Translations under genes and position numbers: made by a program
Shown: in pieces, positions 1 through 64,000 of the stretch
How positions within the stretch are numbered: the first letter of the stretch is position 1
Layout of the letters: every line of letters starts with the position of its first letter
From: Bacilli bacterium
GTDB taxonomy: Bacteria; Bacillota_I; Bacilli_A; RF39; UBA660
Reading direction: 5' to 3'
DNA length: 64,000 nt
Assembly (NCBI GenBank): GCA_017612805.1
Contig: JAGAFD010000005.1
Coordinates: 10,130 to 74,129 of the forward strand
The notes under the pieces: model-generated
What the model was told of the DNA's origin: nothing
Database searches by the model: none
The model's input: the letters and a program-made list of their open reading frames with translations, nothing else

Positions 1-1730
1 CCCATTTTACGAATAAATGGATCTCTTGTTGGAACAGCCCCTATTTCATATAAGAAGTTTTGCCAGAAGAAGGCATATAATACATGTCTAGTAATGTGTT
101 CTGTACCACCAGTATAACAATCAACACTACCCCAATATTTTAATTTATCAAAGTCAGCTAAAGCTTGATCATTATGTGGATCGCAATATCTTAACCAATA
201 CCAAGATGAACCAGCCCAGTTAGGCATTGTATCAGATTCTCTTTTAGCAGGTCCACCACATTTAGGACATGTACAATTAATCCAACTATCAATTTTAGAA
301 AGTGGTGATGAACCATTATCATTTGGCATATAATCATTTGTTCTTGGTAATGTTAATGGTAAATCTTCTTCATTAAGTGAAACTGTTCCACATTTTTCAC
401 AAAATACTACTGGGAATGGTTCACCCCAATATCTTTGACGATTAAATGACCAATCTTGCATTTTATAATTTACTTGTTTCTTACCAATACCCATATTAAC
501 AACTTTTTCAGCAATTTTTTTCTTAGCTTCAATTACTGGCATACCATCAAATTCTTCTGAATTCATCATTTTAGGATTAGTTTGTAAATAATCATATTTT
601 TCTAAAGCACATTTACTAACATCACCTTCAATAACTTGAATCATTGGAATATTAAATTTAGTTGCAAATTCATAATCTCTTTGATCATGGGTAGGTACTG
701 CCATAACAATACCAGTTCCATAAGATGCTAAAACAAAATCGGAAAGATAAATTGGTACTTTAACACCATTAATTGGATTAATACCATAAATACCATCTAA
801 CTTACAGCCTGTTTTTTCTTTTTGATCAGAAATACGATCTAATTCACTACGATAAGTAGTAGCTTTTTGATAAGCTCTTACTTCATCAATATTTTTAATT
901 TTAGATGCTAATTTATCAATTAAACTATGTTCTGGTGCCATTACAAAGAAAGTAATTCCATAAACAGTTTCAATACAAGTAGTAAAAATAGATGATTGAT
1001 CTAACTTATTACCATCACTATCAACAATATCAAAACTAAGTTCAATTCCTTCACTACGACCAATCCAGTTACGTTGTAATTCTTTTAAGTTTTCATTCAT
1101 TGTAATGCGATCAACGTTTTCAAGTAATTTTTCAGAGTATTCTTTCATTTTTAAGAACCATACCCATCTTTCTTCTTGAACAACTTTACCATGACAACGA
1201 TCACATTCTCCACCTTGAGAATCTTCATTAGATAAAACTGTTTTACAATTAGGGCAGAAGTTAACTACTCCTTTTTGTTTATAAGCCTTACCTTCATCAA
1301 AGAATTTTTTAAAAATCCATTGTGTCCATTTGTAATAACTTGGATCAGAAGTACAAATAGTACGATCCCAATCAAATGATAAACCTAATTTTCTAGATTG
1401 ATCTAATACTCTTTCCATACCTTCATGAACAAAATCTTCCGGATTAATACCAGTTTTAATTGCTGCATTTTCAGCTGGTAAACCAAATGCATCTCCACCT
1501 ATTGGGAATAATACATTATAACCTTGTAATCTTTTCATACGTGATAGCGCATCAGCTGGAACAGTACCTTTTAAATGTCCCATATGTAAATTACCACTTA
1601 TATTATAAAATTCATATAATACATAATATTTTGGTTTAGTTGGATGAAAGTCTATTGCTGCAAAGCTCTTTTCATTAAACCATTTATCTTGCCATTTCTT
1701 TTCAATTGCTCTAATTTCTTCTATATTCAT
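1..1730 (-). CDS. leuS: leucyl-tRNA synthetase, N-terminal ~575 aa (3' end runs off window)
   Basis: Minus-strand translation from ATG at 1728-1730 reads MNIEEIRAIEKKWQDKWFNEKSF...GNLHMGHLKGTVPAD..., with a class I HIGH-type motif and LeuS-like N-terminus. The open frame continues to position 1. It is not in the ORF track because it is truncated at the window edge. Confidence 0.85.
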   Translation of the reverse strand, partial: MNIEEIRAIEKKWQDKWFNEKSFAAIDFHPTKPKYYVLYEFYNISGNLHMGHLKGTVPADALSRMKRLQGYNVLFPIGGDAFGLPAENAAIKTGINPEDFVHEGMERVLDQSRKLGLSFDWDRTICTSDPSYYKWTQWIFKKFFDEGKAYKQKGVVNFCPNCKTVLSNEDSQGGECDRCHGKVVQEERWVWFLKMKEYSEKLLENVDRITMNENLKELQRNWIGRSEGIELSFDIVDSDGNKLDQSSIFTTCIETVYGITFFVMAPEHSLIDKLASKIKNIDEVRAYQKATTYRSELDRISDQKEKTGCKLDGIYGINPINGVKVPIYLSDFVLASYGTGIVMAVPTHDQRDYEFATKFNIPMIQVIEGDVSKCALEKYDYLQTNPKMMNSEEFDGMPVIEAKKKIAEKVVNMGIGKKQVNYKMQDWSFNRQRYWGEPFPVVFCEKCGTVSLNEEDLPLTLPRTNDYMPNDNGSSPLSKIDSWINCTCPKCGGPAKRESDTMPNWAGSSWYWLRYCDPHNDQALADFDKLKYWGSVDCYTGGTEHITRHVLYAFFWQNFLYEIGAVPTRDPFIRKM

Positions 1731-2089
1731 TTTTTCTTGCCCCATTTCTTATTTAAATAACGACCATAGATTTCATAGATCGCATAAATTAATATAATTA
1801 ATAATACAAATCCAATTCCTAATTGAAAAAATAATTTGAGTGGTACTAAATAAATAATCACACTTACAAAAGCAATAATCGCACTATTAATAAGGGATAA
1901 TCGTAATATTAATTTATTAATATCAATCTTTGCTTTATTTAAATTAAACTTATTTACTAAATATTCAACCCCAATAAATTGATAACCCATTTTATTTTTA
2001 ATAAGTTTTCTTTTAATAATCATAAATAAAACAAATGAAATAATAAAAGTTACTATAAAAAAGATTATTGATATAACCATTTCTCTCAT
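1727..2089 (-). CDS. small membrane protein (3 predicted TM helices), function unknown
   Basis: 120-aa ORF with hydrophobic segments. A GGAAAGG RBS sits about 8 nt upstream. Its stop overlaps the leuS ATG (ATGA). It lies between the T-box terminator and leuS. Confidence 0.5.
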   Translation of the reverse strand: MREMVISIIFFIVTFIISFVLFMIIKRKLIKNKMGYQFIGVEYLVNKFNLNKAKIDINKLILRLSLINSAIIAFVSVIIYLVPLKLFFQLGIGFVLLIILIYAIYEIYGRYLNKKWGKKK

Positions 2090-2105
2090 AAGTATTTATC
2101 CTTTC

Positions 2106-2316
2106 CAATAAAAAAACACATCCGATAAGGACGTGTTTAAACGTGGTACCACCTTAATTTCTAGATTGCTCTAGCTTAATCTTGATAATGGAGAATTCTC
2201 CAAACACATCCAAAAGCAAGTTCATAAACATCTTTTATTAGTTTCCACCAACCACTAACTCTCTTTAAAAAGCATTATTTATTACTACTCTTTTTTCATC
2301 GCTTAGAAAGATTATA
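2106..2316 (-). promoter_or_regulatory. T-box riboswitch leader, Leu (CUU) specifier, with intrinsic terminator
   Basis: On the minus strand there is a TATAAT at 2311-2316. Stem I begins GCGAUGAaaaaAGAGUAGUA (GA/K-turn motif), followed by AGAGAG and a specifier loop GAA-CUU-G (codon at 2218-2220). The T-box sequence AAAUUAAGGUGGUACCACG at 2141-2161 matches the consensus AAUUAGGGUGGNACCGCG at 17 of 19 positions. A terminator hairpin AAACACGUCC-UUAUC-GGAUGUGUUU lies at 2114-2138 followed by U7. Confidence 0.75.
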
Positions 2317-4713
2317 TTATAAATTTTCAACATATTCAAGTAATTTTATAAACATTTTAATAAATACCGGATCTAAGCCTTCACTACGTAATTTACGGAT
2401 CTTAATACGTTTTTTACGCATATCTTCATCATTAAAGATAATATGGGAAATTGTTTCTTTTAAATCCGTTTTAATTTTTAAATCCGAAATGATTAAATCG
2501 ATTTCTTCATTAATTAAACGTACCGCATCTATTTCAATATCAGTACCCTTACAATTAATTGTTAATTGTGATGCTGTTGGTACATCCTTAACGGTTACTA
2601 CGAAGTCATTTTCTTCTTCTTTCGTTTCAACTGCTATTGCTTGATTACCAATCATTGCTGAAACTGAATCTGCTTCACGAACATTTCTAAAACGAACAAT
2701 ATAATCACGTTTTTCTGGAATAATACCATTCTTACCTTCAATTGGTCGAATTGTAACGGTATAGTTATTTGGCATGTAATTATAATCAATTGAAGTAATT
2801 GTGTAATAGCCTTGTTCAAATAGTGATGAAACACCATCATCTTCATATAAATTATAGGTATTATTTTCTCCTGGGAAAATATGTAATTCTAATGTTTTAG
2901 GAACACTTGTATCATTTAAGTTTTCACCTAATACAGCAAGTGGAATAATACTACCACTTTTTACAAACACCGGATAATCTTCACTATTATAGAAAGTTAC
3001 ATAACGTTTATCACCTGGAAATTTTTTACCGGTTTTAAAATCGTACCATAAACCAGCTGGAAGATATATTCTTTCAACACTACGATTCATAATCGTATCC
3101 ATTGGTTTAGTAATTGGACTAATAAGCATTTCATTACCAAAGTAATATTCATTACGGTAAGCAACTTCATCATATATTTCTGGATGTACATAATAAATTG
3201 GTTGACATAATGCAAGTCCATAGAAATAATATCGATAAGCTTCACTATAAATATATGGGATTAAACGATGTCTTAAATTTAAATAATTTCTAGTAATTTC
3301 TAATGTATTAGAATCCCAACGCCAAGGTTCGCGTTTATAATAGTGACCTTTTTTCGTACTAAATCTTAAGATTGGTGAGAAGCATCCTAATTGACAATAT
3401 CTTAGATATAAATCATTATCTTCTAATCCACCTTCATAACCACCAATATCATGACTCCACCATGAAAGTCCAATATTAGAAGCGGTAGCATTAAAGTATG
3501 GTAAATCTTTTAATACTTTCCAACTAACCGTCGTTCTACCACTATAATGTACAGGATATAAATGTCCAGCAATACAAGAATTATTAGCTAGAATTAAACC
3601 TCTTTTACTTTCATAATATTTGTAATAATTAAAATGATAATAATTTAAGGTACGATTCATTAATTCATCTTTTAATTCATAATCTAACCAAAAGAAATCC
3701 GTACCTAAATCATGTAATGGTTTAATCATGTATTTAAAATATGCATCAATAAACGTTTTATCTAAAGCATTAAATGGAATAACTTGATTAGTTGTATCAT
3801 TTACTGCTTCTTTAAATTGTTGATAATTCGTTTCATGAGGCATTATTCCTTCAGTAGGATTAATATTTAAACCAACATGAATACCACGTTCATGCATATA
3901 ATCCATCATTTCTTTAGGATTAGGAAACAATTTTTGATTAAATAAATAACCTGTTTTTAAAATATTGGGATTATTACGATTTCTAATATGCCAATCATTA
4001 CCTAACAATAATACTGAAAGTGGAATACGATGTTTATTAAATAATTTTAATAACTCTTTCGTATCATAAAAACTATATGGCATATCACGGTTCCACCAAA
4101 CCCCTAAAGCATATCTTGGAATTAATGGTGGACGACCAGTAACCATGAAATAATCTCTTAAAGCTAAACCAAAGTCACGACGATACATAAAAACATAAGT
4201 ATCAATTCGTTTACCACTAGCCGGAATAAAATATCCATCTGGATCTAGTAATAACGAAGTACTATCATCAAGGGTTGCAAAACCATCGGTTGAATATAAA
4301 CCTTTTCTTAACTTCTTATCTAACATACGGCTACTACCTAAAAAATTTCTCGCTTCAGGATGACCAAAATAATAAACTTTTTCCGTATTAGTTAAAATAA
4401 TTTTTAAATTAGTATCCGGAGCAATTCTAGGTCCACTAAAAGTTGTTCCTTTATGATATTGTAATTGAAAATAACGGGTAGTAATAACTAAATAATTTTC
4501 ATCTTCCGTTACTTGAAATTCTGGTCTTGGTAAATTACGATGATGAATTAACTCGGTTGCACTATCAACAAAAGTACCATCTTCGCTATATTCTAGGCGA
4601 ACTAAGCGCTCAGTTAAAACGGTAATACGATAATTAGCGCCACGGAAAGTGCATTCTCTATTAGCAATTAAATCATTTTGATTAGTTTTAAGATTATTAA
4701 AAAATGCTTCCAC
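2317..4713 (-). CDS. glycoside hydrolase family 31 (alpha-glucosidase/alpha-xylosidase-like)
   Basis: 798 aa. The GH31-like catalytic region reads ...LLLGNDWHIRN...GIHVGLNINPTEG...WSHDIGGYEGG... Confidence 0.75.
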   Translation of the reverse strand: MEAFFNNLKTNQNDLIANRECTFRGANYRITVLTERLVRLEYSEDGTFVDSATELIHHRNLPRPEFQVTEDENYLVITTRYFQLQYHKGTTFSGPRIAPDTNLKIILTNTEKVYYFGHPEARNFLGSSRMLDKKLRKGLYSTDGFATLDDSTSLLLDPDGYFIPASGKRIDTYVFMYRRDFGLALRDYFMVTGRPPLIPRYALGVWWNRDMPYSFYDTKELLKLFNKHRIPLSVLLLGNDWHIRNRNNPNILKTGYLFNQKLFPNPKEMMDYMHERGIHVGLNINPTEGIMPHETNYQQFKEAVNDTTNQVIPFNALDKTFIDAYFKYMIKPLHDLGTDFFWLDYELKDELMNRTLNYYHFNYYKYYESKRGLILANNSCIAGHLYPVHYSGRTTVSWKVLKDLPYFNATASNIGLSWWSHDIGGYEGGLEDNDLYLRYCQLGCFSPILRFSTKKGHYYKREPWRWDSNTLEITRNYLNLRHRLIPYIYSEAYRYYFYGLALCQPIYYVHPEIYDEVAYRNEYYFGNEMLISPITKPMDTIMNRSVERIYLPAGLWYDFKTGKKFPGDKRYVTFYNSEDYPVFVKSGSIIPLAVLGENLNDTSVPKTLELHIFPGENNTYNLYEDDGVSSLFEQGYYTITSIDYNYMPNNYTVTIRPIEGKNGIIPEKRDYIVRFRNVREADSVSAMIGNQAIAVETKEEENDFVVTVKDVPTASQLTINCKGTDIEIDAVRLINEEIDLIISDLKIKTDLKETISHIIFNDEDMRKKRIKIRKLRSEGLDPVFIKMFIKLLEYVENL

Positions 4714-4774
4714 TTAATTCACCCTTTTCTATTCTCTTTATATCATAACACAATTTTATTTTTTTAAAAAGATA

Positions 4775-6625
4775 TTATTGATCTAAAATAATACGTGCTC
4801 CACGAGTTAATCCTGCTTGTTGACTATCATAAACATTAATTCTAAATAAACCAGAAATATAACGACTTGAAGAAAAATCGCCACCATACATTAATGGATG
4901 ATTACCTGTCCAAGTAATGGAATGATCACCAATATAAGTTGATTCAGTACCACCAAATTCAGAAGCTACCATTATTTTTGAATAATTACTATCAAATGAT
5001 AATGTTTTAATATATTCGTGTAATCCACCATTATTACCTACATAAACATTAGTTGCTTCATAACAACCATCAGTTTTATTATCAACATAATCACGTGGAC
5101 TATAACAAATATAAGCTTGATAATTTTTAAAATTAATGCCATCAACATAAGTCCAAACATTACCGTAAAGGTTTTCAATACCACGATAAATATTAGGTTG
5201 GGCAATACCAATAACACTATCAGAATAATAACCAGACTTCATTCCGTATTGATCGGTTAATCCTGATGGTGGTGCCGAAATACGCATTGCATAAGAAGTA
5301 TCATAATTTAAATTATTATAATCCAGTGTAATTTTTTTTCCAGTGATATTACCATTACTATAATCTTCAATAGCTACTACTTTAAGATTATATAGTTCAC
5401 GGGTTTTATCAGAAGTTGTAGAAATAATATTAACATAATAACCTGGTTTAGTATGCCATGAATTAGCAACAATTACATAGTTTGAATTAACCGCAGCTTC
5501 TAAAAGTTTACGATTACCATTAGATAATTCCACGATTCCATAACCTAAAACACTTTGGGCATTATAGTTAGCATATTCCACTAAAAATAACATATAAATA
5601 TTAAATAGGCGATGATCAAATTGGGTAAATTTAGGCCCTAAAGCATAAGCTTGCGTTCTAAACCAACCTGGTTGACGATTAATCTCAATAGATGAACCAC
5701 TTTGACTAGTTAACTTTGTACCATCAAAACCAACATGATAACGTGATACTGAAAATGCCTCACTCTTAGTAAATCCTTCAACAGGATCACGACTAATTTC
5801 AATATATTCATAATCACCTTCACGATAACGATGATAATAAAACTCCGGAATATAAGTCATTACTAAACCATTAGAACCATCAAATTTAAAATTATCATCA
5901 CCAATAATACCAGCTTCTCTACCCGTAGTTAAATCATAATTATAACTATAAATATCACTCCATGGATAAATATAATCAAAAGCATTAGCAGAAACATTAT
6001 TTCCAACTATTGGATTAGCTACTAAAGCCGTACTATCTTTAATACGTTCCCAAGTAGTAGTTGATGCCGTAACATCTTTTTTAATACCATATATTTTTGA
6101 ATTATAAATATCCGATACTTGAATTGTACCAGTAATTGTTTTAGCTTCATCAACTGTTTGATCTAAATAAGAATTATTATAAGTAATGGTCATTGTATAA
6201 TCTTGCGTAGTATCAGGTTCAATCACAATATCTTTTAAAAGTAAGGCATCACTAGTTGGATAAATGGCATTAGTAACGCTACCCCCATTATTCGTTGAAG
6301 TAATAGTATAAGTTAAATCCGGATATCTGGTTAATTCATTATAAACATCCGTTAAAAAGATTTGATAAGTAATATTACCAGTACCAGTATTAGTAACACT
6401 AAACTTCTTAATTACTTGTTGGCCAGGTAATACTTCATTTATAACAATTGAATTAGTTTCCGAATAATTTAAATTTAAATATGGTGATTTAACAGTGGTT
6501 TGTGGTAAATCCGTAGCTAGAAAAATACTTGATCCATAATAAGCATATGAAAAACCAGCAATTGCTACAATTACTGCGATAACAATTATAATAATTAACC
6601 ATTTCTTATAATTCTTATTCTTCAT
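4775..6625 (-). CDS. N-terminally membrane-anchored extracellular protein, function unknown
   Basis: 616 aa. The N-terminus is MKNKNYKKWLIIIIVIAVIVAIAGFSY (signal/anchor). The rest is rich in T, S, N, Y and G. I recognise no catalytic motif. Confidence 0.55.
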   Translation of the reverse strand: MKNKNYKKWLIIIIVIAVIVAIAGFSYAYYGSSIFLATDLPQTTVKSPYLNLNYSETNSIVINEVLPGQQVIKKFSVTNTGTGNITYQIFLTDVYNELTRYPDLTYTITSTNNGGSVTNAIYPTSDALLLKDIVIEPDTTQDYTMTITYNNSYLDQTVDEAKTITGTIQVSDIYNSKIYGIKKDVTASTTTWERIKDSTALVANPIVGNNVSANAFDYIYPWSDIYSYNYDLTTGREAGIIGDDNFKFDGSNGLVMTYIPEFYYHRYREGDYEYIEISRDPVEGFTKSEAFSVSRYHVGFDGTKLTSQSGSSIEINRQPGWFRTQAYALGPKFTQFDHRLFNIYMLFLVEYANYNAQSVLGYGIVELSNGNRKLLEAAVNSNYVIVANSWHTKPGYYVNIISTTSDKTRELYNLKVVAIEDYSNGNITGKKITLDYNNLNYDTSYAMRISAPPSGLTDQYGMKSGYYSDSVIGIAQPNIYRGIENLYGNVWTYVDGINFKNYQAYICYSPRDYVDNKTDGCYEATNVYVGNNGGLHEYIKTLSFDSNYSKIMVASEFGGTESTYIGDHSITWTGNHPLMYGGDFSSSRYISGLFRINVYDSQQAGLTRGARIILDQ

Positions 6626-6702
6626 AGTATCATCAATTTTTATTATATAATAATTATCTATTTATCACAACATTTATATGGTAAAATAAAGCTGGTGATA
6701 CC

Positions 6703-7611
6703 ATGTTTAAGTATTCATTAGATAACAAAAGATATCATACTTTAAACTATTATTATAAAAATAAATACCATCAAAAAATTGTTAAAATCCCGGTTGATTT
6801 GGGGACATCTTGCCCTAATAAAATTAATGGTGGTTGTATCTTCTGTGATGGTGATTTTGCATGTCCTAAATCAACTGCTTCAATTAAAGAGCAATTTTTA
6901 AAAAATAAGACCGTTATTGATCATAAATGGCCTAATAGTGGCTATGTTATTTATTTTCAAAATGGTACTAATACCTATGGTGATTTTAAGAAATTAACCG
7001 CTAAAATAAATGAAGCACTTACTATCCCTAACGTTTTTGGTATTACAATTGCTACACGTCCCGATTGTATCAATAATAATTGGATAACCTATTTTAAAGA
7101 ATTAAATCAAAAAACGGATTTGATTATTGAACTTGGTTTGCAAAGTATGCATAATGAGACTTTAAAACTAATTAATCGTGGTCATTCTAGAGAAGATTTT
7201 GATAAATGTGTTAAATTATTAAAGAAACATCATATTAAAGTAGTGGCTCATATCATTAATGGTCTTCCTTATGAAACCAAAGAAATGATGATTGATACGG
7301 CTAAATACTTAAACGATTTAGGTATTGATGGTATTAAGATTCATATGTTATATGTTAATAAAAATACCCTTTTAGCTACCTGGTTAAAAGAGGATAAATT
7401 TAAGTTATTAACTAAAGAAGCATATATCGATATTGTTGCTAATCAACTAACCTATCTCGATCCCAAAATTGTTATTCACCGTATTACTGGCGATCCTGAT
7501 TTAAAAGCCTTAATAGCTCCTACTTTCTTAATTAAAAAAGTATCACTAACTAATGATATTGATAAATATATGAAAGAACATGATTTATATCAAGGTTGCA
7601 ATTTAAAATAA
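6703..7611 (+). CDS. radical SAM protein, TIGR01212/YtqA-like family
   Basis: Carries a CxxxCxxC-type cluster, CPNKINGGCIFCDG, and YtqA-like overall similarity. Confidence 0.7.
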   Translation: MFKYSLDNKRYHTLNYYYKNKYHQKIVKIPVDLGTSCPNKINGGCIFCDGDFACPKSTASIKEQFLKNKTVIDHKWPNSGYVIYFQNGTNTYGDFKKLTAKINEALTIPNVFGITIATRPDCINNNWITYFKELNQKTDLIIELGLQSMHNETLKLINRGHSREDFDKCVKLLKKHHIKVVAHIINGLPYETKEMMIDTAKYLNDLGIDGIKIHMLYVNKNTLLATWLKEDKFKLLTKEAYIDIVANQLTYLDPKIVIHRITGDPDLKALIAPTFLIKKVSLTNDIDKYMKEHDLYQGCNLK

Positions 7612-7642
7612 AAAAAATTACTACATCAGTAGTAATTTTTTA
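7611..7642. terminator. bidirectional intrinsic terminator between convergent genes
   Basis: A7-ATTACTAC-ATCA-GTAGTAAT-T5. The hairpin is flanked by an A-run and a T-run. Confidence 0.7.
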
Positions 7643-8080
7643 ATCCACTATTTTACGAAGTAATACTTTATATGGTTTAAACCCATATTTTTGATATAAC
7701 ATACAAGCATTATCATTGTCATAAAAACATTTAACATCAACAAACTTAATTGGATGTGTTAAAACTATTTTTAAACCTTCTTCAATCAAATTACTTGCTA
7801 AACCTTGATGACGATATTCATCTAATACATATATACAATCTAATAAATAACCATATACTTCATTATTAACAATTGCTTTAAAATAAGCAAAACCCACTAC
7901 TTTATCATCAACCATTGCTGCCATTAAAATATTACTTTCACTTTCAATACAATTTGCAAAATAATTTTCTACAATCAATGGTTTTGATAATGAATCAAAT
8001 TTTTGTTCAAAAGCAATTAGTTTAGATAATAACTTATCGCACTCACTGGCAATATTTGGTTCTAATACTCTTTTAATCAT
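7640..8080 (-). CDS. GNAT family N-acetyltransferase
   Basis: 146 aa with an acetyl-CoA binding motif, YRHQGLASNLIEEGL. Confidence 0.6.
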   Translation of the reverse strand: MIKRVLEPNIASECDKLLSKLIAFEQKFDSLSKPLIVENYFANCIESESNILMAAMVDDKVVGFAYFKAIVNNEVYGYLLDCIYVLDEYRHQGLASNLIEEGLKIVLTHPIKFVDVKCFYDNDNACMLYQKYGFKPYKVLLRKIVD

Positions 8081-8804
8081 TAATTAATAAACCTTCTAAA
8101 GCTAATATGATCATATCATTTAATGAATTTTGACGTTGTTCTGGGGTTAATACAACATCACTATATTTAGAGTCAACTGCTGTTGCCATAACTGCAGCAT
8201 TACCACCAAGTTTTTGGGCAACTGTAAGTAAACCAAAGGCTTCCATTTCTTCACCTAATAAATTTAAATTAGCAGGTGCTTTAGCAATTAAGTATTCTGC
8301 ATCAATATATGGCCCAAAAACGTCCATAGTCATAATTCCACCAAAATGTAACTTAACATTTAATTTTTCATTAGCTAGTTTAATAGCATTCGTTAATTTT
8401 TCACTTGGATATACTAAATTAGCATTACTTTTACAGAATTGATAAGCAAAGTTTGATAACGTAAAAGCTTTATCCGCTAAAATAACTTCTGGAATATCAA
8501 CACTCTTATCAATAACCCCACAAGTTCCAATACGAATAATATTTTTAACATTAAAGAAACGAAATAACTCTGTAGCATAAATACTCATGGAAGGCATTCC
8601 CATGCCACTACCCATAACCGTTATTTTTTTACCTTTATAATATCCGGTATAACCTAACATATTACGAATATTAGTAACTTCTTCATAATTTTCTAAAAAG
8701 TTTTCCGCAATATATTTAGCACGTAAAGGATCCCCTGGCATTATTACACTATCCGCAATATCAGCATCTTTTTTAATATGAATTGGTTCATTAATAACAA
8801 ACAT
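8073..8804 (-). CDS. deoD: purine nucleoside phosphorylase, DeoD-type
   Basis: Strong similarity to DeoD: VIMPGDPLRAKYIAENFLE...VMGSGMGMPSMSIYATEL...EMEAFGL. Confidence 0.85.
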   Translation of the reverse strand: MFVINEPIHIKKDADIADSVIMPGDPLRAKYIAENFLENYEEVTNIRNMLGYTGYYKGKKITVMGSGMGMPSMSIYATELFRFFNVKNIIRIGTCGVIDKSVDIPEVILADKAFTLSNFAYQFCKSNANLVYPSEKLTNAIKLANEKLNVKLHFGGIMTMDVFGPYIDAEYLIAKAPANLNLLGEEMEAFGLLTVAQKLGGNAAVMATAVDSKYSDVVLTPEQRQNSLNDMIILALEGLLIND

Positions 8805-8855
8805 ATAATCACTCCTAGTTTAAATATAACAAAAAAATAAGGAAAACTATACAAA

Positions 8856-9548
8856 TTATAGCTTTCCTAATAATAATTTACGTTTTTTTACATCCGTATT
8901 AATATATTCATTTATAATCAATTTGCTAAAACAATCATTAACAATTCTTGCACGATCAATACTTAATGCATCAAAATTAATCAAGTTAGTATCATCAGTT
9001 ATAATCATACTAGCTTTTAAACTAGTATTATCTGATAAATCAAACTTTTGCTTAAATTGTGGCACATATGTTAAATAATAAACATACTTTAACGAAGCTA
9101 CATCAATAGCTTTATTATCATTATAAAAATCATAATAAGTTTTAGTATAAGCCAATTCTTTACGATCAACTTGTTTTTCTTTACGGGTAATAATTAAAGT
9201 ACCGCAAGGAGATACCCCAGGTATTAAAACCATATCCGAATTTTGATTTTTATATTTACTATTTAAAGCTCTAAATCTTTCATATAATTCATCTAAATGA
9301 TAATTAAGTAAAAAATGACTTCCTTCAGGGAATATTTCACATTCAATTACTTCATCATTATTACAATTACTAAAAAATTTGATAAAGCGTGGAAAATATT
9401 TAAAGTTTTGACCATAATTATAAAATGGATCAACATTATCATATTTATAAACAATACTTATATCATTATGAAAATAAATATGATAATTTAAAGCAAAATG
9501 TTTCTCATTAATACGTACTATCTTATCAAATTGATTATGTTTTGCCAT
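8856..9548 (-). CDS. hypothetical protein (possible acyltransferase-like, FPEG motif)
   Basis: I moved the start to MAKHNQ because a GGGGG RBS lies 8 nt upstream. An FPEGS motif is present but no clean HX4D motif. Confidence 0.45.
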   Translation of the reverse strand: MAKHNQFDKIVRINEKHFALNYHIYFHNDISIVYKYDNVDPFYNYGQNFKYFPRFIKFFSNCNNDEVIECEIFPEGSHFLLNYHLDELYERFRALNSKYKNQNSDMVLIPGVSPCGTLIITRKEKQVDRKELAYTKTYYDFYNDNKAIDVASLKYVYYLTYVPQFKQKFDLSDNTSLKASMIITDDTNLINFDALSIDRARIVNDCFSKLIINEYINTDVKKRKLLLGKL

Positions 9549-9602
9549 ACTATTTTCCCCCAGCAAGATTTATTATAACATAAAAAAAACACTTTTAAAG
9601 TG

Positions 9603-10238
9603 TTATTTTTCATTAACAAAGATATTTAAAATTGAAATTACTAATGAAGCAATAATTACCCCACCAACAATATCGGTAGCCCAATGAACTCCAGATATTG
9701 TTCTGGTTACAATAACTGCTCCCATTAATAAAACTAAACCAATATTCAAAAGTTTAAGTATCTTCTTATTATTTAATACTTTAGGATAAATCATCATCGC
9801 ACTTACCCCAATTGCTAGCGATAAGAAAACATGGGTTGAAGGAAATGATGCTTCCAATGCTCCATTTTCAAGTACAGGGCGATAGTTAATAGCTAATTTT
9901 TCAAATAAACAAAATACCCCTACTACTAAAATATAAAATAATGCTAAAAAATAAATATTTTTATTAACTTTTAAAAAGCTTTTATTTTTAATTAATTCAA
10001 TTAAACCAATTACAATAAATGATAAAACCACTAAACCTAAAAGTACTCCTATATAGGTTGATATCTTATAAAATAATTCATTATATGGTAGTAGTTTATG
10101 AATTGAATCATTTAATGAAGCAAATCCTACTGATGAAGCTTCGGGTCCAATAGCTTGATAATCATAGAATCTAATTAAAACCGTATAAACAACACTTAAT
10201 AAAAGCATTTCAATACTAACAATAATTTTCTTTTTCAT
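9603..10238 (-). CDS. PAP2-family phosphatase (membrane)
   Basis: Carries the PAP2 motifs KX6RP (NYRPVL), PSTH and TRTISGVHWATD (SRX5HX3D-like). Confidence 0.7.
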   Translation of the reverse strand: MKKKIIVSIEMLLLSVVYTVLIRFYDYQAIGPEASSVGFASLNDSIHKLLPYNELFYKISTYIGVLLGLVVLSFIVIGLIELIKNKSFLKVNKNIYFLALFYILVVGVFCLFEKLAINYRPVLENGALEASFPSTHVFLSLAIGVSAMMIYPKVLNNKKILKLLNIGLVLLMGAVIVTRTISGVHWATDIVGGVIIASLVISILNIFVNEK

Positions 10239-10249
10239 TTTAACTCCTT

Positions 10250-11059
10250 TTATTTTTGATGAATATCAATTTGAGTATATGGAATATCGATATGTTCTTT
10301 TTCTAATCTTTCTTTAACTATTTTATTAGCATCACGTTTAGCTTGGAAACGTTCCTCTGGTTTACAATCAAAAGCAATCTTATATAAAATAGCCGAATTA
10401 TCAAATTTATTTAATCCTAAGAAACGAATATTAGATATAGCAGTAATTTGTTCCATTTCTTTCATAATTTTATTCATTAAAGCATCGGCACTTTTATAAT
10501 CTAATTCATAAGGTAGTGGTATTTCTATATCGCAAAAATTAGATAAAGTTATCGCACTAGAAATATTACGATTAGCAATTACAATAATATTACCATATCT
10601 AATATCTTTAATCTTGGTTGCTTTTAAACCTAGTTCAATAATAATTCCTTCATGATCACCAACTTTAACCACATCACCTACCGAAAAATATTCATCAGCA
10701 ATTAAATTAAAGCCCATAATAATATCTTTTAAAGCATCTTGAAGAGCTAACCCAGCAACTAGTGATACCACTCCTAGTCCAGTTAATAAGGATGCCACAT
10801 TAAAACCATTTATTTGTAATACAACCATGATTACAATTACAACAATAACATATTTTAATATATTAGAAATTAAGCGATAATATGTTAGTTTTCTTTTTTC
10901 TAATTTCGTTTTAGCACGTTTACGATTAAAATACTTAGTTACTACTCCTCTTAAGATAATATAAGCAAATAAACCAATAGCGATTGTTACCAGTGATAAA
11001 TAAACTCTTCTATTAGCAATAATATCCACAAAATCTTGAAATTCAAATAGTAAGTACAT
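10250..11059 (-). CDS. small-conductance mechanosensitive channel (MscS family)
   Basis: Three TM helices followed by a beta-domain, VGDVVKVGDHEGIIIELGLKATKIKD. Confidence 0.7.
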   Translation of the reverse strand: MYLLFEFQDFVDIIANRRVYLSLVTIAIGLFAYIILRGVVTKYFNRKRAKTKLEKRKLTYYRLISNILKYVIVVIVIMVVLQINGFNVASLLTGLGVVSLVAGLALQDALKDIIMGFNLIADEYFSVGDVVKVGDHEGIIIELGLKATKIKDIRYGNIIVIANRNISSAITLSNFCDIEIPLPYELDYKSADALMNKIMKEMEQITAISNIRFLGLNKFDNSAILYKIAFDCKPEERFQAKRDANKIVKERLEKEHIDIPYTQIDIHQK

Positions 11060-11061
11060 TA

Positions 11062-11304
11062 TTATTTTCCTTTCTTCTTAAACAATTTAAATAAAGCCAC
11101 TAAAGCAATTACTGCCCAAATAACTTGTAATACAAATGAAAACCAAGCTTTTTTAGGAAATAAACCAATTGCCATAAAGGTAGCAGCAAGTAAATTTAAA
11201 AATTGATAAATAAAACCATTTTTAACTTTATTAGTCGATAATAAATAATAAGCAAGAAGTACTAATACCATTCCTACCCAACCAATAATTTCTAAATACA
11301 TCAT
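11062..11304 (-). CDS. small membrane protein
   Basis: 80 aa with two hydrophobic helices. Confidence 0.4.
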   Translation of the reverse strand: MMYLEIIGWVGMVLVLLAYYLLSTNKVKNGFIYQFLNLLAATFMAIGLFPKKAWFSFVLQVIWAVIALVALFKLFKKKGK

Positions 11305-11359
11305 AATCCCTACTCTCTAAAATAACTATATCATTTTTTAAACATAAAAAAAAGAGCAA

Positions 11360-11755
11360 TTAGCTCTTTAAACCTAAATGTTTTGGTTTACCAGCATTTA
11401 AATAATAATTCATTGCTGCTAACTTTTCACTCATTTTCTTATCATTATTTAGTTCATTAACTTCTTTTAAACGTTTAATAATTTGTGGAGCAGTCATCCT
11501 AAAATCATTACCCATATTAATATAATCATTAGCACTAAATTGATTACCACATTCATTAATAATTGCTAAAGCTTCAAAATACGGCAGCTTAGTTGCACGA
11601 TCTAAATATTCTTTAGCAAAATAATCATTACCTTTAATATTTTCATGTGGTGAATTAATAATTAAATCATATATTTCACTTTGTGTTAAATCATTACCAT
11701 TAGCTTTAGCTAATAATATTTTATATTCAAAACCATACTTTTCACCTAATGTCAT
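11360..11755 (-). CDS. hypothetical protein
   Basis: 131-aa ORF at the head of a tightly packed minus-strand gene array. Confidence 0.45.
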   Translation of the reverse strand: MTLGEKYGFEYKILLAKANGNDLTQSEIYDLIINSPHENIKGNDYFAKEYLDRATKLPYFEALAIINECGNQFSANDYINMGNDFRMTAPQIIKRLKEVNELNNDKKMSEKLAAMNYYLNAGKPKHLGLKS

Positions 11756-11792
11756 ATCAACACCTCGAGAAGTTATTATATATAAAAACTAA

Positions 11793-12185
11793 TTAAAATT
11801 CAATTACTTTTGGTGGATTAGTAAACGAATAAATAGTAACTATTCCTTTTTCAAAATATAATACTTCCGTATTATCATCTAATTCATTATACATTCCACG
11901 TAAACTAGGATTCTTATCTAACATATCTTTTTTAGCTTCAACGCGATCATCACGAATTAAAGTCCCTGCTACTCGAATCCAAGAGCCATCTTTAAAAGCA
12001 CATAATTCTACTTTATTATTAGCAGCTATTTGTTTAGAAACATTTTTACTTTTACCTGTTTGAATATATAACTTACCTTCAAATATTTCAGCAGTTCCAA
12101 AAGGTCTAACGCGTGGTTGATCACCTTCCACTGTTGCTAAATAATAAACTCCACAATCTTTTAAAAATTTTTGTACTTCTTCCAT
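11793..12185 (-). CDS. pyridoxamine 5'-phosphate oxidase-like FMN-binding protein
   Basis: 130 aa with the split-barrel PNPOx-like pattern (RVRPFG...). Confidence 0.5.
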   Translation of the reverse strand: MEEVQKFLKDCGVYYLATVEGDQPRVRPFGTAEIFEGKLYIQTGKSKNVSKQIAANNKVELCAFKDGSWIRVAGTLIRDDRVEAKKDMLDKNPSLRGMYNELDDNTEVLYFEKGIVTIYSFTNPPKVIEF

Positions 12186-12199
12186 TATTATCCTCTTTT

Positions 12200-13255
12200 C
12201 TAATCTTTAAAATTGAAATCCATATATAAATAACGATCAAATGAATAGTTTTGACATTTTTCTAAAGCTTCTCTAGCAACCTTTGATAATACTGAAGTTC
12301 TTTCATAACCATCACTAGTTATTACTAATGGATCACTATATCTTCTTTTAGCTTTAATATTAACCGCATATTTATCGAGTACTGGCTCATCACTAACCAT
12401 AACACTAGTTCCTTCTTGCCATATCTTAAAGCATTCTTTAATATTACATTCATTGCAGTTTTTAATTTTATCAATAATTTCTGCTTCCGATAATTCATAT
12501 AAATCACTTACGCTAATAATCCCTAATTCTGACATACGCTTCATAATATCAGCTAAGAATTGCATTCCAAATCTTCGTTCATCACGCATATAAAGAAGGG
12601 ATAATTCACCAACACCTAAAACAAACTTTTCCGCAATTTTTAAATCTTTAAAAGCCATTTCCGGAGTACCATCATCTTTATTAATAATTACTACATTATT
12701 ATAAATTTCTTTAACATCATCTAAACTCCAGATTTTTTTACATTGACCTAAACCATTTGATAAAGTATATTCAAAACGATCTGCAGAAAGCATCGGACTA
12801 TCATTATCCGCTATTGGATACATATGATAATCAGCTACTTCATCAACCCTAATACCATCACGTTTTAATAGTTCCATAATCTCTTTTGATTCCATAATTA
12901 AGGTCTTAGTTAAATCTTCCGTTGATTCTTGACGTTCATAATCTTTGTTCATAAAATCAATACAATGTTTAAAAGCTGGTGTCGCAATATCATGAAATAA
13001 TCCAGCTAATGTTTGCTTTTTATCATGAGTAAAATGCCAAACAACTAAAGCTACGCCAATACTATGTTCTAAACTTGAATACCAAAAAGTACAATAATTC
13101 ATCTTCGTATAATATTCACCACAAGAGCAACTAACACCTTGTTGTTTTTGCATTCTTGGGGTTTTTATATAATCAATTAAAAACTCCGGAAAATCACTTG
13201 ATAATATCAAAAAATAATCTTTAATAAATGGATTAAGAGTGTCTAAATAATTCAT
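12200..13255 (-). CDS. HD-domain phosphohydrolase
   Basis: The H...HD signature is HSIGVALVV...LFHDIATPAFKH. Confidence 0.6.
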   Translation of the reverse strand: MNYLDTLNPFIKDYFLILSSDFPEFLIDYIKTPRMQKQQGVSCSCGEYYTKMNYCTFWYSSLEHSIGVALVVWHFTHDKKQTLAGLFHDIATPAFKHCIDFMNKDYERQESTEDLTKTLIMESKEIMELLKRDGIRVDEVADYHMYPIADNDSPMLSADRFEYTLSNGLGQCKKIWSLDDVKEIYNNVVIINKDDGTPEMAFKDLKIAEKFVLGVGELSLLYMRDERRFGMQFLADIMKRMSELGIISVSDLYELSEAEIIDKIKNCNECNIKECFKIWQEGTSVMVSDEPVLDKYAVNIKAKRRYSDPLVITSDGYERTSVLSKVAREALEKCQNYSFDRYLYMDFNFKD

Positions 13256-13288
13256 AAATACCTCACTTTATAATATAAAAGAGTAAAC

Positions 13289-13942
13289 TTATTTGTTACT
13301 CTTCTTTTTTTTATTATCCTTTTTAAAATTACTTATTGCTAATTTATATTGATTACTTTTAAAGAATTCTTTTGCTTTTATAAAACGTTCTTCATCACCA
13401 TTATGTAATTGATAAGTTGGTAGATCATAATTACATAAACGATCAATAATCAAATCATTATTACGATAAGCTTCACAATTAGCAATATCATAATCTACTT
13501 CAATTTGTTTATATTCTGTTTCTTGATCAATAGTTAACTTAGCAAAACCAGCATATTCATCGTTTTCTAAACCTTGTCTTACAAAGTAATAAACACCATA
13601 TAAACAATTATCTTCTTCATCATATCTAAATTCATAATCAATTGGTGAAGAAGTACCGTTTGGTAGGATAGTAAATTCCACAATTCCTTCTGGTTGTAAA
13701 ATACCTTGTCTACCGATAAGATATCTTTCATCAATATACGTTCCAGGAGTCCATTCAAGATAACATCTTGTTTGTTCATCAACAATAACTCCTTCAATAT
13801 TATAAGCACTACCAACACCACGATGATTATTATCTAAAATATAATCATTATTAACATAACCATGCCAATTATAATCTTCTTTTATTTCACCATTTTGTTG
13901 GTAAATGCAATTAAATTTTAAAACGTTATTCCATATTTTCAT
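13289..13942 (-). CDS. hypothetical protein
   Basis: 217-aa ORF with no recognised motif. Confidence 0.45.
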   Translation of the reverse strand: MKIWNNVLKFNCIYQQNGEIKEDYNWHGYVNNDYILDNNHRGVGSAYNIEGVIVDEQTRCYLEWTPGTYIDERYLIGRQGILQPEGIVEFTILPNGTSSPIDYEFRYDEEDNCLYGVYYFVRQGLENDEYAGFAKLTIDQETEYKQIEVDYDIANCEAYRNNDLIIDRLCNYDLPTYQLHNGDEERFIKAKEFFKSNQYKLAISNFKKDNKKKKSNK

Positions 13943-13988
13943 AAATCAAAACTCCCTAACTATATTTAATTATAACAAATTAAAAATA

Positions 13989-14552
13989 TTATTTAAATAC
14001 TTTTTTAAACTTATCAACTATTTTACCGAAGTCTTCATTAACCATTAACTCTTCTTCTGAAACCCACTTATAATCAGAAGATTCATTTTGATCAATCATA
14101 ACATCTTTGATATGATCAATTACAAACAAATAACGCATATCAAAGTGTTGATGACTAGGAATATCTAAACGTTCATTATAAGGAATAAGATGATTATCAA
14201 TATCAATTGGAATTAAAGGATCTTCTCCAATCATAATTTCCTTAAAATCATCAATTCCCGTTTCTTCTTTAATTTCTCTAATTGCTGCAGCAAGGGGATT
14301 AGCATCACTCTTATCAATATGCCCTCCAGGATAAGAAAATATTTGTAAATCTTTATGATATATAACTAAATATTTTTCTTCTTTTTTAGCATATAAAAAA
14401 CCACTAGCTACTACATGACCATTAAAATTATTCCAATCAATTAAATTATTATTACTATTTAAATAATCCATAAATGTTGCTTGACGCCCCAATTCATCTG
14501 GAAATAATTTTAAATAATCATCCATTATTTTTAAAAGCATGTCTTTCATCAT
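13989..14552 (-). CDS. NUDIX hydrolase
   Basis: The Nudix box is GGHIDKSDANPLAAAIREIKEETGI. Confidence 0.65.
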   Translation of the reverse strand: MMKDMLLKIMDDYLKLFPDELGRQATFMDYLNSNNNLIDWNNFNGHVVASGFLYAKKEEKYLVIYHKDLQIFSYPGGHIDKSDANPLAAAIREIKEETGIDDFKEIMIGEDPLIPIDIDNHLIPYNERLDIPSHQHFDMRYLFVIDHIKDVMIDQNESSDYKWVSEEELMVNEDFGKIVDKFKKVFK

Positions 14553-14559
14553 ATACTTC

Positions 14560-14988
14560 CTAATTTTTCATATATTCTTTAATTTCCATTAACTTATCTT
14601 CTTCTAAAACAATACCTTCTTTAAAGTTAACAGCACCAGGCCAATCAATATCTTTCCATTCCATATCAAACATATTAATATCTTTATCATAACGTGGAAA
14701 AGCATGATAATGTACAAATAAATCTTTCATCATCATAATGACATAATTAAACTTAACCGCCCCAAATTTTTTAGTACATAAGTCTTCATACCATTTAACT
14801 ACCTCAGTAAATTCTGCTCCTTCTTCTGGATACATATCACCAACATTAGCAGTTTCCCTTTTTAATAAAATAACTACATCACCTAAAGTAGTTTGTTTTC
14901 CTCTAACACATACAATCCAGTAATTAAACTCTTTAATACATCTAGTATCTGGTTTAAACTTACTCATAAATTCTAAATTATTCATCAA
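14560..14988 (-). CDS. hypothetical protein (weak HIT-like histidine motif)
   Basis: 142 aa. VHYHAFPRY resembles a degenerate HIT motif. Confidence 0.4.
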   Translation of the reverse strand: MMNNLEFMSKFKPDTRCIKEFNYWIVCVRGKQTTLGDVVILLKRETANVGDMYPEEGAEFTEVVKWYEDLCTKKFGAVKFNYVIMMMKDLFVHYHAFPRYDKDINMFDMEWKDIDWPGAVNFKEGIVLEEDKLMEIKEYMKN

Positions 14989-15782
14989 ATTTCCTTCTTT
15001 CTTTTAATCCATTCTGCCCATACCGTAATATTACCATCTTTAGGAATAATTAATCTATCATGATCAACCGGTGTTAATTCATAAGATAAATCATTAGTTA
15101 AATAATCAAATAATTCTTCTGATGAACTATTAAACACATTCTTTAATTGACGCGGATGAATTTCAATTAATAACTTAGGATGATATTTATTAATCGTTTT
15201 TTTCATTCCTTTTAATACTGATAATTCCGCTCCTTCAACATCAATCTTTATTAAATCAATTTTATTCCAAGAAAGTTTTGGAAAAAAATCATCAAACACG
15301 ACCATTTTAACTGTATTAGTAACATCACTATCACTTTTTTGATCAGGATATAATTGCCCTTTGCCTCCAAGCTTCATCATTCCTAAACCTTCATGATCAG
15401 ATAATGCCAAAGCATAAGGAATAATATTTTTGTTTTCAAACATTGCAATATTATCTTTTAAATAAGGCCATGGTTCGGGATCTGGTTCAAAGCAAACAAC
15501 CTTACCTTTAGCACCACTTTTTAAAGCAAATAGTAAAGAATAATAACCAATGTCAGCACCAACATCTAATATATACCATCCTTCTTTAACTTTATCTTGA
15601 ACTACTTTAGTCATCTTTGGTTCCCAAATCTTTTTAAAATATAAAGAACGCCCAATTGTTGATGTTTTCGGGGGTCTAATACGAATTTTAAAACCTGGTC
15701 CATCACAAATTACTGACTTGTTTGGCAAAAAAGGTTTAGCTAAAAATAAGGATATTTTTTTTATCTTCTTTTTTACATGCAT
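14985..15782 (-). CDS. FkbM-family SAM-dependent methyltransferase
   Basis: The SAM-binding motif is ILDVGADIGYYSLLFA, with FkbM-like organisation. Confidence 0.6.
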   Translation of the reverse strand: MHVKKKIKKISLFLAKPFLPNKSVICDGPGFKIRIRPPKTSTIGRSLYFKKIWEPKMTKVVQDKVKEGWYILDVGADIGYYSLLFALKSGAKGKVVCFEPDPEPWPYLKDNIAMFENKNIIPYALALSDHEGLGMMKLGGKGQLYPDQKSDSDVTNTVKMVVFDDFFPKLSWNKIDLIKIDVEGAELSVLKGMKKTINKYHPKLLIEIHPRQLKNVFNSSSEELFDYLTNDLSYELTPVDHDRLIIPKDGNITVWAEWIKRKKEI

Positions 15783-15797
15783 ATAATATCTCTTTTC

Positions 15798-16589
15798 TTA
15801 TTTTACATATTGTTCCATAACATATATTTCTCTAAATCCAAGTCTTTCATAATAGATTTGATTCTTACTATGATGCTCCGTACACAAAATTAATGATTCT
15901 CCACCCTTTTCTTTAAAAAGGTTTATCAAATATGTTAAAACTTGTTTATTATATCCTAGATTCCAATAACCTTGATGAGTACCAACATTGTTAATACCAC
16001 CAATACCATTATCAATATTAAGGGTTGCTACACTTACTGGAATATTATCTTCATTATAACCAATAATATGATATGTCTTGCCATTATTAATTGAAGCCTT
16101 AACCGCATCATAATAACATTTAGTAACAGCATCAGCATAAACATTTTCATCTTCATTTTCAAAATTATCATTATAGGCAGATGATAGTACTTTCATAAAA
16201 TCATTATATTCTTGTTCAGTTTCTACTACTTTGACATTTATATTAATATCAATTTTTAAAAAATTATCTAAAATCATAAATACATCCGTATCTTTTATTT
16301 GATAGTTCATATTTAATAATTTTTTTTTATTATCATTATAGTAATTATCATCTCTACCAATATAGACACATGGCAAACGATCCATAACTTTTAATTTATT
16401 TTCAATTTCAATAATATCATTAGTATCCACTTTATCTTTTAAATATGCTAAATTCCAAAAACAATCATCCATAACTTTAGAAGTACATAAAACATATTTT
16501 AAAGTTTCTTCTATATTATCAAAAAACATACCTTTTAATAAATCATATTGCATCCTTAAACAATTGGAGCAATTAAACTTAGTATTCAT
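15798..16589 (-). CDS. GNAT-like acetyltransferase domain protein
   Basis: The C-terminus reads GTHQGYWNLGYNKQVL...YERLGFREI. Confidence 0.45.
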   Translation of the reverse strand: MNTKFNCSNCLRMQYDLLKGMFFDNIEETLKYVLCTSKVMDDCFWNLAYLKDKVDTNDIIEIENKLKVMDRLPCVYIGRDDNYYNDNKKKLLNMNYQIKDTDVFMILDNFLKIDININVKVVETEQEYNDFMKVLSSAYNDNFENEDENVYADAVTKCYYDAVKASINNGKTYHIIGYNEDNIPVSVATLNIDNGIGGINNVGTHQGYWNLGYNKQVLTYLINLFKEKGGESLILCTEHHSKNQIYYERLGFREIYVMEQYVK

Positions 16590-16628
16590 GATTATTTCTC
16601 CCTTAATTAACTATAATTATATCATAAA

Positions 16629-17234
16629 CTACATTTCGGCTAATTCATAAACTTCATCTAATATTTCTCTTAAATATGGAAGCGTAATAGCATCATCTTT
16701 AAAGAATTCTTTTGGTTTAACACCATAAGCAACTGTTTGAATAATTGGCTCTAATTTATCTACTTGTTTAATAAATTTAGCTTCTTCGGATAATTGATTT
16801 TCATATTCAAGCCATAATTCTTTAAAGTTATTAGCAAAATTTGCTTCATTAAGTAAGTTATCAACTGCTTGTTCTTCAAGCAAGTGTTTTTCTTCTTTAC
16901 TTATTTGATTAGGTACATAATCTCCCGCATAAACCTCACCTAATTCATGAACTATTGCTAACTTCATACATTTTTCCAAATTTAAATTAAGTTGATATTT
17001 TTGAATAATTGACATCGCAAGCATTGTTACTGACCAACAATGATCAGCATCCGATTCAACTTTATTTTCCGCATCAATTCCCATAATATTAGTAAGCCAT
17101 CCTTGACGATATAGATTCTTTAAATGAATATATTGATAATGTAATTTTAATACATCATTATGAACATATCCTTTAAGCTTGTTATAAGGATTTTGATTTT
17201 TAACATAATTATTATTTTTGATATCTTTTTCCAT
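16629..17234 (-). CDS. HD-domain 5'-deoxynucleotidase (YfbR-like)
   Basis: HCWSVTMLAMSI...AIVHELGEVYAGDYVP parallels the YfbR pattern SEHSLQVAMVAH...YHDASEVLTGDLPTP. Confidence 0.65.
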   Translation of the reverse strand: MEKDIKNNNYVKNQNPYNKLKGYVHNDVLKLHYQYIHLKNLYRQGWLTNIMGIDAENKVESDADHCWSVTMLAMSIIQKYQLNLNLEKCMKLAIVHELGEVYAGDYVPNQISKEEKHLLEEQAVDNLLNEANFANNFKELWLEYENQLSEEAKFIKQVDKLEPIIQTVAYGVKPKEFFKDDAITLPYLREILDEVYELAEM

Positions 17235-17247
17235 TTATAATACCTCT

Positions 17248-17634
17248 TTATTTTGTATGTTCTTTTAAATAGTTTTCTATTTTAATAATCTTTTCTTGAT
17301 CCTTTGGTCGATTATTTTCTTTCATCCATTTTAAATTAACTTCTAATTTTTCAACCGGATAACCATCAATAAACTCAATCATATTTGGATTAAAATTCTT
17401 GCAATTAACATCAATAAAATCACATAGTTCATAAACATAATCATAACGAGTTGATTGTTTCATATGGTATTTATCCATTAATAAATCAAAATAATCTTTT
17501 GATGTTTTAATATCAATATCATTACATTTTTCACATAAGCCATACATCAACATCGAACCGCTAGCAATAATACAATATTGATTTTTATCTAAATTTAATT
17601 TATCTAATTCACTTAAAAATTCTTGCTTATTCAT
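17248..17634 (-). CDS. minimal nucleotidyltransferase (Pol-beta/MNT-like fold)
   Basis: A GS...DxD motif, IIASGSMLMYGL...NDIDI. Confidence 0.45.
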   Translation of the reverse strand: MNKQEFLSELDKLNLDKNQYCIIASGSMLMYGLCEKCNDIDIKTSKDYFDLLMDKYHMKQSTRYDYVYELCDFIDVNCKNFNPNMIEFIDGYPVEKLEVNLKWMKENNRPKDQEKIIKIENYLKEHTK

Positions 17635-17636
17635 TA

Positions 17637-18821
17637 TTACTTCCTTTCAAGTACACAGACACTCTCTGAGTGATAAGTATTAGGAAACATATCAAGTAAC
17701 GTTAAATGTTTAATTTCATAAACATCTTTTATTTTTTCATAATCTCTAACAAGTGATAAAGTATCACAAGCAATATAAATTATTTTATTAATTTTTTGAT
17801 TTAAGATATATTCTAAACTACTATTATCAATCCCATTTCTTGGTGGATCAATAATTACACAATCAAATTTTTTATTAACCTTATTAATTGTATCTTTAAC
17901 ATTACCTAATAAGAAATTAACGTTATTACGGCCATTCATCCTGCTGTTTAAATTAGCATCAATAATAGCATTTTTTACAATTTCAATACCAATAACTTCC
18001 TTAGCTTTTAAAGAAGCATTAATTGATAATGTTCCAACCCCACAATATAAATCTAGGACTACATCATCATTATTGATGTAATTATTAATTAACTTAAATA
18101 ATTCTTCATTAATTAAACTATTAACTTGAAAAAATGAATTATATGATACTTTAAATAATAAATTATTTACTTTATCAATAAACGATTTATCACCTTTTAC
18201 TACTTGGTCATTTAAAATAATGCCAGCAATTTTAAAATCATTAAATGCCGGTATTTCAATTTTATCATTAGTATCAATAGCAATTAACAATTCATCATTA
18301 TAATTAGCACGAATAACTACTCTACCATCATTAATATTAAATTTATCAACGCTACTAATAAAATCACTAATAACGGGTTTTAATAATAAACACCTTTTAA
18401 TCCCAATAACTTCATTATCTAATCCGATTAAACCTACTTTACCATTCTTAATTGTTAAAGTAACTTTATTACGATATTCAAATTGATTAGCACTAATAAA
18501 TACTGGTTCTACTAATTCATTAGCATACTTTAAGAATAATTCTTTAACCCGTTTAAGTTTATAATTAGTTTGATCAAGATAACTTAAATTAAGTAAATCA
18601 CAACCACCACATTTATCATAATAAGGGCAATTACATTCTTTATATAATGGACCACGTTCTAAATAATTAATAGCTCTTGCTTCATGATATTTTTTACTTT
18701 TTTTAACAATTTCAATTTCTACTAAATCACCAATAATCGTTTTAGGAATAAATGTTATTAAATTATCAACATAAACAATTCCGCGACCTTGATTATCCAT
18801 TTTTTCTATTCTTACCTTCAT
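17637..18821 (-). CDS. rlmD: 23S rRNA (uracil-C5)-methyltransferase RlmD/RumA
   Basis: An N-terminal TRAM domain, an Fe-S cysteine cluster (CPYYDKCGGCDL), a SAM motif (LDLYCGVGT) and DPPRNG. Confidence 0.8.
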   Translation of the reverse strand: MKVRIEKMDNQGRGIVYVDNLITFIPKTIIGDLVEIEIVKKSKKYHEARAINYLERGPLYKECNCPYYDKCGGCDLLNLSYLDQTNYKLKRVKELFLKYANELVEPVFISANQFEYRNKVTLTIKNGKVGLIGLDNEVIGIKRCLLLKPVISDFISSVDKFNINDGRVVIRANYNDELLIAIDTNDKIEIPAFNDFKIAGIILNDQVVKGDKSFIDKVNNLLFKVSYNSFFQVNSLINEELFKLINNYINNDDVVLDLYCGVGTLSINASLKAKEVIGIEIVKNAIIDANLNSRMNGRNNVNFLLGNVKDTINKVNKKFDCVIIDPPRNGIDNSSLEYILNQKINKIIYIACDTLSLVRDYEKIKDVYEIKHLTLLDMFPNTYHSESVCVLERK

Positions 18822-18901
18822 TTTTGATCACTACTTAAATTATACACATAATTTTGTAATAAAACCACTAATTTTGACAACAATAAGGATAGGTGGATTA
18901 G

Positions 18902-20245
18902 ATGGAAATAATAGATATTATCAAAAAAGATTATGAACAAATTAGTGATTTAAATATTAATCATTATAATAAAAAATATTTAGTTTATTTAGAAAGCTTA
19001 TGTTCTTCTGATAAAATTAACGAATATGTCTTAAAAAAAGATAAAAAACTTAATGGACCTAAAGAAATAATTGTTAATATTAATAATTATCAAGATTATT
19101 TAAATAATGGTTATTTATTAATTGTTAGTAAAAGTAAAATAATAGCGATTGAAGTAAAAGAAAATAATTTTCGAAGTATTACTACTCCAGAAACCCAAAT
19201 ATCTTATAACGGACCTAAAGATAGTTTTAATGAAAATTATTTAACAAATCTTAGTTTAATCAAAAAACGAATTAAAACTAATGAATTAAAAAGCATTGAT
19301 TTTAACTTAGGTAAATACACTAAAACATTAACTAGTATTTTATATCTTGATAATGTTGCTAAAATGACTAATGTTAATAAGATTAAAAAGATCCTGGCAA
19401 ATATCAATATTGATGGCATCCTCGATGCTTCAAGATTGAGTGAATATTTAAAAAACAATACTTCTTTTGCACCCCAAGTATTTATGACTGAACGACCAGA
19501 TTACGTATGTCAAGCTTTATTAAATGGCAAAATTATCATCTTAGTGGATAACTCTCCATATGCTTTAATCTTACCAGCTTTTTTAATTGATTTTATTAAT
19601 CCCCCACTAGATAACTATTCTAAGCCAATATTAGTCAATAGTATTAAAGCTTTAAGAATTATTGCTTTTTTAATAACCATGATGCTGCCGGCAATTTATA
19701 TTGCTTTAACTAATTACAATCAAGAAACAATTCCCTTAAACATTTTATTATCACTAAGTACTGCTAGAAAAACCGTCCCTTTTCCATCAATTATTGAAGC
19801 CTTAATGATGTTATTTATTTATGAATTATTAAGAGAAAGTGATATTCATTTTCCGAAAAATTTCGGTAGTGCCAACTCAATTTTAGGAGCATTAATATTA
19901 GGTGAAGCATCAGTTAAAGCCGGAATTGTATCACCAATAATGATTATCATAATTGCTATTACTTTTATCGCTTCCCTAATCTTTAATAATCTTGATTTTA
20001 TTAATGCTATTAGACATTATCGCTTACTCTTTTTAATAAGCGCTTCATTATGTGGTTTATTTGGAATTATGCTAACCCTATTTTATTTCTTAACTAAATT
20101 AAGTGAAGTAAACTCCCTTAATTATCCTTATACCATCCCCCTTATTCCATTTGATAAAGCTTATTTTAAAGAAAGTATTATTAAACTCAAAAATAATAAA
20201 AGAAGTAATAATCTCAGTAACAATCTCATTAAAGAAAGGGATTAA
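18902..20245 (+). CDS. spore germination protein, GerA (A-subunit) family
   Basis: The conserved GerAA core is ERPDYVCQALLNGKIIILVDNSPYALILPA...TARKTVPFPSIIEAL, with C-terminal TM helices. Confidence 0.75.
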   Translation: MEIIDIIKKDYEQISDLNINHYNKKYLVYLESLCSSDKINEYVLKKDKKLNGPKEIIVNINNYQDYLNNGYLLIVSKSKIIAIEVKENNFRSITTPETQISYNGPKDSFNENYLTNLSLIKKRIKTNELKSIDFNLGKYTKTLTSILYLDNVAKMTNVNKIKKILANINIDGILDASRLSEYLKNNTSFAPQVFMTERPDYVCQALLNGKIIILVDNSPYALILPAFLIDFINPPLDNYSKPILVNSIKALRIIAFLITMMLPAIYIALTNYNQETIPLNILLSLSTARKTVPFPSIIEALMMLFIYELLRESDIHFPKNFGSANSILGALILGEASVKAGIVSPIMIIIIAITFIASLIFNNLDFINAIRHYRLLFLISASLCGLFGIMLTLFYFLTKLSEVNSLNYPYTIPLIPFDKAYFKESIIKLKNNKRSNNLSNNLIKERD

Positions 20246-20246
20246 T

Positions 20247-21245
20247 ATGAAAAAAATAATATTGTTAATAACATGTTTATTATTAACGGGGTGTTATAAC
20301 TATAATGAAATTGAAAAGACCGCCATCATTGATGCCATTAGTATTGATTATGAAAATAACTTATATGAAGTAACTTTTGAAGTTATCAAAAATAATGATT
20401 TAGATACCCTTAATTTAAAAGCTATTTATGAATCTGGAAGTGGTTCTAATTTAATTGAAGCTTTCTATAATGTTGAAAAAAAGCTTGATAATAATCCTTT
20501 GTTTTCTCATCTATCATTGATTATTATTAATGATGAAATAATCAAGGATCACTTTGATGATATTAGGGATTTTATTTTAAGAAATCCCAAAATTAATAAC
20601 AATATTTATTTGATGGGTAGTTTTAATAAAGCTAGTGATATTTTAAAAAATAACTCATTAAACGAAATTACAAGTGATGCTATTAAAGGGTTAATTAATA
20701 ACCAATATAATAACTATGTTAATAACTTATCTTTTAATAAAATTGTTAATGATGATATTAGTAATGGTATTTTAAGTGTTATTAATTATTTAGATGTTAA
20801 CAACCATGCTTATTATTTTAATGGTTTTGGTATTATTAAAAATAATCATCATTTTAATAGTGATGATACTAAAATTTATAATATCTTAACAAATAATGTT
20901 ACTAATATCGTTATTAGTAATAATGATGATATTATTCGCATTAATAAAGCTAATACTAAGTATGATTTTAAAAATCATGAAATAAATATTAAGCTTGATA
21001 TTGAACTAGCTAGTATCAAAAATGATTTTAATTTAAAAACTTTTAATAACCTTATTACCAGTAAGATTACCCAATTTTATGAAAATATTAAAAAAGATAA
21101 CTTAGATATTTTAGGAATTAATCAAAAATATTATCAAAGATATGGTAAGAAAAAAGATTATTTTAAAAATGAAGCTTTTAATATAAATGTTAAATTAACG
21201 GTTTTAAAAAATGGTTTAATCTATGAGGTGAAAAATGAAACCTAA
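20247..21245 (+). CDS. spore germination lipoprotein, Ger(x)C family
   Basis: I moved the start to MKKIILLITCLLLTGC (lipobox LTGC) because an AAAGGG RBS precedes it. The gene directly follows the gerA-like gene. Confidence 0.6.
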   Translation: MKKIILLITCLLLTGCYNYNEIEKTAIIDAISIDYENNLYEVTFEVIKNNDLDTLNLKAIYESGSGSNLIEAFYNVEKKLDNNPLFSHLSLIIINDEIIKDHFDDIRDFILRNPKINNNIYLMGSFNKASDILKNNSLNEITSDAIKGLINNQYNNYVNNLSFNKIVNDDISNGILSVINYLDVNNHAYYFNGFGIIKNNHHFNSDDTKIYNILTNNVTNIVISNNDDIIRINKANTKYDFKNHEINIKLDIELASIKNDFNLKTFNNLITSKITQFYENIKKDNLDILGINQKYYQRYGKKKDYFKNEAFNINVKLTVLKNGLIYEVKNET

Positions 21246-22194
21246 ATTAATTATTTATAATACTATGATGCACTCCTTGTTATTTGGCTTAGGTTTTAAT
21301 TTAATAGCATCTATTTCTAAAACCAACTTAATATTAAGTATTATTCTAGGAACATTTTTTAATATTTTATTATTAAGAATATTTAGTAATAAACCTAATA
21401 AATTTCTTAGTATTATAATTAGTTTAATAATCATTATTATTTATATGATTATTTTTTCTACTTACATTACATCTTTTTATCTTATCAATATGCCCTCTTA
21501 CATAATTAATATTTTAATTATTTTATTAACTATCTATATTGTTAGTAAAAGTCCTAATGTTTTAAATAAAGTATGTTTTTTAATTACTATTTTTAATTTA
21601 ATAGTATATCTTATTATGTTTATTACCCTTTTTACAAAGATTAATTATCCTAATTATCTTCCTATAAACCTAAACTTAAGTTTAATTAAAGGAAGTTTAG
21701 TATATAGTGGTATTTCTATTATTCCATATCTTTATTTAGATAATAAACAAAGTTTTAAAGAAAATTTTAAATCATTAATAATCTCTTCTTTTATCACCAT
21801 TATGATAAGTATTTTAGTACTAGGCATATTAGGACCTAACTTTATTATTATTTATCGCTATCCCGAATATATGATCTTAAAAGAAATCAAGTTATTTAAT
21901 TGTATTAATAATTTAGAAAATATTATTGCTTTTATCTTTGGTAATGAAATTTTAATTAGTATGATTCTTTCCCTAAATAATATTAAAAACTTAATCACTA
22001 AAAAAACTAATTATTATTTAATAATTAGTTTATTAATCATTATTAGTTTAATAATCAATGCTAGTTTTATTAATTATTCAAATCAATATATTATTTATTT
22101 TTTAATAATTAGTAGTATTTTATTAATTATTAGTAAAAAGTTTTTTAAATACTTTAATACCTTTATTAATTCCTTTAAGCATAAAAGTATCTAG
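21235..22194 (+). CDS. spore germination protein B-like polytopic membrane protein (short)
   Basis: 319 aa, very hydrophobic multi-TM protein with a GAGGTG RBS. It is the third gene of the ger operon. The A-C-B order is not canonical. Confidence 0.5.
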   Translation: MKPKLIIYNTMMHSLLFGLGFNLIASISKTNLILSIILGTFFNILLLRIFSNKPNKFLSIIISLIIIIIYMIIFSTYITSFYLINMPSYIINILIILLTIYIVSKSPNVLNKVCFLITIFNLIVYLIMFITLFTKINYPNYLPINLNLSLIKGSLVYSGISIIPYLYLDNKQSFKENFKSLIISSFITIMISILVLGILGPNFIIIYRYPEYMILKEIKLFNCINNLENIIAFIFGNEILISMILSLNNIKNLITKKTNYYLIISLLIIISLIINASFINYSNQYIIYFLIISSILLIISKKFFKYFNTFINSFKHKSI

Positions 22195-22449
22195 CGTATT
22201 ACCTATTATATAGCCAGTATTACTAAATAAATTACCATAATCATCTTCCTTAATCGTTTGATACTTTTTTAAATCAAGGGGTTTATTATTCTTAATATCT
22301 TCTTCAAATAAACGCATGTTTTCTTCAGTTAGAATAACTTCATTACGATCATAAGTTGTATTTAAAGAAGAGATATATAATCCGGTATAAATAATAAATA
22401 TTATAAAAATGATTCTTAAAAAATAATTATTCTTTTTGGGTGTTTCCAT
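22123..22449 (-). CDS. small membrane-anchored protein (possible YqxA-like)
   Basis: 108 aa with an N-terminal TM. It lies downstream of spoIIP and is convergent with the gerB-like gene, overlapping its end. Confidence 0.35.
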   Translation of the reverse strand: METPKKNNYFLRIIFIIFIIYTGLYISSLNTTYDRNEVILTEENMRLFEEDIKNNKPLDLKKYQTIKEDDYGNLFSNTGYIIGNTLDTFMLKGINKGIKVFKKLFTNN

Positions 22450-23320
22450 TTAAATATAAATATAATACTTTAGCAACAATATTAAGGGTATTATCTATTT
22501 CTAAAAAAGTATTATATTGTCCTCCTAATTCTAATAAAATCATATTACTAGCTAAATCTTGATTATAGATTCCGTTTACCCCTTTACCATCTTTTAAGGA
22601 TATCCCTCTTGATAAAGAATTATCTTCATTTTTAATTAAGTCATTGATTTGATTAGCTAAATTAAAGTTAGTTAAATAGTTTTCATGTTTTTTACCAACA
22701 ACCAATAATACTTTAGCATAACTATCCCCATTAATAATCGTCGTAGTTTTTTCATAACTAGCCGAATCACGATGAAGATCAATAATTAATTTAGGATTAT
22801 TATTTGCTAAAAAATCTTTAATTAATAATCTAGAAGCTTCATAAGAGTATTTATAGTTCCAATTATTAGCTCTTAAAATCTCCGTAATATTATTTGTTTC
22901 AACATAAGCATTAATTTTATAATCTTTTAGTTTTTCTCTTAAACTATAACTAGCTAGTAAAACGGTTGGATACACATTATACGGATTAATCTTTTGATAC
23001 TGATAACTTTCCGTTTGATGTGAATTATAAATATAAATATCAATATTATTAGCGATATCATTAGTCCCAATATCTTTAATATAATCTCCTAAATAAGTAT
23101 CATCTTTATTACTTGCTTCACTTAAAATAGCATATTTAATAAAGAAATCTTTCTTAAATAAATTAAGCTTAAAATAACTATCAATATTATTAATACTATT
23201 CTTAAAAATAAAATCATAATGATCTTTTAAAAAATAAGTAATAGAAAAACTAATAATTAAAATAATTACTATTTTTAAAATATTAAAGGGTTTTTTAGAA
23301 GCTTTAAATCGTTTTTTCAT
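22427..23320 (-). CDS. spoIIP: stage II sporulation protein P (SpoIIP) family
   Basis: An N-terminal TM, then ...IDLHRDS...NQDL...LLELGG... It sits divergent from rpsT as in Bacillus. Confidence 0.65.
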   Translation of the reverse strand: MKKRFKASKKPFNILKIVIILIISFSITYFLKDHYDFIFKNSINNIDSYFKLNLFKKDFFIKYAILSEASNKDDTYLGDYIKDIGTNDIANNIDIYIYNSHQTESYQYQKINPYNVYPTVLLASYSLREKLKDYKINAYVETNNITEILRANNWNYKYSYEASRLLIKDFLANNNPKLIIDLHRDSASYEKTTTIINGDSYAKVLLVVGKKHENYLTNFNLANQINDLIKNEDNSLSRGISLKDGKGVNGIYNQDLASNMILLELGGQYNTFLEIDNTLNIVAKVLYLYLNGNTQKE

Positions 23321-23382
23321 AAAATCACCATATTTATCATAAATAATTATTATTAAATAATATGTCGATATATTAAAATAAG

Positions 23383-23411
23383 TTGCAAATAATCAAGTTT
23401 TTTGGTAAAAT
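23383..23411 (+). promoter_or_regulatory. sigma-A type promoter for rpsT
   Basis: TTGCAA, a 17-nt spacer, then TGgTAAAAT (extended -10). Confidence 0.55.
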
Positions 23412-23443
23412 CATAATTGTATTTGGAAAAAGGGAGGGACATC

Positions 23444-23707
23444 ATGGCAAATATTAAAAGTAGTAAAAAAGCTATTAAACAAATTGCTAAAAGAACCGAT
23501 AATAATCATGAATTAAAAGCAACTGTAAAAAACAATATTAAAAATTGTGAAAAAGCTATTGCAAGCAACGATAAAGCTAAAGCAACTGAACTTGCAAATA
23601 CTGTACAAAAAAATATTGATCGTGCTGCTAGTAAAGGTTTAATTAAGAAAAATACTGCTGACAGACAAAAATCAAGATTAGCACAAAAAGTTAAAAATAT
23701 GAAATAG
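23444..23707 (+). CDS. rpsT: 30S ribosomal protein S20
   Basis: Reads MANIKSSKKAIKQIAKRT... with an AGGGAGGG RBS. Confidence 0.9.
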   Translation: MANIKSSKKAIKQIAKRTDNNHELKATVKNNIKNCEKAIASNDKAKATELANTVQKNIDRAASKGLIKKNTADRQKSRLAQKVKNMK

Positions 23708-23730
23708 AAGTAAATTACTTCTTTTTTTTT
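23707..23730 (+). terminator. intrinsic terminator after rpsT
   Basis: GAAGTAAATTACTTC followed by T9. Confidence 0.7.
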
Positions 23731-23767
23731 ATATTATTTTTTGTTATATTTAAAATAGGTGACGAAG

Positions 23768-24715
23768 ATGAATAAGAAAGATTTTATCATTAGGACAGGT
23801 TGTATAATAGTTATTATTTTAACAATCTTTTTTCTAAAACCAATAACCGTTGCAATCACAAAACTTTTATATCATGATCCTAAGATTGTTATTCCAGCCA
23901 CTAATATTTATGCCCGTAATTATAATTTTATCTATGTTCAAAAAACTGATGATTTTAGACCATATAATTATCAAGAATTATTAAATATTTATTATTCCAT
24001 ATTAGATAATGGTTGGAGTGAATTTACTTTCTACTGCCCTTCTGAATATGAAAAATGTTTAAAAGATGTTGAAAGTATTAGTAAAGATCAATTAATCTTA
24101 AGTTATATTAATAATTATGTTGCACCATATAACTGTTTTAAAAATATTTATACTTCTTATGATGAAGCGGGTTTAGTAACGATTAAGATAACTAAATTAT
24201 ATAATGACAATCAAATTCAATATATTAATAAAGAATTAACCAAAATCTTAAAAGAACAAATTACCGATGATATGACTGATGAAGAAAAAATTAAAGCCTT
24301 ACATGACTTCATCATCAATAACACTAAATATGATGAAAAAGCAAATGCCCTAGAAGAAATAACTGATGCTTCTACCGCTTATGGCTTACTTAAGAATCAC
24401 TTAGCAACCTGTAATGGTTATAGTGATACGATGGCTCTATTATTAGATCGTTTAGGAATAATGAATTATAAAATAGCCATTGCTCCTACTGTTAATAAAA
24501 CCGGTCATGTTTGGAATGCTGTTAAGCTTAATGATGAATGGGTTCATCTTGACCTAACTTGGGATGATCCATTAAGTAAAGATGGTAAAGATTATTTATA
24601 TCACAAATACTTCTTAGTTGATAATCAAGGATTGATTGATGCTGATCAAGGCGAAGTTGATATTGATAGTCATAACTTTAAAACATCAATTTATTTAGAA
24701 TTTAAAAATCAATAG
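23768..24715 (+). CDS. transglutaminase-like domain protein (membrane-anchored)
   Basis: A Cys-His-Asp core: TCNGYSDTMALL...GHVWNAVKL...VHLDLTWDDP. Confidence 0.65.
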   Translation: MNKKDFIIRTGCIIVIILTIFFLKPITVAITKLLYHDPKIVIPATNIYARNYNFIYVQKTDDFRPYNYQELLNIYYSILDNGWSEFTFYCPSEYEKCLKDVESISKDQLILSYINNYVAPYNCFKNIYTSYDEAGLVTIKITKLYNDNQIQYINKELTKILKEQITDDMTDEEKIKALHDFIINNTKYDEKANALEEITDASTAYGLLKNHLATCNGYSDTMALLLDRLGIMNYKIAIAPTVNKTGHVWNAVKLNDEWVHLDLTWDDPLSKDGKDYLYHKYFLVDNQGLIDADQGEVDIDSHNFKTSIYLEFKNQ

Positions 24716-24720
24716 CTTAG

Positions 24721-25566
24721 CTATTGATTTTTTATATAATTAATAACATCTTCTAAATAAGTATCACTAGTCACATCAAACCATTTTAAATCAAACTGAT
24801 TTTTAAAAAACGTATATTGTCTTTTAATATAATGTCTGGTATTTTTAATAATATTATCTAGTGCTTCTTCTAAACTAATTTGATTATCAAAGTATGGAAA
24901 TAATTCTTTATAACCAATTACCGTTCTTAAAGACTTAGTATCTTTATGGAAATCATAAAAATACCTAGCTTCTTCAATTAATCCCATATCTTTCATTTGG
25001 TATACCCTATTTGCCACTTTTTCATATAAAGCTTCACGATCCATCGTTAAACCAATAAAAATCGTATTAGGATACATTAAATATGCTTCTTCATCAGGTG
25101 CTTTTTCTTTATTTAAAAATCTTACTAAGCGTTTACGATTATTAACATGAATATTCATTTTATCGTCTTTTAAAATAGCTGCATAAAATAAATCTTCATT
25201 AGATAAATCATCATAATCATTCGTAGTATCTTCATCACTAAATTTATAATTATAAAGTAATGATTTGATATATAATCCCGAACCACCAACAATTATATAA
25301 TTCTTATCGGGATTATTATCAATTATTGCTCGAGCATCTTTTTGATAATCATAGATGGAATAATCTTCATCATAGTTTTTAATATCTAGTAAATGATGTT
25401 TAACTAATGCTTGTTCTTCTTTAGTAACTTTAGCCGTAGCAATATCCATTTTTTTATAAACTTGCATACTATCAGCATTAATAATTTCAGCATTAAAAGT
25501 TTGAGCTAGTTTAATACTTAAATCACTTTTACCGACACCTGTTGGTCCACAAACAACGATTAACAT
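24721..25566 (-). CDS. miaA: tRNA dimethylallyltransferase
   Basis: A P-loop, VVCGPTGVGKS, and MiaA-like sequence throughout. Confidence 0.85.
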   Translation of the reverse strand: MLIVVCGPTGVGKSDLSIKLAQTFNAEIINADSMQVYKKMDIATAKVTKEEQALVKHHLLDIKNYDEDYSIYDYQKDARAIIDNNPDKNYIIVGGSGLYIKSLLYNYKFSDEDTTNDYDDLSNEDLFYAAILKDDKMNIHVNNRKRLVRFLNKEKAPDEEAYLMYPNTIFIGLTMDREALYEKVANRVYQMKDMGLIEEARYFYDFHKDTKSLRTVIGYKELFPYFDNQISLEEALDNIIKNTRHYIKRQYTFFKNQFDLKWFDVTSDTYLEDVINYIKNQ

Positions 25567-25580
25567 GATTATCCCTCCTT

Positions 25581-25608
25581 TAAAAAAAAGACTTGATTAC
25601 AAGTCTTA
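25581..25608 (-). terminator. intrinsic terminator
   Basis: AAGACTTG-taat-CAAGTCTT followed by U-run on the minus strand. Confidence 0.6.
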
Positions 25609-25618
25609 TTTTAACATA

Positions 25619-26362
25619 TTATTGATTATTAGTTAAGCTTAAACGTTTATCTTGCATTTCTTGATAAGCTAGTAAGAATTCATAATCATCAGTAAAAGCT
25701 TTTAACATTTGATTACGTTTAGTTAATCTACTTTTAGTTTTTTTATCTTTATTAAAGAAATAACTTGATTTTAATGATCCGTTAGGATTAAACAATTTTA
25801 AAGCTAATTCATGCATTCTTGAGCAAGCTTCACGATCTTTGATACTCATTAATTTATAATCACTAAATTTTTTAAATCTCTTATAAATATAACTGCCATC
25901 ATATTGGCGTAGATAAAAATCTCTTGTTTGATCAATTGCTTCTTCAAAAGCAAAGTTTTCAGAAGAACAATTAGTTTTATCAATAACAATATATTGAGCT
26001 TCATCCAATTCATTTAAGAAATCTAAATCATTAGTACAATAAATACGGAATAAGCTATTATCAATCGCTACATAACAATTATCAGTAATATGCATTTTTT
26101 TCATAATTAATTTTCTTAATTTAATATTATCCGTTTTATTTAATAATTCTTTTTTCGAACCGGTTAAATGATCATCTAATAATCTTAATAAACGATTATT
26201 ATTATCTTGAACAAATTTATATGTATTATCATTAAAACCTGACGTATTCGTATCAACTAATGATTTTTCTGCTCTAAAGATAATTGTATTTAAATTATTA
26301 ATTGCATAATCATCATTATTATTAGCATAATAATGAACAACATAATAATTTACTTGTTCCAT
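25619..26362 (-). CDS. hypothetical protein
   Basis: I moved the start to MEQVNYY because a GGGGG RBS lies 8 nt upstream. Confidence 0.45.
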   Translation of the reverse strand: MEQVNYYVVHYYANNNDDYAINNLNTIIFRAEKSLVDTNTSGFNDNTYKFVQDNNNRLLRLLDDHLTGSKKELLNKTDNIKLRKLIMKKMHITDNCYVAIDNSLFRIYCTNDLDFLNELDEAQYIVIDKTNCSSENFAFEEAIDQTRDFYLRQYDGSYIYKRFKKFSDYKLMSIKDREACSRMHELALKLFNPNGSLKSSYFFNKDKKTKSRLTKRNQMLKAFTDDYEFLLAYQEMQDKRLSLTNNQ

Positions 26363-26490
26363 AAACATTACCCCCTTCTTTAAAAAACACGAGTAATATA
26401 CCACTTTTGTCTACTTTTGTCAAATATTTGTAAATTTTATGGTAATAAATATCTTCGCAGTTTTATAATTTTATTAAAGGAAGGATTTTT

Positions 26491-27033
26491 ATGAAAGTAA
26501 CTATTTTATCTTCACAAAACACTAATATTGATGAAGTTTATCTTAATACTTCACAAAAAATTATTGATTATTTAACTAATATTCCCAATATTGAATTAAA
26601 CTGGGGTTCTGGTACGGCATCAATCATGGGTTTATGTTATGAAGCCTTTAGTAAAAAAGGCTTACCCATTCATGGTTTTACAACTCCTAAATATATTGAT
26701 TTAATAAACGATTTACCGAATGCTGATCATAAAATTTATGATAATACTTTCTTACTTAAACAACACCTTTATCAAGATACCGATTTTATAGTTATCTTAC
26801 CAGGTGGAATTGGTACCGTTTCTGAATTATTATCATTCTTAGAAGAAGCCAGAAGTAATGATGATGCTAAACCAATCATTATTTATAATGAAACAGGCAT
26901 CTTTGATTCAACGATTAATCTATTAAATGATTTAATTAATAATAAATTTAACAATCCTAATGTCCTTGATTATTTAACTATTGCAAATAATCTTGAAGAA
27001 TTTGATAGCATTATAAAAAGAGTTAATTCATAA
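26491..27033 (+). CDS. LOG-family (cytokinin riboside 5'-monophosphate phosphoribohydrolase-like)
   Basis: A PGGxGTxxE motif, ILPGGIGTVSEL. Confidence 0.65.
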   Translation: MKVTILSSQNTNIDEVYLNTSQKIIDYLTNIPNIELNWGSGTASIMGLCYEAFSKKGLPIHGFTTPKYIDLINDLPNADHKIYDNTFLLKQHLYQDTDFIVILPGGIGTVSELLSFLEEARSNDDAKPIIIYNETGIFDSTINLLNDLINNKFNNPNVLDYLTIANNLEEFDSIIKRVNS

Positions 27034-28795
27034 CTCTTTTAAACATTTTTTCTAAATCATAAGTACTAAACTTAATTATTGTTGGTCTACCATGTGGACA
27101 ATTATATGGATTTTCACAATTAACTAACTCATCTAGTAATACTTCCATTTCTTCATGGCTAATATGATAATTAGCTTTAATAGATGTTTTACAAGCAAGC
27201 GTTATTGCTATATGTTCATTGAATTTGATTGGATCAAATTCTTTTTCTTTGACTGAAATTAAATCAATTATTTTACGAATTTGTTCTTCTTCAAAACCTT
27301 CTTTTAACCAAGTTGGATGTTCTTTAACAATAATGGTATTAATTCCAAACTCATCAATGGTAAAACCTATTTCATCTAAATATGCTTTATTATCCATAAC
27401 CGTCATAAACTCGGTACTATTAAGTTCAATCGTAATAGGAAACATTAAACTAGTTCTAAAGTTTTGACGTTCTTTTAATGCTTTAAAATATCTTTCATAA
27501 TTAACCCGTTCTTGAGCTGCATGTTGATCTAGTAAGTAAATACCTTCTTCATTTTCAGCAACAATATAAGTTCCTAAACATAATCCAACCGGATATAGTT
27601 TTAAACTTTTTAATTCTTCGTTAATAACCACTTCTTCTTCATTAGTAGTTCCTAAATCAAAAGTTAATTGTTCATCATTTTTAGTTTCGTAAGAACTACT
27701 TGGTTCACTAACTAAAAAATCTTCATTAATTACTAAACTAGGTTCTTCTACTTCAACAATTTTATTATCTTCAACTACAAAGTCATTTTTAATAGCGCTA
27801 TTAACTAACAAATTAGTTTTTAATAACTTATCAATATTACTTCTAATTAGTTCTTGTAATTCACTTATTTTACCAATTTTAACATCTTGTTTAGTTGGAT
27901 GAATATTAACATCAACTAAAGTTGGATCAGTTTCAATATTAATAATAACTATTGGATACTTAATATCTGGTTTATAAGTATAATAACCATCATTAATTGC
28001 TTTAAATAAATCATAATTCTTAACTAATCGACCATTAACAAAAGTAATCATATGATTCTTATTACTTTTTAATATTTCGGGTTTACAAATAAAACCACTG
28101 ACATTAAAATCATTATTACTACAATTAAGTGCCAGCATATTTTTACATACGTTAGCCCCATATATTTCATTAATTGTTTTTAATAAATTATTACTACCCG
28201 TTGTTTTAACAATTGTTTTGCCATCATTAATTAACGTAAAACTAATATTGGGATAAGAAAAAGCTAACTTTTCAATTAATTCAACAATATATCTTAATTC
28301 CGAAGTAGCATTCTTTAAATATTTTAAACGAGCTGGCGTATTATAAAATAAATTACTTACCGTAATAGTTGTACCTTTTCTAGAACTTCCAACTTCATCT
28401 GTCTCTAATACTCCCCCATGATAAACAATATGACTACCTTTATTATCTTCACCACATGTTTGTAAATCAAATAATGAAACAGCGGCAATTGAAGGAATTG
28501 CTTCACCTCTAAAACCTAAGGTATAAATAAAAAATAAATCATCTTCATTTAATAATTTTGAAGTAGCATGTCTTCCAAAACAAAGTAAGGCATCATCATG
28601 GTTCATTCCGTTACCATCATCGATAACTTTAATACCAGCTAATCCCCCATCGTTTAGTTCAATAATAATATTGGTACTATTTGCATCAATGCTATTTTCT
28701 ACTAACTCTTTAACAACACTACTACACTTTTCAACTACTTCACCAGCCGCAATTTTATTAGCTAGTTTTTCGCTCATTACTTTAATCTTTGCCAA
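27023..28795 (-). CDS. mutL: DNA mismatch repair protein MutL
   Basis: The N-terminal GHKL ATPase reads LANKIAAGEVVEKCSSVVKELVENSIDA, with MutL C-terminus. Confidence 0.9.
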   Translation of the reverse strand: MAKIKVMSEKLANKIAAGEVVEKCSSVVKELVENSIDANSTNIIIELNDGGLAGIKVIDDGNGMNHDDALLCFGRHATSKLLNEDDLFFIYTLGFRGEAIPSIAAVSLFDLQTCGEDNKGSHIVYHGGVLETDEVGSSRKGTTITVSNLFYNTPARLKYLKNATSELRYIVELIEKLAFSYPNISFTLINDGKTIVKTTGSNNLLKTINEIYGANVCKNMLALNCSNNDFNVSGFICKPEILKSNKNHMITFVNGRLVKNYDLFKAINDGYYTYKPDIKYPIVIINIETDPTLVDVNIHPTKQDVKIGKISELQELIRSNIDKLLKTNLLVNSAIKNDFVVEDNKIVEVEEPSLVINEDFLVSEPSSSYETKNDEQLTFDLGTTNEEEVVINEELKSLKLYPVGLCLGTYIVAENEEGIYLLDQHAAQERVNYERYFKALKERQNFRTSLMFPITIELNSTEFMTVMDNKAYLDEIGFTIDEFGINTIIVKEHPTWLKEGFEEEQIRKIIDLISVKEKEFDPIKFNEHIAITLACKTSIKANYHISHEEMEVLLDELVNCENPYNCPHGRPTIIKFSTYDLEKMFKRVMN

Positions 28796-28796
28796 A

Positions 28797-29738
28797 TTAC
28801 ATCACCTTAAATATTGTTTCTCTTACCTCGATTACATCATCTAATTTAGAAATATCTAAATTAGCTGCATCTCTAACACTAACAAACCCAATATTCTTTA
28901 TTACAATATCTTGATTAGTTAATTTTAAATTCATATAAGTACCAGTTGGTTTATCAAATATTTTTTTAATATCTAAACTATTATTAGTATAAAAAGTCAT
29001 ATTACAAACCTTGTCACTATTATTAAATAAAACTATTTTATCTAATTTAACGCCACTATTAGGTTTAACTTGATAGATTAGAGGTTTAATTAATTTATTA
29101 GCGGTTAAACTACTTAAATCTTTAATATATTCATTTTGATAAACTAAACCTGGTGAATCATAAAACACTAAGTTATCTTCTTCAATTTTAATAAAATCAA
29201 GGGTTGTATTAACTGTATTAGAAGTTAATACTAAATCTTTATTAACTAAAGCATTAATTAAACTGGATTTACCACTATTGGTAAAACCTGCAATACATGT
29301 TTTATCTTCACTAATAAAGTTTCTAATTAAATTGATGTTAATACTTTTTAAACTACTAATCGTAATAACATCTTCATTAATTTGATAAATTAATCTTAGT
29401 CTTTTTAAAATATTATTAACTTTAATACTTTTAGGAATAATATCTAATTTTGAAATAACCAATATTTTAGGAACATTAATCTTCTTAAATGTATCAATTA
29501 CTTCACTATTAATATTTAAAATATCTACTAAGAAAACACATTTATTAAATCTTGTATTAATTAAGGTAATAATTTCATCATTATGATAATTAGGTTTTAA
29601 ATTTGATTTTTCACGATAATTTTTCATTCGAAAACAACGCATACATAAATCCATTGTATTAATGTCTTTAACATAACCTACTTTTTCTTCATCAATATTT
29701 TGTAAAACTACCCCACAACCAATACATTTTTTAATCAT
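28797..29738 (-). CDS. yqeH: ribosome biogenesis GTPase YqeH
   Basis: I moved the start to MIKKCIGCG (Zn-finger CxGCG...CxRC) because a GAGGT RBS precedes it. A G-domain with GFTNSGKSSLIN is present. Confidence 0.75.
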   Translation of the reverse strand: MIKKCIGCGVVLQNIDEEKVGYVKDINTMDLCMRCFRMKNYREKSNLKPNYHNDEIITLINTRFNKCVFLVDILNINSEVIDTFKKINVPKILVISKLDIIPKSIKVNNILKRLRLIYQINEDVITISSLKSININLIRNFISEDKTCIAGFTNSGKSSLINALVNKDLVLTSNTVNTTLDFIKIEEDNLVFYDSPGLVYQNEYIKDLSSLTANKLIKPLIYQVKPNSGVKLDKIVLFNNSDKVCNMTFYTNNSLDIKKIFDKPTGTYMNLKLTNQDIVIKNIGFVSVRDAANLDISKLDDVIEVRETIFKVM

Positions 29739-30252
29739 AATATTTACCTCGATAAAATATTCCACGTTTTTCTAATTTTTTAATAATTCTTCTTTCAAAG
29801 AAACGATTGAACTTTGTAAAGAAAAAATCATTAGGACATAATTGATTAACAAAAATAGAAGTAAAACCAACCCGATTAGCACCTAAGATATCCGTCATTA
29901 ATTGATCCCCAATACATGCAATTTCGGTATCTTTAAAATTATATAATTTCATAATTTTTAAATACTTACATTTAAGAGGTTTTTTAGAAGAAAAAGAAGT
30001 ATCAACATTTAAATTTTCTTTAAATGGTTTTAATCTTTTTTTACCACTATTAGAAAAGATGATTACTTTAAAACCAATATCTTCTAAATAAGCAAATAAC
30101 TCTTTAACACGGGTTTCAATCTTTGAAGAATCAATCGGTGCTAAAGTATTATCTAAATCAAATAATAAACATTTAATACCACGTTTTTTTAACTTTTTAT
30201 AATCAATTGTATGAATGCTTTGCGCATAAATATCAGGAATAAACAAATCCAT
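29731..30252 (-). CDS. yqeG: HAD-IIIA phosphatase, YqeG family
   Basis: The HAD motif LLFDLDNTL is present and the gene sits upstream of yqeH as in Bacillus. Confidence 0.65.
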   Translation of the reverse strand: MDLFIPDIYAQSIHTIDYKKLKKRGIKCLLFDLDNTLAPIDSSKIETRVKELFAYLEDIGFKVIIFSNSGKKRLKPFKENLNVDTSFSSKKPLKCKYLKIMKLYNFKDTEIACIGDQLMTDILGANRVGFTSIFVNQLCPNDFFFTKFNRFFERRIIKKLEKRGIFYRGKYYD

Positions 30253-30319
30253 ACTACCACCACTAAAATTATATCATAAATTATTTATTTAATTAATAGT
30301 TTTTAATAAGGAGCATTTA

Positions 30320-31231
30320 ATGATTACTAATTTTTTTAAAAATAAAATAATTATTCTTTTATTAATTATCACTATTTTATTTATTTATACATTAATTCCT
30401 AAAAATACTAATGATCAAATCACTTACCAAAGTGTTTTTAATGATTATGTTTACCTACTCGACCAAGATAATTACTTAGTAAGAACAGAAGCAATATTTA
30501 GTAGTAATGATCAAGCAGCTTTATTAAAAGAAAAAATAGCTTATTTAATAATTGATTCACCCCAAAACATTTTAATTGATAACGCTTATAAGCCCCTTAT
30601 TCCGAAAAATACTAAAGTCTTAGATTTAAGAATTGATGATGCTACTATCAAGGTTGATTTTTCTAAAGAATTATTAAATATCTCGCCTGCTTTAGAAGAA
30701 AAGATGATTGAAGCAATTATCTATACTTTAACCGAAGATGATTCAATTAAGGAAGTAATGATCTTTGTTGAAGGAACGCTTATCACTAACTTACCTAATT
30801 CCCATATTACTCTTCCTAAAAAACTTAATCGTGAATATGGTATTAACAAAGTTAGTAATCTAACCGATTATAAAAATATTGCTAAAACGACCGTTTATTT
30901 TATAAAAGATGATCACTATCTACCGGTAACTTTAATTAATAATGATAACCATGAAAAAGTTGAAATTATTATTAACGAATTAAAAAGTAATAATATTAAC
31001 GATCCCGATTTAGTAAGTTATTTAAAAGCTAGTACCATTTTAGAAAATTATGAAATCCTAAGCAATAGTATTAACTTATCTTTTAATAAGTATATTTTTG
31101 ATGACTTTAAAAACAAGTTAATAAGTGAAGAAGTTAAATATGCTATCTACTTTTCACTTAAAGATAATTATCAAATAAAAGAAGTTAATTATTTATATGA
31201 CAATCAAGTAGTAAGTCAAATAAATACTTGA
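30320..31231 (+). CDS. membrane-anchored hypothetical protein
   Basis: 303 aa with an N-terminal TM, IIILLLIITILFIYTLIP. Confidence 0.5.
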   Translation: MITNFFKNKIIILLLIITILFIYTLIPKNTNDQITYQSVFNDYVYLLDQDNYLVRTEAIFSSNDQAALLKEKIAYLIIDSPQNILIDNAYKPLIPKNTKVLDLRIDDATIKVDFSKELLNISPALEEKMIEAIIYTLTEDDSIKEVMIFVEGTLITNLPNSHITLPKKLNREYGINKVSNLTDYKNIAKTTVYFIKDDHYLPVTLINNDNHEKVEIIINELKSNNINDPDLVSYLKASTILENYEILSNSINLSFNKYIFDDFKNKLISEEVKYAIYFSLKDNYQIKEVNYLYDNQVVSQINT

Positions 31232-31274
31232 AAAATTCCTAAATTCATGGTATATTCTTAATTGTCTAGCGAAT

Positions 31275-31351
31275 GTCTCCGTAGCTCAGCTGGATAGAGC
31301 ATACGCCTTCTAAGCGTACGGTCGCGCGTTCGAATCGCGCCGGGGACACCA
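31275..31351 (+). tRNA. tRNA-Arg (anticodon TCT), CCA encoded
   Basis: Cloverleaf with acceptor GTCTCCG/CGGGGAC and a GC-rich T-arm (GTCGCGCGTTCGAATCGCGCC). The anticodon loop is CTTCTAA. Confidence 0.85.
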
Positions 31352-31361
31352 TAAAGACAAT

Positions 31362-31393
31362 AAAAGAACTTATGTAAATAAGTTCTTTTTTAT
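31362..31393. terminator. bidirectional intrinsic terminator after tRNA-Arg
   Basis: AAAGAACTTAT-gtaa-ATAAGTTCTTT followed by T-run. Confidence 0.7.
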
Positions 31394-31397
31394 TTTA

Positions 31398-31748
31398 TTA
31401 AAAATCAATTCTTCTTTGATGGAAAGTTAATTTCTTCTTTGGTTTAATTACATTATCTAAGTATTCTTGATCATAAGTAATTGCAATCTTATTATCATTA
31501 TAATCAATTCCACATCCAGCATTAACATAAATTAATACTTCATCCTTACTATTAATAACTACGCGATTACGAACGAAGATTCCTTTTTTATTAACAATAC
31601 CACTATTTAATGTAGCGACAAATAAATCTTCATAAATCGGAATTATATCAATTTTATAATATTTAAATGGAACAACAACATTATCATTTTCTACTATTCC
31701 ATAAAAACCTTGCTCATTCTTTTTAATTTCTTTCATATTTAACCTCAA
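31398..31748 (-). CDS. hypothetical protein
   Basis: 116-aa ORF. Confidence 0.45.
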   Translation of the reverse strand: MRLNMKEIKKNEQGFYGIVENDNVVVPFKYYKIDIIPIYEDLFVATLNSGIVNKKGIFVRNRVVINSKDEVLIYVNAGCGIDYNDNKIAITYDQEYLDNVIKPKKKLTFHQRRIDF

Positions 31749-31763
31749 TTAATTATATGTATT

Positions 31764-32159
31764 TTATTTTTTATTTTGATAAAAAGTTTTAATTAATGTT
31801 TTTGAATAATCATCATCAATATAATAAACTTTTAAAATCTCTTGATTTATAGTTTCTGTTAATTCAGTATCAATTGCTTCATTACCATATTGTTTATTAA
31901 TCATTTTTTCTTGATGTTCTAAACCAAGGCATGAACATAAACAACAACTATCTTTTAAATGATCTACCTTGGAATCACATTTTTTAATTGCCGTTACAAC
32001 AGCGGTAGCAGCAGAAATAACCGAAGCTAAGGTAATAACACTTAATGAAAGCAATTTATATTTCATTTTTTGAACTTCTTCTTTTTTCTTTTCTTCATCA
32101 AATTGCGTTAATTCTTTAGTTGCTAGTTCTTGAAGTGACATTTCTTTTTTATCTGCCAT
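31764..32159 (-). CDS. hypothetical Cys-rich single-TM protein
   Basis: 131 aa with a TM plus CCLCSCLG. Confidence 0.45.
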   Translation of the reverse strand: MADKKEMSLQELATKELTQFDEEKKKEEVQKMKYKLLSLSVITLASVISAATAVVTAIKKCDSKVDHLKDSCCLCSCLGLEHQEKMINKQYGNEAIDTELTETINQEILKVYYIDDDYSKTLIKTFYQNKK

Positions 32160-32160
32160 T

Positions 32161-32847
32161 TTAAAATCTCCTTAATACTTTAATTAAGCCTTCTTCAGAA
32201 TAAAAAGGTTTAAATGGTCCACGTCTTTTTTTCTTATAAATCTTATAAACTTCTGCCAATAAGTTTTTCAATTCTTTAGTTTCGACACTAGTATCAACAT
32301 CAATAATATGATCACATTTAACACGTTTAAATCTTTTTTTAACATCTCTTCTTAAACTATCTGGGGTGAAGGTTGCTAAATTAATATTATGTTCTTCATA
32401 AACCCCTGGATAGTGTTCACGATATAAAGTATCGCCAACGGCCCATCCACATTCCATTTGTGGTTCACGATCAAGATAATTGCAATAGCAAAAATCAACA
32501 AGAATTTTCATAATATCCGCATATCCTAATTGTTCAGGGTAACCATTAGCAGCTAATAAATCACCTAAACATGCACATTTAACAACGGCTTTAGTTTGTT
32601 CTTGTTTAGTAAATTCTTGATTGTCCGCATATCCTAATACTGGATAATTTCTTGATTCATACATTAAATCATTAGCATGGCCATCATCACTCATTACAAA
32701 TACCATAAAGCGATATGGATAATAACCATCAGTATAATATCTTTTATCATCCTTATTATTTACATAGTATTCAGTGAAATCATAAATTCTTCCTACTTCA
32801 CCTAAATAAATACGATTACGATCTACTTTATAATCAACTGATTTCAT
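32161..32847 (-). CDS. hypothetical Cys-rich protein
   Basis: 228-aa ORF. Confidence 0.45.
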   Translation of the reverse strand: MKSVDYKVDRNRIYLGEVGRIYDFTEYYVNNKDDKRYYTDGYYPYRFMVFVMSDDGHANDLMYESRNYPVLGYADNQEFTKQEQTKAVVKCACLGDLLAANGYPEQLGYADIMKILVDFCYCNYLDREPQMECGWAVGDTLYREHYPGVYEEHNINLATFTPDSLRRDVKKRFKRVKCDHIIDVDTSVETKELKNLLAEVYKIYKKKRRGPFKPFYSEEGLIKVLRRF

Positions 32848-32856
32848 AAATCCTCC

Positions 32857-33198
32857 TTAAGCAATAACTTGCTTTAAAGTTCTTTCATTTGTTTTGCTAG
32901 CAGCTTTAGCTTTATCCCATTCTTCACATACTTTTTCATATAAACCATCAACATAATAGAATTGTTTAACTAAAGTTTCTTTTTCTCTTGGGGTCCAATT
33001 ATGATTTTCTAAAATCCAAAAGCGAATATCATATGGATCAACTTGGGAAAAATCAAATGGTTTATTTTCTCTACACCATTGAATTGATCCCGGACATTTT
33101 AACGCTTCAGCAATAAACATATATTTCTCATTATCATATAATTTAATAACCGGCATTTTTAAAGTAAAGATTAACATTTCTTTAGTAATGTTCATCAT
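32857..33198 (-). CDS. hypothetical protein
   Basis: 113-aa ORF. Confidence 0.45.
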   Translation of the reverse strand: MMNITKEMLIFTLKMPVIKLYDNEKYMFIAEALKCPGSIQWCRENKPFDFSQVDPYDIRFWILENHNWTPREKETLVKQFYYVDGLYEKVCEEWDKAKAASKTNERTLKQVIA

Positions 33199-33268
33199 TA
33201 TTACCCCCTCTTTACGCAGATTAAATATTATTTTACACTATTTTTAAAAGATTTCAATAAAAAAAGTA

Positions 33269-33667
33269 CTATTTTTTAGTACTCTTTACTTCCTTTGGTA
33301 AATTGATATCTTCAATACCTCCCATATTATAAACTTCAAAACCTAAGTTATATAAAGTTTGGTAAGCAATATCTGCTCTAAAACCACTTTTACAATATAA
33401 TAGAATTACTTTATCTTTATAAAGTGAAGTATCATTCGTAACTTCACCATAAGGAATATTAATAGCATCAATAATATGTTCTTCTTCATATTCAAGCGGG
33501 GTTCTAACATCAATAATAATATAATCATTATTAGCCATAATCTCTTTTAATTCCGTAGCATTAAGATACTCTTTTTGATTATCATCTTTATCAATGACTT
33601 TTTTCAAAGAAAAAGTACAACCCGTTAATAATAATGTTATTAAACTTAATATCAAAAACTTCTTCAT
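33269..33667 (-). CDS. rhodanese-domain lipoprotein
   Basis: Lipobox LLTGC. The rhodanese fold has its active Cys in LLYCKSGFRA. Confidence 0.65.
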   Translation of the reverse strand: MKKFLILSLITLLLTGCTFSLKKVIDKDDNQKEYLNATELKEIMANNDYIIIDVRTPLEYEEEHIIDAINIPYGEVTNDTSLYKDKVILLYCKSGFRADIAYQTLYNLGFEVYNMGGIEDINLPKEVKSTKK

Positions 33668-33721
33668 TTAAATCACCAATTCTATTATATCTTAAAATTA
33701 TTTATTATCAAACAAATAATA

Positions 33722-33747
33722 TCAAAAAATAAAGACCGAAGTCTTTA
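33722..33747 (-). terminator. intrinsic terminator after the surface-protein gene
   Basis: AAAGACTTCGGTCTTT followed by U-run on the minus strand. Confidence 0.6.
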
Positions 33748-33750
33748 TTT

Positions 33751-36120
33751 TTAATTAGTTAATTTTTTCTTTATATAAATAGTTGTACCAACAAGTGAAA
33801 CAAAACTTACACCTAAGATACCTAAATATATTCCTAAATGATCAGCAGTTTTTGGATTTTTAGTTTCATTTTTAGTTTCCACAACCGCAAGGGTTGTATC
33901 AGTAGGAGTTTCAACCTTTTTACCAGTAATTGCATAATTACTTAAATGATTTATAGTACCAACTAAATAACCATCTTCAACTGTTAATTTAATAGGTGTT
34001 TCAATTGTTAAGTCATCTTTAACATAAATGATATAAAATTCATTAAAATCTTTCATTTCATCAGTCATTTTGATTTTAATTTTAAATGGTCCATTATGAA
34101 GTTCATTATTTGATTCATCAGTTATAACGAAATCATAAACACCAACTAAAGTACCATAAGCCTTAGTTGCATCTTTAATCATTAAATAACCGACATTATA
34201 CTCTTCTTTTGTAATTTCACGTTCTTGTAATTGCTCATCAGTTAAATTAAACCAATTAATAATATCTAAAGAATAATTATGGCCTTCAGGTTTAGTAAAG
34301 AAAATAGAATTACCATCTTTAGTTACAGTATAATCTTTATTAACTGCATCCTTTTCTGCAATTGCATAATTAGAAAACGAATTAGTTTCAAAAGCAATCG
34401 CATTTAATTCTTCATAATAATCAGCTTCAATTATTTCATAATCAATTACTGTATCGCCATCATGTATTTCATGAATAACAACAAATTCTTTACCAGCCAT
34501 ATCATCTTTTAATTCTAAAACAACAACTGCATCACTATCTAGATTAGTTATTGATTGATCCCATGATTCAAAATTACCATTATTATCTTTTAATCCACCT
34601 TTATAAACCGTATTAAATAAAGATAAATCTAAATAATCAGTAACCTCAAAACCAACTTCTGAAGCTTTACTATCAAACTCTGCTTTACGATCAGCATTTA
34701 AGTTAGAAGCATCGTCTACTTCAAGTTTAGCAGTACCATATTCAAAAGCATCATTACTTACTTCAATTGCCCCATTACGAATTGCTTCAACATTTGATTT
34801 AACTTCATTTCCTTCTTCAGTAAATTTAGCTTCTAGATGGAAGTTACCACCTGTAATTGTAAAAGTATAAACACAAGGTTCATCACCTGGTTCAAAAGGA
34901 TTACCATTTAAACCAAAACTTGTTAATTGATATCCAGGATCTGGTATTAATTTAACTGTTAATTCTGTTCCAACAGGAAGGGTTGCAGAACCCCAAGATG
35001 AATCCCATTCCGTATAAACTTCTTTTCTTACTGCATCATGCCAATCATAAATATTACCAGCCGCATTAAAGTCAGCTACACTAGTATAAGTTTCATCATC
35101 AACAACTGCTTGAACAAACTCTAACTTTGCATTAGGAATCATATCATCTTCAGATCCACCAGCATTAGGATCATAATTCCATAAGAAATTACCAAATAAT
35201 ATTTCATCACCATGTTGTTTACGACCAGTAATTTCTACATCATATGTGTTATTTTCAGTTTTATCTACTTCAAAATAATACTCTAATTGTTGATTAGTAT
35301 AAATTTCAATTAAATCTTCTTTAGTAGTAGGAAGTTGATCAGCAAAACTTTGATCATTAATTACAACATCTGTTAATAATGAATTCCATTGTACTTTAAT
35401 TCCAATAATAATTGTATCTTGTGAAATATCTGGATAACCAATTTCCATTGGTTCAGTAGTAACTATTTTACTATATGCAAGTGGATCTTCTTGATATAGT
35501 GTATACTCTACTTTATTTGGATCAATACCATAGAAACTATGTTCTTCATTGATACCAATTTTAATTTCTGATGCATAACCATCATAATTAGGTTCAAATT
35601 CATGACCGTTAATGGTGACATTAACATAAGCTTTAGTATCATATTCTGGATGATAATCACCTGGATTACCTAATTCTTCAATTGATAAACCAAAGAATGT
35701 ACCAGGATCTTCTTGAGTTACTGGATACTCTGATTTATCCATTACGAAGGTAAATGTATAAATATCTCCTGCAATGGCAACATTTTTAGTAACATAATCA
35801 CCCCAGTTACCACCATACATTAAATCAGGTACTTTGTCAGTTAACTTTTTAACCGCAATAACAATTGTGTACTCATCATCATTAGTATAGTAACAATCTT
35901 GTTGACTTTCCCAATTATTATCGTTTACCTTAACACTAATTAATTGGAAATTTAATTCATCATGATTATCAACACCAACTGATAACACTTTATCACCAGC
36001 AGAAGTATTATAATCTTGTGCAAAAACCTTAATTGCTGGAGAAAAATATGAGATTAACATTAATAGTGCTAAGAAAACTCTAATACTTTTTTTAGAAATT
36101 TTTCTTAAAAATCTTTTCAT
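33751..36120 (-). CDS. large secreted/surface protein with C-terminal sorting-signal-like tail
   Basis: 789 aa. An N-terminal signal peptide, and a C-terminus ...TKNPKTADHLGIYLGILGVSFVSLVGTTIYIKKKLTN (NPKT motif, hydrophobic stretch, basic tail). Confidence 0.6.
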   Translation of the reverse strand: MKRFLRKISKKSIRVFLALLMLISYFSPAIKVFAQDYNTSAGDKVLSVGVDNHDELNFQLISVKVNDNNWESQQDCYYTNDDEYTIVIAVKKLTDKVPDLMYGGNWGDYVTKNVAIAGDIYTFTFVMDKSEYPVTQEDPGTFFGLSIEELGNPGDYHPEYDTKAYVNVTINGHEFEPNYDGYASEIKIGINEEHSFYGIDPNKVEYTLYQEDPLAYSKIVTTEPMEIGYPDISQDTIIIGIKVQWNSLLTDVVINDQSFADQLPTTKEDLIEIYTNQQLEYYFEVDKTENNTYDVEITGRKQHGDEILFGNFLWNYDPNAGGSEDDMIPNAKLEFVQAVVDDETYTSVADFNAAGNIYDWHDAVRKEVYTEWDSSWGSATLPVGTELTVKLIPDPGYQLTSFGLNGNPFEPGDEPCVYTFTITGGNFHLEAKFTEEGNEVKSNVEAIRNGAIEVSNDAFEYGTAKLEVDDASNLNADRKAEFDSKASEVGFEVTDYLDLSLFNTVYKGGLKDNNGNFESWDQSITNLDSDAVVVLELKDDMAGKEFVVIHEIHDGDTVIDYEIIEADYYEELNAIAFETNSFSNYAIAEKDAVNKDYTVTKDGNSIFFTKPEGHNYSLDIINWFNLTDEQLQEREITKEEYNVGYLMIKDATKAYGTLVGVYDFVITDESNNELHNGPFKIKIKMTDEMKDFNEFYIIYVKDDLTIETPIKLTVEDGYLVGTINHLSNYAITGKKVETPTDTTLAVVETKNETKNPKTADHLGIYLGILGVSFVSLVGTTIYIKKKLTN

Positions 36121-36214
36121 ATACTCCTCCTATTATTTCTTAACATAATAATATTATATAAACATAATTATTTCAATAAAAATCCAATAAAAAAATAGTG
36201 CTTTACAGCCCTAT

Positions 36215-36421
36215 TTAAAAATAAAATACTTCTTCAAATTTCTTATCTAATGCAATACATATAACATAAGCTAACTTAGCGGTTGGTTGATATTGGCCAG
36301 TTTCTAGTGAACTAATCGTATTTCTTGAAACGCCAACCATATCTGCTAGTTCTTGTTGACTCATTTTTTTATCCGTTCTAATTTCTTTTAAATGGTTTTT
36401 TAAAATTAACTTTTTCTCCAT
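36215..36421 (-). CDS. XRE-family HTH transcriptional regulator (68 aa)
   Basis: The HTH reads MSQQELADMVGVSRNTISSLETGQ. Confidence 0.7.
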   Translation of the reverse strand: MEKKLILKNHLKEIRTDKKMSQQELADMVGVSRNTISSLETGQYQPTAKLAYVICIALDKKFEEVFYF

Positions 36422-36423
36422 TA

Positions 36424-36744
36424 TTAAATTACCTTAAAATAACCTAATATTAACAATACAGTAACTATTAACCAAATAACTGATGTAAAAATATAAAGCC
36501 AACGATTTTTTTCTAACTTAATTCCTTTATAACCATAACCAACAGAACAGAAAATAGCTATTAATGAATATAATACTGGATTAGTACCCTTTCCAGAACA
36601 AATTTCATAAGTATAAAAAACAGTTGCTAAAATAAGCATAGCTAGTGCTCCAGCCCATGTAGCTTTATAAGAAATCTCCGTTTCATATGGATCTTTCTTT
36701 TTATTATCACGACGATTCATTGCTAATATTTCTTCTTTTTTCAT
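36424..36744 (-). CDS. small membrane protein co-transcribed with XRE regulator
   Basis: 106 aa, three TM helices, AGGAGGAAA RBS. Confidence 0.5.
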   Translation of the reverse strand: MKKEEILAMNRRDNKKKDPYETEISYKATWAGALAMLILATVFYTYEICSGKGTNPVLYSLIAIFCSVGYGYKGIKLEKNRWLYIFTSVIWLIVTVLLILGYFKVI

Positions 36745-36757
36745 AATTTCCTCCTTG

Positions 36758-36808
36758 CCAAGTTAACTTGGTATTTACAATATATCACTTGCCAAGTATA
36801 CTTGTCAA
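36758..36808 (-). promoter_or_regulatory. promoter with two palindromic operator sites (CCAAGTTAACTTGG and CCAAGTATACTTG)
   Basis: On the minus strand: TTGACA (36803-36808), a 17-nt spacer, ATATAT (36780-36785). O2 (36792-36804) overlaps the -35. O1 (36758-36771) lies between the -10 and the RBS. Confidence 0.55.
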
Positions 36809-36832
36809 TACTTTTTATAAAAAAAGAAAAGA

Positions 36833-37858
36833 TTAATTTTTTCTTTTCCTTAATACATTGTAAGTTAATACAATTAAACCACTAACAATTAATGGAATAT
36901 AGAAAGTATAAGTTCTCGTTAAAAGCATTCCCACATCGGCTAGCTTAGAAGCAAAGACCATTACAAACAAATTATGGAACATTCCTTCTGAAACTCCTGC
37001 TCCACCAGGAATTGGTACGGCTTCCATGGTAACTTGAACAATTACTTGAATACTTAATAAATCAAGATAAGTATACGTATTAAATCCTAAAGCACGATAT
37101 ACGACATAAGCAATACTAAAATATAATATTCTTTGAATTGCTGCTAAGAAGAAGTCAATAACAACAACCTTTTTATGATCGGCAATGAAAAGAATTTCTT
37201 CATTATATCTTTTTAAGATTTCATCAATATCAAGTTTATCAATATACTTTCTTAGAATTGGAATCTTACGACCAAGGTTTAAAACTTTATTAGCTAAACC
37301 TCTTATAAAACTTTGATTAAAAACTAAGATCGTACAACTTACTACTACAAATAAATCAACTAAGAATCCTAAACCAAAGAACGCCATATAAACATAGCGG
37401 GAATTAAATAAGAATTCAGATTTATAAATTAATGCTATAATTCCTAATACTAATAAGATTAATTTAAAATAAATTGTATTAAGCATTAACGTAATATAAC
37501 TTTTACGCATTGGAATCTTATCCTTAGTCATATAAATTAATTCAGCTGGTTGACCACCTGATGCTGAAGGCGTAATACCACTAAAATAACATTCTACTAA
37601 CGCATAAAAAGTACATTTTAATATCGTTGTTTTTTGTTTCAAGGTAGTTAAAATAATTTTCATATAAACACCTTGAATAATATAATATAAAGCCATGATA
37701 ATAAAACATAGCACAATATATTCATATTTTAAAGTTTTAAATTGTTCAATAATAACTTCGATTGATTCTTTATCATAAATAACTTTAAAAGTTAAAAAAA
37801 TGATTAAAATTAAGAACAAGATTGATAAAAAATATTTTAATTTACTGTTCTTCTTCAA
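36833..37858 (-). CDS. polytopic membrane protein, flippase-like/UPF0104 (MprF TM-domain-like) family
   Basis: 341 aa with at least 8 TM helices. It is in an operon with psd and pssA. Confidence 0.45.
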   Translation of the reverse strand: MKKNSKLKYFLSILFLILIIFLTFKVIYDKESIEVIIEQFKTLKYEYIVLCFIIMALYYIIQGVYMKIILTTLKQKTTILKCTFYALVECYFSGITPSASGGQPAELIYMTKDKIPMRKSYITLMLNTIYFKLILLVLGIIALIYKSEFLFNSRYVYMAFFGLGFLVDLFVVVSCTILVFNQSFIRGLANKVLNLGRKIPILRKYIDKLDIDEILKRYNEEILFIADHKKVVVIDFFLAAIQRILYFSIAYVVYRALGFNTYTYLDLLSIQVIVQVTMEAVPIPGGAGVSEGMFHNLFVMVFASKLADVGMLLTRTYTFYIPLIVSGLIVLTYNVLRKRKN

Positions 37859-37873
37859 TTTTAATCACCTTCT

Positions 37874-38695
37874 TTATATATCTAGCTTTTCACCCATTTT
37901 AACAATTGTTTCAATATCATCTTCACTACATTGTAAGATTTTTTCATTGAACTTAATATCTTTATTAATTAATAAAATGATTGTTGAACCACCAAATTCA
38001 AAATGGCCTTTTTCTTGACCGATGCTAAATTCGGTAACTGGTTCATTAACAATTCTACCAACCATCATTGCTCCTACTTCAATATAGCAAACATCACCTA
38101 AATGATCACAATCTAGGAATGTTACTTCACGGGCATTTTCTTTAAATACTTTATATTTTTTTAAAGCAATTGGTTGAACTGTATGAAACTTACCTTTTAT
38201 ATATTTAGATTTAACAATTTTTCCGCTATCCGGAAATAAATAATGATGATAATCATCAACACATAATCTAAATACTAAAGCATATTTATATTGCTTTTTT
38301 TCACCAATTAATTCATCAATCGTATAAATAGAATCTTTAATATTTAATTTAGTATTCTTATCAATCTTATATACCGTTAATTTAGCATCACTAATCGCAT
38401 ATAAGCCTTTACTAATCTTTCTTTTACCAGGTTTAATATTACGCATAAAAAACTCATTGAAAGAACGATACTTCGTATCTTCATATTCTTCCATATTAAT
38501 ATTATTCTTTTTAATAAACTTTTTTATGCGCCATTTAGAAAACCAAGAATTCATATACATTCTTGATAAATTCGCTGTTAATTTAGTAATAAATAATCTT
38601 AACATAATTCTACCTAATAAAGAATTATACATAAAACTTAATCCTTTTCTTGTAGAACCTTCAATATATTGATCTTTTTTTAAATCATAATACAT
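37874..38695 (-). CDS. psd: phosphatidylserine decarboxylase proenzyme
   Basis: Self-cleavage motif region FEFGGSTIILL, with PSD-like overall sequence. Confidence 0.7.
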   Translation of the reverse strand: MYYDLKKDQYIEGSTRKGLSFMYNSLLGRIMLRLFITKLTANLSRMYMNSWFSKWRIKKFIKKNNINMEEYEDTKYRSFNEFFMRNIKPGKRKISKGLYAISDAKLTVYKIDKNTKLNIKDSIYTIDELIGEKKQYKYALVFRLCVDDYHHYLFPDSGKIVKSKYIKGKFHTVQPIALKKYKVFKENAREVTFLDCDHLGDVCYIEVGAMMVGRIVNEPVTEFSIGQEKGHFEFGGSTIILLINKDIKFNEKILQCSEDDIETIVKMGEKLDI

Positions 38696-39321
38696 TATCT
38701 AATCACCACTAATAATACCCCTAAAGCTACTGCTAAAATTGGTATTATTATATACATTACGCCCTTAAATTTAGGAACTTTAATATTTAATACAAATAAT
38801 AATGAACAAGCTAATGTTGCTACCATATAAACTACTTTAAAACTTGTTTCCGGAATATTAGTGTGTAATAAACCTAAAATTGGATAAATTATTGCTGTTG
38901 CGGTAACTGGAAGTCCATTATATGTTTTAATCGGAGTATCAGAATTAGTATTAATATTAAAATAAGCTAATCTTGAAACACCACACATAATGAATAATGC
39001 AAAAATAACAAAATCCCAAATAGCATTCATTCCAAGTGATAACATAATAACTACTGGTAATACTAAAAAGTTAAATGTATCAGCTAAAGAATCTATTTGA
39101 ATACCAAATTCTTTTTCTTGTTCGGTTCTTTTACAAGCTCTTGCTACTTTACCATCAAACATATCACAAATACCAGATAACATTAAGAAAATTAATGAAA
39201 ATCTAATATATGGAACATCTGAAAATGCAATTTTAGAGAATGCAAAATACATTGAAACACAAGCAAAGATAACTCCTAAATAAGTTACTAATACTGACTT
39301 ATGGACTTTTATTATAAACAT
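38695..39321 (-). CDS. pssA: CDP-diacylglycerol--serine O-phosphatidyltransferase (CDP-alcohol phosphatidyltransferase family)
   Basis: The motif is DMFDGKVARACKRTEQEKEFGIQIDSLAD. Confidence 0.7.
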   Translation of the reverse strand: MFIIKVHKSVLVTYLGVIFACVSMYFAFSKIAFSDVPYIRFSLIFLMLSGICDMFDGKVARACKRTEQEKEFGIQIDSLADTFNFLVLPVVIMLSLGMNAIWDFVIFALFIMCGVSRLAYFNINTNSDTPIKTYNGLPVTATAIIYPILGLLHTNIPETSFKVVYMVATLACSLLFVLNIKVPKFKGVMYIIIPILAVALGVLLVVIR

Positions 39322-39323
39322 AT

Positions 39324-40868
39324 CTAATTACTTCCTTTTCCTAATTCATATTTTTTTAAATAATCATCATCTAATATTTTATTATTATAGAATACTGATT
39401 TTTTCTTTAGCTCTTTATCAAGTTTTTTAACCCCATACTTTTCCGCCAAAGTCTTTTCTGAAGAGAATAAATTAACCCCTAAACCTAACTTATTTCCTTC
39501 AATACTTCCACCTATAGCATATACCAAAGTTGGATAAGTATCAAGTGCTGTTACAATTCTTTCATTATTTTTATATTCTTCTTTAATTTCTTTTGGATTT
39601 ATTAATACACTATATACATAACGATCATCATCTTTAGCACCACGTTTTCTAAAGAATTCATTTTGCATTGATAAATGATCTCCTATTACCATAATAGTTG
39701 TATCTTTATAGTAATCTTGTTCTTTAACATAATTAACAAAATCATAAATTAATCTTGAAGTTGTTGCATATGCATTTTCATATTGTTCATCATATTTTGT
39801 TTCTGAATAATTACCAACAAAGCCATCAACAAAGTGCGTATCAATCGTAATTAATTCTAAATTAAATGGTTCTTCATTATTAGAAATAACTTCCAATCTT
39901 TTCTTAGCTATATCAAATAAATAGTTATCATTAAATCCCCATTTACCTTTATCGCTTTCTTTCATTGAAAAACCATATTTATTTAAACTCTTAGAATCAA
40001 TAATGTCATAACTACCATGTTTTGTAAAATATTCTTTTAAACCCCCAAAAGAAGTTTTAGCAGCAGATATTACTTCATTATGGTAACCATTATCTTTTAA
40101 TAAATCACCTAAAGCATAAGACCCATTCATAAAGTTTTGTGAATGATATTGATTCTTATTAATACGAATCTTAAATGGAACCCCAGTAGAATTAGCAACA
40201 ACCGATGCTGTTGTCCAAGAAGCCCCTTCTAACATACTAGTTAATTCATGATTATCTTCATTATAAAATACTACTGCATCTGGATCTTCTAGTAATTGGT
40301 ATAAACCATCCGTTACTGGATAATCCCAATAACCACCTTGATCTTTTGTAAATAAAGTTGTTTCTAATGATTCAACCACAATTAGAATTAAATTTCTTTT
40401 CTTATCAAAAGTTATCTTTGTACTAGCTGGATCTACATAATGTTCTTCAATAAATGTTGATTTAAAATTCGTATAAACAATAAAGTTAAATAATCTAACA
40501 CTCCACATTAATGCCAAAATTCCTAAACCAAATAATAACCAAGTAATTAATTTGCGATGTTTAATTGTTCCCTTAATTGGATATAATACTTTACCTTTTT
40601 TAGTACTAATCTTTTTCTTACCATTAAAGATATCATAAAACAAAGTATAAAAAATAAACGCAAAAAATAATACAATTGGTCCACATATTTTAAGTCCATC
40701 CCAAAAAGCTGAACTATCAGCATCTTCAACACCAACTCTTAAATAGAAGATAACTTCTTCAAAATTAGTTGATGAGAAATTAATCTTTAAATATATTGCT
40801 GCAATTATTGCTGTAAGCGATAATATAATTGCAATAACATGTAATACTCTTAATATTTTACTTTTCAT
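39324..40868 (-). CDS. LTA-synthase/sulfatase-family membrane protein (alkaline phosphatase superfamily)
   Basis: N-terminal TM helices plus an extracellular sulfatase-like domain (VVESLETT..., MVIGDHLSM). Confidence 0.5.
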   Translation of the reverse strand: MKSKILRVLHVIAIILSLTAIIAAIYLKINFSSTNFEEVIFYLRVGVEDADSSAFWDGLKICGPIVLFFAFIFYTLFYDIFNGKKKISTKKGKVLYPIKGTIKHRKLITWLLFGLGILALMWSVRLFNFIVYTNFKSTFIEEHYVDPASTKITFDKKRNLILIVVESLETTLFTKDQGGYWDYPVTDGLYQLLEDPDAVVFYNEDNHELTSMLEGASWTTASVVANSTGVPFKIRINKNQYHSQNFMNGSYALGDLLKDNGYHNEVISAAKTSFGGLKEYFTKHGSYDIIDSKSLNKYGFSMKESDKGKWGFNDNYLFDIAKKRLEVISNNEEPFNLELITIDTHFVDGFVGNYSETKYDEQYENAYATTSRLIYDFVNYVKEQDYYKDTTIMVIGDHLSMQNEFFRKRGAKDDDRYVYSVLINPKEIKEEYKNNERIVTALDTYPTLVYAIGGSIEGNKLGLGVNLFSSEKTLAEKYGVKKLDKELKKKSVFYNNKILDDDYLKKYELGKGSN

Positions 40869-40938
40869 AATCTACACCACGCAACCTACAATATTATATC
40901 TTTTTATATATAAAATTGCAAATAGTTAGTGCTTTTAA

Positions 40939-41763
40939 CTATTTAACAATGAATAATTGTTTATCTTTTTCTAATTCTTTTAAACTTTTATTTGGTTTTG
41001 GTAAATCTTCTGGCATCGTGCCATTTAATTCTTTAATCGTTTCTCGAACCTTTTTCCCTACTTCATAATGGGTTTTAATAGCTTTAGCTTCCCCTTTAAT
41101 TTTATCATTTTTAAGTTTGGAATCTGTATGAGTAATTCTAAATAAATTATCAACTAATTCTTCACTTCCCATATTATCCAAAATATCTTCACGATATCTT
41201 AATCCTTTACGTCTTGCAATATCATCAGCTGTTTCACCATTATATAACCCTTTGTATCCAGCATTATGAAATTTATCAAAATTTTTAACACCTGCTTCTT
41301 TGGCAGTTTGATTTAAACTTTTATTATGCTTTTTAGTTAGATTTCTTTGATATATTCGTTTTTCATCTTCACTAAGTTCATTATACTCTTTTTCAAATAA
41401 TTCTTGTTTTCTTGTTTGAATAGCAAAATAAGTTTGGCCTAAGGCTACAACCGGTTTAGAAGAATCAGAATTTTGAACTATTAAATAACATGCATATCTG
41501 GTTAATCTATAATCATTTAATATTCTTTTAGCATTTGAACCTATTTTTACCATTACGTCCATTTGGGCGAAATGGTTTTCAATATTTAAAGCACTCTTTT
41601 CACAAGAGATAATAGCTTTTTTAATAGAAGGAAAAAATTTTCTATATTCACTATATTCTAATGTTTTCCCTAACTCTCTTGCTAACCAATATTCATTACC
41701 ACTTTCATCAATATGTTTAATATTTTCAAATATTTTGTCTGTATATTCTTTTATTTCATTCAT
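40939..41763 (-). CDS. dinD: DNA-damage-inducible protein D (DinD) homologue
   Basis: 274 aa. Close to E. coli DinD along its whole length: YWLARELGKTLEYSEYRKF..., VVALGQTYFAIQTRKQEL, GTMPEDLPKPNKSLKELE. Confidence 0.75.
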   Translation of the reverse strand: MNEIKEYTDKIFENIKHIDESGNEYWLARELGKTLEYSEYRKFFPSIKKAIISCEKSALNIENHFAQMDVMVKIGSNAKRILNDYRLTRYACYLIVQNSDSSKPVVALGQTYFAIQTRKQELFEKEYNELSEDEKRIYQRNLTKKHNKSLNQTAKEAGVKNFDKFHNAGYKGLYNGETADDIARRKGLRYREDILDNMGSEELVDNLFRITHTDSKLKNDKIKGEAKAIKTHYEVGKKVRETIKELNGTMPEDLPKPNKSLKELEKDKQLFIVK

Positions 41764-41924
41764 AAGTTCACCTCATAAATGGCATCATAAACAAAAATGA
41801 AATTTAATACAAATCATTAAAATTTAAAAATAATACTAATAAAATAAACAATACTTTAAATATTATTTATCAATAAAGATAAATTTGTAAAAATAAATAT
41901 TACTAAAATACCAATTTAATAACA

Positions 41925-41948
41925 AATAAAAAATAAGAAGAATTACTT
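41925..41948 (-). terminator. intrinsic terminator
   Basis: AAGAAGTAATTCTTCTT followed by U-run on the minus strand. Confidence 0.55.
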
Positions 41949-42221
41949 CTTATTTTCTTTATCTAAATTTTTAAATGGATGTTTAATACGAGTTTTAATA
42001 GCATTAACAATTATTGAAGAAGTAATATCATAAATACGATTAGCTTCTTCTTCATCTACATTAAGATTTTCCATTAAAGCAATAATTGTTTTACATTTAT
42101 TGCTTTTACCAAATAAGAAGTTATCTTCTAATGATTCACTAATAATAATTGCTTTATCATGTGGATAACCAGTTTGCTTTTCCACTTCTGCAATAAATCC
42201 TCTTTTATTCATTACTATCAC
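41943..42221 (-). CDS. hypothetical small protein
   Basis: 92 aa. Overlaps the upstream XRE-TM gene by 17 nt. Confidence 0.4.
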   Translation of the reverse strand: MIVMNKRGFIAEVEKQTGYPHDKAIIISESLEDNFLFGKSNKCKTIIALMENLNVDEEEANRIYDITSSIIVNAIKTRIKHPFKNLDKENKK

Positions 42222-43128
42222 CGTACATTTTACCTTTAGAATCTAGTTGAATTTCATAACCATATTCAAAGATATAAGAAATAACAAAGATAATTAAGAT
42301 TTCTACTAAGTTAAACATTTCTAGTGAAATATCTAAATCTTTATGTAAGATTATTTCAAATATTGAACCAGTTACATTAGGTAGAATAATTAATGCAATC
42401 ATTAAGTAAGCTATTTTTTTAATATGTTCAACATTTTCTAAAGTAAATGGTGTATCACCATTATGAATATTATTAAATAACTTTTCTACTCTTTTAAGCA
42501 TTAATATTAATAATACTAATGAAGCTATTAATACGATAGAAGCTGTTTCACAATATCCAATTAATAAACCTTTGTTATTAATGTTATCTTCAACTACATC
42601 TTTAATCATTGCTATTTTTTCTTTATCACTTTCAACAGCAATAATAGATTTTTTACGTTTAATAATTAACTCATTATTCTCTTCTACTACTTCAATAATT
42701 TTAGTATTATTAGAAATAATCTTACCATCCTTAATATCAATATTTTTAATTGCTATTGGAAGTAATACAGCAACTATTCCAATTAATACTGCTCCAACTA
42801 TTGATGCAATCCATCCAATTTTAGATAATACTGATATTATCTTAGATAATACCTTTACTTTCTTTTGTTTTTGTTTTTTAAACTTAACAACACTCATTTT
42901 AACTTCTTCATCTAATGAATTAATGTCTGACATATCTTCATGTACTAATTCATTAATTTGACATTTAAAAATAGTACATAAACACATAATATTAGTCATA
43001 CTAGGATAATTTTCACCAGTTTCCCATTTAGATACTGATTGTCTAGATACTCCTAACTTATCTGCTAATTCCTCCTGAGATATTTTTCTCATCTTTCTCA
43101 CTCTTTTAAGATTGTCTCCAAATTTCAT
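42205..43128 (-). CDS. XRE-family HTH regulator fused to membrane-spanning C-terminal region
   Basis: An N-terminal HTH, ISQEELADKLGVSRQSVSKWETGEN, followed by several TM helices. Confidence 0.6.
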   Translation of the reverse strand: MKFGDNLKRVRKMRKISQEELADKLGVSRQSVSKWETGENYPSMTNIMCLCTIFKCQINELVHEDMSDINSLDEEVKMSVVKFKKQKQKKVKVLSKIISVLSKIGWIASIVGAVLIGIVAVLLPIAIKNIDIKDGKIISNNTKIIEVVEENNELIIKRKKSIIAVESDKEKIAMIKDVVEDNINNKGLLIGYCETASIVLIASLVLLILMLKRVEKLFNNIHNGDTPFTLENVEHIKKIAYLMIALIILPNVTGSIFEIILHKDLDISLEMFNLVEILIIFVISYIFEYGYEIQLDSKGKMYGDSNE

Positions 43129-43191
43129 TAGACTTCTCTCCTTTCATGCCCTAAGTTTAATAAAAACCAACAATTATTACTATCAACTTTT

Positions 43192-43224
43192 AAGTGCATT
43201 TTATAAATTTAATAAATTGCACTT
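43192..43224. promoter_or_regulatory. inverted repeat, candidate operator upstream of XRE-TM gene
   Basis: AAGTGCATTT-N13-AAATTGCACTT. The arms AAGTGCA / TGCACTT pair. Confidence 0.4.
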
Positions 43225-43312
43225 ATATCTTTACATAAATATTGCTTTTTTATCAAATACACTAAATAATCTAAAAATATATATTAATCATTTAAAAATG
43301 ATAACATTACAC

Positions 43313-44347
43313 TTAAAAATCTATAACATGATTATATAATTGATATTTTTTATTTGAATAATCTATTTTATTATCTAAAGCCAATCTATATAATACGAAA
43401 CACTTAGGATATTTTTCCTCATTATCAATGTTATAACAATCATTATTAACAATACTCATATAATATTCGTCAGATACCATCCAATTTAATGATTGTTTAT
43501 CAGCTTTATCTTCAAATTTTTCGTTTTCAAAAGATATTAAATTTGTGGCTTTAGCCATATTAAAATCACTCTTACAATGTGCCAATTCATGTAATAAAGC
43601 AAAATATATATCTGCAATTCTCTTATACTTTCGGGTTAAATAAATAGCAGGAGTTTCCTTATTGACTTTAAATGCGCCTCGAATCTTAGATCCTGGTAAA
43701 TCATCTTGAATTACGAGTTGAATTCCATTTTTATTAAACTTTTCAATTAATTTTTTTTCATCAAACAAATCATTCTTAGCATTATCTTTTATAAATTCCA
43801 CTAAAGAATCTATATTACTTTTATCATATTGGCCAAGAACCTGATTACTTGCAATTCTATAACATCTCTCTAGCCATATCATAAGCATTTCTGGTTTATC
43901 ATTCTTACTTTTATATAATATATTTTTATCTAATTTATACAAACTATCAGGTGCTGAAACCCTTAAATATTTAAGAATATCCATTAATGATGTCATTTTA
44001 TTATCTACATGAACAAATTTTATCCAATTACTTTTTAATAGCTCTCTATATGAAAATTTATTTAAATATTGAGTAAGCGTTATCTCATTCTTATTCAAGA
44101 AATTTATAATTTCACATTCCATTCTATAATTTTCTTCTATTTTTAAAATATACTCAGCTGGGATATCAGTAACGATGGAAATAGATTGAATTATTGAAGA
44201 AGATAATTCAATGTTACCTGATAATAAATCAATTAAATGCTTAGGGGAAATGCCGATTCTTGCAGCAAATTCCTTATTAGATATATTGTGCTCATTTAAA
44301 TAATCTTTCAAAATATCAACAAAACGCACATGTGCCATTTCTATCAC
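43313..44347 (-). CDS. HTH (XRE) + ImmA/IrrE-family (COG2856) zinc metallopeptidase fusion, HigA-like antitoxin
   Basis: An N-terminal HTH, NKEFAARIGISPKHLIDLLSGN, and an HEXXH at FALLHELAHC. The start is either GTG at 44347 or ATG at 44338. Confidence 0.65.
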   Translation of the reverse strand: MIEMAHVRFVDILKDYLNEHNISNKEFAARIGISPKHLIDLLSGNIELSSSIIQSISIVTDIPAEYILKIEENYRMECEIINFLNKNEITLTQYLNKFSYRELLKSNWIKFVHVDNKMTSLMDILKYLRVSAPDSLYKLDKNILYKSKNDKPEMLMIWLERCYRIASNQVLGQYDKSNIDSLVEFIKDNAKNDLFDEKKLIEKFNKNGIQLVIQDDLPGSKIRGAFKVNKETPAIYLTRKYKRIADIYFALLHELAHCKSDFNMAKATNLISFENEKFEDKADKQSLNWMVSDEYYMSIVNNDCYNIDNEEKYPKCFVLYRLALDNKIDYSNKKYQLYNHVIDF

Positions 44348-44358
44348 CCTTAATCTTT

Positions 44359-44691
44359 TTAAATATTTCTTAAATATCTTTTAAAATCTTCATAATGTTC
44401 ATCAGAAATATATTCGAGTCTAATAGAATAATTATCAGGGCAAGAAAACAAAAGCCTTAATTTTCCACTTTTACTATTCTTATCAATAGAAAATCTATAA
44501 TAACCTGTCAAATCACCTTTCAATTCCTCAAAACCATATTGATCAGATATTACATGGTTTTTTAAATCTTTAAAATCATGTACAACCTCCATATGACTTA
44601 ACACTTTATTTAGTTTATCCATAGCATCATAATTTTTCTTGATTTTTTTTAAGCTATTTTTATACCCAGTTGTAAGTTCAGAAATAATCAT
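44359..44691 (-). CDS. HigB-like (RelE/ParE superfamily) toxin
   Basis: 110 aa. ELKGDLTGYYRFSIDKNSKSGKLRLLF parallels HigB HPLKGDREGYWSITVRANWRITFQF. It sits 11 nt upstream of the HTH-peptidase gene. Confidence 0.55.
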   Translation of the reverse strand: MIISELTTGYKNSLKKIKKNYDAMDKLNKVLSHMEVVHDFKDLKNHVISDQYGFEELKGDLTGYYRFSIDKNSKSGKLRLLFSCPDNYSIRLEYISDEHYEDFKRYLRNI

Positions 44692-44931
44692 GAAAAATAA
44701 AAACTCCTTTCCTCTTCTTTACTCTTTCATATCTATCCTATCATTCCTCTACGTATACGTATATATATTAACATTAAGGTTAATATATGTCAATAATTAA
44801 ATGATTAAAAAACTAATCTAACATTATTATTTTTTATCTTCAATTTTTAAACGCAAATAGTAATTATCGTGTTCATGATAACATAATTGAATTAATTATT
44901 AATTCATATAAAAAAGCAGGATTTCTCCTAC

Positions 44932-46806
44932 CTATATTTTTGATTTGAAATATTTTTGTAATTCAAGATCTGTACAATAAACATAACAACCTTTCAGACC
45001 TCTAGTCATTAATGTTCTATATGTATTTTTTATTATAGAGTCTGCTATTCTATTTGCTTCTTCTTGTCCCTTTTCTAAAGCTATTTTATTTATGCCTTTT
45101 AATGATTGATCTGTTTTTGCTCTTTTTGTATAATCTGTAACTATTTGACCATTTTCATACCTCATATCATCGCCAATAATAACACCAACATAATCAAACT
45201 CTAATCCTTGGCATGTATGAATACATCCAGCTTCATTAACAGACTCTGGATCAATAGCATATGTTTGAGAATTAGCTAAGTTCCAACTCATTTCAAAATT
45301 ATATTCAGGTATTACAATATCATGAACAGTAGTCTTAGCTTTACCTTCACTAATCCAGTCCCAACAGTAACCTGCAACTATTCTAGATTTATTATTTATT
45401 GTATTTTTTTCTTCAATAGTTCTTCTCATTTCATTTGGATCATCAAAAACTTTAAAATCATAATCAAATCCATCGATATCAAAATTTGCAGTTTCTCTTA
45501 TTTCTAATAGATTATCTAACCAGGCGATGTAGCCATCTGAACCATTGCATCTAAATTGACTGTCTAATTCATAAATATAAATACCAGCATCTAATTCTCT
45601 TGCATATTGCTTTATTAAATCTTCACTACCAATATCTTTTAGTGTTACTTTTTGATTTTCATCTATAAAGAATATTGAAAATTTAGAAGCATTAATTATT
45701 TCTTTAATTTGGTTTTCACCTTTATTTTGAAATAATCCAGATTTAGCATTTAATCGATGTGCCTCATCCACTACTAATACATCCAATTTATTACTTTCTT
45801 CATTAACAAAATTACCAGACCCTTGAAATAAATGATTAATATAAGTTTGAGTAAAATCTCCTCTTAATTTAGCTGCAAATACATTTCTAGGTGCAGCATT
45901 TTTTGTTACATAAAAGCATGTCATATTTCTATTATTAAACTCAACTAATAAATTAATGGCCAATACTGACTTACCAGTTCCTGGTCCACCTCTAACAATC
46001 ATTACATTTTTCTTGTTATTAGCAACAGTATCAATTGCATTACTTATTGCATATTCATAAATAACTTTTTGATCATCAATCATATAAAATTCTTTATTAC
46101 CATGTAACATTTGTGATAAAGAATCTTGAAGCATCTTTGATGGTCTAATTCTTCCATGATCAATTTCATATAGAATACTTCCATCATCACCACTTGATAT
46201 ATATTTTTTAATAAAGTCTCTTAATTTAATAACATCATTATGTCCAAATAAAGGAGCCTTATCAGTATATTCTTTATAATTATCAGATAATAATGTATCA
46301 TCATTTTCAAAATAATAATTATGCAAATAAGCACAAGGTATAACATTAATGTCTTTTAGTTGAACAGATTCATTATAATCTTTAATTAAGTTAGCATAAG
46401 TCATGGCTTGGTATGAAGGATGGTTTACATCTCTAAGTCCTCCACCCACAAATGTATTAACCTTATAAATACCATCTAGGTAAGCAACTTCAGTAGCTTT
46501 ATCCCATTGCTTTAGCTCAATTATAATTACATTAGATTTGTCATTGTTAAATCCAGACATCATAAAATCTATTCTACATCCAGTTGGTGGAATATTATAT
46601 TCAATAGCTATACCAGTATTATCCGGTATTTCATTATCACTTAATACACCTCTCATATATTGCATAGAATTCTTCCAAGAATTAAATTCGGGTGAACTTG
46701 GTCTTCTTTTAATCTTTTCAATATATTTATTTCTTATCTTATCAGCTATTATTCCTAAATCTACATCATTAATAAATCCTGATTTTATCCCTTCATATAC
46801 TAACAT
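44932..46806 (-). CDS. DUF2075-type protein with an N-terminal PD-(D/E)xK nuclease-like domain and an SF1-helicase-like ATPase
   Basis: The N-terminus reads ...RIDFMM...VIIIELKQWD (D...ExK). Walker A is RGGPGTGKS and Walker B is DVLVVDEAHRL. The helicase motif is CQGLEFDYVGVI. Confidence 0.65.
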   Translation of the reverse strand: MLVYEGIKSGFINDVDLGIIADKIRNKYIEKIKRRPSSPEFNSWKNSMQYMRGVLSDNEIPDNTGIAIEYNIPPTGCRIDFMMSGFNNDKSNVIIIELKQWDKATEVAYLDGIYKVNTFVGGGLRDVNHPSYQAMTYANLIKDYNESVQLKDINVIPCAYLHNYYFENDDTLLSDNYKEYTDKAPLFGHNDVIKLRDFIKKYISSGDDGSILYEIDHGRIRPSKMLQDSLSQMLHGNKEFYMIDDQKVIYEYAISNAIDTVANNKKNVMIVRGGPGTGKSVLAINLLVEFNNRNMTCFYVTKNAAPRNVFAAKLRGDFTQTYINHLFQGSGNFVNEESNKLDVLVVDEAHRLNAKSGLFQNKGENQIKEIINASKFSIFFIDENQKVTLKDIGSEDLIKQYARELDAGIYIYELDSQFRCNGSDGYIAWLDNLLEIRETANFDIDGFDYDFKVFDDPNEMRRTIEEKNTINNKSRIVAGYCWDWISEGKAKTTVHDIVIPEYNFEMSWNLANSQTYAIDPESVNEAGCIHTCQGLEFDYVGVIIGDDMRYENGQIVTDYTKRAKTDQSLKGINKIALEKGQEEANRIADSIIKNTYRTLMTRGLKGCYVYCTDLELQKYFKSKI

Positions 46807-46816
46807 ACTAACCTCA

Positions 46817-47698
46817 TTACATATTACTTAATTCATTAGCAATAGATTTTCTTCTTTTTTCTCGTTCTAGATTTGCTAATTTTTGAATAAGTATTTCCTC
46901 TAAAGCACATTTTAATATTGGAAATATTTCTTGACATTCTTCTTCTGATAAATTATGTATTCCATCACTCACCCTAGCATAAATTATATTAAACCCATTC
47001 TCAAATAATAAGGATGGTAAATATTTTTTTAATTTTTTTACTCGATCTTCGATACGATAATGCAAAAATTCATCTTCAGAAAAATCTAAATTATCTTTAT
47101 TGTCATTGAAACAATCTATTAATAATTTTTCAAATATTCTTCTTAAATATATTAAAGCGCCAATACATGTATTAAAACTATATAATGAACATGCTTTCTT
47201 ATAATATCCAGCATATTCATTCCCTAATTCCTTTATAAAAGGCTTATTGTTTATTTCTTCATTTAAATCATAAATAGATGGATATTGTCCTATTTTCAAT
47301 ATCCTATCATTTGATAAAACTTTAAAATCAACAATTAAAGAATGCCCACAATCACCACAACCTATTATCCTAAAATAATCTTTACCTCTCAATTCATCAG
47401 CTGCTGATGCTTGTTTTCCTTGAATACTCATACTTATCCATGCATAAGAAGAATTATGTAATGTGAATATTCTTCTTTGTTTACATAAATTACAATAACA
47501 TTCAATTTTTAAATTGTTATACGGAAAAAACTTATAATTTGCAACCTTCGTATTAACAGACATTGGCTTATATAATGGATATAATAACATTTTTTCATTA
47601 ATAAATGAATTTGTCATGTCATTAGCGGTTATATTATTTCTATTGTGGAAATCTAATTCTTGTATTGTTATCATTTCAATATTATTATCTCTATTCAT
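46817..47698 (-). CDS. Zn-ribbon (CxC-x2-C...C-x2-C) protein with DUF4145-like helical C-terminal domain
   Basis: Cysteine cluster CYCNLC...CGDCGH. The alpha-helical C-terminus resembles DUF4145. GAGGTG RBS. Confidence 0.45.
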   Translation of the reverse strand: MNRDNNIEMITIQELDFHNRNNITANDMTNSFINEKMLLYPLYKPMSVNTKVANYKFFPYNNLKIECYCNLCKQRRIFTLHNSSYAWISMSIQGKQASAADELRGKDYFRIIGCGDCGHSLIVDFKVLSNDRILKIGQYPSIYDLNEEINNKPFIKELGNEYAGYYKKACSLYSFNTCIGALIYLRRIFEKLLIDCFNDNKDNLDFSEDEFLHYRIEDRVKKLKKYLPSLLFENGFNIIYARVSDGIHNLSEEECQEIFPILKCALEEILIQKLANLEREKRRKSIANELSNM

Positions 47699-47710
47699 AA
47701 AACACCTCGA

Positions 47711-48025
47711 TTATAATTTTGTATATTTTGTACTTTTTCCTTTTGATTTTTCAACAGGATATTTTTTTGCTGTCTTTTCCATTTTATCTAAAACTATTTG
47801 TTTCGGATCTACTCCTAATTTATCCGCCATCAATATGCAATAATTTATTACATCAGCAAGTTCTTCTTTAACTTCATCTAAATCATATTCATTATTCCAT
47901 TGAAAACATTCTAATAATTCACCTGCTTCAATGCAAATACTCTTTGCTAAATTTTCAGGTGAATGAAATTGATCCCAATCACGTTCTTTAGTAAATTCGA
48001 CAACCTTTTCCCTTAATTCTTGCAT
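47711..48025 (-). CDS. MazG-like all-alpha NTP pyrophosphohydrolase
   Basis: 104 aa with EAGELLE and ELADVINYCILMADKLGVD motifs. AGGTGG RBS. Confidence 0.65.
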   Translation of the reverse strand: MQELREKVVEFTKERDWDQFHSPENLAKSICIEAGELLECFQWNNEYDLDEVKEELADVINYCILMADKLGVDPKQIVLDKMEKTAKKYPVEKSKGKSTKYTKL

Positions 48026-48043
48026 TATAAACCACCTAATTCA

Positions 48044-48052
48044 ATTATACCA
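48044..48052 (-). promoter_or_regulatory. extended -10 promoter (TGgTATAAT) for the 3-gene operon
   Basis: The minus strand reads cttaTGgTATAATtgaattAGGTGGtttataATG. Confidence 0.5.
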
Positions 48053-48067
48053 TAAGAAATATTAGAA

Positions 48068-48095
48068 AAATAAAAAACGTTCATATTATGAACGT
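48068..48095 (-). terminator. intrinsic terminator after the Mrr-cat gene
   Basis: AACGTTCATAATATGAACGTT followed by UUUUUAUUUUU on the minus strand. Confidence 0.6.
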
Positions 48096-48476
48096 TTATT
48101 TCATTACTTCAATATATTCTTCAATTTTTTCATTATCAATAATAGTTATATTTAATCTAGCTGCTGCTTCTTTAGCATTAACACTAACTTCATCATTACT
48201 AATGATAATACCAAAACCAACTTTTTCTCTTTCCATATCTTGTACAGTTTCTTCTATTTCGCGCATTGTTATTTTTTTATTTAAATAAGTTTGAACTGTA
48301 TACATAACATTATCTTTTTTAGCTAACATATCATTATCATTAGTAGGGTCATCATCAGATAATCTAGCATCATCTAACGTTACTGGAAAATAACCATGTT
48401 TTAATAATACTGCTTGAATATAATTTCTAAATTCCCTACTATCTATAAAGTTATCAATAATCCCTATATCTTCCAT
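48096..48476 (-). CDS. stand-alone Mrr-cat-like restriction endonuclease domain protein
   Basis: 126 aa. DNDMLAKKDNVMYTVQT...GFGIIISNDEVSVNAKEAAARLNITIIDNEKIEEY matches the Mrr catalytic-domain pattern. Confidence 0.55.
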   Translation of the reverse strand: MEDIGIIDNFIDSREFRNYIQAVLLKHGYFPVTLDDARLSDDDPTNDNDMLAKKDNVMYTVQTYLNKKITMREIEETVQDMEREKVGFGIIISNDEVSVNAKEAAARLNITIIDNEKIEEYIEVMK

Positions 48477-48534
48477 ATCTTAATCACCTATAATGATTAT
48501 AGCATAATTCGTTATTATTCAATGTTTATATGAT

Positions 48535-49281
48535 TTATTTTTTTGTATATTTACACTTTGGATAATTAGAACATCCAATAAATTTTCCATACTTACTTTT
48601 TCTTTCAACTAATTGTCCACCACATTTTGGGCATTTATTAGGATCTTTATCTATTACATTTTTTCTAATATTTCTAATATGTTCCTTTTTTATCTTTTTA
48701 TCAATGATATTATTTCTATTAATTATATTAACAATTAAACTTACATCATCAATAATAACATCTTTGTATGATAATATTTTATCAACAATAGTATCGTATC
48801 TTACTAACTCTCCATCATGTTGAATCTTTAAAGTTGCTTTACTAGGAATACATACAATATTATATATTTTTGATTCATCAACATTTAATAATTCTGATAG
48901 TGCTTTTACGTGACCATAGTTCTGTCTAATTGGATTAGAATAATAATACTTATTCTTTCCAACATGTCTTATCCAATATTTATCATATTTATTACCAGTA
49001 ATAAAACCATTATATTGTTTAGTTTCTACAGAAAATATACCATATGGTGAAACTATCACATGATCTATTTGATGAGTATTACCATTCGTTTTTATAAATA
49101 CATCATTTATAACTATATATTTATCTTTTGGTAATTTTTTTAGCGCTTGTTTTGTCCAAAGCTCACCAAACCAGCCAATTATTTTTTTAGAATAAATAAC
49201 TAATAATATATCGATTATAATAAATAAGATAACAAATGGATTAGTTAAAAAAGTAATTATTACTTTAATAAAATCAGCCAT
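48535..49281 (-). CDS. NERD-domain nuclease-related protein with C-terminal topoisomerase-type C4 zinc finger
   Basis: An N-terminal TM, a NERD core (GELWTKQALKKL...HQIDHVIVSPYGIFSVETKQYNG), and a C-terminus CPKCGGQLVERKSKYGKFIGCSNYPKC. Confidence 0.6.
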   Translation of the reverse strand: MADFIKVIITFLTNPFVILFIIIDILLVIYSKKIIGWFGELWTKQALKKLPKDKYIVINDVFIKTNGNTHQIDHVIVSPYGIFSVETKQYNGFITGNKYDKYWIRHVGKNKYYYSNPIRQNYGHVKALSELLNVDESKIYNIVCIPSKATLKIQHDGELVRYDTIVDKILSYKDVIIDDVSLIVNIINRNNIIDKKIKKEHIRNIRKNVIDKDPNKCPKCGGQLVERKSKYGKFIGCSNYPKCKYTKK

Positions 49282-49289
49282 ATAATTTC

Positions 49290-49712
49290 CTACTCTCTAC
49301 CATCAACTAACAATATTGTTATATTAACACATACTATTAAACCTTTTAAAATAAAGTATGGAATAAGTATTAAGAATTTATTATTTTCAAATAAATATCT
49401 AAATGTCATTATATGTAATACTAAATAACCAGTTCCGGTCATTGTCATACCTAATACAATAAAACCTTTAGCAGCAAAATTATAATATAAAATACTAGCT
49501 ATTAAACTTAAAAAATCTGGAGTCATAAATGTAAAGCAAAGGGAACATAACATTAAATTAATTGGTAAATAAGCAAATGTTATCGCACTAGTTGCGCTAA
49601 ATAATTTTAATGAAATAAATACTATATATAATATTGCTGCTATACAATAAATAATGTTAATAATATTTAATATTAAACTAACTTTACCTAAAGTAGTTTT
49701 TTTCTTACGCAT
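49290..49712 (-). CDS. small polytopic membrane protein
   Basis: 140 aa, four hydrophobic helices. Lies 8 nt upstream of the NERD gene. Confidence 0.4.
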   Translation of the reverse strand: MRKKKTTLGKVSLILNIINIIYCIAAILYIVFISLKLFSATSAITFAYLPINLMLCSLCFTFMTPDFLSLIASILYYNFAAKGFIVLGMTMTGTGYLVLHIMTFRYLFENNKFLILIPYFILKGLIVCVNITILLVDGRE

Positions 49713-49801
49713 CCTAAATCACCTAAATCAATTATATCATAAAAATTATTATTGTATTTTCAAATATTTTTGTTATCATATATACTTAAGGAAGTGAAGA
49801 A

Positions 49802-50464
49802 ATGGAAAAAGCAGGAATTATTACTGATATGATAATAAGAGGAAATGCCTCTGCATTAAATGCACTAAAAATTTTAAATGCTTATGAACGTTTTGATAAA
49901 ATAATTAAAACTTTTTATCGTGGACTTGGTTTTATTATCACTTATGATTATAGTGATGCCAAAGCGGATTATTACGGACAATATACGCATGATTTAAAAA
50001 TTTATTTTGATCATGTATTAGTATTTGATAGTAAAACTAATACTTATATTCCAGGGCCATGGGAAGAATTACTTAGTAAAATGGTAGAAAACAAAAAAAT
50101 AACTAATAAAAAAGGTAAAGAATATGAAACATCTTACGAACGCGCTTTAAAAATTGATACGGAAATTGAAAAGATTATTGCTAATGATAAATCTGAAGAA
50201 TGTTATGTAAGACTTAATAAAGATATTACCGTTTATAAAAATCCTAAAAGCGAAAATCCGTATGTAGTTTCAGCACATAACGATTTTGTATACATCTGTA
50301 ATAAGTATCATGAAATCCAACAAATTAAAGAAAGTGGATGGGAAGAAGTAGTTTTAAAATACATGGCTGGCGTTGAAGCTGAAAAATTAGATGAATTACA
50401 TAAAAGACAAAAAACATTAGTTCATGATTATATGGATGCATTTAAAGGAAAGGAAAAGAAATAA
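49802..50464 (+). CDS. hypothetical protein, paralogue A (two internal repeats of a GPWE-containing module)
   Basis: 220 aa. The repeats are ...IYFDHVLVFDSKTNTYIPGPWEELL... and ...FVYICNKYHEIQQIKESGWEEVV... AAGGAAG RBS. Confidence 0.55.
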   Translation: MEKAGIITDMIIRGNASALNALKILNAYERFDKIIKTFYRGLGFIITYDYSDAKADYYGQYTHDLKIYFDHVLVFDSKTNTYIPGPWEELLSKMVENKKITNKKGKEYETSYERALKIDTEIEKIIANDKSEECYVRLNKDITVYKNPKSENPYVVSAHNDFVYICNKYHEIQQIKESGWEEVVLKYMAGVEAEKLDELHKRQKTLVHDYMDAFKGKEKK

Positions 50465-51156
50465 TGTTTAAAAAGAAGAATAAACTTAGTAAGGAAACCA
50501 TTGCTTTTCTTGAACAAAATATACCAGCAGTAGAAGATGCCATTAAAATCTTAAAAGAAGTTGGTATTGAAAGTGAAAGAGATCCAAGAGTTAGGAATAA
50601 TAAAGAGATTCAATATAATGGTTCTGGTTTTAATATCCATATTTATGGTGGAAAAGATACTATCGATGCAAAAGACCCGCTATATTTAACTATTAGTTTT
50701 GAACATGTAGTAGTATATAATGCATGGTACCTAAAATATGTTGAAGGCCCTTGGGAAACATTAATTAAAGAGTTAGCAAAGCGTCCTACAATAGCGCAAA
50801 ACCTTCAAGATAAATATAACGAAAATAAAGCGCGTGCCGAAATTATTGATTATGAAATAAGAGATATTATGCAATATCTCACACTTTCTCGTATTAAATC
50901 ACTTGAATTAAAAGACTATAATATGATAATTTATTATAACTACAATTGTGATGATAAAAGATACGTAATAGAGTATCAAGGCGAAGATGTATATGTAGCT
51001 AATAGCTATCATGAAATTCAAACTCTAACTGAAGGCCCTTGGGAAGCCATTTTAATGAATTATAGAAAAAATGAAGAAGCTAAAGCTTATGCCGAAAAGC
51101 ATAAAGTTCAACTAGAACAAGTTGATAAATACATGCAAATATTAAAAAATAGCTGA
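50464..51156 (+). CDS. hypothetical protein, paralogue B (two internal repeats of a GPWE-containing module)
   Basis: 230 aa. The repeats are ...ISFEHVVVYNAWYLKYVEGPWETLI... and ...VYVANSYHEIQTLTEGPWEAIL... Its start overlaps the stop of paralogue A (TAATG). Confidence 0.55.
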   Translation: MFKKKNKLSKETIAFLEQNIPAVEDAIKILKEVGIESERDPRVRNNKEIQYNGSGFNIHIYGGKDTIDAKDPLYLTISFEHVVVYNAWYLKYVEGPWETLIKELAKRPTIAQNLQDKYNENKARAEIIDYEIRDIMQYLTLSRIKSLELKDYNMIIYYNYNCDDKRYVIEYQGEDVYVANSYHEIQTLTEGPWEAILMNYRKNEEAKAYAEKHKVQLEQVDKYMQILKNS

Positions 51157-51169
51157 GATTATATCTTAG

Positions 51170-51880
51170 CTATTTTTTTATGTAATCATTAATTATTTTT
51201 ATTAATTCTTTTGTATGAGTAGTTGCAATATCATGACCGCCATTATTAATTAAATAGATCCGATTTTTTATTTTTTTAGAAACAATTGATAACATTCTCG
51301 ATGGATCTACCATATTATCTTGATTACCATATATAATGATAAAATCGTTAGGTTTAATCGCTTCTAACTTACTAGCTAACTCCACCCTAACAATATCTTG
51401 ATAAGTATTTCTTAAAAACTTAGTTCCATAAACCATTTCAGGAGTTTTAACTTTATAAATTAAATATAAATCTCTTAAATAATTTCTAATTGGTTTAATA
51501 AAATTTGGGGTTTTAATAAATGCTTTGGAAGCTTTTTGATTTCTTATTAAAGCTGGTGATACTAAAATCAATTTAACATTACCATATTTCTTATAATAAG
51601 TAACAGCAACCGCTCCCCCAAAAGAATAACCTAAAATATAATCAGGATGAAAATCATTATCTTTTATGTAATCATAAATAAAATTAGCATAATCATCCAA
51701 AGAATATTTTTTTACATTAGGTTCTTTTGTTAAACCAAAACCTGGTAAATCCGGAGTTTTAACAATATAATCTTTAGCCAAAGCATCAACAAATGCTTGA
51801 CGGTTATACCAAGCATTTGTATCAATCCTGCCATAGTAATTATTATAATTCCAACCATGAATTAATAATATTTTTTTCAT
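51170..51880 (-). CDS. alpha/beta-fold hydrolase
   Basis: Nucleophile elbow GYSFGG. I moved the start to MKKILLIHGW because an AAGGAATGA RBS precedes it. Confidence 0.6.
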   Translation of the reverse strand: MKKILLIHGWNYNNYYGRIDTNAWYNRQAFVDALAKDYIVKTPDLPGFGLTKEPNVKKYSLDDYANFIYDYIKDNDFHPDYILGYSFGGAVAVTYYKKYGNVKLILVSPALIRNQKASKAFIKTPNFIKPIRNYLRDLYLIYKVKTPEMVYGTKFLRNTYQDIVRVELASKLEAIKPNDFIIIYGNQDNMVDPSRMLSIVSKKIKNRIYLINNGGHDIATTHTKELIKIINDYIKK

Positions 51881-51915
51881 TAAATCATTCCTTACAAAAA
51901 TAAACACGTCAGTGT

Positions 51916-52677
51916 TTATTTTTTATCAGTTAATTTTTTAGTTTGACCTTTATAGATATCACGCGATTTTTTTAAAATATCTTGAAGTTCTTCCGGATAA
52001 ATACTATTTACTTTATTAATTAATTCTTCATCTATTTCAATATCTAATAATCTTATTCCTTTTTCTTCTTTTAAGAATATCGCATCTTCAATGTAGATAA
52101 CATTTGCATACGAAGAAAGGGCATTATCAAACCTAACGCTATTGGCATAACCATTAATAATATTACGATAAATAACGCCTTTAAATTCTCTTAAATCATC
52201 AAAGCTTTGGAATATTGCATGTTTAGCAAAAAAAGCATTAGCAATAATCACAATATCACTTATATGTGGAGCTTTCTTTTCATCTTTAACTTGTTTATCA
52301 TCCCACACTAAGATATTATTAACTGCAAATTCACGGTGACCTTTTTTATCAAGATCATAAGCTTCTAAAATCCATTCTTCATGAGCATGCCATTCAGATT
52401 TTTTATATTCTAATTTAATTGGAATAATATTTCTTTTAGCAGTAATTCCTTCCCAATTTTTATAAGTAATCGTAACTACTTTTTTACGCATATTAGCTAG
52501 TTTTTTAGCATCCTCATCACTTAATAGCATATTTTGTACTAAACCACTTTCGGATGTCGTTGCCACATGATAATATAGCGTTTCATCTGAATCATCAAAT
52601 TCTTTAAAACAAAATGAACCTAAATCGTCGCCTCTTTGTTCTCCAGAAATTACATTTAATCTTTTAATCTCACCCAT
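51916..52677 (-). CDS. hypothetical protein
   Basis: 253-aa ORF. Confidence 0.45.
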   Translation of the reverse strand: MGEIKRLNVISGEQRGDDLGSFCFKEFDDSDETLYYHVATTSESGLVQNMLLSDEDAKKLANMRKKVVTITYKNWEGITAKRNIIPIKLEYKKSEWHAHEEWILEAYDLDKKGHREFAVNNILVWDDKQVKDEKKAPHISDIVIIANAFFAKHAIFQSFDDLREFKGVIYRNIINGYANSVRFDNALSSYANVIYIEDAIFLKEEKGIRLLDIEIDEELINKVNSIYPEELQDILKKSRDIYKGQTKKLTDKK

Positions 52678-52700
52678 TTATAAAACCTCCCCAAAAACGC

Positions 52701-53372
52701 TTATTTTTTCTTTAATGTTAATACATGCCAGTTAAGTTTTTCTGCTCCACCTTCATTATGATATTCAACAATATCAAATAAGCCTTCTCTAAAGTTGTCA
52801 ATATCTTCTTTAGTATAATAAGCATAAAATCTTTTTTCTTGAGTTTGTTTATCTTTTAATATTAAATAATTATATTTAGTACCATCAGAAGCGATCTCGG
52901 CATCCGGATGTACTAAAGCATTTTGAAAATTAATAATAAATAAACCATCATCATTTAAACCATTATAAACAACTTCAAATAGTTTTTTAACATCTTCAAT
53001 ATTTAAATGCGGATTACGCCATGAAATAATTAAATCGGCTTTCTTACCAAACGTTTTAATAAAATCATCCGTTAAAAAATTATATTTAACAACATTATTA
53101 ATTCCCATTCTTTGTTGTTCTTCTAAAAAATCATCAACAATATCACTAGCAACTATATCATATGATTGATCTTGTAACATTTTAGCAAGATCACCAGTGC
53201 CACTACCAAATTCAACGATAAATTTATTTCGATCACCGTTTAATCCAGTATCAACATATTTAAATAATCTTTCCCATTTATCGGTTTCAGGATCAATCGC
53301 TTTATGATTAATATATTCTAAAGCTCCCCCATTATTATACATTTCAATTGTTCTTGTATTATCTTTACTCAT
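52701..53372 (-). CDS. class I SAM-dependent methyltransferase
   Basis: SAM motif VEFGSGTGDLAKML. Confidence 0.6.
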   Translation of the reverse strand: MSKDNTRTIEMYNNGGALEYINHKAIDPETDKWERLFKYVDTGLNGDRNKFIVEFGSGTGDLAKMLQDQSYDIVASDIVDDFLEEQQRMGINNVVKYNFLTDDFIKTFGKKADLIISWRNPHLNIEDVKKLFEVVYNGLNDDGLFIINFQNALVHPDAEIASDGTKYNYLILKDKQTQEKRFYAYYTKEDIDNFREGLFDIVEYHNEGGAEKLNWHVLTLKKK

Positions 53373-53427
53373 TAATAAACCTCCTAAATTTATTATAACA
53401 TAAAAAGAACATTAATTAATGTTCTTT

Positions 53428-54903
53428 TTAATATCCCCCTTTTAATTGTTTAATAAACATTGCCCCTTTTTCATATATACGATCCCTATCTACTATAACA
53501 ATTGGACATTCTTTAAACCAATCAGGAAGTCTTTCTGGATTAGGTGAATCAGCATCTAAATAAGTATCCAATAACATGGCATTATCGCCACATGTACCAT
53601 TAACTAAAGTATCAGTTCTCGTATAACCAAAGCCTTCTAAAGCATCATCAAATAGCCTATAATATTTAGGATCAATATCATTAGCTTTTTTGGTTAAGTA
53701 TTTTTGTACTTCAATACCACCCCTTATAATGCCATATTTATCTCTAACATATTTTTCTTCATAATTTTTTGCAAATAAATATAGATTAGGACATATTACA
53801 TCTTCATATGACCATTTAGTTTTAATTAATTTAAAAACATAATCACCAATCCGATAACAACTACAAGTACTACCCTCACCAATAAAACCATATTCTCTAC
53901 TATGACTTAAATCCATATATTTTTCCGTCCACTCTTCTAACAAAGGAGTTAAACTACGCCAATCCATATCTTTTAAAACATCTTTGGTTATATTTATTTT
54001 ATATTCATCAATTCTTGGAGGATACAAATAATAACGCATTCTAAACGCAAACTCATCTAATAATTCTTTACTTACATGAACTTTTTCACCAAACAAAATA
54101 TGAAAACGATAATTCATAGATGTCTTAAATAAAATATCAGCATCTTTATCAAATATTTTTCTATTTCTTTCTAACTTATCTAAATCAGATGAATTATTTA
54201 CATAAACTGGGGCAAGTATTTCATCAGCTAAACTATTATATTGATAAGTTGCTAATATAAGCTCTTTTAATTTATCAAATTCTTGATAGTAATCATTATT
54301 TAATAATTTAACCGCCAATTTTGAAATATCATGAACATCCATTTGTTCAGCAAATAATACCATTTGTTCACCTGGTTCATGCGTAAAAGAAGTAGTATAT
54401 TTAGTAATATCATCATATATTTCATTAATCTTATCAAGATGATTTTCAATTAAATAATCCATAAATAAATAACGAATATGTAAATTATGGTATCTAGATA
54501 GTTGATGTAATAATTCTTGATTATTAGCATCAAAAGCATATTTTACAACTACTTCAAAATTCTTTGAATCTTTATCATTTAACAAGAAATAGTCAAAATT
54601 ATCATTTAATACTTTTAAGCCTAAAGGAGAATTATATAATAAATTACTTAATCTTCCCGAATCAATTAATTTTAAATCGAATAAATCAATAGCATCATCC
54701 ATAAATTCTGGAATATCATAAATTATTAAAAAACAAAAAGTTGGTGATTTAAGTTTTAATTTAGGAAGAAAACCATTAATTATTTCAATTCGATTTTTTG
54801 ATTCTCTAACTAATGCTATTAAATTATCTTTATCATATGTTGATAAACGATTAACAAAATCAACATTACCTTCTTTTAAATATTCTAATGTACTAAAAGC
54901 CAT
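53428..54903 (-). CDS. hypothetical protein with C-terminal kinase/phosphotransferase-like region
   Basis: 491 aa. A Gly-rich loop, GFIGEGSTCSCYRIGDYVFKLIK, then acidic motifs (VIVDRDRI). Strong AAGGGAGG RBS. Confidence 0.5.
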   Translation of the reverse strand: MAFSTLEYLKEGNVDFVNRLSTYDKDNLIALVRESKNRIEIINGFLPKLKLKSPTFCFLIIYDIPEFMDDAIDLFDLKLIDSGRLSNLLYNSPLGLKVLNDNFDYFLLNDKDSKNFEVVVKYAFDANNQELLHQLSRYHNLHIRYLFMDYLIENHLDKINEIYDDITKYTTSFTHEPGEQMVLFAEQMDVHDISKLAVKLLNNDYYQEFDKLKELILATYQYNSLADEILAPVYVNNSSDLDKLERNRKIFDKDADILFKTSMNYRFHILFGEKVHVSKELLDEFAFRMRYYLYPPRIDEYKINITKDVLKDMDWRSLTPLLEEWTEKYMDLSHSREYGFIGEGSTCSCYRIGDYVFKLIKTKWSYEDVICPNLYLFAKNYEEKYVRDKYGIIRGGIEVQKYLTKKANDIDPKYYRLFDDALEGFGYTRTDTLVNGTCGDNAMLLDTYLDADSPNPERLPDWFKECPIVIVDRDRIYEKGAMFIKQLKGGY

Positions 54904-54940
54904 ATAATCCTCCCTTCTTTTGGTTTATTATTCTAACATA

Positions 54941-55090
54941 AAAAAATAAAAACAAAAACAAAAAATGGAGAGCTAACGCTCTCCTTCAGGGGGTTTTGGT
55001 TGAACACTCACATTAGTAAAACGGTGAGTCTTCAAGCATGATGTGTATCATGCTATAATCATTATATGATATCAAACTAATTCTTGTCAA
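54941..55090 (-). promoter_or_regulatory. promoter + ~95-nt structured leader + intrinsic terminator upstream of the 491-aa gene (candidate attenuator/riboswitch)
   Basis: On the minus strand: TTGACA (55085-55090), an 18-nt spacer, TATAAT (55061-55066). Then hairpins GCATGAT-acac-ATCATGC and ACTCAC-N12-GTGAGT, then CCCCCUGAAGG. The terminator is GGAGAGCGTTAGCTCTCC (54967-54984) followed by a U-rich tract. Confidence 0.5.
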
Positions 55091-55702
55091 TTAGTTTTTA
55101 TTTAATTCAATTAAATTATCATAATATTTAGTTTGTGCAATTATTAAATATGGAATTACAAATACTGAAGCAATTCCTCCTGTAAAGATTGCTAATAAAA
55201 TCCATCCTATAAACTTAAGATTAAAGATTACATAATCTAGTTTATAGCCTTTCATCAACTCTCTACTCTTCTTTAATGATTGGAAAGCATTTAACTCTTC
55301 ATCATCAACAATAATATAAAATACTTGTACATACATTAAACTAAATATGATTCCCGGAATAATTAGAATTGAACCAATTCCTACAATTAAATTTAGTATG
55401 ATAATTGCTAATAAGATGGTTCCAAAACTACCAAAATAACTAAATAAACTTTTATAGGTTGCAATCTTACCTCGTACTAAATCTAAATAATATTTATAAA
55501 GACCCATATTTAATGGTAATAAAAGTAATAGGGCAATTACTACGATAATACTTTCTGCTAAAGAACCATTTTCCGTTACATAATAAGCCATCATTAAAAA
55601 TGGTAATGATATAAGTTCAACAATTAAATGAGCAATCCAGATTTTTAAAAAGTTATTTTTTAAAACATATCTAGCGTTTGAACGAATAAGTTTATGATCC
55701 AT
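55091..55702 (-). CDS. polytopic membrane protein (DUF975-like)
   Basis: 203 aa with about 5 TM helices. Immediately downstream of recG. Confidence 0.45.
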   Translation of the reverse strand: MDHKLIRSNARYVLKNNFLKIWIAHLIVELISLPFLMMAYYVTENGSLAESIIVVIALLLLLPLNMGLYKYYLDLVRGKIATYKSLFSYFGSFGTILLAIIILNLIVGIGSILIIPGIIFSLMYVQVFYIIVDDEELNAFQSLKKSRELMKGYKLDYVIFNLKFIGWILLAIFTGGIASVFVIPYLIIAQTKYYDNLIELNKN

Positions 55703-55733
55703 ACTTCACTCTCCTACTATTATTATAGCTTAA

Positions 55734-57704
55734 TTAAGAAATAATTTTCAAACTATTAATGATATTATTAACAACATCATCATTATTTAATAATGCTTCA
55801 TTACTATCAACAATTGCTTGTTTTAAAATTTTAAAATCAGTTCTTAAATCCGCAATTTTAAAATGCATGTCACCACTTTGGTTAGTTCCGAAAAGGTCAC
55901 CTTCTCTTCTTATTTTGAAATCCATTTCGGATATATAAAAACCATCATTAGATTCTTCTAATACCGTTAATCTTTCTGTCTTTTTATCACTAATTAAAAA
56001 GCAATATGATTTAATATCACTTCTTCCAACTCTTCCTCTTAACTGATGAAGCGTTGAAAGACCAAAACGTTCGGCATTATAAATAATCATTACGGATGCC
56101 GTATCAGAATCAATTCCTACTTCAATAACAGTTGTTGATATTAAAATATCAATCTTTTTATTCATAAAATCCGTAATGATTAAATCTTTTTCATTATTTT
56201 TTAATTTACCATGTAAAATAGCAATCTTTTTATTAGGAAATGCTTTTAAATACTTTTCTTTTAATAATTTAACACTATTTAATTCATCATCTTCTTCATT
56301 TTCAATTGAAGGTGCTACGACATAAACTTGATGATTTAGTTCTAATTCTTCTTTTACTTTAATCAAAACCGTTTTAATATCATCTTCTTTAATAACTTGG
56401 GTTTTAATTTCACTACGATTACCTGGTTTAACTTTAATAATAGAAGTATCCATATCACCAAATATCGTCATGGCATAAGTTCTTGGAATTGGCGTTGCGG
56501 TAGTATAAAGCAAATCAGGTTTAACCCCTTTATTAATTAAACATTTTCTTGCATTAACCCCAAAACGATGTTGTTCATCAGTAATTACTAAACCTAAATT
56601 ATTAAATGATAATTCATCATTTAATAAAGCATGGGTACCTACAATAATATCAATCTTATTATTTTTTAAATCTTCATAAATACTTAGCTTTTCTTTTTTA
56701 GTTAATTTACCAACAATTAATTTAATATTAAGATCTTTAGGCATTACTTTTAACATATTTTGATAATGTTGAATAGCTAAGATTTCCGTTGGTGCCATTA
56801 GGGTTCCTTGATAACCACCTAAATAATTAATATATAAAGCAATAATCGCCACAATTGTTTTACCACTACCAACATCACCCATTAAAAGACGATTCATCCT
56901 TTGCCCATTAGTTAAATCATTTAAAATATCATTAACCGCTTTATTTTGATCTTCGGTTAATAAAAAAGGTAGATTATTCATAAATTCATTTAACTTATCA
57001 ACATCAATAACTCTTTTTAAACCATTATCTTTTTTATTCATTCTTTTTAAATAATTAATCTTAGTTGCAAAAGTAAATAACTCTTCATAAATTAATCTTA
57101 ACCTAGCTTTTTTTAAATCATCAATATTTTGCGGATTATGAATAATATTTAAAGCTTCCTTTTTGTTAATAAATTGATACTTATTAACTAAGTTAAGAGG
57201 AATATTATCAAGGTAAGAATAATTAGTAGTTAAAGCTTCCATAATATAACTATGTAAGTTCTTTTGTTTAACTTCTCTTATTACATGATAAACGGGAATA
57301 ATGGTTTCTTTTTTGATAACATTAAAACTAATATCATTAACAATAAATTGATTTTTTAATTTATCGTATTTACCCGTTAAAGTTAAATCGCTATTTAACT
57401 TAATATTATTTTTAAGAAAGTGTCGGTTAAAGATAACCGCTTTCATAATTTTTTTATTACTATTAATATCAAATGATAAGATATTCATATTCTTTCTAAT
57501 AAAGCTTAATTTAACTGGTGATATAACTTTCGCATTAATGGTAATAGCATTATTAAAATCATTACAATTTAAGATATTTATTGGTCTTAAAATATTATAA
57601 CGAAATGGATAATAATTAACTAAATCATCAACATTATTAATATTTAATTTATTTAAATAACTAATACTTTTAGTACCAATTCCTTTAATGTCTTTTAAAT
57701 CCAT
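55734..57704 (-). CDS. recG: ATP-dependent DNA helicase RecG
   Basis: 656 aa. The N-terminus is MDLKDIKGIGTKS. Walker A is GDVGSGKT, and DEQHRFG and the helicase C-motifs are present. Confidence 0.9.
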   Translation of the reverse strand: MDLKDIKGIGTKSISYLNKLNINNVDDLVNYYPFRYNILRPINILNCNDFNNAITINAKVISPVKLSFIRKNMNILSFDINSNKKIMKAVIFNRHFLKNNIKLNSDLTLTGKYDKLKNQFIVNDISFNVIKKETIIPVYHVIREVKQKNLHSYIMEALTTNYSYLDNIPLNLVNKYQFINKKEALNIIHNPQNIDDLKKARLRLIYEELFTFATKINYLKRMNKKDNGLKRVIDVDKLNEFMNNLPFLLTEDQNKAVNDILNDLTNGQRMNRLLMGDVGSGKTIVAIIALYINYLGGYQGTLMAPTEILAIQHYQNMLKVMPKDLNIKLIVGKLTKKEKLSIYEDLKNNKIDIIVGTHALLNDELSFNNLGLVITDEQHRFGVNARKCLINKGVKPDLLYTTATPIPRTYAMTIFGDMDTSIIKVKPGNRSEIKTQVIKEDDIKTVLIKVKEELELNHQVYVVAPSIENEEDDELNSVKLLKEKYLKAFPNKKIAILHGKLKNNEKDLIITDFMNKKIDILISTTVIEVGIDSDTASVMIIYNAERFGLSTLHQLRGRVGRSDIKSYCFLISDKKTERLTVLEESNDGFYISEMDFKIRREGDLFGTNQSGDMHFKIADLRTDFKILKQAIVDSNEALLNNDDVVNNIINSLKIIS

Positions 57705-57769
57705 TATCGATCACCTAATACTAATTATAACATGTAAAAAAATTTTTATAAAAAAAGTGTAAAAAAGTG

Positions 57770-57903
57770 TTGACAAATATAGTCTTTTCGATTAGTATAA
57801 ACACTACCAATTCACACAAGGCGAATTGGTGCTAGTATCACACTAGCCAACCCCTTTTTATTCTTTTAGAAGCAGTCTTCAGGGGGCTGCTTCAGTTTTT
57901 TTT
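57770..57903 (+). ncRNA. orphan promoter-to-terminator unit, candidate small RNA (~100 nt)
   Basis: TTGACA (57770-57775), a 17-nt spacer, TAGTAT (57793-57798). Hairpins CCAATTC-N9-GAATTGG and GCTAG-N7-CTAGC. The terminator is GAAGCAGTC-ttcaggg-GGCTGCTTC followed by T8 (57869-57903). No + strand CDS lies downstream. Confidence 0.4.
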
Positions 57904-57905
57904 AA

Positions 57906-57937
57906 ATAAAAGATATCAAGTATTACTTGATATCTTT
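57906..57937 (-). terminator. intrinsic terminator after gtrA-like gene
   Basis: GATATCAAGTA-ata-CTTGATATC followed by UUUUAUUU on the minus strand. Confidence 0.6.
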
Positions 57938-58339
57938 TTTATGTTTAAAAACAATTAATTTAGAAAATACATAATTAGCAATGGTTACTACTACTTGACT
58001 TACTAATTTACCAATAATATCACTTTTTTTAAGCAAGGATACGATAATAAACATGCAACCCATATCCATAAATAAACTTAAGATTCTAGCAAATACAAAT
58101 AAACATATTTCTAGAAAAATATTTTTATTTTTACTTTCAAATACAAATATTCGATTAGTTATATAAGCAAAAGTTACTGCTGCAATCCAACTAATAATAT
58201 TAGCAATTTGTAACTTAATGGCATTATCCGGATCAAGAAAAGTTCTTGTAAGAATAAAGTATGTTACAAAACTAACAACCGTTGTTAATACTCCCACAAT
58301 TAAATATTTAATTATTTCTACAAAATTATTCTTCTTCAT
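57923..58339 (-). CDS. GtrA-family membrane protein
   Basis: 138 aa with four TM helices. The N-terminus reads IIKYLIVGVLTTVVSFVTYFIL. Confidence 0.6.
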   Translation of the reverse strand: MKKNNFVEIIKYLIVGVLTTVVSFVTYFILTRTFLDPDNAIKLQIANIISWIAAVTFAYITNRIFVFESKNKNIFLEICLFVFARILSLFMDMGCMFIIVSLLKKSDIIGKLVSQVVVTIANYVFSKLIVFKHKKDIK

Positions 58340-59402
58340 CAGTAAACAACCTATCTATATCTTTCATTATTTTATTATTATAATCTTTTAAATAATTAAA
58401 TTGATGCGGATGCTTCTTTGCTTTTAAAATACCTTCTTTAATATCTTCATAACCCTTAACATCACTAACGTATTGGGTTAAATGATTAGTAATAAAGATA
58501 TCTAAGCCTAATGCTTTAGCTTCTAAGATAACCATTCCTTGACCTTCATAACGACTTGTTAAAACAAATCCATCCATTTTACTCATTACATTGTATGGAT
58601 TAGTTAATCTTCCTAAGAATGTTACATAATCACTTAATTTAAGTTTATTAACTAAGTTTTCTAAAGGTTTTCTTTCTTCTCCATCACCAATAAAATATAA
58701 GTGATATAATTTATCTTCACTCTTATCTAATAGTTTTTTAAATTCATTAATTAAAATATCAAAACCTTTTTGATAAGTTAGTCTTCCTACTGTTACTAAG
58801 TTATAAGTTTTCTTATTAACTTTAATATCTGTTTTAAGCTTACTTTTAGCTTCTATTTCTTTAGTATCAATATAATTAGGTATTACCATATATTGAGGAT
58901 TATTAGAGCCATTTAAAGCTTTAAATGGGCCAATAACACCATCTGATACCCCAACAAAGGTATCAAAGTATTGATACTTCTTTTTCATACTAATATGATA
59001 AATACGATATTTAAATTCACTATGATATTTTAAATAAACATCATTATGAATCCACATCACTCTTTTTTTAGCTTTAACTTGTAATGTACCCATTGCCGTT
59101 AATGCTTGATAAGAATCAAAATCAATAGCACAATCATACTCTTTATCTAATACTTTTAATTTAAAAATTTTATTAATTAAATTAAAAGGTAAACAATTTA
59201 ATGCTTTATGATAAATTCCCATCTTTAAATAAATAACATTTACATGTTTATTAATGACATTAACAAAGAAAGGATTCTTATTATCAAATAAATATAAATC
59301 TACTTCATATTTTTGATAATCTAAATTATCTAATAAATTAATCAACGACTTTTGAATACCGCCCATTTGTTGATCATAACAGAAAAATGCAATCTTTTTC
59401 AT
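58326..59402 (-). CDS. glycosyltransferase family 4 (GT1-fold)
   Basis: EX7E region YEGQGMVILEAKALGLDIF. Confidence 0.65.
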   Translation of the reverse strand: MKKIAFFCYDQQMGGIQKSLINLLDNLDYQKYEVDLYLFDNKNPFFVNVINKHVNVIYLKMGIYHKALNCLPFNLINKIFKLKVLDKEYDCAIDFDSYQALTAMGTLQVKAKKRVMWIHNDVYLKYHSEFKYRIYHISMKKKYQYFDTFVGVSDGVIGPFKALNGSNNPQYMVIPNYIDTKEIEAKSKLKTDIKVNKKTYNLVTVGRLTYQKGFDILINEFKKLLDKSEDKLYHLYFIGDGEERKPLENLVNKLKLSDYVTFLGRLTNPYNVMSKMDGFVLTSRYEGQGMVILEAKALGLDIFITNHLTQYVSDVKGYEDIKEGILKAKKHPHQFNYLKDYNNKIMKDIDRLFTDEEE

Positions 59403-59875
59403 ATCTTATCAATAAACTCCTCTACCGTATCAATTAATTCTTGATTATCAATCTCTAGTTTTTTAGGATTAAACTTATTAATATTTTTAATCGTATTTCC
59501 TAAATCTGCTATATCATTAACGACTTTAATATAACCGGCTTCTAAAAAATTTTTAGAAATATCTAATTGATGATTATTAACATGTTCATGATATTTTTTT
59601 AAACGTGGTATAGCAATTACTTTTTTACCATATTCTAATCCTTTAAAGATTGATCCTACCCCAGCATGGGTAATTAAAATATCACATTTTTTTACCATTT
59701 CATTTAACTCATCTTCTGGGGCAAAATTAAAGTGTTCAATTAACCCATTATATTCCGTATAACCAGTTTGCATAATCACTTTATCTTTAATCTTTTTTTC
59801 TTTAACTAAACGATCAATTTCATTAATTAAACGTTTAAATGATTTATCTTGGGTTCCAACAGTTACTAAAATCAT
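59399..59875 (-). CDS. Alg13-like glycosyltransferase C-terminal-domain subunit (GT28 C-domain)
   Basis: Reads MILVTVGTQDKSFKRLI...ITHAGVGSI. 158 aa. Confidence 0.6.
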   Translation of the reverse strand: MILVTVGTQDKSFKRLINEIDRLVKEKKIKDKVIMQTGYTEYNGLIEHFNFAPEDELNEMVKKCDILITHAGVGSIFKGLEYGKKVIAIPRLKKYHEHVNNHQLDISKNFLEAGYIKVVNDIADLGNTIKNINKFNPKKLEIDNQELIDTVEEFIDKI

Positions 59876-61572
59876 TTAACACCACCCCTTTTAATTGATT
59901 TAGGATATAATTTTAACATTTCATCCCAACGAACAATAAATAAATCCGCGATTTGATAAATTAAATTACCCGTAGCACTTCTTTTACTAGAGTTAGCTAA
60001 TGTTTCAATAAAGATTGTTTTACTATCAAGCTCTTTTCCTAAACAAAGCATTGGTCCAGCAAAATGGGCTCCTGTTGATACAATTACATCTGGCCATATT
60101 ATTAAATAGATAAATAAACTCTTAAAAGCATTTAATATTAAACGTATTCCATAAATTAAAATATTATGGCGATCAGATCCAAACATTAAATAATAAACAC
60201 GCGGATATTTTTTGACTAAATCAATAGTGGTTTTAGTTTTTTCGGTAACCAAAGTGGTATCATACTTTTTAAATAATGGTTTTAATACTAAAATTTCTGA
60301 TAAATGACCACCATTAGTTGCAATAAAGATTACTCTTTTTTTATGAATATCATTTAAATAATTAAATTCCGTTAATAAAAGTAAGATAATTAATGCCAGA
60401 TAGATATTTACTGCTGGGCTTACTAAAACATGCCCAGAAAGCATTGCTAAAAGCATGCCAAAGCCTAAACTTAAATAACAATTACTAATTGTTAAATTAA
60501 TCTTTTTAAATACCTTTTTAATAACAAATATACCTAAGTAAATAAATGGCATTACATAGATAATTAAACCGACTATTCCCCCACGGTAGAAGATATCACA
60601 TAAATCCATTTCAACTAATCGAACATCATATCTAGTATACCCAATACCAAATAGTTTTTCATCAAGATGACTGTTCTTATAAACTTTATTATTAGCTTTT
60701 AAGAATTCATCACGACCACTACTAATAATATCTTTATCACTTTTATCATCAGTATTATAAGCAAGTAAAGTTTCTTCTTTAATCGCCAAATTTTCATTAA
60801 TACGGTTATGTCTAGTTATAATATTTTGATAAGCTGGTGAAAAATAAGCAAATACTAAAATTGCTACCATAAACCCGAAATATAAAATACGATTCTTTTT
60901 CTTAATTAAACTAACAATCATATAATAAATAGTTGTTAATGAAATACCAATTAAAACGGTTTTAGTTCCAATCATTAAGAAAACAATTGCACTAATCATT
61001 CCCACAATCTTAAAGAAAATACTATTACTAATCTTTTCATACATAAATGGGAATAATAAAACCGCGATTGCACTTATTTCATTAGCAGCATAAAAATAAC
61101 CCATATAGCCAGCTAAATGATATTTAAGAGGATATGTTAAATTACCCGTTCTTGTAATAAGTGCAATGGTTAAAATTAATGCAAATACATAACCATTAAT
61201 ATAAATAACGTTTTTAATACTTCTTTTATCAATACCAATTTCATCATAAAAGTTTAATAATAATACTAATATCGTTGGTAAACTAAACATTTTAAATATA
61301 TTAATAGCTTCTTTAATAAAATTAGTATCTAATTTGGTTAAGAAATATATTCCACCATAAACCATTAATAAAATAAAATAACTAATGGTAAGCATACGAT
61401 ATTTACTATTACTTTTAAATACTACCATGCCAAAAAGCATTAATATAATTAATCCTCTTACCACTATTCCAATTGATATTGGAAATGAAAAATAACGAAC
61501 TTGTAAAGCCGTTAATAAATCAATCAGTGGATATAAAATAAAAAGTGTTGTTACAAATTTATTATTTTTCAT
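59872..61572 (-). CDS. polytopic membrane domain (O-antigen-ligase/polymerase-like) fused to Alg14-like glycosyltransferase subunit
   Basis: About 400 aa with at least 10 TM helices. The C-terminal 150 aa is Alg14-like: VIFIATNGGHLSEILVLKPL...IVSTGAHFAGPMLCLGK. Confidence 0.55.
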   Translation of the reverse strand: MKNNKFVTTLFILYPLIDLLTALQVRYFSFPISIGIVVRGLIILMLFGMVVFKSNSKYRMLTISYFILLMVYGGIYFLTKLDTNFIKEAINIFKMFSLPTILVLLLNFYDEIGIDKRSIKNVIYINGYVFALILTIALITRTGNLTYPLKYHLAGYMGYFYAANEISAIAVLLFPFMYEKISNSIFFKIVGMISAIVFLMIGTKTVLIGISLTTIYYMIVSLIKKKNRILYFGFMVAILVFAYFSPAYQNIITRHNRINENLAIKEETLLAYNTDDKSDKDIISSGRDEFLKANNKVYKNSHLDEKLFGIGYTRYDVRLVEMDLCDIFYRGGIVGLIIYVMPFIYLGIFVIKKVFKKINLTISNCYLSLGFGMLLAMLSGHVLVSPAVNIYLALIILLLLTEFNYLNDIHKKRVIFIATNGGHLSEILVLKPLFKKYDTTLVTEKTKTTIDLVKKYPRVYYLMFGSDRHNILIYGIRLILNAFKSLFIYLIIWPDVIVSTGAHFAGPMLCLGKELDSKTIFIETLANSSKRSATGNLIYQIADLFIVRWDEMLKLYPKSIKRGGVK

Positions 61573-61580
61573 AAAAATCC

Positions 61581-62672
61581 CTATTTCTTTTTTTTAGTTT
61601 TATTTTTCTTAATTGGTTTTTCTACTTTTTCTTTTTTAGTATGTTCAAATAAAATATCGGTTTTCAAAACAATAAATAATAAGATTAACATTAAGCCAAC
61701 ATAAATACCTAATGCTATACGGTTATCCCCTAATACATAGAATATTGATACTGCCGCAAATAAGATATTAATTAAATAGATTATTAATACCGTAGTTCTT
61801 GGTGAAAATTTCATCTTTAATAATTGATGATGGAAATGTTCTTTATCAGCTACTCCAATATTACCATGTTTTAATAATCTTCTTGCAATTGCAAGCGTTG
61901 TATCAAATATTGGAATAATTAAAATAATTAAAGGAATAATTAATGAAGTTAATGTTGCTCCTTTAAATCCTAAAAGGGCAATAATGGCAATAATTAATCC
62001 CAAGAAATAACTTCCTGAATCTCCCAAAAATATTTTAGCTGGTGAGAAATTAAACATCAAGAAACCAAATATAGCGCCAATCATAATTAATGATAAAATA
62101 ACATCTAAACCACCTAAAGTATTTAAAATAAAGGCAATAATAAATATTGTAACGAAGTAAATTAAGGAAATACCACTACATAAGCCATCTAAACCATCAA
62201 TTAAATTAATGGCATTAATAATCGATACAATAAAGAAAATTGTTAATATATAATTTAATGGTGATGGAATTACAAATTGTAACCCAAAAGCCGAAATATC
62301 TGATAAGAATATTTGACCATAAAAAACAATAATACAAGCAGCTAATATTTGAACAATAAATTTATATCGCGCTCTAATACTATTAATATCATCAAAAATA
62401 CCTAATAAAATCATCACAAATGAACTAATTAAAATTGATAACATCTTGGTAGTCATTGGTGCATATAGCATATAACCAACTAAAAATGCCCCAAAAATTG
62501 CTACCCCACCTAAACGTGGCATTGGACTTTTATGAACTTTTCTTTCATTTGGATAATCAATTGCATTAACATGATGTGCAATCTTTATAACAACTGGCAC
62601 TGATAAAAACGAAGTTAAAAAAGTAACCAGTACAATTTCATATATTTTATAGCCATTAACTAATAGATTCAT
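61581..62672 (-). CDS. UDP-sugar:undecaprenyl-phosphate sugar-1-phosphate transferase (MraY/WecA/TagO family)
   Basis: Polytopic membrane protein with AHHVNAIDYPNERKVHKSPMPRLGG and DGLDGLCSGI motifs. Confidence 0.7.
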   Translation of the reverse strand: MNLLVNGYKIYEIVLVTFLTSFLSVPVVIKIAHHVNAIDYPNERKVHKSPMPRLGGVAIFGAFLVGYMLYAPMTTKMLSILISSFVMILLGIFDDINSIRARYKFIVQILAACIIVFYGQIFLSDISAFGLQFVIPSPLNYILTIFFIVSIINAINLIDGLDGLCSGISLIYFVTIFIIAFILNTLGGLDVILSLIMIGAIFGFLMFNFSPAKIFLGDSGSYFLGLIIAIIALLGFKGATLTSLIIPLIILIIPIFDTTLAIARRLLKHGNIGVADKEHFHHQLLKMKFSPRTTVLIIYLINILFAAVSIFYVLGDNRIALGIYVGLMLILLFIVLKTDILFEHTKKEKVEKPIKKNKTKKKK

Positions 62673-62737
62673 ATGACCAATCTCCTATTAATAGTATAAC
62701 CCATTATAAAAAAAAGAAAAAGTCTTTTTAACTTTTT

Positions 62738-63307
62738 CTAACGTTTTTTAAAGATATTTACTAATGATAAAGATTTAACTTCTTCAATCTCTGGAGCAAC
62801 TGTTTTAGGAACATAATCATCAATAATCGTTTCCCTAATACATTCTACTTGATTATATAATTCAGCAGTATTTTCAACATGTTCTGCTTTCTTACCTAAA
62901 TCATTTAATTCAACAATTTTTTTATAATATTTATCTAATACATCTTTAACTAATTCTGTTTCACTTTGTACTCTTAAACGATCTTTTTTAATTAAAGAGA
63001 ATGTTTCAATCGAACGTGCTACAAAATCAAAGAATGGAACACTAGTAATAATTAATGTATCCCCAATTAAACAAGTAATAAAGCCAGGATATTTTAAAAC
63101 AATAATAATAAAAGCGTTAACGGCTGCTATAATTAAAGCAGTATTAAACATATCATCAAGAACCGCATTTTTAAGTCTATTTTCTTTAATACGTTTTTGA
63201 TAATCAGCATGACCATCATTAATAGCTTTAATATCACGACTAAGACTTCTAGTCTTTTCTTGATAATCTAAAACAATACTATTAATATGTTCTTTTAAAT
63301 TATTCAT
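62738..63307 (-). CDS. hypothetical membrane protein
   Basis: 189 aa with central TM helices. Confidence 0.4.
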   Translation of the reverse strand: MNNLKEHINSIVLDYQEKTRSLSRDIKAINDGHADYQKRIKENRLKNAVLDDMFNTALIIAAVNAFIIIVLKYPGFITCLIGDTLIITSVPFFDFVARSIETFSLIKKDRLRVQSETELVKDVLDKYYKKIVELNDLGKKAEHVENTAELYNQVECIRETIIDDYVPKTVAPEIEEVKSLSLVNIFKKR

Positions 63308-63377
63308 AATACCCCTCCTTTAAGCATTAAATTATTATACATCTTTTTTATGAAAATGCAAGAAAAAATGGTTATTA

Positions 63378-64000
63378 CTAACCATTTACTTTCTTAATAA
63401 CTTCCATACCACCCATGTATGGTTGTAATACTTTAGGAATCTTAATAGATCCATCACTTTGATAATTGTTTTCAATTAAAGCAATTAAACCTCTTGGTGT
63501 TGCTACAACGGTATTATTTAAAGTATGGGGATAATAGTTACCTTCTTCGCCTTTAACTCTAATACCTAATCTTCTTGCTTGGGCATCACCTAAAGTTGAA
63601 CAAGAACCAACTTCAAAGTATTTTTGTTGTCTTGGACTCCAAGCTTCAATATCACATGATTTAACTTTTAAATCAGCTAAATCACCAGAACAACATTCAA
63701 GTTGTCTTACTGGAATATCAAAATTTCTAAATATTTCAACAGTTAATTTCCACATTTTGTTATACCATTCCATAGAATCTTTTGGTTCACAAATAACAAT
63801 CATTTCTTGTTTTTCAAATTGATGAACACGGTATAGACCTCTTTCTTCTAATCCGTGAGATCCCCCCTCTTTTCTAAAACATGGTGAATAACTTGTCATA
63901 TTAATAGGAAGTTCATCTTTTTTTAACATTTGACCTTTAAATTTACCAATCATTGAATGTTCAGATGTACCAATTAAGTATAGATCTTCGCCTTCAATTT
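63378..64000 (-). CDS. serS: seryl-tRNA synthetase, C-terminal part (5' end beyond window)
   Basis: Class II motifs YSPCFRKEGGSHG...GLYRVHQFEK...KYFEVGSCSTLGDAQARRLGIR...TLNNTVVATPRGLIALIENN. The frame stays open through 64000. Confidence 0.75.
   Translation of the reverse strand, partial: IEGEDLYLIGTSEHSMIGKFKGQMLKKDELPINMTSYSPCFRKEGGSHGLEERGLYRVHQFEKQEMIVICEPKDSMEWYNKMWKLTVEIFRNFDIPVRQLECCSGDLADLKVKSCDIEAWSPRQQKYFEVGSCSTLGDAQARRLGIRVKGEEGNYYPHTLNNTVVATPRGLIALIENNYQSDGSIKIPKVLQPYMGGMEVIKKVNG

Follow-up and report, generated by a model that had tools for sequence, protein, structure and literature searches.

What is a gene for a small membrane protein doing between a leucine-specific T-box leader and leuS, the gene for leucyl-tRNA synthetase (LeuRS), in an uncultured gut Bacilli genome? 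The original prediction, read from a 64,000-nucleotide stretch of DNA (the window), described such a leader on the minus strand ahead of a 120-codon open reading frame (ORF), and offered two readings of that ORF: an uncharacterised leuS-linked factor, or a mis-call within an unusually long leader. The analysis reported here points to the locus probably being a bicistronic operon, encoding a three-helix membrane protein and then LeuRS, that is controlled by a tRNA-Leu-sensing T-box attenuator. The regulation itself is ordinary; the T-box and leuS are both usual members of known families.

The T-Box Leader and Its Candidate Promoter

A search of the 64-kb window against Rfam (cmscan) yielded a single T-box, a full-length match to RF00230 at 2124–2307 on the minus strand, where a hit had been anticipated. 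The alignment spans model positions 1–219 and scores 96.4 bits against a gathering score of 93 (E = 6e-20). All coordinates given below for the operon refer to this strand. Stem I begins as first read, with GCGAUGA at 2302–2296 and AGAGUA at 2291–2286, and carries a GA motif, an AGAGA bulge (2264–2260) and the distal loop GGUUGGUGGAAAC (2253–2241). The order characteristic of Stem I, an S-turn (AGUA...GAA), a codon and then a purine, is present: AGAGUA is answered by GAA-CUU-G at 2223–2217, in which the GAA of the S-turn (2223–2221) precedes the predicted leucine specifier CUU (2218–2220) and the purine G2217 follows it. Stem I gives way on its 3' side to a IIA/B-like hairpin, then to Stem III and lastly to the T-box sequence with the antiterminator. 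The hairpin UUGGAGAAUUCUCCA aligns to the IIA/B region of RF00230, and the canonical Stem II is missing, model positions ~106–133 being deleted in the alignment. Stem II and the Stem IIA/B pseudoknot occur in most T-boxes, are lacking in those of the glyQS type and are not essential for membership of the family.

The T-box sequence AAAUUAAGGUGGUACCACG was found at 2160–2142, as predicted, and together with the antiterminator it occupies 2127–2160, an assignment that draws on the sequence, the RF00230 alignment and covariation. In the antiterminator (2155–2127, with GGUGGUACC at 2153–2145), helix A1 pairs AAGG (2155–2152) with CCUU (2130–2127) and helix A2 pairs ACGU (2144–2141) with ACGU (2134–2131), enclosing a 7-nt bulge, UGGUACC (2151–2145), whose UGGU is complementary to the ACCA 3' end of tRNA. 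The predicted terminator is likewise in place at 2109–2138: a 10-pair stem, AAACACGUCC-UUAUC-GGAUGUGUUU, forms a hairpin at 2138–2114 and runs directly into a U run (T run in the DNA). It is the one terminator-like site that a consensus scan detected in 1600–2500, against 0.2 expected in shuffled sequences, and it forms in the minimum-free-energy fold of the leader (z-score −2.6 against shuffles). The two structures share ACGUCC, in the 3' arm of the antiterminator and in the 5' arm of the terminator, and can therefore form only one at a time.

An alignment of 77 non-identical related leaders was used to examine the conservation of these elements. GAA-CU[U/C]-R is invariant in all 77 (CUC in four, CUU in the others), indicating that all of them are leucine-specific. 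RNAalifold recovered Stem I and the bulged antiterminator from this alignment, with compensatory changes (both sides changed and the pair kept) at 27 of the 29 predicted pairs; the antiterminator pairs covary at alignment columns 178–181/207–210 and 189–192/203–206.

A candidate sigma-70-type promoter, recognised by its consensus, lies at 2311–2339: TTGAAT (2339–2334) and TATAAT (2316–2311) are separated by a 17-nt spacer, match the consensus at 10 of 12 positions, form the best match of the region and are conserved in two relatives (L095 and L096). The predicted transcription start is at ~A2304/A2303. The interval first assigned to the leader, 2106–2316, takes in the −10 hexamer of this promoter.

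The promoter falls at the 3' end of the upstream GH31 gene, within its last codons (stop at 2319–2317), and the leader begins ~13 nt past that stop. With no terminator separating the GH31 gene from the leader, transcription of GH31 could also run on into the T-box. The GH31 gene is itself directly preceded by the gene for a 616-aa protein (4775–6625, minus strand) that has a transmembrane or signal segment at its N-terminus, where it also matches camelysin weakly (Peptidase_M73, E = 4e-4, below the cut-off). The only tRNA gene in the window, at 31275–31348 on the plus strand (66 bits; 61% GC in an AT-rich genome), has the anticodon UCU (Arg) as read from the alignment, and so differs from the tRNA-Leu that the T-box would sense.

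The Small ORF as a Gene

The ORF at 1727–2089 encodes a 120-aa integral membrane protein with three hydrophobic helices, as the original prediction stated, and belongs to a previously unannotated family. It is preceded by a ribosome-binding site, GGAAAGGA (2099–2106), placed 9 nt 5' of the ATG and forming a duplex of −5.7 kcal/mol with the anti-Shine-Dalgarno (SD) sequence; an SD-like core precedes the small ORF in 59 of 72 related loci. A search with the single protein sequence returned 53 proteins of ~120 aa, with identities down to 35%, and a profile search returned 568 homologues. When 1.84 billion cluster representatives (50% identity) were searched exhaustively with an HMM, 609 clusters matched at E ≤ 1e-3 and 281 at E ≤ 1e-10, and nearly all of the 150 matches listed are stand-alone proteins of 115–135 aa. 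The family alignment contains eleven invariant columns (I71, F74, V75, F94, I101, Y102, E106, I107, Y108, G109 and R110), and its conserved motifs are EIYGR (E106–R110) and YLxxKFxL in the loop.

Comparison with the relative L095, whose protein is 90% identical, showed nucleotide differences of 11, 5 and 25 at codon positions 1, 2 and 3. Its 256-nt leader is 98% identical to that of the window, and its small ORF only 88.7%. Protein-level conservation, the distribution of these substitutions and a confident structure prediction (below) together rule against a mis-call in a long leader, and the ORF is almost certainly a real gene. That 1727–2089 might instead be untranslated leuS leader, open by chance, gains a little from the AT-rich genome, which makes long random ORFs less improbable, and from the absence of an annotated homologue, yet its chance is negligible in view of hundreds of length-conserved homologues sharing invariant residues, the bias of substitutions to the third codon position, a good and correctly spaced ribosome-binding site in most loci, the high-confidence three-helix model and the retention of the gene in genomes that have leuS elsewhere. 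The ORF was also considered as a leucine-sensing leader peptide and rejected in that role: what is conserved is a folded membrane protein, and CUU and CUC account for only 3 of its 16 Leu codons.

Overlap with leuS

The frame that opens with the ATG at 1730–1728 is free of stops for 576 codons, to the edge of the window (1–1730), and corresponds to the N-terminal part of leuS, the C-terminal third lying beyond that edge. Its product matches the class I catalytic domain tRNA-synt_1 (PF00133, E = 3e-31) and the LeuRS editing domain (PF13603, E = 6e-55), contains HMGH as its HIGH-type motif and is 43–56% identical to full-length LeuRS of related loci. The class I and LeuRS editing matches in this frame establish that the overlap with leuS is real: the TGA of the small ORF (1729–1727) and the ATG of leuS share the ATGA at 1727–1730, just as had been proposed.

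The small ORF and leuS are presumably co-transcribed, since the genes overlap and consensus scans of the region detected no additional terminator between them and promoter-like matches only at chance level. The last codons of the small ORF hold a purine-rich, SD-like stretch, AAAUGGGGCAAG, and an SD-like core is found at this position before leuS in 51 of 72 loci, suggesting that leuS may use re-initiation plus a weak SD sequence of its own, or may even be initiated without any coupling. As the overlaps are conserved (see below), translational coupling of the small ORF to leuS appears fairly likely.

Conservation of the Probable Operon in Related Genomes

In a scan of one genome per GTDB species, at least 155 genomes were found to encode a relative of the small protein. 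Eighty species-level loci were fetched, nearly all from uncultured metagenome-assembled genomes labelled Bacilli, Firmicutes, Tenericutes, Mycoplasma or Erysipelotrichaceae; named hosts include Coprobacillus sp. CAG:605, Mycoplasma sp. CAG:776, Ca. Ventrenecus and Ca. Caccenecus. A homologous T-box leader, the small ORF and an immediately adjacent leuS occur together in 69 of the 80 loci. Four more have the small ORF and leuS adjacent with no T-box nearby (L039, L062, L058 and L060), one has two extra genes between the small ORF and leuS, four lack both T-box and leuS and have the small ORF behind GH31 (L026, L048, L061 and L085), and two are truncated contigs. The small ORF therefore directly abuts leuS in 73 of the 80 genomes, or 73 of the 78 that are informative.

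The spacing of the two genes varies little. In the 73 genomes with abutting genes, the 72 measurable gaps run from −20 to +11 nt. Over the 97 loci fetched in total, a set that includes duplicates from the same genome, the gap is +1 in 24 loci, −4 in 22, −1 in 13 and −8 in 7; the three loci with a two-gene insertion fall outside the range of −20 to +11, at 2561 nt. The upstream neighbour varies, being GH31 in L001, L004 and L007, YchF in L010, a CmpB-like protein in L013 and recombinase genes in L008; Rfam detected a T-box before the small ORF in every one of these contigs, at 72–98 bits. GH31 occupies this position in only ~33 of 73 informative loci, so gene order is kept far better at the junction of the small ORF with leuS than around it. 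Homologues that precede leuS in 73 of 78 genomes, mostly overlapping or abutting it while the flanks vary, lend support to the idea of an uncharacterised leuS-linked factor.

Several loci depart from the common arrangement. Three genomes in which leuS is missing (L026, L061 and L085, ~4300–5600) have conserved genes of ~150 and ~190 aa after the small ORF; each encodes a hydrophobic segment at the N-terminus, and neither matches a Pfam family significantly. The 938-aa LeuRS at L039:4354-7170 carries a NUDIX domain (PF00293, E = 4e-11, residues 373–490) just after the CP1 editing domain, and the sequence of the LeuRS at L062:2922-5738, also of 938 aa, has the same insertion; both loci keep the overlap of the small ORF with leuS and have no detectable T-box. 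At L060:216-4333, a Leu T-box (87 bits) lies 3.4 kb 5' of the small ORF, followed in order by genes for two leucine-rich-repeat proteins of the BspA type (538 and 503 aa), a 93-aa ORF, the small ORF and leuS, so that leucine-rich proteins have been inserted into an operon induced by leucine starvation.

An enlarged operon stands behind the Leu T-box at L008:4796-10375 (also in L009 and L094), where the small ORF is followed by a 279-aa protein with no Pfam match, a group II PLP-dependent decarboxylase (PF00282), leuS and a YbaK-like tRNA_edit protein. L086 has two T-boxes, at 772–939 (before an AsnRS/AspRS-like gene) and at 2313–2520 (Leu), and a 446-aa gene is inserted between the Leu T-box and the small ORF; judged by eye, this gene seems to be a relative of the AlbA_2/HATPase_c_4 gene that lies upstream in L008.

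Structure and Topology of the Small Protein

AlphaFold2, run with the family alignment, modelled the small protein with a pLDDT of 93.4 and a pTM of 0.83. The model places helices at residues 2–31, 41–47, 57–81 and 86–116, corresponding to TM1 (~2–31), a short cytoplasmic helix (41–47), TM2 (57–81) and TM3 (86–116). Lysine and arginine residues number nine in loop 1, six in the C-terminal tail and one each in the N-terminus and loop 2, and the predicted topology is N-out/C-in, which would put the loop helix and the YEIYGR end of TM3 on the cytoplasmic face. The invariant residues (YLxxKFxL in the loop helix, N68, and YEIYGR at the end of TM3) would thus all face the cytoplasm; the conserved polar residues lie at the cytoplasmic interface and not in the membrane core. 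The protein showed no enzyme or transporter signature.

Searches of Pfam and NCBIfam gave no significant match. The only Pfam match of the small protein, XpaC/Halogen_Hydrol (PF10112), scored 14.7 bits against a gathering threshold of 29.8 (E = 0.03) and covers only TM1 and the loop; when 49 members of the family were scanned, it was absent from the Pfam families most often matched, none of which recurs convincingly. Identification as a phage holin, or another phage or defence protein, was rejected: PHROG and PADLOC gave no match below 0.03, no relative was found on IMG/VR viral contigs, and the only holin signal was weak Phage_holin_3_6 noise in 8 of the 49 members. No PDB sequence matched the small protein, and a Foldseek search of the PDB gave no match with E below 1, the best being 4.8. 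Small oligomeric transporters (SemiSWEET, SMR) were considered and set aside, as neither fold nor sequence similarity to solved members was found. The automatic labels of homologues (purine-cytosine permease-like, Tic20, YfcC) are few and inconsistent and were disregarded; all other names are “hypothetical”.

Proposed Regulation and Translation

The T-box mechanism is established, and the steps proposed here follow it together with the sequence and comparative data. T-box attenuation of the operon is very probable, and we infer that read-through is tRNA-dependent. Transcription would start at the promoter inside the end of the GH31 gene, and Stem I would then offer its CUU codon to the anticodon of tRNA-Leu. 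When this tRNA is uncharged, its ACCA end would pair with the UGGU of the bulge and stabilise the antiterminator (2155–2127), allowing polymerase to pass the terminator (2138–2109) and enter the operon. The small ORF would be translated from a normal ribosome-binding site, with ribosomes re-initiating at the ATGA, aided by the weak SD sequence in its last codons, so that LeuRS would be made in a fixed ratio with the membrane protein. Since TM1 lies at the extreme N-terminus, the mRNA would probably be located at the membrane while leuS is translated. These translational steps are suggested by the anatomy of the locus and the conservation of that anatomy.

Possible Roles of the Small Protein

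Tentatively, we take the small protein to be a membrane adaptor that faces the cytoplasm and acts together with LeuRS or with leucine supply; this is our leading guess. An adaptor is favoured because the conserved surface would be cytoplasmic, because mid-membrane polar residues are absent and because the protein would be made just before LeuRS from the same mRNA. It is unlikely, though worth stating, that the protein is a dedicated LeuRS partner that draws to the cytoplasmic side of the membrane either the synthetase or, while coupled translation is under way, the leuS mRNA. If so, such a partner could link leucine import or another membrane process to the charging of tRNA-Leu, and would represent a new kind of bacterial aminoacyl-tRNA-synthetase accessory factor restricted to a clade of uncultured gut Bacilli.

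A likelihood similar to that of the adaptor, appreciable and still short of even, attaches to the small gene being a hitch-hiker, that is, one encoding a housekeeping membrane protein with no role in leucine or LeuRS function, for which the leuS unit provides steady, growth-coupled expression and T-box control is incidental. The four genomes that keep the small gene without T-box or leuS are in its favour, as are L011:5001-6854 and L012, where the small gene, again without a T-box, lies just 5' of infC-rpmI-rplT, another translation operon; from these cases it follows that the small protein can work without cis-coupling to leuS or control by leucine. Furthermore, every locus that lacks leuS also lacks the T-box, whose presence thus goes with leuS rather than with the small gene, and in some lineages other genes have entered the operon (leucine-rich-repeat proteins, the PLP decarboxylase and an AlbA_2 regulator). 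However, a passenger would have had to stay next to leuS in 73 of 78 informative genomes at protein identities of 36–50%, with all 72 measured junctions overlapping or within 11 nt and far more conserved than either flank, and such persistence usually reflects selection for co-expression.

A role in transport, with the small protein oligomerising into a leucine or branched-chain importer or serving as an accessory subunit of one, induced along with LeuRS when tRNA-Leu is uncharged, seems decidedly improbable. The protein is an integral membrane protein and its hosts are uncultured gut Bacilli, which tend toward small genomes and reliance on amino-acid import. Amino-acid transporters are also common targets of T-boxes, 12% of which control them, with Leu-specific permeases among the genes regulated (PMC2494555). 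Against this, there are only three transmembrane helices, the conserved polar residues sit at the cytoplasmic interface and away from the membrane core, and among the genomes compared none was found in which a Leu T-box controls the small gene alone.

The adaptor and hitch-hiker readings would give the locus different meanings. The comparison defines a sizeable unannotated membrane-protein family, present in at least 155 species genomes and 281 clusters (E ≤ 1e-10), and across deep divergence the gene of this family has kept both its overlap with leuS and its place behind a Leu T-box. Should the link prove functional, the family would supply an accessory factor for an essential synthetase in abundant uncultured gut bacteria, and the two proteins would form a concrete pair for interaction and localisation studies. 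If it is not, the locus would be a clean case of a hitch-hiking gene fixed in an aminoacyl-tRNA-synthetase operon.

Comparison with Known Systems

The original prediction called the arrangement unusual, a description that holds in part. T-boxes ahead of uncharacterised genes are on record: for 8% of T-boxes the gene that follows has a function that is unknown or seems unrelated, which leaves the specifier as the main clue (PMC2494555). A literature search for the small-protein family, or for a membrane protein coupled to leuS, found no description, and both the family and its tight coupling to leuS appear to be undescribed. The novelty is a conserved, unannotated membrane-protein cistron that overlaps leuS throughout a clade of uncultured gut Bacilli.

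Closest in regulation are the leuS and ilv-leu T-box leaders of Bacillus and other Firmicutes (RF00230, specifiers CUC and CUU), which have the same Stem I architecture as the leader described here: a GA motif, an AGUA...GAA S-turn, a specifier followed by a purine, an AGAGA bulge and a distal loop. They likewise possess a T-box sequence with a UGGN bulge and a competing antiterminator and terminator, and leuS is among the genes that they regulate. The leader in the window differs in having no Stem II, and the first cistron that it would regulate is a membrane protein and not a synthetase. Small three-helix membrane-anchor subunits (SdhC/D, NuoK, MrpF/G and similar) also rank among the closest known systems. 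No sequence relationship links the small protein to anti-TRAP (see below) or to any of the families listed. The locus falls naturally beside the class of hypothetical proteins controlled by a T-box (Wels et al. 2008, PMC2494555), in which, as here, the specifier is the only clue to function. Finally, rtpA-ycbK of B. subtilis, which encodes anti-TRAP under a Trp T-box, similarly places a small protein that is neither a synthetase nor a biosynthetic enzyme behind a T-box. Unlike that system, the product here is an integral membrane protein, and its gene overlaps the synthetase gene itself.

What the first reader, a model, noticed from the sequence alone, without database searches (positions are those of the whole stretch)
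40939..49712. About 9-kb defence/mobile-type island without integrase
The stretch runs from dinD through the XRE-TM regulator, HigB/HTH-peptidase and the nuclease-helicase operon to the Mrr-cat/NERD module. Every gene has a defence, toxin-antitoxin or phage-regulator flavour. The intergenic regions are unusually long and AT-rich (180-240 nt). The block sits between core lipid-biosynthesis genes and a further accessory block. I found no recombinase, transposase or flanking direct repeats, so it may be an old, decayed insertion or a defence-island hotspot.
Basis: inference. Interest (0 to 1): 0.55.

Follow-up and report, generated by a model that had tools for sequence, protein, structure and literature searches.

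The report
Defence gene cluster with swappable cassette
This 9-kb stretch is a cluster of anti-phage-type genes with no mobility genes of its own; at its centre is a widely shared gene pair (a MazG-like nucleotide hydrolase and an Nhi-like nuclease-helicase) between which different genomes carry different defence genes, swapped exactly at the gene borders.

Summary
Window 40939-49712 carries, all on the minus strand, DinD; a 92-aa ORF with an XRE-DUF2975 membrane regulator; a RelE/HigB-fold protein with an Xre-peptidase; MazG-like, a 293-aa unknown protein and a PD-(D/E)XK-DUF2075 nuclease-helicase; then a membrane protein, NERD and Mrr_cat. There is no recombinase, no att-like repeat and no adjacent tRNA. 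GC and GC3 match the rest of the window; tetranucleotide usage deviates weakly.

Whole-island borders could not be tested. Every contig that shares the flanks is 100% identical clonal DNA, and the nearest other genomes are too distant.

The 3.1-kb central operon is the notable part. Its MazG-like gene (70-92% aa) and helicase (84-91% aa) recur in other low-GC Bacilli contigs, with homology confined to the module where it was tested. RecG is only 60% identical in one such genome. The gap between the MazG stop and the helicase ATG is 10 nt when empty. Elsewhere it holds an HNH_2, an HNH, a Ymh/HEPN, a UG13b reverse transcriptase or a 129-aa gene. Here it holds a Pfam-less zinc-ribbon protein with a HEPN-like fold.

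The MazG-like/DUF2075 pairing also occurs at about 50% identity in an archaeal plasmid, a Bacteroidota plasmid and a cyanophage record. I found no paper describing it.

Verdict: an ordinary defence cluster that contains a new variant of Nhi-like systems.

The parts
40939..41763 (-). DinD (Bro-N plus DinD C-terminal region), its own transcription unit
   Evidence: NCBIfam NF008573 3.1e-106, 355 bits against a cut-off of 242. PADLOC PDC-S13 3.9e-101. Bro-N 9.9e-8.
41943..42221 (-). 92-aa ORF of unknown function; overlaps the stop of the XRE-TM gene by 17 nt
   Evidence: ORF list. Called as a gene in the ENA record. No family hit.
42205..43128 (-). XRE-family HTH fused to a DUF2975 membrane domain
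   Evidence: HTH_3 7.9e-15, DUF2975 7.6e-7.
43313..44347 (-). Xre HTH plus ImmA/IrrE-like HExxH metallopeptidase (PD-lambda-2 B-like)
   Evidence: PADLOC PD-Lambda-2_B 3.1e-23 over residues 10-297. HTH_3 3.5e-7. HELAH motif in the translation.
44359..44691 (-). 110-aa RelE/YafQ/HigB-fold toxin-like protein, 11 nt upstream of the Xre-peptidase gene
44914..44933 (-). Terminator-like hairpin at the helicase stop codon; 3' end of the shared module
   Evidence: DNA homology to L079 ends at 44944.
44932..46806 (-). Nhi-like nuclease-helicase: N-terminal PD-(D/E)XK domain plus DUF2075/SLFN-g3 SF1 helicase
   Evidence: PF09848 6.5e-108. PADLOC AbiO 1e-16 and Nhi 1.3e-15. D80, E97, K99, GPGTGKS and DEAH invariant in 20 homologues. 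More than 8000 homologues; the top 120 clusters are 82-91% identical.
46817..47698 (-). Cargo gene in the slot: 293-aa protein with a zinc ribbon (CxxC...CxH) and a C-terminal HEPN-like helical domain; family not in Pfam
47711..48025 (-). MazG-like all-alpha NTP pyrophosphohydrolase, first gene of the module
   Evidence: PF12643 9.8e-22. 70-92% identical copies directly upstream of the helicase, or of the cargo gene, in L079, L081, L084 and related loci. 32-49% identical copies upstream of DUF2075 genes in Halalkalicoccus, Marivirga and the Microcystis phage record.
48026..48077 (-). Upstream leader/promoter region that travels with the module
   Evidence: blastn homology to L079, L081 and L084 begins at window 48077, 48054 and 48058.
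48075..48097 (-). Terminator-like hairpin closing the TM/NERD/Mrr_cat unit
48096..48476 (-). Small Mrr_cat (restriction-endonuclease-fold) protein, 126 aa
   Evidence: PF04471 1.4e-10; weak hit to the inactive-REase family NA-iREase1, 0.0023.
48535..49281 (-). NERD nuclease-related domain plus a C4 Topo-I-type zinc ribbon
   Evidence: PF08378 2.6e-30, PF01396 1.8e-16.
49290..49712 (-). 140-aa multi-pass membrane protein, first gene of the NERD/Mrr_cat unit (8-nt gap to NERD)
   Evidence: ORF list. No family hit.

Best explanation
The stretch is a composite defence-gene cluster, probably built up from independent modules. It is not one mobile element.

Five transcription units lie side by side:
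1. DinD.
2. XRE-DUF2975 with the 92-aa ORF.
3. A RelE/HigB-fold protein with an Xre-peptidase. This resembles PD-lambda-2 A and B but lacks component C.
4. MazG-like, a cargo gene and an Nhi-like nuclease-helicase.
5. A membrane protein, NERD and Mrr_cat.

Unit 4 is a 3.1-kb module that is transferred horizontally. Its conserved core is the pair of a MazG-like NTP pyrophosphohydrolase and a PD-(D/E)XK-DUF2075 helicase. The 10-nt gap between the two genes serves as an insertion slot. Unrelated defence-type genes occupy it in different genomes, presumably exchanged by recombination in the highly conserved flanking genes.

Inferred mechanism:
- The helicase-nuclease senses and degrades phage DNA, as shown for Nhi. 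It may act preferentially on modified DNA, as suggested for Nhi-like.
- The MazG-like enzyme hydrolyses non-canonical or modified dNTPs. That would either starve the phage or keep modified bases out of host DNA.
- The cargo here, a zinc-ribbon/HEPN-like protein, is an additional RNase-type effector. It is probably autonomous and rides on the operon's expression.

Shown: gene identities, the exact breakpoints, the diversity of cargo, and the conservation of the pairing. Inferred: all biochemical activities and any anti-phage function.
For: Module identities.

Operon limits: terminator-like hairpins at 48097-48075 and 44933-44914.

DNA homology to L079, L081 and L084 covers only two segments. 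One runs from about 48077 to 47712, or to 47669 in L084 (leader plus MazG). The other is 46806/46810 to about 44940 (helicase). In L082 only the helicase matches. There is nothing else in the 12 kb compared, apart from a 70% match between the cargo gene and a paralogue elsewhere in L079.

Junction table: the slot is 10 nt in L092-97, 394 nt (129-aa gene), 652 nt (HNH), 702 nt (Ymh), 807 nt (HNH_2), 904 nt (window) and 1312 nt (RT). The RT cargo is DRT class UG13b, 5e-114, and the HNH cargos resemble type II HNH enzymes.

Identity contrast: helicase 84% and MazG 70% identical in L081, against 60% for the core protein RecG in the same genome.

In other genomes the module lies next to integrases.

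Homologues of the 293-aa cargo occur without the MazG/helicase pair. Some stand alone, some follow Fic, and some precede a DUF1016/YhcG nuclease.

The pairing is old: MazG-like lies directly upstream of 48-52% identical DUF2075 genes in an archaeal plasmid, a Bacteroidota plasmid and a cyanophage record.

Literature: Nhi degrades phage replication intermediates (10.1101/776245). Phages escape Nhi-like by losing a phage DNA methylase (10.1101/2022.08.27.505566).

One Logan contig of the same clone ends 54 nt into the helicase, just inside the stretch conserved between variants.
Against: No experiment supports any of this, and no expression data exist.

Only eight close contexts were sampled.

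The MazG-like gene is absent next to the helicase in L082 and on the Methanosphaera plasmid. The pair is therefore not obligatory.

Tight spacing or overlap of the cargo with the helicase start (a 10-nt gap here, a 7-nt overlap in L084 and L087) would also fit a true three-component system.

The HEPN-like domain lacks a family-wide Rx4-6H motif; only S244 and H248 are invariant in that helix. RNase activity is therefore uncertain.

Accretion of the whole cluster is inferred from the mobility of one module only.
Confidence: 0.7

Rival explanations
1. The operon is an obligate three-component system. The conserved Nhi-like helicase-nuclease, together with MazG-like, is the sensor or first line of defence. 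The variable middle gene is its exchangeable effector or a guarded second-line toxin. It would be held inactive by the helicase and released when a phage inhibits that enzyme, by analogy with the HEPN anticodon nuclease PrrC embedded in the EcoprrI type I R-M operon.
For: The cargo is always placed for translational coupling: a 2-12 nt gap after the MazG stop, and a gap of 0-10 nt to the helicase ATG or a 7-nt overlap with it. Most cargos with a recognisable domain are predicted nucleases of the toxic-effector type: HNH, HNH_2, Ymh/HEPN and a HEPN-like fold. The PrrC precedent and Ymh/DUF4145 genes embedded in R-M operons are described in PMC3710099. In L084, homology extends about 30 nt into the start of the cargo gene.
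Against: The empty two-gene form exists in close relatives (L092-97) and in distant relatives (Halalkalicoccus, Microcystis phage record), so the core does not need a middle gene. Homologues of the 293-aa family occur alone or with unrelated partners. UG13b reverse transcriptases are a recognised stand-alone DRT class.
Confidence: 0.25
2. The whole 9 kb (or the roughly 15 kb up to recG) is a single old integrative element that has lost its integrase and att sites.
For: The block sits between a lipid operon conserved in L003 and recG. In L081 an integrase-bearing defence island also lies just downstream of recG. Tetranucleotide usage deviates mildly, rank 4 of 56. Two contigs of the same clone break at 51180 and 51205.
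Against: No integrase remnant, no direct repeats, no adjacent tRNA, and GC and GC3 equal to the flanks. Homology to other genomes stops at the borders of the 3.1-kb module, not at island borders.
Confidence: 0.15
3. The genes are ordinary, vertically inherited chromosomal genes (SOS-linked DinD, a repair helicase, regulators), and the defence reading is an annotation artefact.
For: The same order is present in every contig carrying the flanking proteins. Composition is host-like. None of the genes belongs to an experimentally validated system by a full-length HMM match.
Against: Those contigs are 100% identical clones. The helicase and MazG genes are far more conserved across genomes than RecG, and they sit in different neighbourhoods rich in R-M, DarT, Fic, ToxN, Thoeris-TIR and type IV enzymes.
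Confidence: 0.05

Closest known systems
Nhi (S. epidermidis SERP2475; Bari et al., 10.1101/776245) and Nhi-like (Millman et al., 10.1101/2022.05.11.491447)
   Same: N-terminal PD-(D/E)XK nuclease plus a DUF2075 SF1-type helicase in one polypeptide of about 600 aa. Located among other defence genes. The PADLOC Nhi and AbiO models match the helicase part (1e-15 to 1e-16).
   Different: Nhi and Nhi-like are described as single-gene systems. Here the gene is the last of an operon that starts with a MazG-like hydrolase and has a variable middle gene. There is no detectable similarity to the Nhi model in the N-terminal 237 residues. This lineage is unusually conserved: 82-91% identity across many 90%-identity clusters.
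PD-lambda-2 (Vassallo et al., PMC9519451)
   Same: An upstream RelE/HigB-type small protein followed by an Xre-HTH fused to a metallopeptidase. The B component matches the PADLOC model at 3.1e-23.
   Different: The third component, related to a P4 antitoxin and required for defence in E. coli, is absent. The A-like protein matches only by fold, not by HMM.
PrrC in the EcoprrI type Ic R-M operon, and Ymh/DUF4145 HEPN genes embedded in R-M operons (Anantharaman et al., PMC3710099)
   Same: A HEPN-type gene is embedded between genes of a DNA-targeting restriction-type system. This offers a functional analogy for the cargo slot.
   Different: The host operon here is MazG-like plus Nhi-like, not hsdMSR. 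The cargo is highly diverse (RT, HNH, HEPN types, unknowns) and can be absent. No regulatory interaction is known.
Defence islands and defence hotspots in mobile elements
   Same: Conserved flanks with variable defence cargo. Many unrelated systems are clustered together.
   Different: Here the conserved flanks are themselves two defence-type genes of one operon, and the cargo is a single ORF inserted for translational coupling. No phage or satellite backbone is present.
DRT class UG13b reverse transcriptases (PADLOC RT_UG13b)
   Same: The slot cargo in L087-L091 is a full-length UG13b RT (5e-114).
   Different: It is not present in this window. It matters only as evidence that slot cargos are recognised defence-type genes.

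Membership tests
Nhi / Nhi-like nuclease-helicase | N-terminal PD-(D/E)XK nuclease motif | tested here: met
   D80 ... E97-L98-K99 (RIDF ... IIELKQW) is invariant in 20 homologues. Pfam has no model hit for residues 1-240.
Nhi / Nhi-like nuclease-helicase | DUF2075 (PF09848) helicase domain with Walker A and B | tested here: met
   PF09848 6.5e-108 over residues 266-613. GPGTGKS and VVDEAH are invariant.
Nhi / Nhi-like nuclease-helicase | Match to the family's own HMM over the full length | tested here: inconclusive
   PADLOC Nhi PDLC02372 scores 1.3e-15 but covers only residues 238-561. AbiO scores 1e-16 over a similar range.
Nhi / Nhi-like nuclease-helicase | Acts as a stand-alone single gene | tested here: not met
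   In 7 of 8 close contexts the gene is preceded in the same operon by MazG-like, with or without a cargo gene.
Nhi / Nhi-like nuclease-helicase | Anti-phage activity dependent on the nuclease and helicase | not testable with these tools
   Needs phage challenge of wild type and of D80A, K99A and K279A mutants.
PD-lambda-2 | Component B: Xre HTH plus C-terminal peptidase | tested here: met
   PDLC03982 3.1e-23, HTH_3 3.5e-7, HELAH motif.
PD-lambda-2 | Component A: HigB-like protein encoded directly upstream | tested here: inconclusive
   [not shown]
PD-lambda-2 | Component C: P4-antitoxin-related protein required for defence | tested here: not met
   No PD-Lambda-2_C hit among the ten island proteins. 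The next gene lies 184 nt away and is XRE-DUF2975.
Integrative genomic island | Integrase or recombinase gene, or a remnant of one | tested here: not met
   No Pfam hit. tblastn with five integrase genes (six called ORFs) from related loci gives only E > 0.4.
Integrative genomic island | Flanking direct repeats or a tRNA target | tested here: not met
   Only chance-level AT-rich repeats were found. The nearest tRNA is at 31275-31351.
Integrative genomic island | Composition different from the host | tested here: inconclusive
   GC 0.249 against 0.257 +/- 0.013; GC3 within range. Tetranucleotide L1 distance 0.161 against 0.118 +/- 0.024, rank 4 of 56. Candidate donors have the same GC.
Integrative genomic island | Absent from close relatives, with a clean empty site | tested here: inconclusive
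   All contigs sharing the flanks are 100% identical. L003 ends 1.1 kb beyond the sulfatase-family gene and carries an unrelated gene there. L040 and L041 lack synteny.
HEPN superfamily (293-aa cargo protein) | Four-helix up-down HEPN fold | tested here: met
   [not shown]
HEPN superfamily (293-aa cargo protein) | Conserved Rx4-6H catalytic motif | tested here: not met
   This protein has R242-x5-H248. Position 242 is K in close homologues and is not conserved in the wider family. Only S244, G246 and H248 are conserved there; R186 and E190 are invariant in another helix.
HEPN superfamily (293-aa cargo protein) | Match to a HEPN-clan Pfam model (for example DUF4145) | tested here: not met
   None of 33 diverse members hits any HEPN model at E <= 0.01. 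A profile search against PDB sequences found nothing.
MazG-like NTP pyrophosphohydrolase (PF12643) | Match to the family model above the gathering score | tested here: met
   77.5 bits against a cut-off of 27. EAGELLE and EELADV acidic motifs are visible in the translation.
Mrr-type restriction endonuclease | Mrr_cat domain | tested here: met
   PF04471 1.4e-10 over residues 11-120.
Mrr-type restriction endonuclease | Intact catalytic D...(Q/E)xK and an N-terminal DNA-recognition domain | not tested
   The protein is only 126 aa, so it has no recognition domain. By eye the expected QxK position reads Q-T-Y. There is a weak hit to an inactive-REase family (0.0023). No residue-level alignment was made.

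The most novel reading that the evidence does not exclude
The MazG-like/Nhi-like pair may be a conserved defence 'chassis' found in both bacteria and archaea. In gut low-GC Bacilli its intergenic 10 nt may have become a dedicated, translationally coupled slot. Toxic effectors (HEPN-like, Ymh, HNH, UG13b RT) would be exchanged there by recombination in the near-identical flanking genes and would be functionally guarded by the helicase-nuclease. That would be a PrrC-style second line of defence, generalised to a modular, swappable format. The MazG-like enzyme would sanitise modified dNTPs for a modification-dependent nuclease.
Probability: 0.2. Interest if true: 0.8.

Novelty: new variant of a known kind. 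Interest (0 to 1): 0.55.

Why it matters
Taken as a 9-kb 'island', the finding is routine. Clusters of defence genes without their own mobility genes are common.

The central operon is what adds something:
- Nhi-like enzymes, so far treated as single-gene systems, here belong to a conserved pair with a MazG-like nucleotide hydrolase, a pairing also seen in archaea, Bacteroidota and a cyanophage record.
- That pair contains a precisely delimited slot whose content differs between genomes while the flanks stay 82-92% identical. It is a compact natural example of cassette exchange inside a defence operon.
- The slot could be used to mine for new defence genes. The 293-aa zinc-ribbon/HEPN-like family (about 2250 cluster representatives, not in Pfam), the 129-aa cargo and the 468-aa gene in the corresponding position in L082 are immediate candidates.
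- The link between an NTP hydrolase and a nuclease reported to be triggered by phage DNA methylation suggests a testable role for nucleotide-pool sanitation in modification-dependent restriction. A parallel NUDIX plus type IV enzyme pair lies next door in several loci.

Tried and rejected
- Island borders by comparison. One scan of genome contigs and one of metagenome contigs with the flanking sulfatase-family protein gave relatives of at most 67% identity. Only L003 (the same contig as L043) conserved the lipid operon, and it ends 1.1 kb beyond the gene.
- Exact-protein look-ups with the sulfatase-family protein, RecG and the alpha/beta-hydrolase returned only contigs 100% identical to the window. 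They say nothing about variation between strains.
- att-like repeats: none above chance. Tandem repeats: trivial.
- Integrase remnants: none.
- RNA elements: no Rfam match at E <= 1 in 40800-51300. The whole window has only a T-box and a tRNA-Arg.
- Viral origin of the helicase: two IMG/VR scans, with a single protein and with an alignment, found nothing. GenBank phages gave one 52% hit (Microcystis phage Mwe-JY31) and three distant fragments.
- Sequence-level links of the 293-aa and 110-aa proteins to solved structures: none. Only fold comparison was informative.
- Assigning the 293-aa family to DUF4145 or another HEPN Pfam family: rejected. No member hits such a model and the Rx4-6H motif is not conserved.
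- Foldseek against afdb50 was not available.
- Literature: no paper in the library contains both DUF2075 and MazG, and no relevant paper contains both Nhi and MazG.
- GC or GC3 as an island signal: rejected as uninformative. The flanks and the putative donors all have 24-27% GC.

Full report
**Source and setting.** The window is about 26% GC and carries a T-box leader. It matches metagenome scaffolds, and NCBI MAG proteins labelled 'Bacilli bacterium', at 100% identity. The nearest species representative is a 'Bacilli bacterium' MAG (L003). It shares only 47-71% aa identity in the four-gene lipid operon of sulfatase-family protein, pssA, psd and a flippase-like protein, at 36833-40868. To the right, recG (55734-57704) and cell-envelope glycosyltransferase genes are ordinary chromosomal genes.

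**Checking the observation.** All genes between 40939 and 49712 are on the minus strand.
- DinD is confirmed above NCBI's curated cut-off (355 against 242 bits). It also matches the PADLOC candidate PDC-S13.
- 42205-43128 is an HTH_3 plus DUF2975 membrane protein. A 92-aa ORF overlaps its end.
- 43313-44347 is an Xre-HTH plus HExxH peptidase that matches PD-Lambda-2_B at 3.1e-23.
- 44932-46806 is a DUF2075/SLFN-g3 helicase (6.5e-108). It has an N-terminal D80...E97-x-K99 nuclease motif and Walker A and B motifs, all invariant in homologues.
- 48096-48476 is a 126-aa Mrr_cat protein, and 48535-49281 is NERD plus a Topo-I zinc ribbon. A 140-aa membrane protein heads that unit.

The long spacers are real (179, 184 and 240 nt; window median 46 nt). 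Only the first is unusually AT-rich. Terminator-like hairpins follow Mrr_cat and the helicase. Together with the spacers they define five transcription units.

**Is it an island?** There is no recombinase by Pfam and none by tblastn with integrases taken from related loci. There are no att-like repeats and no nearby tRNA. GC (0.249 against 0.257 +/- 0.013 for 9-kb windows) and GC3 are ordinary. Tetranucleotide usage deviates weakly, at rank 4 of 56 windows. Loci that share modules with this one are also 24-26% GC, so composition cannot decide the question.

Comparison with relatives failed as a test. Every contig found through identical flanking proteins is 100% identical DNA. More distant relatives either end too soon (L003) or lack synteny (L040, L041). 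The borders of the whole block therefore remain undetermined. PADLOC finds only weak hits further right: a WYL protein and a mad2-like methyltransferase.

**The central operon.** Homologues of the helicase are very numerous and unusually conserved. An alignment of 20 of them has 89% mean column identity.

I examined eight independent neighbourhoods. In seven of them a 104-aa MazG-like gene (70-92% identical) heads the operon. What lies between the two conserved genes differs:

| Locus | Slot content | Slot length (nt) |
|---|---|---|
| L092-97 | empty | 10 |
| L084-86 | 129-aa coiled-coil protein | 394 |
| L102 | HNH, 213 aa | 652 |
| L081 | Hypoth_Ymh, a HEPN family (PMC3710099) | 702 |
| L079 | HNH_2, 262 aa | 807 |
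| window | 293-aa protein | 904 |
| L087-91 | reverse transcriptase, DRT class UG13b (5e-114) | 1312 |

L082 is the exception: a 468-aa unknown gene precedes the helicase and no MazG-like gene is present. Domain calls for the cargos come, and slot lengths.

blastn shows that nucleotide homology to the window runs from about 50 nt upstream of the MazG-like gene to its stop codon (48077-47712). It resumes at the helicase start codon and runs to within 12 nt of the helicase stop (46806/46810 to about 44940). There is no homology in the surrounding 12 kb, apart from a 70% match between the cargo gene and a paralogue elsewhere in L079. Each cargo supplies a ribosome-binding site for the helicase, and some overlap its ATG by 7 nt.

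In L081 the helicase is 84% identical to the window's, but RecG is only 60% identical. The module is therefore younger than the genomes that carry it, which indicates horizontal transfer. In L081, L084 and L092-97 an integrase lies close by. A NUDIX gene paired with a PLD-DEAD-DUF3427 type IV methyl-directed enzyme (4.6e-122) is a recurrent neighbour.

**Depth of the pairing.** Full-length helicase homologues at 48-57% identity occur on plasmids of Methanosphaera, Halalkalicoccus, Halomonas, Marivirga and Hymenobacter, and in the record Microcystis phage Mwe-JY31. I inspected four of these. In three (Halalkalicoccus, Marivirga and the phage record) a MazG-like gene lies directly upstream with no middle gene. 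The Methanosphaera plasmid has none. The two-gene form therefore looks ancestral, and the filled slot looks like a derived feature of the low-GC Bacilli lineage.

**The cargo in this window.** The 293-aa protein belongs to a family of 357 close homologues and 2254 cluster representatives at E <= 1e-3. None of 33 diverse members hits any Pfam model. A CxxC...CxH zinc ribbon, Y-L-R-R-I-F-E and S-x-G-x-H are conserved.

Its homologues lie in other defence neighbourhoods without the MazG/helicase pair. Some stand alone between a DUF2726 helicase and a type I R-M system, near Thoeris-TIR and ToxN. One follows Fic, near DarT. Others precede a DUF1016/YhcG nuclease and an Mrr_cat protein. This argues that the cargo can work on its own.

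**Mechanism (inferred).** Nhi prevents phage DNA accumulation through its nuclease and helicase activities (10.1101/776245). For Nhi-like, phage escapers had lost a DNA methylase, which suggests that methylated phage DNA is the target (10.1101/2022.08.27.505566).

A MazG-like all-alpha NTP pyrophosphohydrolase next to such an enzyme, and a NUDIX hydrolase next to the neighbouring methyl-directed type IV enzyme, suggest nucleotide-pool sanitation. This would either deprive the phage of modified dNTPs or stop modified nucleotides released by DNA degradation from entering host DNA.

The cargo is most simply an additional effector that shares the operon's promoter. The alternative is that it is a toxin guarded by the helicase, like PrrC in EcoprrI (PMC3710099). 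This is attractive but is weakened by the empty forms and the stand-alone homologues.

The remaining units have no established mechanism here. The HigB-fold/Xre-peptidase pair resembles PD-lambda-2 A and B but lacks the C component required for defence in E. coli (PMC9519451).

**Novelty.** The cluster as such is ordinary. The MazG-like/DUF2075 pairing and the cassette slot were not found in the searchable literature. The Nhi papers do not list MazG among the neighbours, and Nhi-like is described as a standalone protein. I class the finding as a new variant of a known kind.

**Limits.** Eight close and four distant contexts is a small sample. All functions are predictions.

Noticed in passing
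window 49802-51156 (+ strand): Two adjacent paralogous genes (220 and 230 aa) with no hit in Pfam, NCBIfam or PADLOC. They contain a repeated 16-nt element, TGAAGGCCCTTGGGAA. They are the only plus-strand genes in this part of the window. Two contigs of the same clone from other samples end at 51180 and 51205, at the convergent junction with the alpha/beta-hydrolase gene. This hints at a branch in the assembly graph, and so at possible variation, at that point.
   Followed up: partly
window 51916-53372: A 253-aa WYL-domain protein (PF13280 1.6e-5; PADLOC WYL 1.9e-6) followed by a 223-aa SAM methyltransferase with a weak mad2-like hit (9.2e-7).
   Followed up: partly
window about 16000-27000: A second compositional outlier. 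GC falls to 0.185-0.22 at 20-24 kb, and the tetranucleotide distance of 9-kb windows starting at 16-18 kb (0.163-0.170) is as high as or higher than for the island. It contains a block of plus-strand genes (18902-22194). I did not annotate it.
   Followed up: no
L084, L087, L092-97, L102 (related loci): A NUDIX gene paired with a PLDc_2-DEAD-DUF3427 protein (PADLOC type IV methyl-directed restriction enzyme, 4.6e-122) lies directly next to the MazG/Nhi-like module in several genomes, on either side. This is a second 'NTP hydrolase plus modification-dependent nuclease-helicase' pair.
   Followed up: partly
L101 (PP438423.1, Microcystis phage Mwe-JY31, 22 kb): This phage record carries the MazG-like/DUF2075 pair (49% and 52% aa identity to the window's proteins), annotated only as hypothetical proteins. 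Either a phage carries this defence-type pair, or the record is not purely phage.
   Followed up: no
L100 (Marivirga sp. plasmid p1, locus 4001-7736): Two tandem DUF2075 copies downstream of one MazG-like gene. The first is broken into four tblastn pieces, so it is probably a pseudogene.
   Followed up: no
[not shown]
   Followed up: partly
window 46753 (end of Logan contig L038) and 41247 (start of L002), both from run SRR12529219: In one sample the clone's assembly breaks 54 nt into the helicase gene and again inside dinD. The first break lies just inside the stretch conserved between cargo variants, as expected if co-resident genomes share the helicase sequence.
   Followed up: partly
window 48096-48476: The 126-aa Mrr_cat protein has no DNA-recognition domain. 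By eye, the expected QxK catalytic position reads Q-T-Y. It also hits an 'inactive restriction endonuclease' family weakly (0.0023). It may be a non-catalytic partner of the NERD protein.
   Followed up: no
window 36215-36744: A small HTH (68 aa) plus DUF6442 membrane protein pair lies between the lipid operon and a 789-aa surface protein. The architecture (XRE regulator plus small membrane protein) is similar to the fused XRE-DUF2975 gene in the island.
   Followed up: no

Follow-up and report, generated by a model that had tools for sequence, protein, structure and literature searches.

Two genes that lie side by side in a 64,000-nucleotide stretch of DNA of a gut Bacilli bacterium (the window in what follows) raise the question of which of them encodes a toxin, and of what the peptidase carried by the larger product is for. 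The first-pass annotation had read the pair as a HigB-like toxin followed by an antitoxin in which a HigA-like helix-turn-helix (HTH) is fused to an ImmA/IrrE-type metallopeptidase. The list of open reading frames confirmed the two ORFs as they had been described, namely 110 aa (44359-44691, minus strand) and 344 aa (43313-44347, minus strand, GTG start), separated by 11 nt. Here they are called gene A and gene B.

44359..44691, minus strand: gene A, 110-aa putative mRNA-interferase toxin of the RelE/ParE superfamily (YoeB/YafQ/HigB-like); from the ORF list
43313..44347, minus strand: gene B, HTH-peptidase fusion, putative antitoxin and autorepressor, 344 aa from GTG; from the ORF list

The small RelE-fold protein

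Gene A encodes a conserved protein and not a chance ORF, as shown by 15 close homologues. Its product contains the motif quoted in the first-pass annotation (LKGDLTGYYRFSI...LRLLF), while the HMM check proposed there gave no toxin match to the window protein at E<=1. This was true of HigB-like_toxin (PF05015), HigB_toxin (PF09907), YoeB_toxin, YafQ_toxin and ParE_toxin in Pfam, of such models in NCBIfam, and of all PADLOC models, PD-Lambda-2_A included, so that the protein lies below every curated toxin threshold of the three libraries. The matches that Pfam, NCBIfam and PDB sequence searches did return (cofilin, fructose-bisphosphatase) were discarded as noise. Canonical HigB was also out of reach of a profile search, which among 1.84 billion representatives recovered only about 55 relatives (clusters at 50% identity).

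Because the sequence searches gave noise, the identity of the protein was taken from its structure and from scans of family members. The product of gene A has a microbial-RNase-like alpha/beta fold, with N-terminal helices against an antiparallel sheet, as in RelE/ParE proteins; it is structurally nearer to YafQ and YoeB, and HigB is among its best structural matches. When 50 relatives were scanned against Pfam at E<=0.1 (matches being judged by E-value and not by Pfam's bit-score cut-off), YoeB was returned for 8, HigB-like for 7 (best 1.1e-4) and YafQ for 5, and the window protein itself matched a PHROG 'toxin of TA system' at 0.0015. The RelE-like call made earlier holds, but only at the level of fold or profile.

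In YoeB, the catalytic acid/base and phosphate-binding residues are Glu46, Arg65, His83 and Tyr84. The residues E55, R79, H99 and Y100 of A are invariant or nearly so throughout the family, and a profile alignment, albeit a weak one (E ~0.3), pairs E55 and R79 with the glutamate of PE.L and the arginine of RLVY in Staphylococcus aureus YoeB. From this alignment and the similarity of fold, we infer that the two catalytic sets may be equivalent. It should be noted that A diverges faster than B (25-47% versus 45-62% identity to the window proteins), which is unusual for type II toxin-antitoxin (TA) pairs and speaks against the toxin-antitoxin reading.

The HTH-peptidase fusion

Gene B, with more than 573 homologues, is likewise a conserved gene and not a chance ORF, and the AF2 model of its product has a pLDDT of 89.9. 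The reading frame given in the first-pass annotation is correct, but its start probably is not: the GTG falls within a Shine-Dalgarno-like GGGTGA, public gene calls place the start at the ATG at 44338, and at least 90% of the relatives have the corresponding methionine (Met4). The ATG is thus the likelier start, giving 341 aa and a gap of 20 nt between the genes.

44344..44349, minus strand: Shine-Dalgarno-like GGGTGA for B, 5 nt 5' of the ATG at 44338; read from the sequence
44147..44311, minus strand: HigA-like XRE helix-turn-helix of B, aa 13-67; Pfam HTH_3, 3.5e-7
43448..43846, minus strand: ImmA/IrrE/CapP-type (M78) zinc-peptidase core of B, about aa 168-300; PADLOC RmrA, 2.7e-7 (aa 168-285), and Foldseek
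43577..43591, minus strand: HELAH zinc-binding/catalytic motif of B (H253, E254, H257); read from the sequence

For the HTH, HigA antitoxins were the top matches both in PDB sequences (E 0.006) and in fold, many HigA structures being found by Foldseek at probability 1.0 with target TM scores of 0.67-0.87. The HigA model TIGR02607 gave only 18.1 bits against a cutoff of 47.7; the HigA-like XRE HTH reported earlier holds only at fold or profile level.

The FALLHELAHC motif was also found as reported. Its H253, E254 and H257 are invariant in all 75 relatives compared, and the downstream E279 and D283, within E-D-K-A-D283, are conserved in 74 of the 75; E279 is probably the third zinc ligand. B therefore shows the M78 arrangement of an HEXXH followed by a downstream Glu in an E..A(N/D) motif. 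In the Foldseek search, CapP (7t5t) ranked first (E 3.4e-3, probability 1.0, 172 columns), and IrrE (3dti) and the Mycobacterium tuberculosis HTH-COG2856 regulator 6d2s followed with probabilities of 0.97 and 0.92; the low TM scores against peptidase structures reflect alignments that cover each chain only in part. The zinc-peptidase assignment thus stands on fold, profiles and an invariant HEXXH, but not on the Peptidase_M78 HMM (PF06114) that had been proposed as a check, which did not match window B at E<=1 in Pfam and matched 21 of 59 relatives at E<=0.1 (best 8.8e-5), none of them at Pfam's cut-off.

The GAF sensor domain used by IrrE and CapP is absent from B. A loop preceding the peptidase core, Y144-KSKNDKPE-153, is invariant and poorly ordered. 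Some Lit-like signals were encountered, i.e. a PADLOC Lit match of 0.002 (aa 248-294) and precomputed PF10463 labels on many relatives; a specific kinship with Lit/Peptidase_U49 was rejected, since the match is restricted to the HEXXH helix, and the Pfam scan of the 59 relatives at E<=0.1 returned no PF10463 but Peptidase_M78 instead.

Promoter, conservation and decay of the cassette

The best-scoring promoter-like site of the region lies upstream of A, and its layout is conserved in the relatives.

44765..44793, minus strand: sigma-70-type promoter, TTGACA (44788-44793), 17-nt spacer, TG-extended TAATAT (44765-44770); 10/12 matches, with TG
44763..44788, no strand assigned: 26-bp palindromic putative operator inside the promoter, core TATTAAC-N6-GTTAATA (44766-44785); inverted repeat I1
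44914..44933, minus strand: terminator-like hairpin closing the upstream helicase operon; the only terminator-like site in 43000-45100

The terminator-like hairpin marks A and B as a separate transcription unit. A conserved palindrome (TTGACAta-TATTAAC-N6-GTTAATA-tat) is embedded in the promoter; in its full 12-N6-12 form it is a 30-bp site, ACATATATTAAC-N6-GTTAATATATGT, placed between the -35 and -10 elements and overlapping both. B is the predicted ligand of this palindrome. Of 80 related loci, 50 contain a single copy of the exact core, in every case directly 5' of A or, where B is an orphan, of B, and the 64-kb window has no perfect match besides the cassette site. Control of other genes through this operator was considered and rejected, as neither the window nor the related loci contain extra copies of the core.

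A lies directly 5' of B in 56 of the 80 loci, amid unrelated flanks, and wherever A is intact the two genes are -23 to +30 nt apart, with a single exception (L077, 104 nt). No conserved third gene was found across the 80 loci, and the pair behaves as an autonomous cassette. It has the features of a type II TA system: a compact, co-oriented two-gene operon, a patchy/mobile distribution and a palindrome, the putative operator, at its own promoter. The lineage is mainly confined to metagenome-assembled genomes (MAGs) of gut Bacilli (including those labelled Mollicutes, Tenericutes and Mycoplasmatota) and Clostridia. A prophage or ICE immunity module was rejected, there being only three weak phage matches and integrases among 3 of 140 neighbouring genes, and so was a family-wide defence-island context, because the neighbours are mostly housekeeping genes.

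Both genes are intact in 52 loci of the 80-locus set. Loci with an intact B but no intact A fall into three groups: A is missing from 8, disrupted by frameshift, nonsense mutation or deletion in 8, and partial in 5. The reverse, an intact A beside a broken B, was found in no locus, all three broken B genes adjoining a defective A. This asymmetry (A lost and B kept in at least 16 loci) has a binomial P of ~1e-4, and in one locus (L070) A is precisely deleted while the operator and B are retained. That A is lost or broken beside an intact B, and never the reverse, fits A being the toxin and B the antitoxin and autorepressor; together with the autonomy of the cassette and the conserved operator, it supports the roles assigned in the first-pass annotation. 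Some of the lesions in A could be MAG assembly errors, and one (L014) is within a homopolymer run. An alternative genetic code was rejected as the cause of the broken A genes, since only one lesion is a TGA and the rest are TAG codons, frameshifts or deletions, and since TGA terminates many long ORFs in these loci.

In the window, neither gene is truncated, all conserved residues are present, the promoter/operator and the ribosome-binding sites are intact, and identical copies of the cassette are present on 10 contigs. The window copy sits among defence-like genes.

Proposed mechanism, alternatives and related systems

Considering the folds and domains, the conservation of the catalytic motifs, the autonomy of the cassette, the conserved promoter/operator and the asymmetric decay, all observed in silico, we think it fairly probable that A and B form an autonomous, autoregulated type II-like TA cassette, with A as a RelE/YoeB-type RNase toxin, B as antitoxin-repressor and the protease as trigger. 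Free A would be a RelE/YoeB-fold endoribonuclease, presumably ribosome-dependent, which would halt translation. The HigA-like HTH of B, probably dimeric, would bind the palindrome over the -35 and -10 elements and repress the operon, and B would additionally keep A harmless. The fused M78 peptidase would be catalytically competent and, by analogy with ImmA/ImmR, IrrE/DdrO and CapP/CapH, most likely the trigger: a stress or phage cue would induce self-cleavage of B in cis or in trans, by which the HTH or the toxin-binding part would be cut off or destroyed; the operon would be derepressed and A freed, with growth arrest or abortive infection as the outcome. In this scheme, we infer the toxicity and RNase activity of A, its direct binding to B, the substrate of the protease and the triggering signal. 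A protease-gated switch, as proposed earlier, is plausible on this analogy.

A more specific form of the model can be put forward only tentatively. B might be a self-cleaving repressor-protease that unites ImmR with ImmA, or CapH with CapP, in a single chain and acts as antitoxin to a YoeB-like RNase; one DNA-damage- or phage-cued cut would both derepress the operator and free the toxin, and the loop at residues 144-153 is a candidate site for this cut. If this were true, the cassette would have the reverse of the polarity described for PD-λ-2, and B copies without a partner could serve as anti-addiction or immunity factors.

PD-λ-2, an anti-phage system of Escherichia coli, is the only tested system with a B component homologous to window B, and its polarity is opposite to the one proposed here: PD-λ-2B was toxic when overexpressed alone and was rescued by PD-λ-2A, and defence required a third, P4-antitoxin-like gene, PD-λ-2C (Vassallo et al., 2022; PMC9519451). 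The two loci share a small RelE/HigB-like gene followed by one whose product joins a HigA-like HTH to an ImmA/IrrE peptidase at the C-terminus, and B is homologous to PD-Lambda-2_B over nearly its whole length (PADLOC PDLC03982, 3.1e-23, aa 10-297 on profile positions 61-342 of 402). In contrast to PD-λ-2, A has no PD-Lambda-2_A match and there is no C gene; the three-gene system was rejected because a PD-λ-2C counterpart is missing from the window, where none of 15 neighbouring proteins matched PD-Lambda-2_C, and from the conserved neighbours. Moreover, the comparative data point here to A, and not to B, as the toxin.

Nevertheless, the same polarity could apply here, with the B peptidase being lethal by cutting an essential host protein, and A being a degenerate toxin reused as inhibitor or sensor. 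Lit, which cleaves EF-Tu, would be a model for such an effector. The toxicity of PD-λ-2B and its rescue, the profile match of B (3e-23), its strictly conserved HEXXH, the weak Lit-like match at the HEXXH helix and the PF10463 labels of many relatives would agree with this, but we consider it unlikely, because intact B persists without a functional A in at least 16 loci, one of them a clean deletion, which implies that B alone is tolerated at native expression. In addition, the putative YoeB-like catalytic set of A is under purifying selection, which would be needless in an inert inhibitor, A does not match the PD-Lambda-2_A model, and stand-alone COG2856 proteins of Streptococcus pneumoniae are non-toxic on overexpression.

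In the split protease/repressor switches ImmA/ImmR (ICEBs1), IrrE/DdrO (Deinococcus) and CapP/CapH (CBASS and other immune operons), DNA damage or exposure to ssDNA leads to repressor cleavage, by which a promoter is derepressed. B shares with them the association of an M78 peptidase with an XRE repressor, CapP and IrrE being the best fold matches of its C-terminal part, but fuses both functions in one chain, and its cargo is a RelE-type toxin and not a mobile element, a repair regulon or a CBASS operon. B could be mainly a stress-sensing transcription factor, a single-chain ImmR/ImmA or CapH/CapP, acting on neighbouring defence or mobile-element genes, with A a minor accessory. That all three switches pair a protease with an XRE repressor, that CapP is the top fold match of the peptidase part, that the window pair lies among defence-like genes and that orphan B genes retain the operator would suit such a role. 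We nonetheless hold it improbable, given that no locus shows the operator core more than once or away from the cassette's own promoter, that the flanking genes vary by locus and are mostly housekeeping, that the upstream helicase operon ends in a terminator before the cassette begins, and that phage matches are only three and weak.

Equally doubtful appears an enzymatic antitoxin, in which the peptidase would continuously degrade A without sequestering it, until stress inhibits the protease. The protease active site conserved in every B and the fast evolution of A favour it, and the decay asymmetry is equally compatible with it; however, to our knowledge no RelE-family toxin is continuously degraded by an antitoxin peptidase, the M78 relatives of known substrate cut XRE repressors, and the fusion of HTH and peptidase would be left unexplained. 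Finally, although decay of A affects a substantial minority of the related loci, it is very improbable that the window cassette is an inert remnant with no current function, in view of its intact ORFs, conserved residues, promoter/operator and ribosome-binding sites, and of its identical copies on 10 contigs.

The preferred reading, a RelE-type toxin with an antitoxin-repressor gated by its own protease, describes a divergent example of a known architecture and not a new kind of system. Operons of a RelE or PIN toxin with an Xre-COG2856 fusion, identical in two-gene architecture, were predicted in 2009, and a protease-controlled repressor circuit was proposed for them (Makarova, Wolf and Koonin, PMC2701414); PD-λ-2 was tested in 2022; and plasmid pairs have been annotated as a RelE/ParE toxin with a long HigA. 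In the latter, found in Arthrobacter, Thauera and Chondrocystis, a RelE/ParE toxin of ~99 aa lies directly 5' of a B homologue of 363-382 aa annotated as a long 'HigA'. Window B differs from these B proteins in sequence (21-25% identity), and A has in common with their toxins only the motif FE.LKG...S.RLN..RL (hhalign E 0.001, probability 20%). The gut Bacilli/Clostridia lineage also lies below the curated model thresholds.

As in HigBA (Proteus vulgaris, E. coli, S. pneumoniae), a RelE-fold toxin gene comes first and is followed by an XRE-HTH antitoxin, for which autorepression through a palindromic operator is expected. However, B exceeds HigA by about 240 residues and includes an active-looking metallopeptidase, A has a YoeB-type H-Y motif instead of the D-Y-H C-terminus of HigB, together with an extra C-terminal helix, and both proteins stay below the cutoffs of the HigB and HigA models. 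In RosmerTA, the antitoxin RmrA combines an Xre HTH with a Zn peptidase, and an rmrA deletion was unobtainable, which fits an antitoxin role (Millman et al., 2022); the toxin RmrT is of unknown fold, with a reported membrane effect. B matches the RmrA profile over part of its length (2.7e-7), but its partner is the RelE-fold A instead of the unrelated RmrT, of which PADLOC found no counterpart in the locus, A having no PADLOC match at E<=1.

In gut Bacilli MAGs, among which the cassette is common, neither of its two proteins is picked up by curated HMM libraries. The family also represents a clean comparative data set on which partner is the toxin and on what the protease cleaves; beyond these points, the cassette is an ordinary toxin-antitoxin module. 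The putative operator is sharply defined, the protease site is strictly conserved, and natural "knock-outs" affect the small gene alone; these features argue that the RelE-fold protein is the dangerous partner at native expression and would therefore make the family a convenient two-gene model for protease-gated toxin release.

The two genes and their products

The first-pass annotation had described two ORFs 11 nt apart, coding for a HigB-like toxin and for an antitoxin in which an HTH is fused to a COG2856 (ImmA/IrrE) metallopeptidase. The two ORFs, here called A and B, are present exactly so:

44359-44691, minus strand: gene A, 110 aa
43313-44347, minus strand: gene B, 344 aa counted from GTG

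B probably starts instead at the ATG at 44338 (341 aa, 20-nt A-B gap), because the GTG sits within a Shine-Dalgarno-like sequence (GGGTGA), public gene calls give 341 aa, and Met4 is kept in relatives.

The N-terminus of B is an XRE HTH (Pfam HTH_3, 3.5e-7), whose nearest relatives in sequence and fold are HigA antitoxins. The PADLOC profile PD-Lambda-2_B matches the whole protein (3e-23, aa 10-297), and the RmrA profile of RosmerTA matches aa 168-285 (2.7e-7). The AlphaFold model of B is confident (pLDDT 89.9), and its best Foldseek match was the CBASS-associated protease CapP; IrrE and an M. tuberculosis HTH-COG2856 regulator were also retrieved. Pfam Peptidase_M78 missed the B of the window but matched 21 of 59 relatives. 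H253, E254 and H257 are invariant (75/75 relatives), while E279 and D283, forming an E..AD motif reminiscent of the third-ligand motif of ImmA/IrrE, are kept in 74 of 75; judging from this conservation, the peptidase looks catalytically active and under strong purifying selection. The proposed fusion of an XRE HTH with an HEXXH zinc-peptidase is supported by the HTH_3 match, the HigA and CapP fold matches and the invariant HEXXH. The sole low-confidence stretch of the model is aa 141-153 (window about 43889-43927; block mean pLDDT 54). The flexible loop at residues ~144-153 holds invariant K146, S147, N149 and E153, and might be where B is cleaved or where a partner binds.

Searches of Pfam, NCBIfam and PADLOC gave A no RelE/HigB match at E<=1, and the PHROG 'toxin of TA system' matched weakly (0.0015). 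Since the curated sequence libraries miss A, its identity was settled by structure: the AlphaFold model is confident (pLDDT 86; alignment input of 15 homologues), and its top Foldseek matches are HigB structures (probability 0.97-1.0). An alignment of 50 family sequences, mostly ORFs upstream in related loci, shows no variation at R79, L80 and Y100, and at least 90% conservation of K15, Y52, E55, K71, G76, H99 and D102-F103. The family profile found S. aureus YoeB as its best match in the PDB, and in that alignment the PE.L glutamate is matched by E55 and the RLVY arginine by R79; E55, R79 and the near-C-terminal H99-Y100 resemble the catalytic Glu, Arg, His and Tyr of YoeB, to which they may be equivalent. 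While the A of the window had no curated HMM match, individual relatives gave sub-threshold ones (YoeB_toxin 8/50, HigB-like_toxin 7/50, best 1e-4, YafQ_toxin 5/50). The label 'HigB-like' therefore holds in the sense of a predicted RNase toxin of the RelE superfamily, but YafQ and YoeB are at least as close. The family is narrow, with only 55 cluster representatives (50% identity) among 1.84 billion; one A homologue in the representative library, P0145 (173 aa), has ~60 extra N-terminal residues.

Promoter, predicted operator and genomic setting

The region 5' of A contains the following elements:

44914-44933: terminator-like hairpin, 3' of the upstream helicase gene
44793-44765, minus strand: promoter-like site 5' of A (TTGACA, 17 nt, TG-extended TAATAT)
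44763-44788: palindrome, 13+13 nt, between the -35 and -10 elements

The promoter-like site is the best-scoring one on the minus strand. The palindrome has the features expected of an operator through which a dimeric HTH protein would repress its own promoter. A second short palindrome, TACGTATACGTA (44750-44763), lies just 3' of the -10 box, and is not evidently conserved among the relatives compared at the promoter.

Related loci (L-numbers) were collected by pattern scan with one genome per species, yielding 80 loci, nearly all from MAGs of gut or rumen origin that belong to Bacilli (some bearing the labels Mollicutes, Tenericutes or Mycoplasmatota) or to Clostridia. The family consensus of the predicted operator, TTGACAta-TATTAAC-N6-GTTAATA-tat(gt), is kept even where A identity is only ~30%. 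Its exact 14-base core occurs as a single copy per locus in 50 of the 80 loci, always 15-110 nt 5' of A, or directly 5' of B if A is missing, and once in the 64-kb window; neither the loci nor the window held a second copy hinting at control of other genes.

Gene clustering placed an A homologue directly 5' of B on the same strand in 56/80 loci, with unrelated genes at the remaining flanking positions, and on these grounds A-B is read as an autonomous, mobile two-gene cassette. Where A is intact, the A-B spacing ranges from -23 to +30 nt, with the sole exception of L077 (104 nt). Because the neighbours are mostly housekeeping genes (tRNA synthetases, LytR, GTPases, ABC transporters), with few integrase, AbiEii-like, Fic and Panacea genes, the family is not reliably linked to defence islands.

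In the L045-L076 subgroup (e.g. L051:5667-6002), A carries a conserved tail, (V/L/I)(I/R)(Y/F)YDE, and its 3' end runs 23 nt into B, implying translational coupling and perhaps a clade-specific contact. The 8-kb contig of L005 (Clostridiales UBA7001) has two cassettes (128-1484 and 5427-6788), one typical and the other far more divergent (E 1e-74 for B, 6e-11 for A), pointing to a paralogous expansion.

In the window, a 624-aa protein (44932-46806, minus strand) carries at its C-terminus a Schlafen-group-3/DUF2075 helicase domain (Pfam 6.5e-108) and gives PADLOC AbiO/Nhi matches (1e-16, 1e-15); a D...ELK stretch in its ~240-aa N-terminal region may represent a PD-(D/E)xK nuclease motif. Encoded 10 nt 5' of it is a Cys-rich protein of 293 aa (46817-47698, minus strand; PHROG 'DNA binding protein', 1e-6), and the two look like a separate, putative Nhi-like two-gene defence operon. 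Three consecutive small genes, each with a defence- or conflict-associated domain, occupy 47711-49281 (minus strand):

47711-48025, minus strand: MazG-like gene
48096-48476, minus strand: Mrr_cat restriction endonuclease gene
48535-49281, minus strand: NERD nuclease fused to a topoisomerase-type zinc ribbon

Together with the helicase operon and the cassette, they form a ~10 kb island beside lipid-metabolism genes. Two ORFs lying 184 nt 3' of B may form a further small pair, regulatory or TA-like: one (42205-43128, minus strand) codes for an XRE HTH joined to a DUF2975 membrane domain, and the other (41943-42221, minus strand; 17-nt overlap) for 92 aa without family match. A 274-aa BRO-N-domain protein (40939-41763, minus strand) aligns near end-to-end with PDC-S13, a PADLOC candidate defence family (3.9e-101), and also matches a 'Type I specificity subunit' profile (6.7e-80).

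Loss of A and the polarity of the pair

Six-frame translations of the loci were searched with A and B HMMs, and 76 assessable loci were classified.

State of the two genes in the assessable loci
B intact, A intact: 52
B intact, A absent: 8
B intact, A with frameshift, nonsense mutation or internal deletion: 8
B intact, A with partial coverage only: 5
B broken, A partial, absent or split: 3
B broken, A intact: 0

Among the lesions are deletions, frameshifts and a TAG nonsense mutation; a single one falls within a homopolymer run. Of the intragenic lesions, 9/11 fall in A although B is a threefold larger mutational target (binomial P about 1e-4). L070 and L051 are syntenic, and in L070 the A coding region is cleanly deleted; the operator and B are still there, as are the final ~20 nt of A, which hold the ribosome-binding site of B. 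Decaying TA modules classically lose the toxin and keep the antitoxin. The loss of A where B is kept indicates that A would be the harmful partner, and that B alone would be harmless, even useful, at native expression.

The orphan B loci (L008, L011, L024, L043, L044, L050, L054, L070) have an intact HEXXH, and those checked (L008, L044; variant form in L070) retain the promoter/operator. Judging by their differing syntenies, A seems to have been lost independently at least five times, and the orphan proteins may be anti-addiction factors or regulators.

The main rival is a reversed polarity, B being toxic and A rescuing, as in PD-λ-2, where overexpressed B was toxic and A rescued. The orphan B loci and the conserved catalytic residues of A argue against it, and toxicity of B upon overexpression would not contradict the model in which A is the toxin. 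It appears less likely that B is purely a regulator, that B degrades A enzymatically, or that the cassette is an inert remnant.

Proposed mechanism and related systems

The best-supported reading takes A-B as a type II-like TA cassette. A would be a predicted RelE/YoeB-type mRNA interferase; B would neutralise A and repress the operon via the promoter-embedded operator, and its fused M78 peptidase would act as the trigger. The M78 relatives with a known substrate all cleave an XRE repressor, after DNA damage or ssDNA binding (ImmA cleaves ImmR, IrrE DdrO, and CapP CapH). By analogy, the simplest extension to a fusion protein would be self-cleavage of B, in cis or in trans, which would derepress the promoter and free A. 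The loop at ~144-153 is one candidate site, because of its low pLDDT yet invariant residues.

Xre-COG2856 fusions beside RelE or PIN toxins were catalogued in 2009, when a protease-controlled circuit was proposed (PMC2701414), and PD-λ-2 is an experimentally validated defence system (2022; PMC9519451). Although B of PD-λ-2 is homologous to B of the cassette, the latter is not PD-λ-2 as defined, because it has no C component (no counterpart of this third gene was found in the flanking positions of the 80 loci) and A does not match PD-Lambda-2_A. Nor is it RosmerTA, whose Zn-peptidase antitoxin is related to B. In Arthrobacter, Thauera and cyanobacterial plasmids, distant full-length B homologues follow a ~99-aa 'RelE/ParE family toxin'; the plasmid homologues are already annotated as HigA antitoxins. 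The cassette falls below the curated HigB, HigA and M78 thresholds, and is clearly a divergent member of the same known architectural class. The analysis contributes the conserved predicted operator, the toxin-only decay pattern and the polarity contrast with PD-λ-2, and with these the A-B family offers a tidy two-gene model for learning the role of fused proteases.

Follow-up and report, generated by a model that had tools for sequence, protein, structure and literature searches.

Three closely spaced genes on the minus strand of the window (the whole stretch of 64,000 nt that was analysed) encode a MazG-like protein (g1), a protein with zinc-binding and HEPN-fold domains (g2) and a candidate nuclease-helicase (g3). 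An earlier note on this DNA had proposed them as a candidate novel defence operon of three genes. The locus raises the question of whether all three genes belong to one system or whether only some of them do.

Genes, signals and neighbours of the operon

The three packed genes were found as minus-strand open reading frames (Table 1), with spacers of 12 nt between g1 and g2 and 10 nt between g2 and g3. The extended -10 promoter ascribed to them is present as TGgTATAAT, and the sequence AGGTGG (48037-48032) lies between this element and the g1 ATG (48025). A generic promoter scan was no better than chance in this DNA of 25% GC, finding 47 sites where 50 were expected. The g1 promoter is supported because the extended -10 is conserved across related loci, in which TGnTAnAAT occurs about 27 nt from the MazG ATG in 36 of 69 cases, at the same position as in the window. 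The upstream terminator of the earlier note was recovered as a terminator-like hairpin with a T-run, and in related loci a hairpin and T-run often stand immediately before the extended -10. The region contains five terminator-like sites versus 0.9 expected. The upstream hairpin terminates the Mrr_cat gene and insulates the operon. The spacer between g3 and the next gene has the reported length of 240 nt (44692-44931), but it is not especially AT-rich, its AT content being ordinary for the genome. DNA homology with related loci begins 30-50 nt upstream of the MazG ATG and ends at the g3 stop codon. The three genes are real and are co-transcribed from the extended -10 promoter that belongs to the module.

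Table 1. Features of the locus in the window
Feature	Position	Strand	Size	Description or basis
g1	47711-48025	minus	104 aa	MazG-like all-alpha NTP pyrophosphatase, first gene of the conserved core
g2	46817-47698	minus	293 aa	Slot cargo, zinc-binding and HEPN-fold domains
g3	44932-46806	minus	624 aa	Candidate nuclease-helicase, second gene of the conserved core
Extended -10 TGgTATAAT	48044-48052	minus		Sequence, and conservation in related loci
Upstream terminator-like hairpin and T-run	48075-48097	minus		10-bp stem, 3 GC pairs
Downstream terminator-like hairpin	44914-44933	minus		Overlaps the g3 stop codon
Mrr_cat mini-REase	48096-48476	minus		Pfam; adjoins the operon, not part of it
NERD and Zn_ribbon_Top1 protein	48535-49281	minus		Pfam; outside the operon
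Downstream two-gene module	43313-44691	minus		110-aa toxin-like ORF and HTH protein with HExxH (HELAH)

The reading as an operon of defence-type genes is supported, and the operon lies within a defence island, being flanked by Mrr_cat, NERD and PD-Lambda-2_B-type genes. The HTH protein of the downstream module matched PADLOC PD-Lambda-2_B (3e-23) and HTH_3, and the match of this module to phrog_3066 'toxin' was weak.

The conserved pair and the slot between its genes

Starting from g3, a MazG gene was found upstream on the same strand in 70 of 76 assessable genome loci; starting from g1, a DUF2075 gene was found downstream in 61 of 66 assessable metagenome loci. The linkage therefore amounts to 92% of assessable cases from either gene (146 related loci, the genome and metagenome sets being counted without mutual de-duplication; the loci are mostly from MAGs, with possible contamination of some bins). 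MazG was absent from six core loci, and therefore the pair is not obligatory. The divergence of g1 and that of g3 are correlated (r = 0.51, Mantel p = 0.001). The pair ranges from gut Bacillota to haloarchaea, with at least 8,000 candidates in the homology search, and it was found at 41-52% identity in a haloarchaeal plasmid, Priestia, Marivirga and a Microcystis element. We conclude that MazG and DUF2075 form a conserved, mobile two-gene module, which is widespread and uncharacterised. The idea that the two are chance neighbours in a crowded island was ruled out by the two-way linkage, by the frequent junctions of 0-12 nt or with overlap, and by the confinement of DNA homology to these two genes.

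The middle position behaves differently. The triad occurs in the window and in one other contig (L097), and g2 is not in this position in 160 other loci. The view of the locus as a fixed three-gene system fails because the three genes largely do not co-occur elsewhere; only the outer pair is conserved, and the place between them is hypervariable. About 45% of loci have nothing in this slot. The core genes abut (gap ≤60 nt) in 29 genome and 29 metagenome loci, and about 40 genome and 32 metagenome loci carry an insert. The 75 inserted proteins were grouped into 33 clusters, so that at least 33 unrelated families fill the slot, at ORF-exact boundaries. From the cargo stop codon to the DUF2075 ATG the median distance is 5 nt (≤15 nt in 65 of 71, with 13 overlaps), and DNA homology breaks at the MazG stop codon and returns 0-20 nt before the DUF2075 ATG. 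Inspection of the junctions by eye revealed no shared repeats, att/attC-like sites or integrase.

Pfam families in the slot comprise HEPN_AbiU2, DUF4145, Hypoth_Ymh, HNH_5, HNH_2, AIPR and HEPN, together with GIY-YIG-DUF2075, NUDIX, RVT_1 (reverse transcriptase), AAA_21, NERD and Mrr_cat; TM proteins are also found. One cargo family (c3, in locus L033) matches PADLOC PD-T7-4, i.e., RAZR, at 4.9e-8, and another (c17) matches PDC-S64. The cargo includes complete two-gene modules and a second DUF2075 protein. About 18 families, roughly half of the 33, have no recognisable domain. Judged by sequence, the cargo appears defence-type and autonomous, and its families occur independently elsewhere; the NERD protein of the window, for example, is encoded outside the slot and is 48% identical to a protein that occupies it in another locus (L120). 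The tight or overlapping junctions fit a physical complex of cargo and core equally well. Because the slot carries many unrelated defence-type families, the locus is a natural hunting ground for new defence genes, and as a discovery filter any gene between MazG and DUF2075 may be taken as a candidate defence gene.

Sequence identities show mosaicism. In L097, the cargo is 86% and the DUF2075 protein 71% identical to the window counterparts, so the two have different histories. In some loci, g1 is 92-93% identical but g3 67-73%. When cargo and core are compared within the same pair of loci, the cargo diverges much faster (35-60% versus 82-92% identity).

The combination had been described as belonging to no named system, and this held: neither g1 nor g2 has a PADLOC model, and g3 gave partial AbiO, Nhi and PDC-S41 matches. 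No publication or PADLOC model was found for the MazG and DUF2075 pair or its slot, and literature searches on MazG together with DUF2075, with Schlafen and phage, or with defence-island helicases returned nothing relevant.

The three proteins

The MazG-like assignment of g1 was borne out by Pfam PF12643 (77.5 bits, cut-off 27; E 1e-21). The protein also aligns over its full length to the PDB DCTPP1 entries 2a3q and 6sqw (E 9.5e-20), and the metal-site residues E33, E36, E39, E55 and D58 (ExxE…ExxD) are invariant in 67 orthologues. By this alignment and the retained metal site, g1 is identified as a DCTPP1/RS21-C6 homologue. In contrast to DCTPP1/RS21-C6, it is a bacterial stand-alone protein of 104 aa inside a mobile operon. 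DCTPP1 acts on dCTP and 5-methyl-dCTP (PMC4491611, PMC13510388), and the literature searched describes no defence role for the DCTPP1-type family.

The fusion of a nuclease with an SF1 ATPase that had been proposed for g3 is clear for the ATPase half. Residues 266-613 form an SF1 helicase (Schlafen group 3) that matches PF09848/DUF2075 (E 6.5e-108). The motifs IIIELKQWD, GGPGTGKS, VVDEAHRL and QGLEFDYVGV are all present with their key residues invariant in orthologues, including Walker A GGPGTGK279, Walker B D347-E348, QGLEFD538 and R602. At the N-terminus, the residues of a PD-(D/E)xK-type motif (E69, D80 and E97-x-K99) do not vary across 33 homologues with identities as low as 40% and are kept in archaeal and Bacteroidota homologues (40-54% identical); the predicted strand pattern is compatible with this fold. 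No Pfam match was found for the N-terminal domain at E ≤ 1, PDB sequence and profile searches with g3 and this domain gave spurious hits (spermidine synthase, E 5e-4; PKA-R, E 0.55), and Pfam searches of distant N-domain homologues recognised the helicase and additional C-terminal domains. An AF2 model of g3 reached a pLDDT of 47 with alignment sequences that were all ≥71% identical. The N-terminus is thus a putative PD-(D/E)xK nuclease on the basis of its invariant motifs. It represents a separate family without a Pfam model (1,641 representative clusters). In a sister clade, a LexA-like Peptidase_S24 domain is joined to the same N-domain and DUF2075.

Nhi (S. epidermidis SERP2475; Bari et al. 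2022) and Nhi-like (Millman et al. 2022) are single-protein defences composed of PD-(D/E)xK and DUF2075. Like them, g3 carries an N-terminal PD-(D/E)xK-type motif and a C-terminal DUF2075 domain in one polypeptide and lies in a defence island. However, the PADLOC matches of g3 (AbiO, 1e-16; Nhi, PDLC02372, 1.3e-15) concern only the helicase core, the Nhi match covering g3 residues 238-561 and model positions 179-430 of 470, and the AbiO match being similar, whereas the N-domain belongs to its separate family. Nhi and Nhi-like are also single genes, whereas g3 is linked to MazG in an operon split by the slot.

For g2, the earlier note had proposed a C4 zinc ribbon followed by a DUF4145-like helical domain. 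A zinc-binding beta domain is present at about residues 45-140. However, its conserved ligands are CxxC…CxH rather than four cysteines: C69, C72, C117 and H119 are invariant in a confidently modelled, beta-rich domain, and the extra Cys114 of the window protein is not conserved in the family. The C-terminal helical domain (about residues 160-292) has a HEPN fold with an invariant S-x-G-x-H248-N-L motif and K/R242. The proposal of a zinc-binding domain joined to a HEPN/DUF4145-like domain is supported in outline, but not by the Pfam DUF4145 model. Window g2 has no match to DUF4145 (PF13643) at E ≤ 1, the matches in 5 of 41 family members are all sub-threshold (best E 0.0028), and hhalign of the g2 family against slot DUF4145 proteins gave a probability below 1%.

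RAZR (PD-T7-4; Vassallo 2022; Zhang et al., Nature 2026) has been validated as a single-gene system (PMC13017515). Window g2 has no PADLOC match at E ≤ 0.01, the PD-T7-4 HMM included, and hhalign of its family against nine other cargo families, among them the slot RAZR homologues, revealed no relationship. Foldseek of the g2 model against the PDB returned nothing significant and no RAZR entry. Compared with RAZR, g2 exceeds the 211-position PD-T7-4 model by about 80 residues and has a larger, beta-rich N-domain; its ligands are CxxC…CxH where RAZR has Cys4, and it has [K/R]x5H where RAZR has R146…H154. The g2 family comprises 357 detected homologues, which were found in six other contexts without MazG or DUF2075. 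The window cargo defines a new protein family with a zinc domain and a HEPN domain, which would be RAZR-like.

Weighing the explanations

The explanation that we prefer, at a probability of about 0.6, is a predicted Nhi-like two-gene core (MazG and DUF2075) with an exchangeable, autonomous abortive-infection RNase as its cargo. The junction between the core genes would be the cargo slot, occupied in the window by a self-contained RAZR-like abortive-infection gene (zinc sensor and HEPN RNase domain). The core would attack phage DNA in the manner of Nhi, with ATP-driven SF1 translocation coupled to nuclease cleavage, and MazG may remove phage-made non-canonical (5-modified) dCTP, or dCTP itself; alternatively, it may tune the nuclease-helicase via the nucleotide pool. 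The module would link a nucleotide-pool enzyme with nucleic-acid-degrading immunity. The cargo g2, inactive at first, would be switched on when a phage protein is bound by its zinc domain; the HEPN domain would then cleave RNA and translation would stop, providing a second, independent layer of defence. The conserved genes on either side would allow cargo to be swapped by homologous recombination.

A fixed system of MazG, Zn/DUF4145-like and DUF2075 components with dedicated, co-evolved roles would account for the common promoter and terminator, the short spacers and the recurrence of the triad in L097. We hold it to be very improbable, in view of the 160 loci without g2 in the slot, the 33 unrelated families in the same position and the unequal identities of cargo and DUF2075 in L097 itself. 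It is also improbable, if less so, that the pair is a mobile module for nucleotide-pool sanitation and DNA repair or replication restart, with inserts that are unrelated selfish passengers. DCTPP1-type proteins have a house-cleaning function (PMC13510388), a response to replication stress is attributed to eukaryotic Schlafen/DUF2075 proteins (as quoted in PMC6765204), and the LexA-like fusion of the sister clade points in the same direction. However, the distribution of the pair is patchy and mobile, beside integrases, R-M, type IV-like enzymes, Fic, OLD/RloB and TA genes, DNA homology is limited to the module, and Nhi and Nhi-like, which share the architecture of g3, are validated anti-phage proteins. 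IMG/VR viral contigs yielded no close g3 relative and one g2 relative, suggesting that the module is not typically phage-borne.

A further alternative, possible though rather unlikely, is that the middle gene is functionally wired to the core: the DUF2075 enzyme would hold a HEPN, HNH or TM effector in a latent state, which would end once a phage inhibits the core. Exchangeable second-line effectors of one integrated system would then occupy the slot. The precedent is PrrC, which lies inside the type Ic R-M operon EcoprrI; the R-M enzyme keeps it silent, and a phage anti-restriction peptide switches it on (PMC1484252, PMC2610378). The likeness consists in an RNase-type Abi gene within the operon of an ATP-dependent nuclease system that targets DNA (PMC1484252, PMC3710099), and DUF4145 and Ymh HEPN genes also occur in R-M operons (PMC3710099). 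Tight or overlapping junctions, the many HEPN-type RNases or nucleases among the cargos and their much faster divergence agree with such guarding. Nevertheless, the host operon here is MazG and DUF2075 instead of hsdMSR, and its slot is far more variable. Cores without cargo, cargo families found alone elsewhere, the activity of RAZR as a single gene (PMC13017515) and inserts that are whole two-gene modules or a second DUF2075 protein argue for the autonomous cargo of the preferred reading. The slot is a tractable test case for embedded Abi genes, which may be passengers with autonomous function or may be under the guard of the host system.

We regard as unlikely the broadest reading, in which MazG–DUF2075 is a docking platform for defence genes, i.e., an integrase-free cassette slot with PrrC-like guarded effectors and a MazG directed against phage-specific modified dNTPs. 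Promoter-less effector or sensor genes (HEPN RNases, HNH nucleases, RTs and TM proteins) would be exchanged via the flanks, and if this were true, the roughly 18 domain-less slot families would be new anti-phage genes. P2/P4 hotspots and integron cassettes likewise combine conserved flanks with hypervariable defence-gene cargo. In contrast to these, the flanks here are two genes of one operon, and the cargo is promoter-less, ORF-exact and translationally packed, with no integrase or att/attC-like repeat seen.

Operon architecture and the products of the outer genes

The operon comprises a MazG-like gene (g1), a middle gene for a zinc domain and a HEPN-fold domain (g2), and a DUF2075 gene for a putative nuclease-helicase (g3). 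The three ORFs, the gaps of 12 nt (g1/g2) and 10 nt (g2/g3), the extended -10 promoter and the upstream terminator described in the earlier note are all present. Five terminator-like sites were observed in the region against 0.9 expected, and a generic promoter scan was uninformative in this AT-rich DNA (GC about 25%; 47 observed against 50 expected). Among 69 related loci, 36 have an extended -10 element some 27 nt upstream of the MazG start codon, often right behind a hairpin. Because this spacing is kept even where the upstream DNA of the loci is unrelated, the promoter is part of the module.

Features of the operon and its surroundings (window coordinates)
Feature	Position	Strand	Remarks
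g1	47711-48025	minus	ORF, 104 aa
g2	46817-47698	minus	ORF, 293 aa
g3	44932-46806	minus	ORF, 624 aa
Upstream terminator-like hairpin	48097-48075	minus	10-bp stem, then T-run
Extended -10 TGgTATAAT	48052-48044	minus	5' of g1; AGGTGG downstream of it
Second terminator-like hairpin	44933-44914	minus	overlaps stop codon of g3
Mrr_cat-only protein, 126 aa	48096-48476	minus	island neighbour
NERD + topoisomerase-type zinc-ribbon protein	48535-49281	minus	48% identical to slot cargo of related locus L120
110-aa toxin-like ORF, then 344-aa HTH_3 protein with HExxH (HELAH)	43313-44691	minus	HTH_3 protein: PADLOC PD-Lambda-2_B, 3e-23
Promoter-like site TTGACA-17-TAATAT	44793-44765		at the 43313-44691 module
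Tandem pair of paralogous ORFs (220 aa, 230 aa)	49802-50464, 50464-51156	plus	31% identical, E 2e-21
Bro-N protein, HTH_3–DUF2975 membrane protein, WYL-domain protein	40939-43128 and 51916-52677		island edges

The MazG-like nature of g1 was confirmed by a Pfam MazG-like match (1e-21) and a full-length alignment to dCTP pyrophosphatase 1 (DCTPP1/RS21-C6; E 9.5e-20). Its ExxE…ExxD metal site (E33, E36, E39, E55, D58) is invariant across 67 orthologues. The earlier note had also proposed that g3 fuses a nuclease to an SF1/DUF2075 helicase. The helicase part holds, since residues 266-613 match PF09848 (Schlafen group 3/DUF2075 helicase) at 6.5e-108, with invariant Walker A, Walker B, QGLEFD and Arg-finger residues. 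The first 255 residues gave no match in Pfam with the threshold relaxed to E ≤ 1 and none to PDB sequences, and the AF2 model of g3 is poor (pLDDT 47), so the nuclease assignment is based on motifs. In 33 homologues, with identities down to 40% and archaeal and Bacteroidota proteins among them, E69, D80 and E97-x-K99 never vary, which points to a putative PD-(D/E)xK nuclease.

This N-domain defines a large family of 1,641 representative clusters; it is N-terminal in nearly all matches listed and is followed by a DUF2075 helicase in 7 of 8 homologues scanned. A sister class (P0323, P0363 and P0466, ~795-815 aa) carries the same N-domain and DUF2075 followed by a C-terminal LexA/UmuD-like Peptidase_S24 domain, and one member, P0419 (1068 aa), has a second, PIF1-like helicase fused to it. 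The Peptidase_S24 fusion hints at RecA/ssDNA control.

A conserved gene pair and a variable slot

Using g3, we collected 80 genome loci (57-92% identity), 76 of them with upstream DNA, and found a same-strand upstream g1-type MazG gene in 70. Among 80 metagenome loci collected with g1, 61 of the 66 assessable ones have a downstream DUF2075 gene; most of the loci lie on contigs from MAGs or metagenomes, and loci may be shared between the two sets. More distant copies of the pair (41-52% identity) were found on Halalkalicoccus, Priestia and Marivirga plasmids and in a Microcystis element. The divergence of g1 correlates with that of g3 (r = 0.51, Mantel p = 0.001). The full triad is repeated in one other contig only (L097), where the middle gene is 86% identical to that of the window but DUF2075 only 71%. 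Other g2 homologues (46-56% identity) lie between DUF6809 and a DUF1016/YhcG nuclease, next to type I R-M genes, within integrative elements beside DUF6076, or downstream of an HTH gene, with neither MazG nor DUF2075 nearby. Some loci with modules 60-73% identical are binned as Methanosphaera, Muribaculaceae or Saccharibacteria MAGs (L056, L062, L077-L079, L088), a result of broad horizontal transfer or else of contigs assigned to the wrong bin; a complete Methanosphaera plasmid, NZ_CP118754, does bear a 57% identical DUF2075 gene.

MazG and DUF2075 abut or overlap (gap -4 to ~45 nt) in 29 genome and 29 metagenome loci, and in about 40 and 32 loci, respectively, the gap is filled by one ORF, rarely two. 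Each insert has its own RBS 8-12 nt past the MazG stop, and its end lies a median of 5 nt from the DUF2075 start codon (≤15 nt in 65 of 71; overlapping in 13). DNA homology of the window with its closest relatives is confined to the promoter, MazG and DUF2075 and breaks off exactly at this slot; no shared repeat was visible on inspection of the junctions. The 75 inserted proteins (both sets pooled, overlap possible) form 33 unrelated clusters. They include HEPN-type families (HEPN_AbiU2, bona fide DUF4145, Hypoth_Ymh, HEPN), HNH_5, HNH_2, AIPR, GIY-YIG-DUF2075, PLD-DEAD-DUF3427 together with NUDIX, RVT_1, AAA_21/AAA_15, NERD + Zn_ribbon_Top1, Mrr_cat and DUF2441, as well as membrane proteins recognized by inspection; many clusters gave no known domain in the family search. 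The DUF4145 cargo matches PADLOC PD-T7-4 (4.9e-8) and another matches PDC-S64. For the same locus pairs, identity is 35-60% within a cargo family versus 82-92% for the flanking core genes, and in several loci g1 and g3 form a mosaic; recombination acting at the slot would fit both observations.

Four metagenome slots (L130, L132, L163, L176) hold a reverse transcriptase of 380-440 aa (RVT_1 7e-14, YSDD motif), which may be a defence-associated RT of unassigned class. In L017, a g2 homologue (10161-11060 of that locus, E 8e-95) lies ~2.3 kb downstream of DUF2075 and the slot holds an HNH_2 protein; members of the g2 family can thus flank the module as well as occupy its slot.

Interpretation and relation to known systems

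The best-supported reading, with a probability of about 0.6, is a conserved two-gene core of MazG and nuclease-helicase, resembling the anti-phage protein Nhi, that carries autonomous, exchangeable cargo. The main rival, by analogy, is a PrrC-like arrangement in which an effector is guarded (PMC1484252); we regard it as much less likely. The fixed three-gene system of the earlier note is contradicted by the co-occurrence data and essentially refuted, and a housekeeping role without defence function is unlikely.

On the best-supported reading, the cargo of this operon, g2, is a new RAZR-like protein with zinc and HEPN domains and a putative RNase. RAZR (PD-T7-4) is a validated single-protein abortive-infection RNase, which senses phage ring proteins through its zinc-ribbon domain and cuts RNA with its DUF4145/HEPN domain (PMC13017515); the HEPN families DUF4145 and Ymh have been described within R-M operons (PMC3710099). 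By homology to DCTPP1 (PMC4491611, PMC13510388), MazG might remove modified dCTP, deplete dCTP or regulate the nuclease-helicase, and the recurrent NUDIX and modification-dependent nuclease neighbours bear on this role (PMC6765204).

The earlier note did not recognize the combination as a named system, and our searches agree: neither g1 nor g2 has a model in PADLOC v2, which matches g3 partially, in the helicase core only, and the literature search turned up no phage-related paper that mentions MazG alongside DUF2075 or Schlafen. Nhi and Nhi-like systems are described as single genes, whereas the core here adds a pyrophosphatase gene. The module thus reads as a variation on nuclease-helicase defence in which the pyrophosphatase partner looks obligate. 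No description of its hypervariable cargo slot inside an operon was found in the literature searched.

Defence island and neighbours of related loci

The operon sits in a defence island. From the edge genes and the start of housekeeping envelope genes below ~40.9 kb (LPG synthase, CDP-alcohol transferase, sulfatase), the island extends over roughly 40.9-51.2 kb. The toxin-like and HTH_3 genes downstream of g3 may be a partial PD-Lambda-2-like or TA-type module. The tandem paralogues, divergently oriented at the island edge, have no match in Pfam or PADLOC.

Related loci adjoin integrases, type I R-M systems, an AAA_21 + RloB pair, Fic, and NUDIX + PLD-helicase-DUF3427 genes; close relatives were absent from viral contigs in an IMG/VR search. 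The NUDIX and PLD–DEAD helicase–DUF3427 genes, a second pair of nucleotide pyrophosphatase and nuclease-helicase following the same logic as MazG–DUF2075, lie upstream of the module in L012, L033, L045 and L075, inside the slot in L058, L084 and L151, and downstream in L040, L042 and L095. In the Priestia locus L103, MazG is preceded by a MutT/NUDIX gene and one for DUF3578. This recurrence suggests a link to restriction of modified-base phages. In 13 loci (L018, L020, L022, L028, L048, L049, L051, L053, L057, L061, L064, L069, L093), a conserved Fic/DOC protein of 278 aa (HPFREGNTRT; PF02661 3e-12) directly precedes MazG and replaces the promoter; its ORF ends 10-20 nt before MazG, giving operons of the order Fic, MazG, slot and DUF2075.
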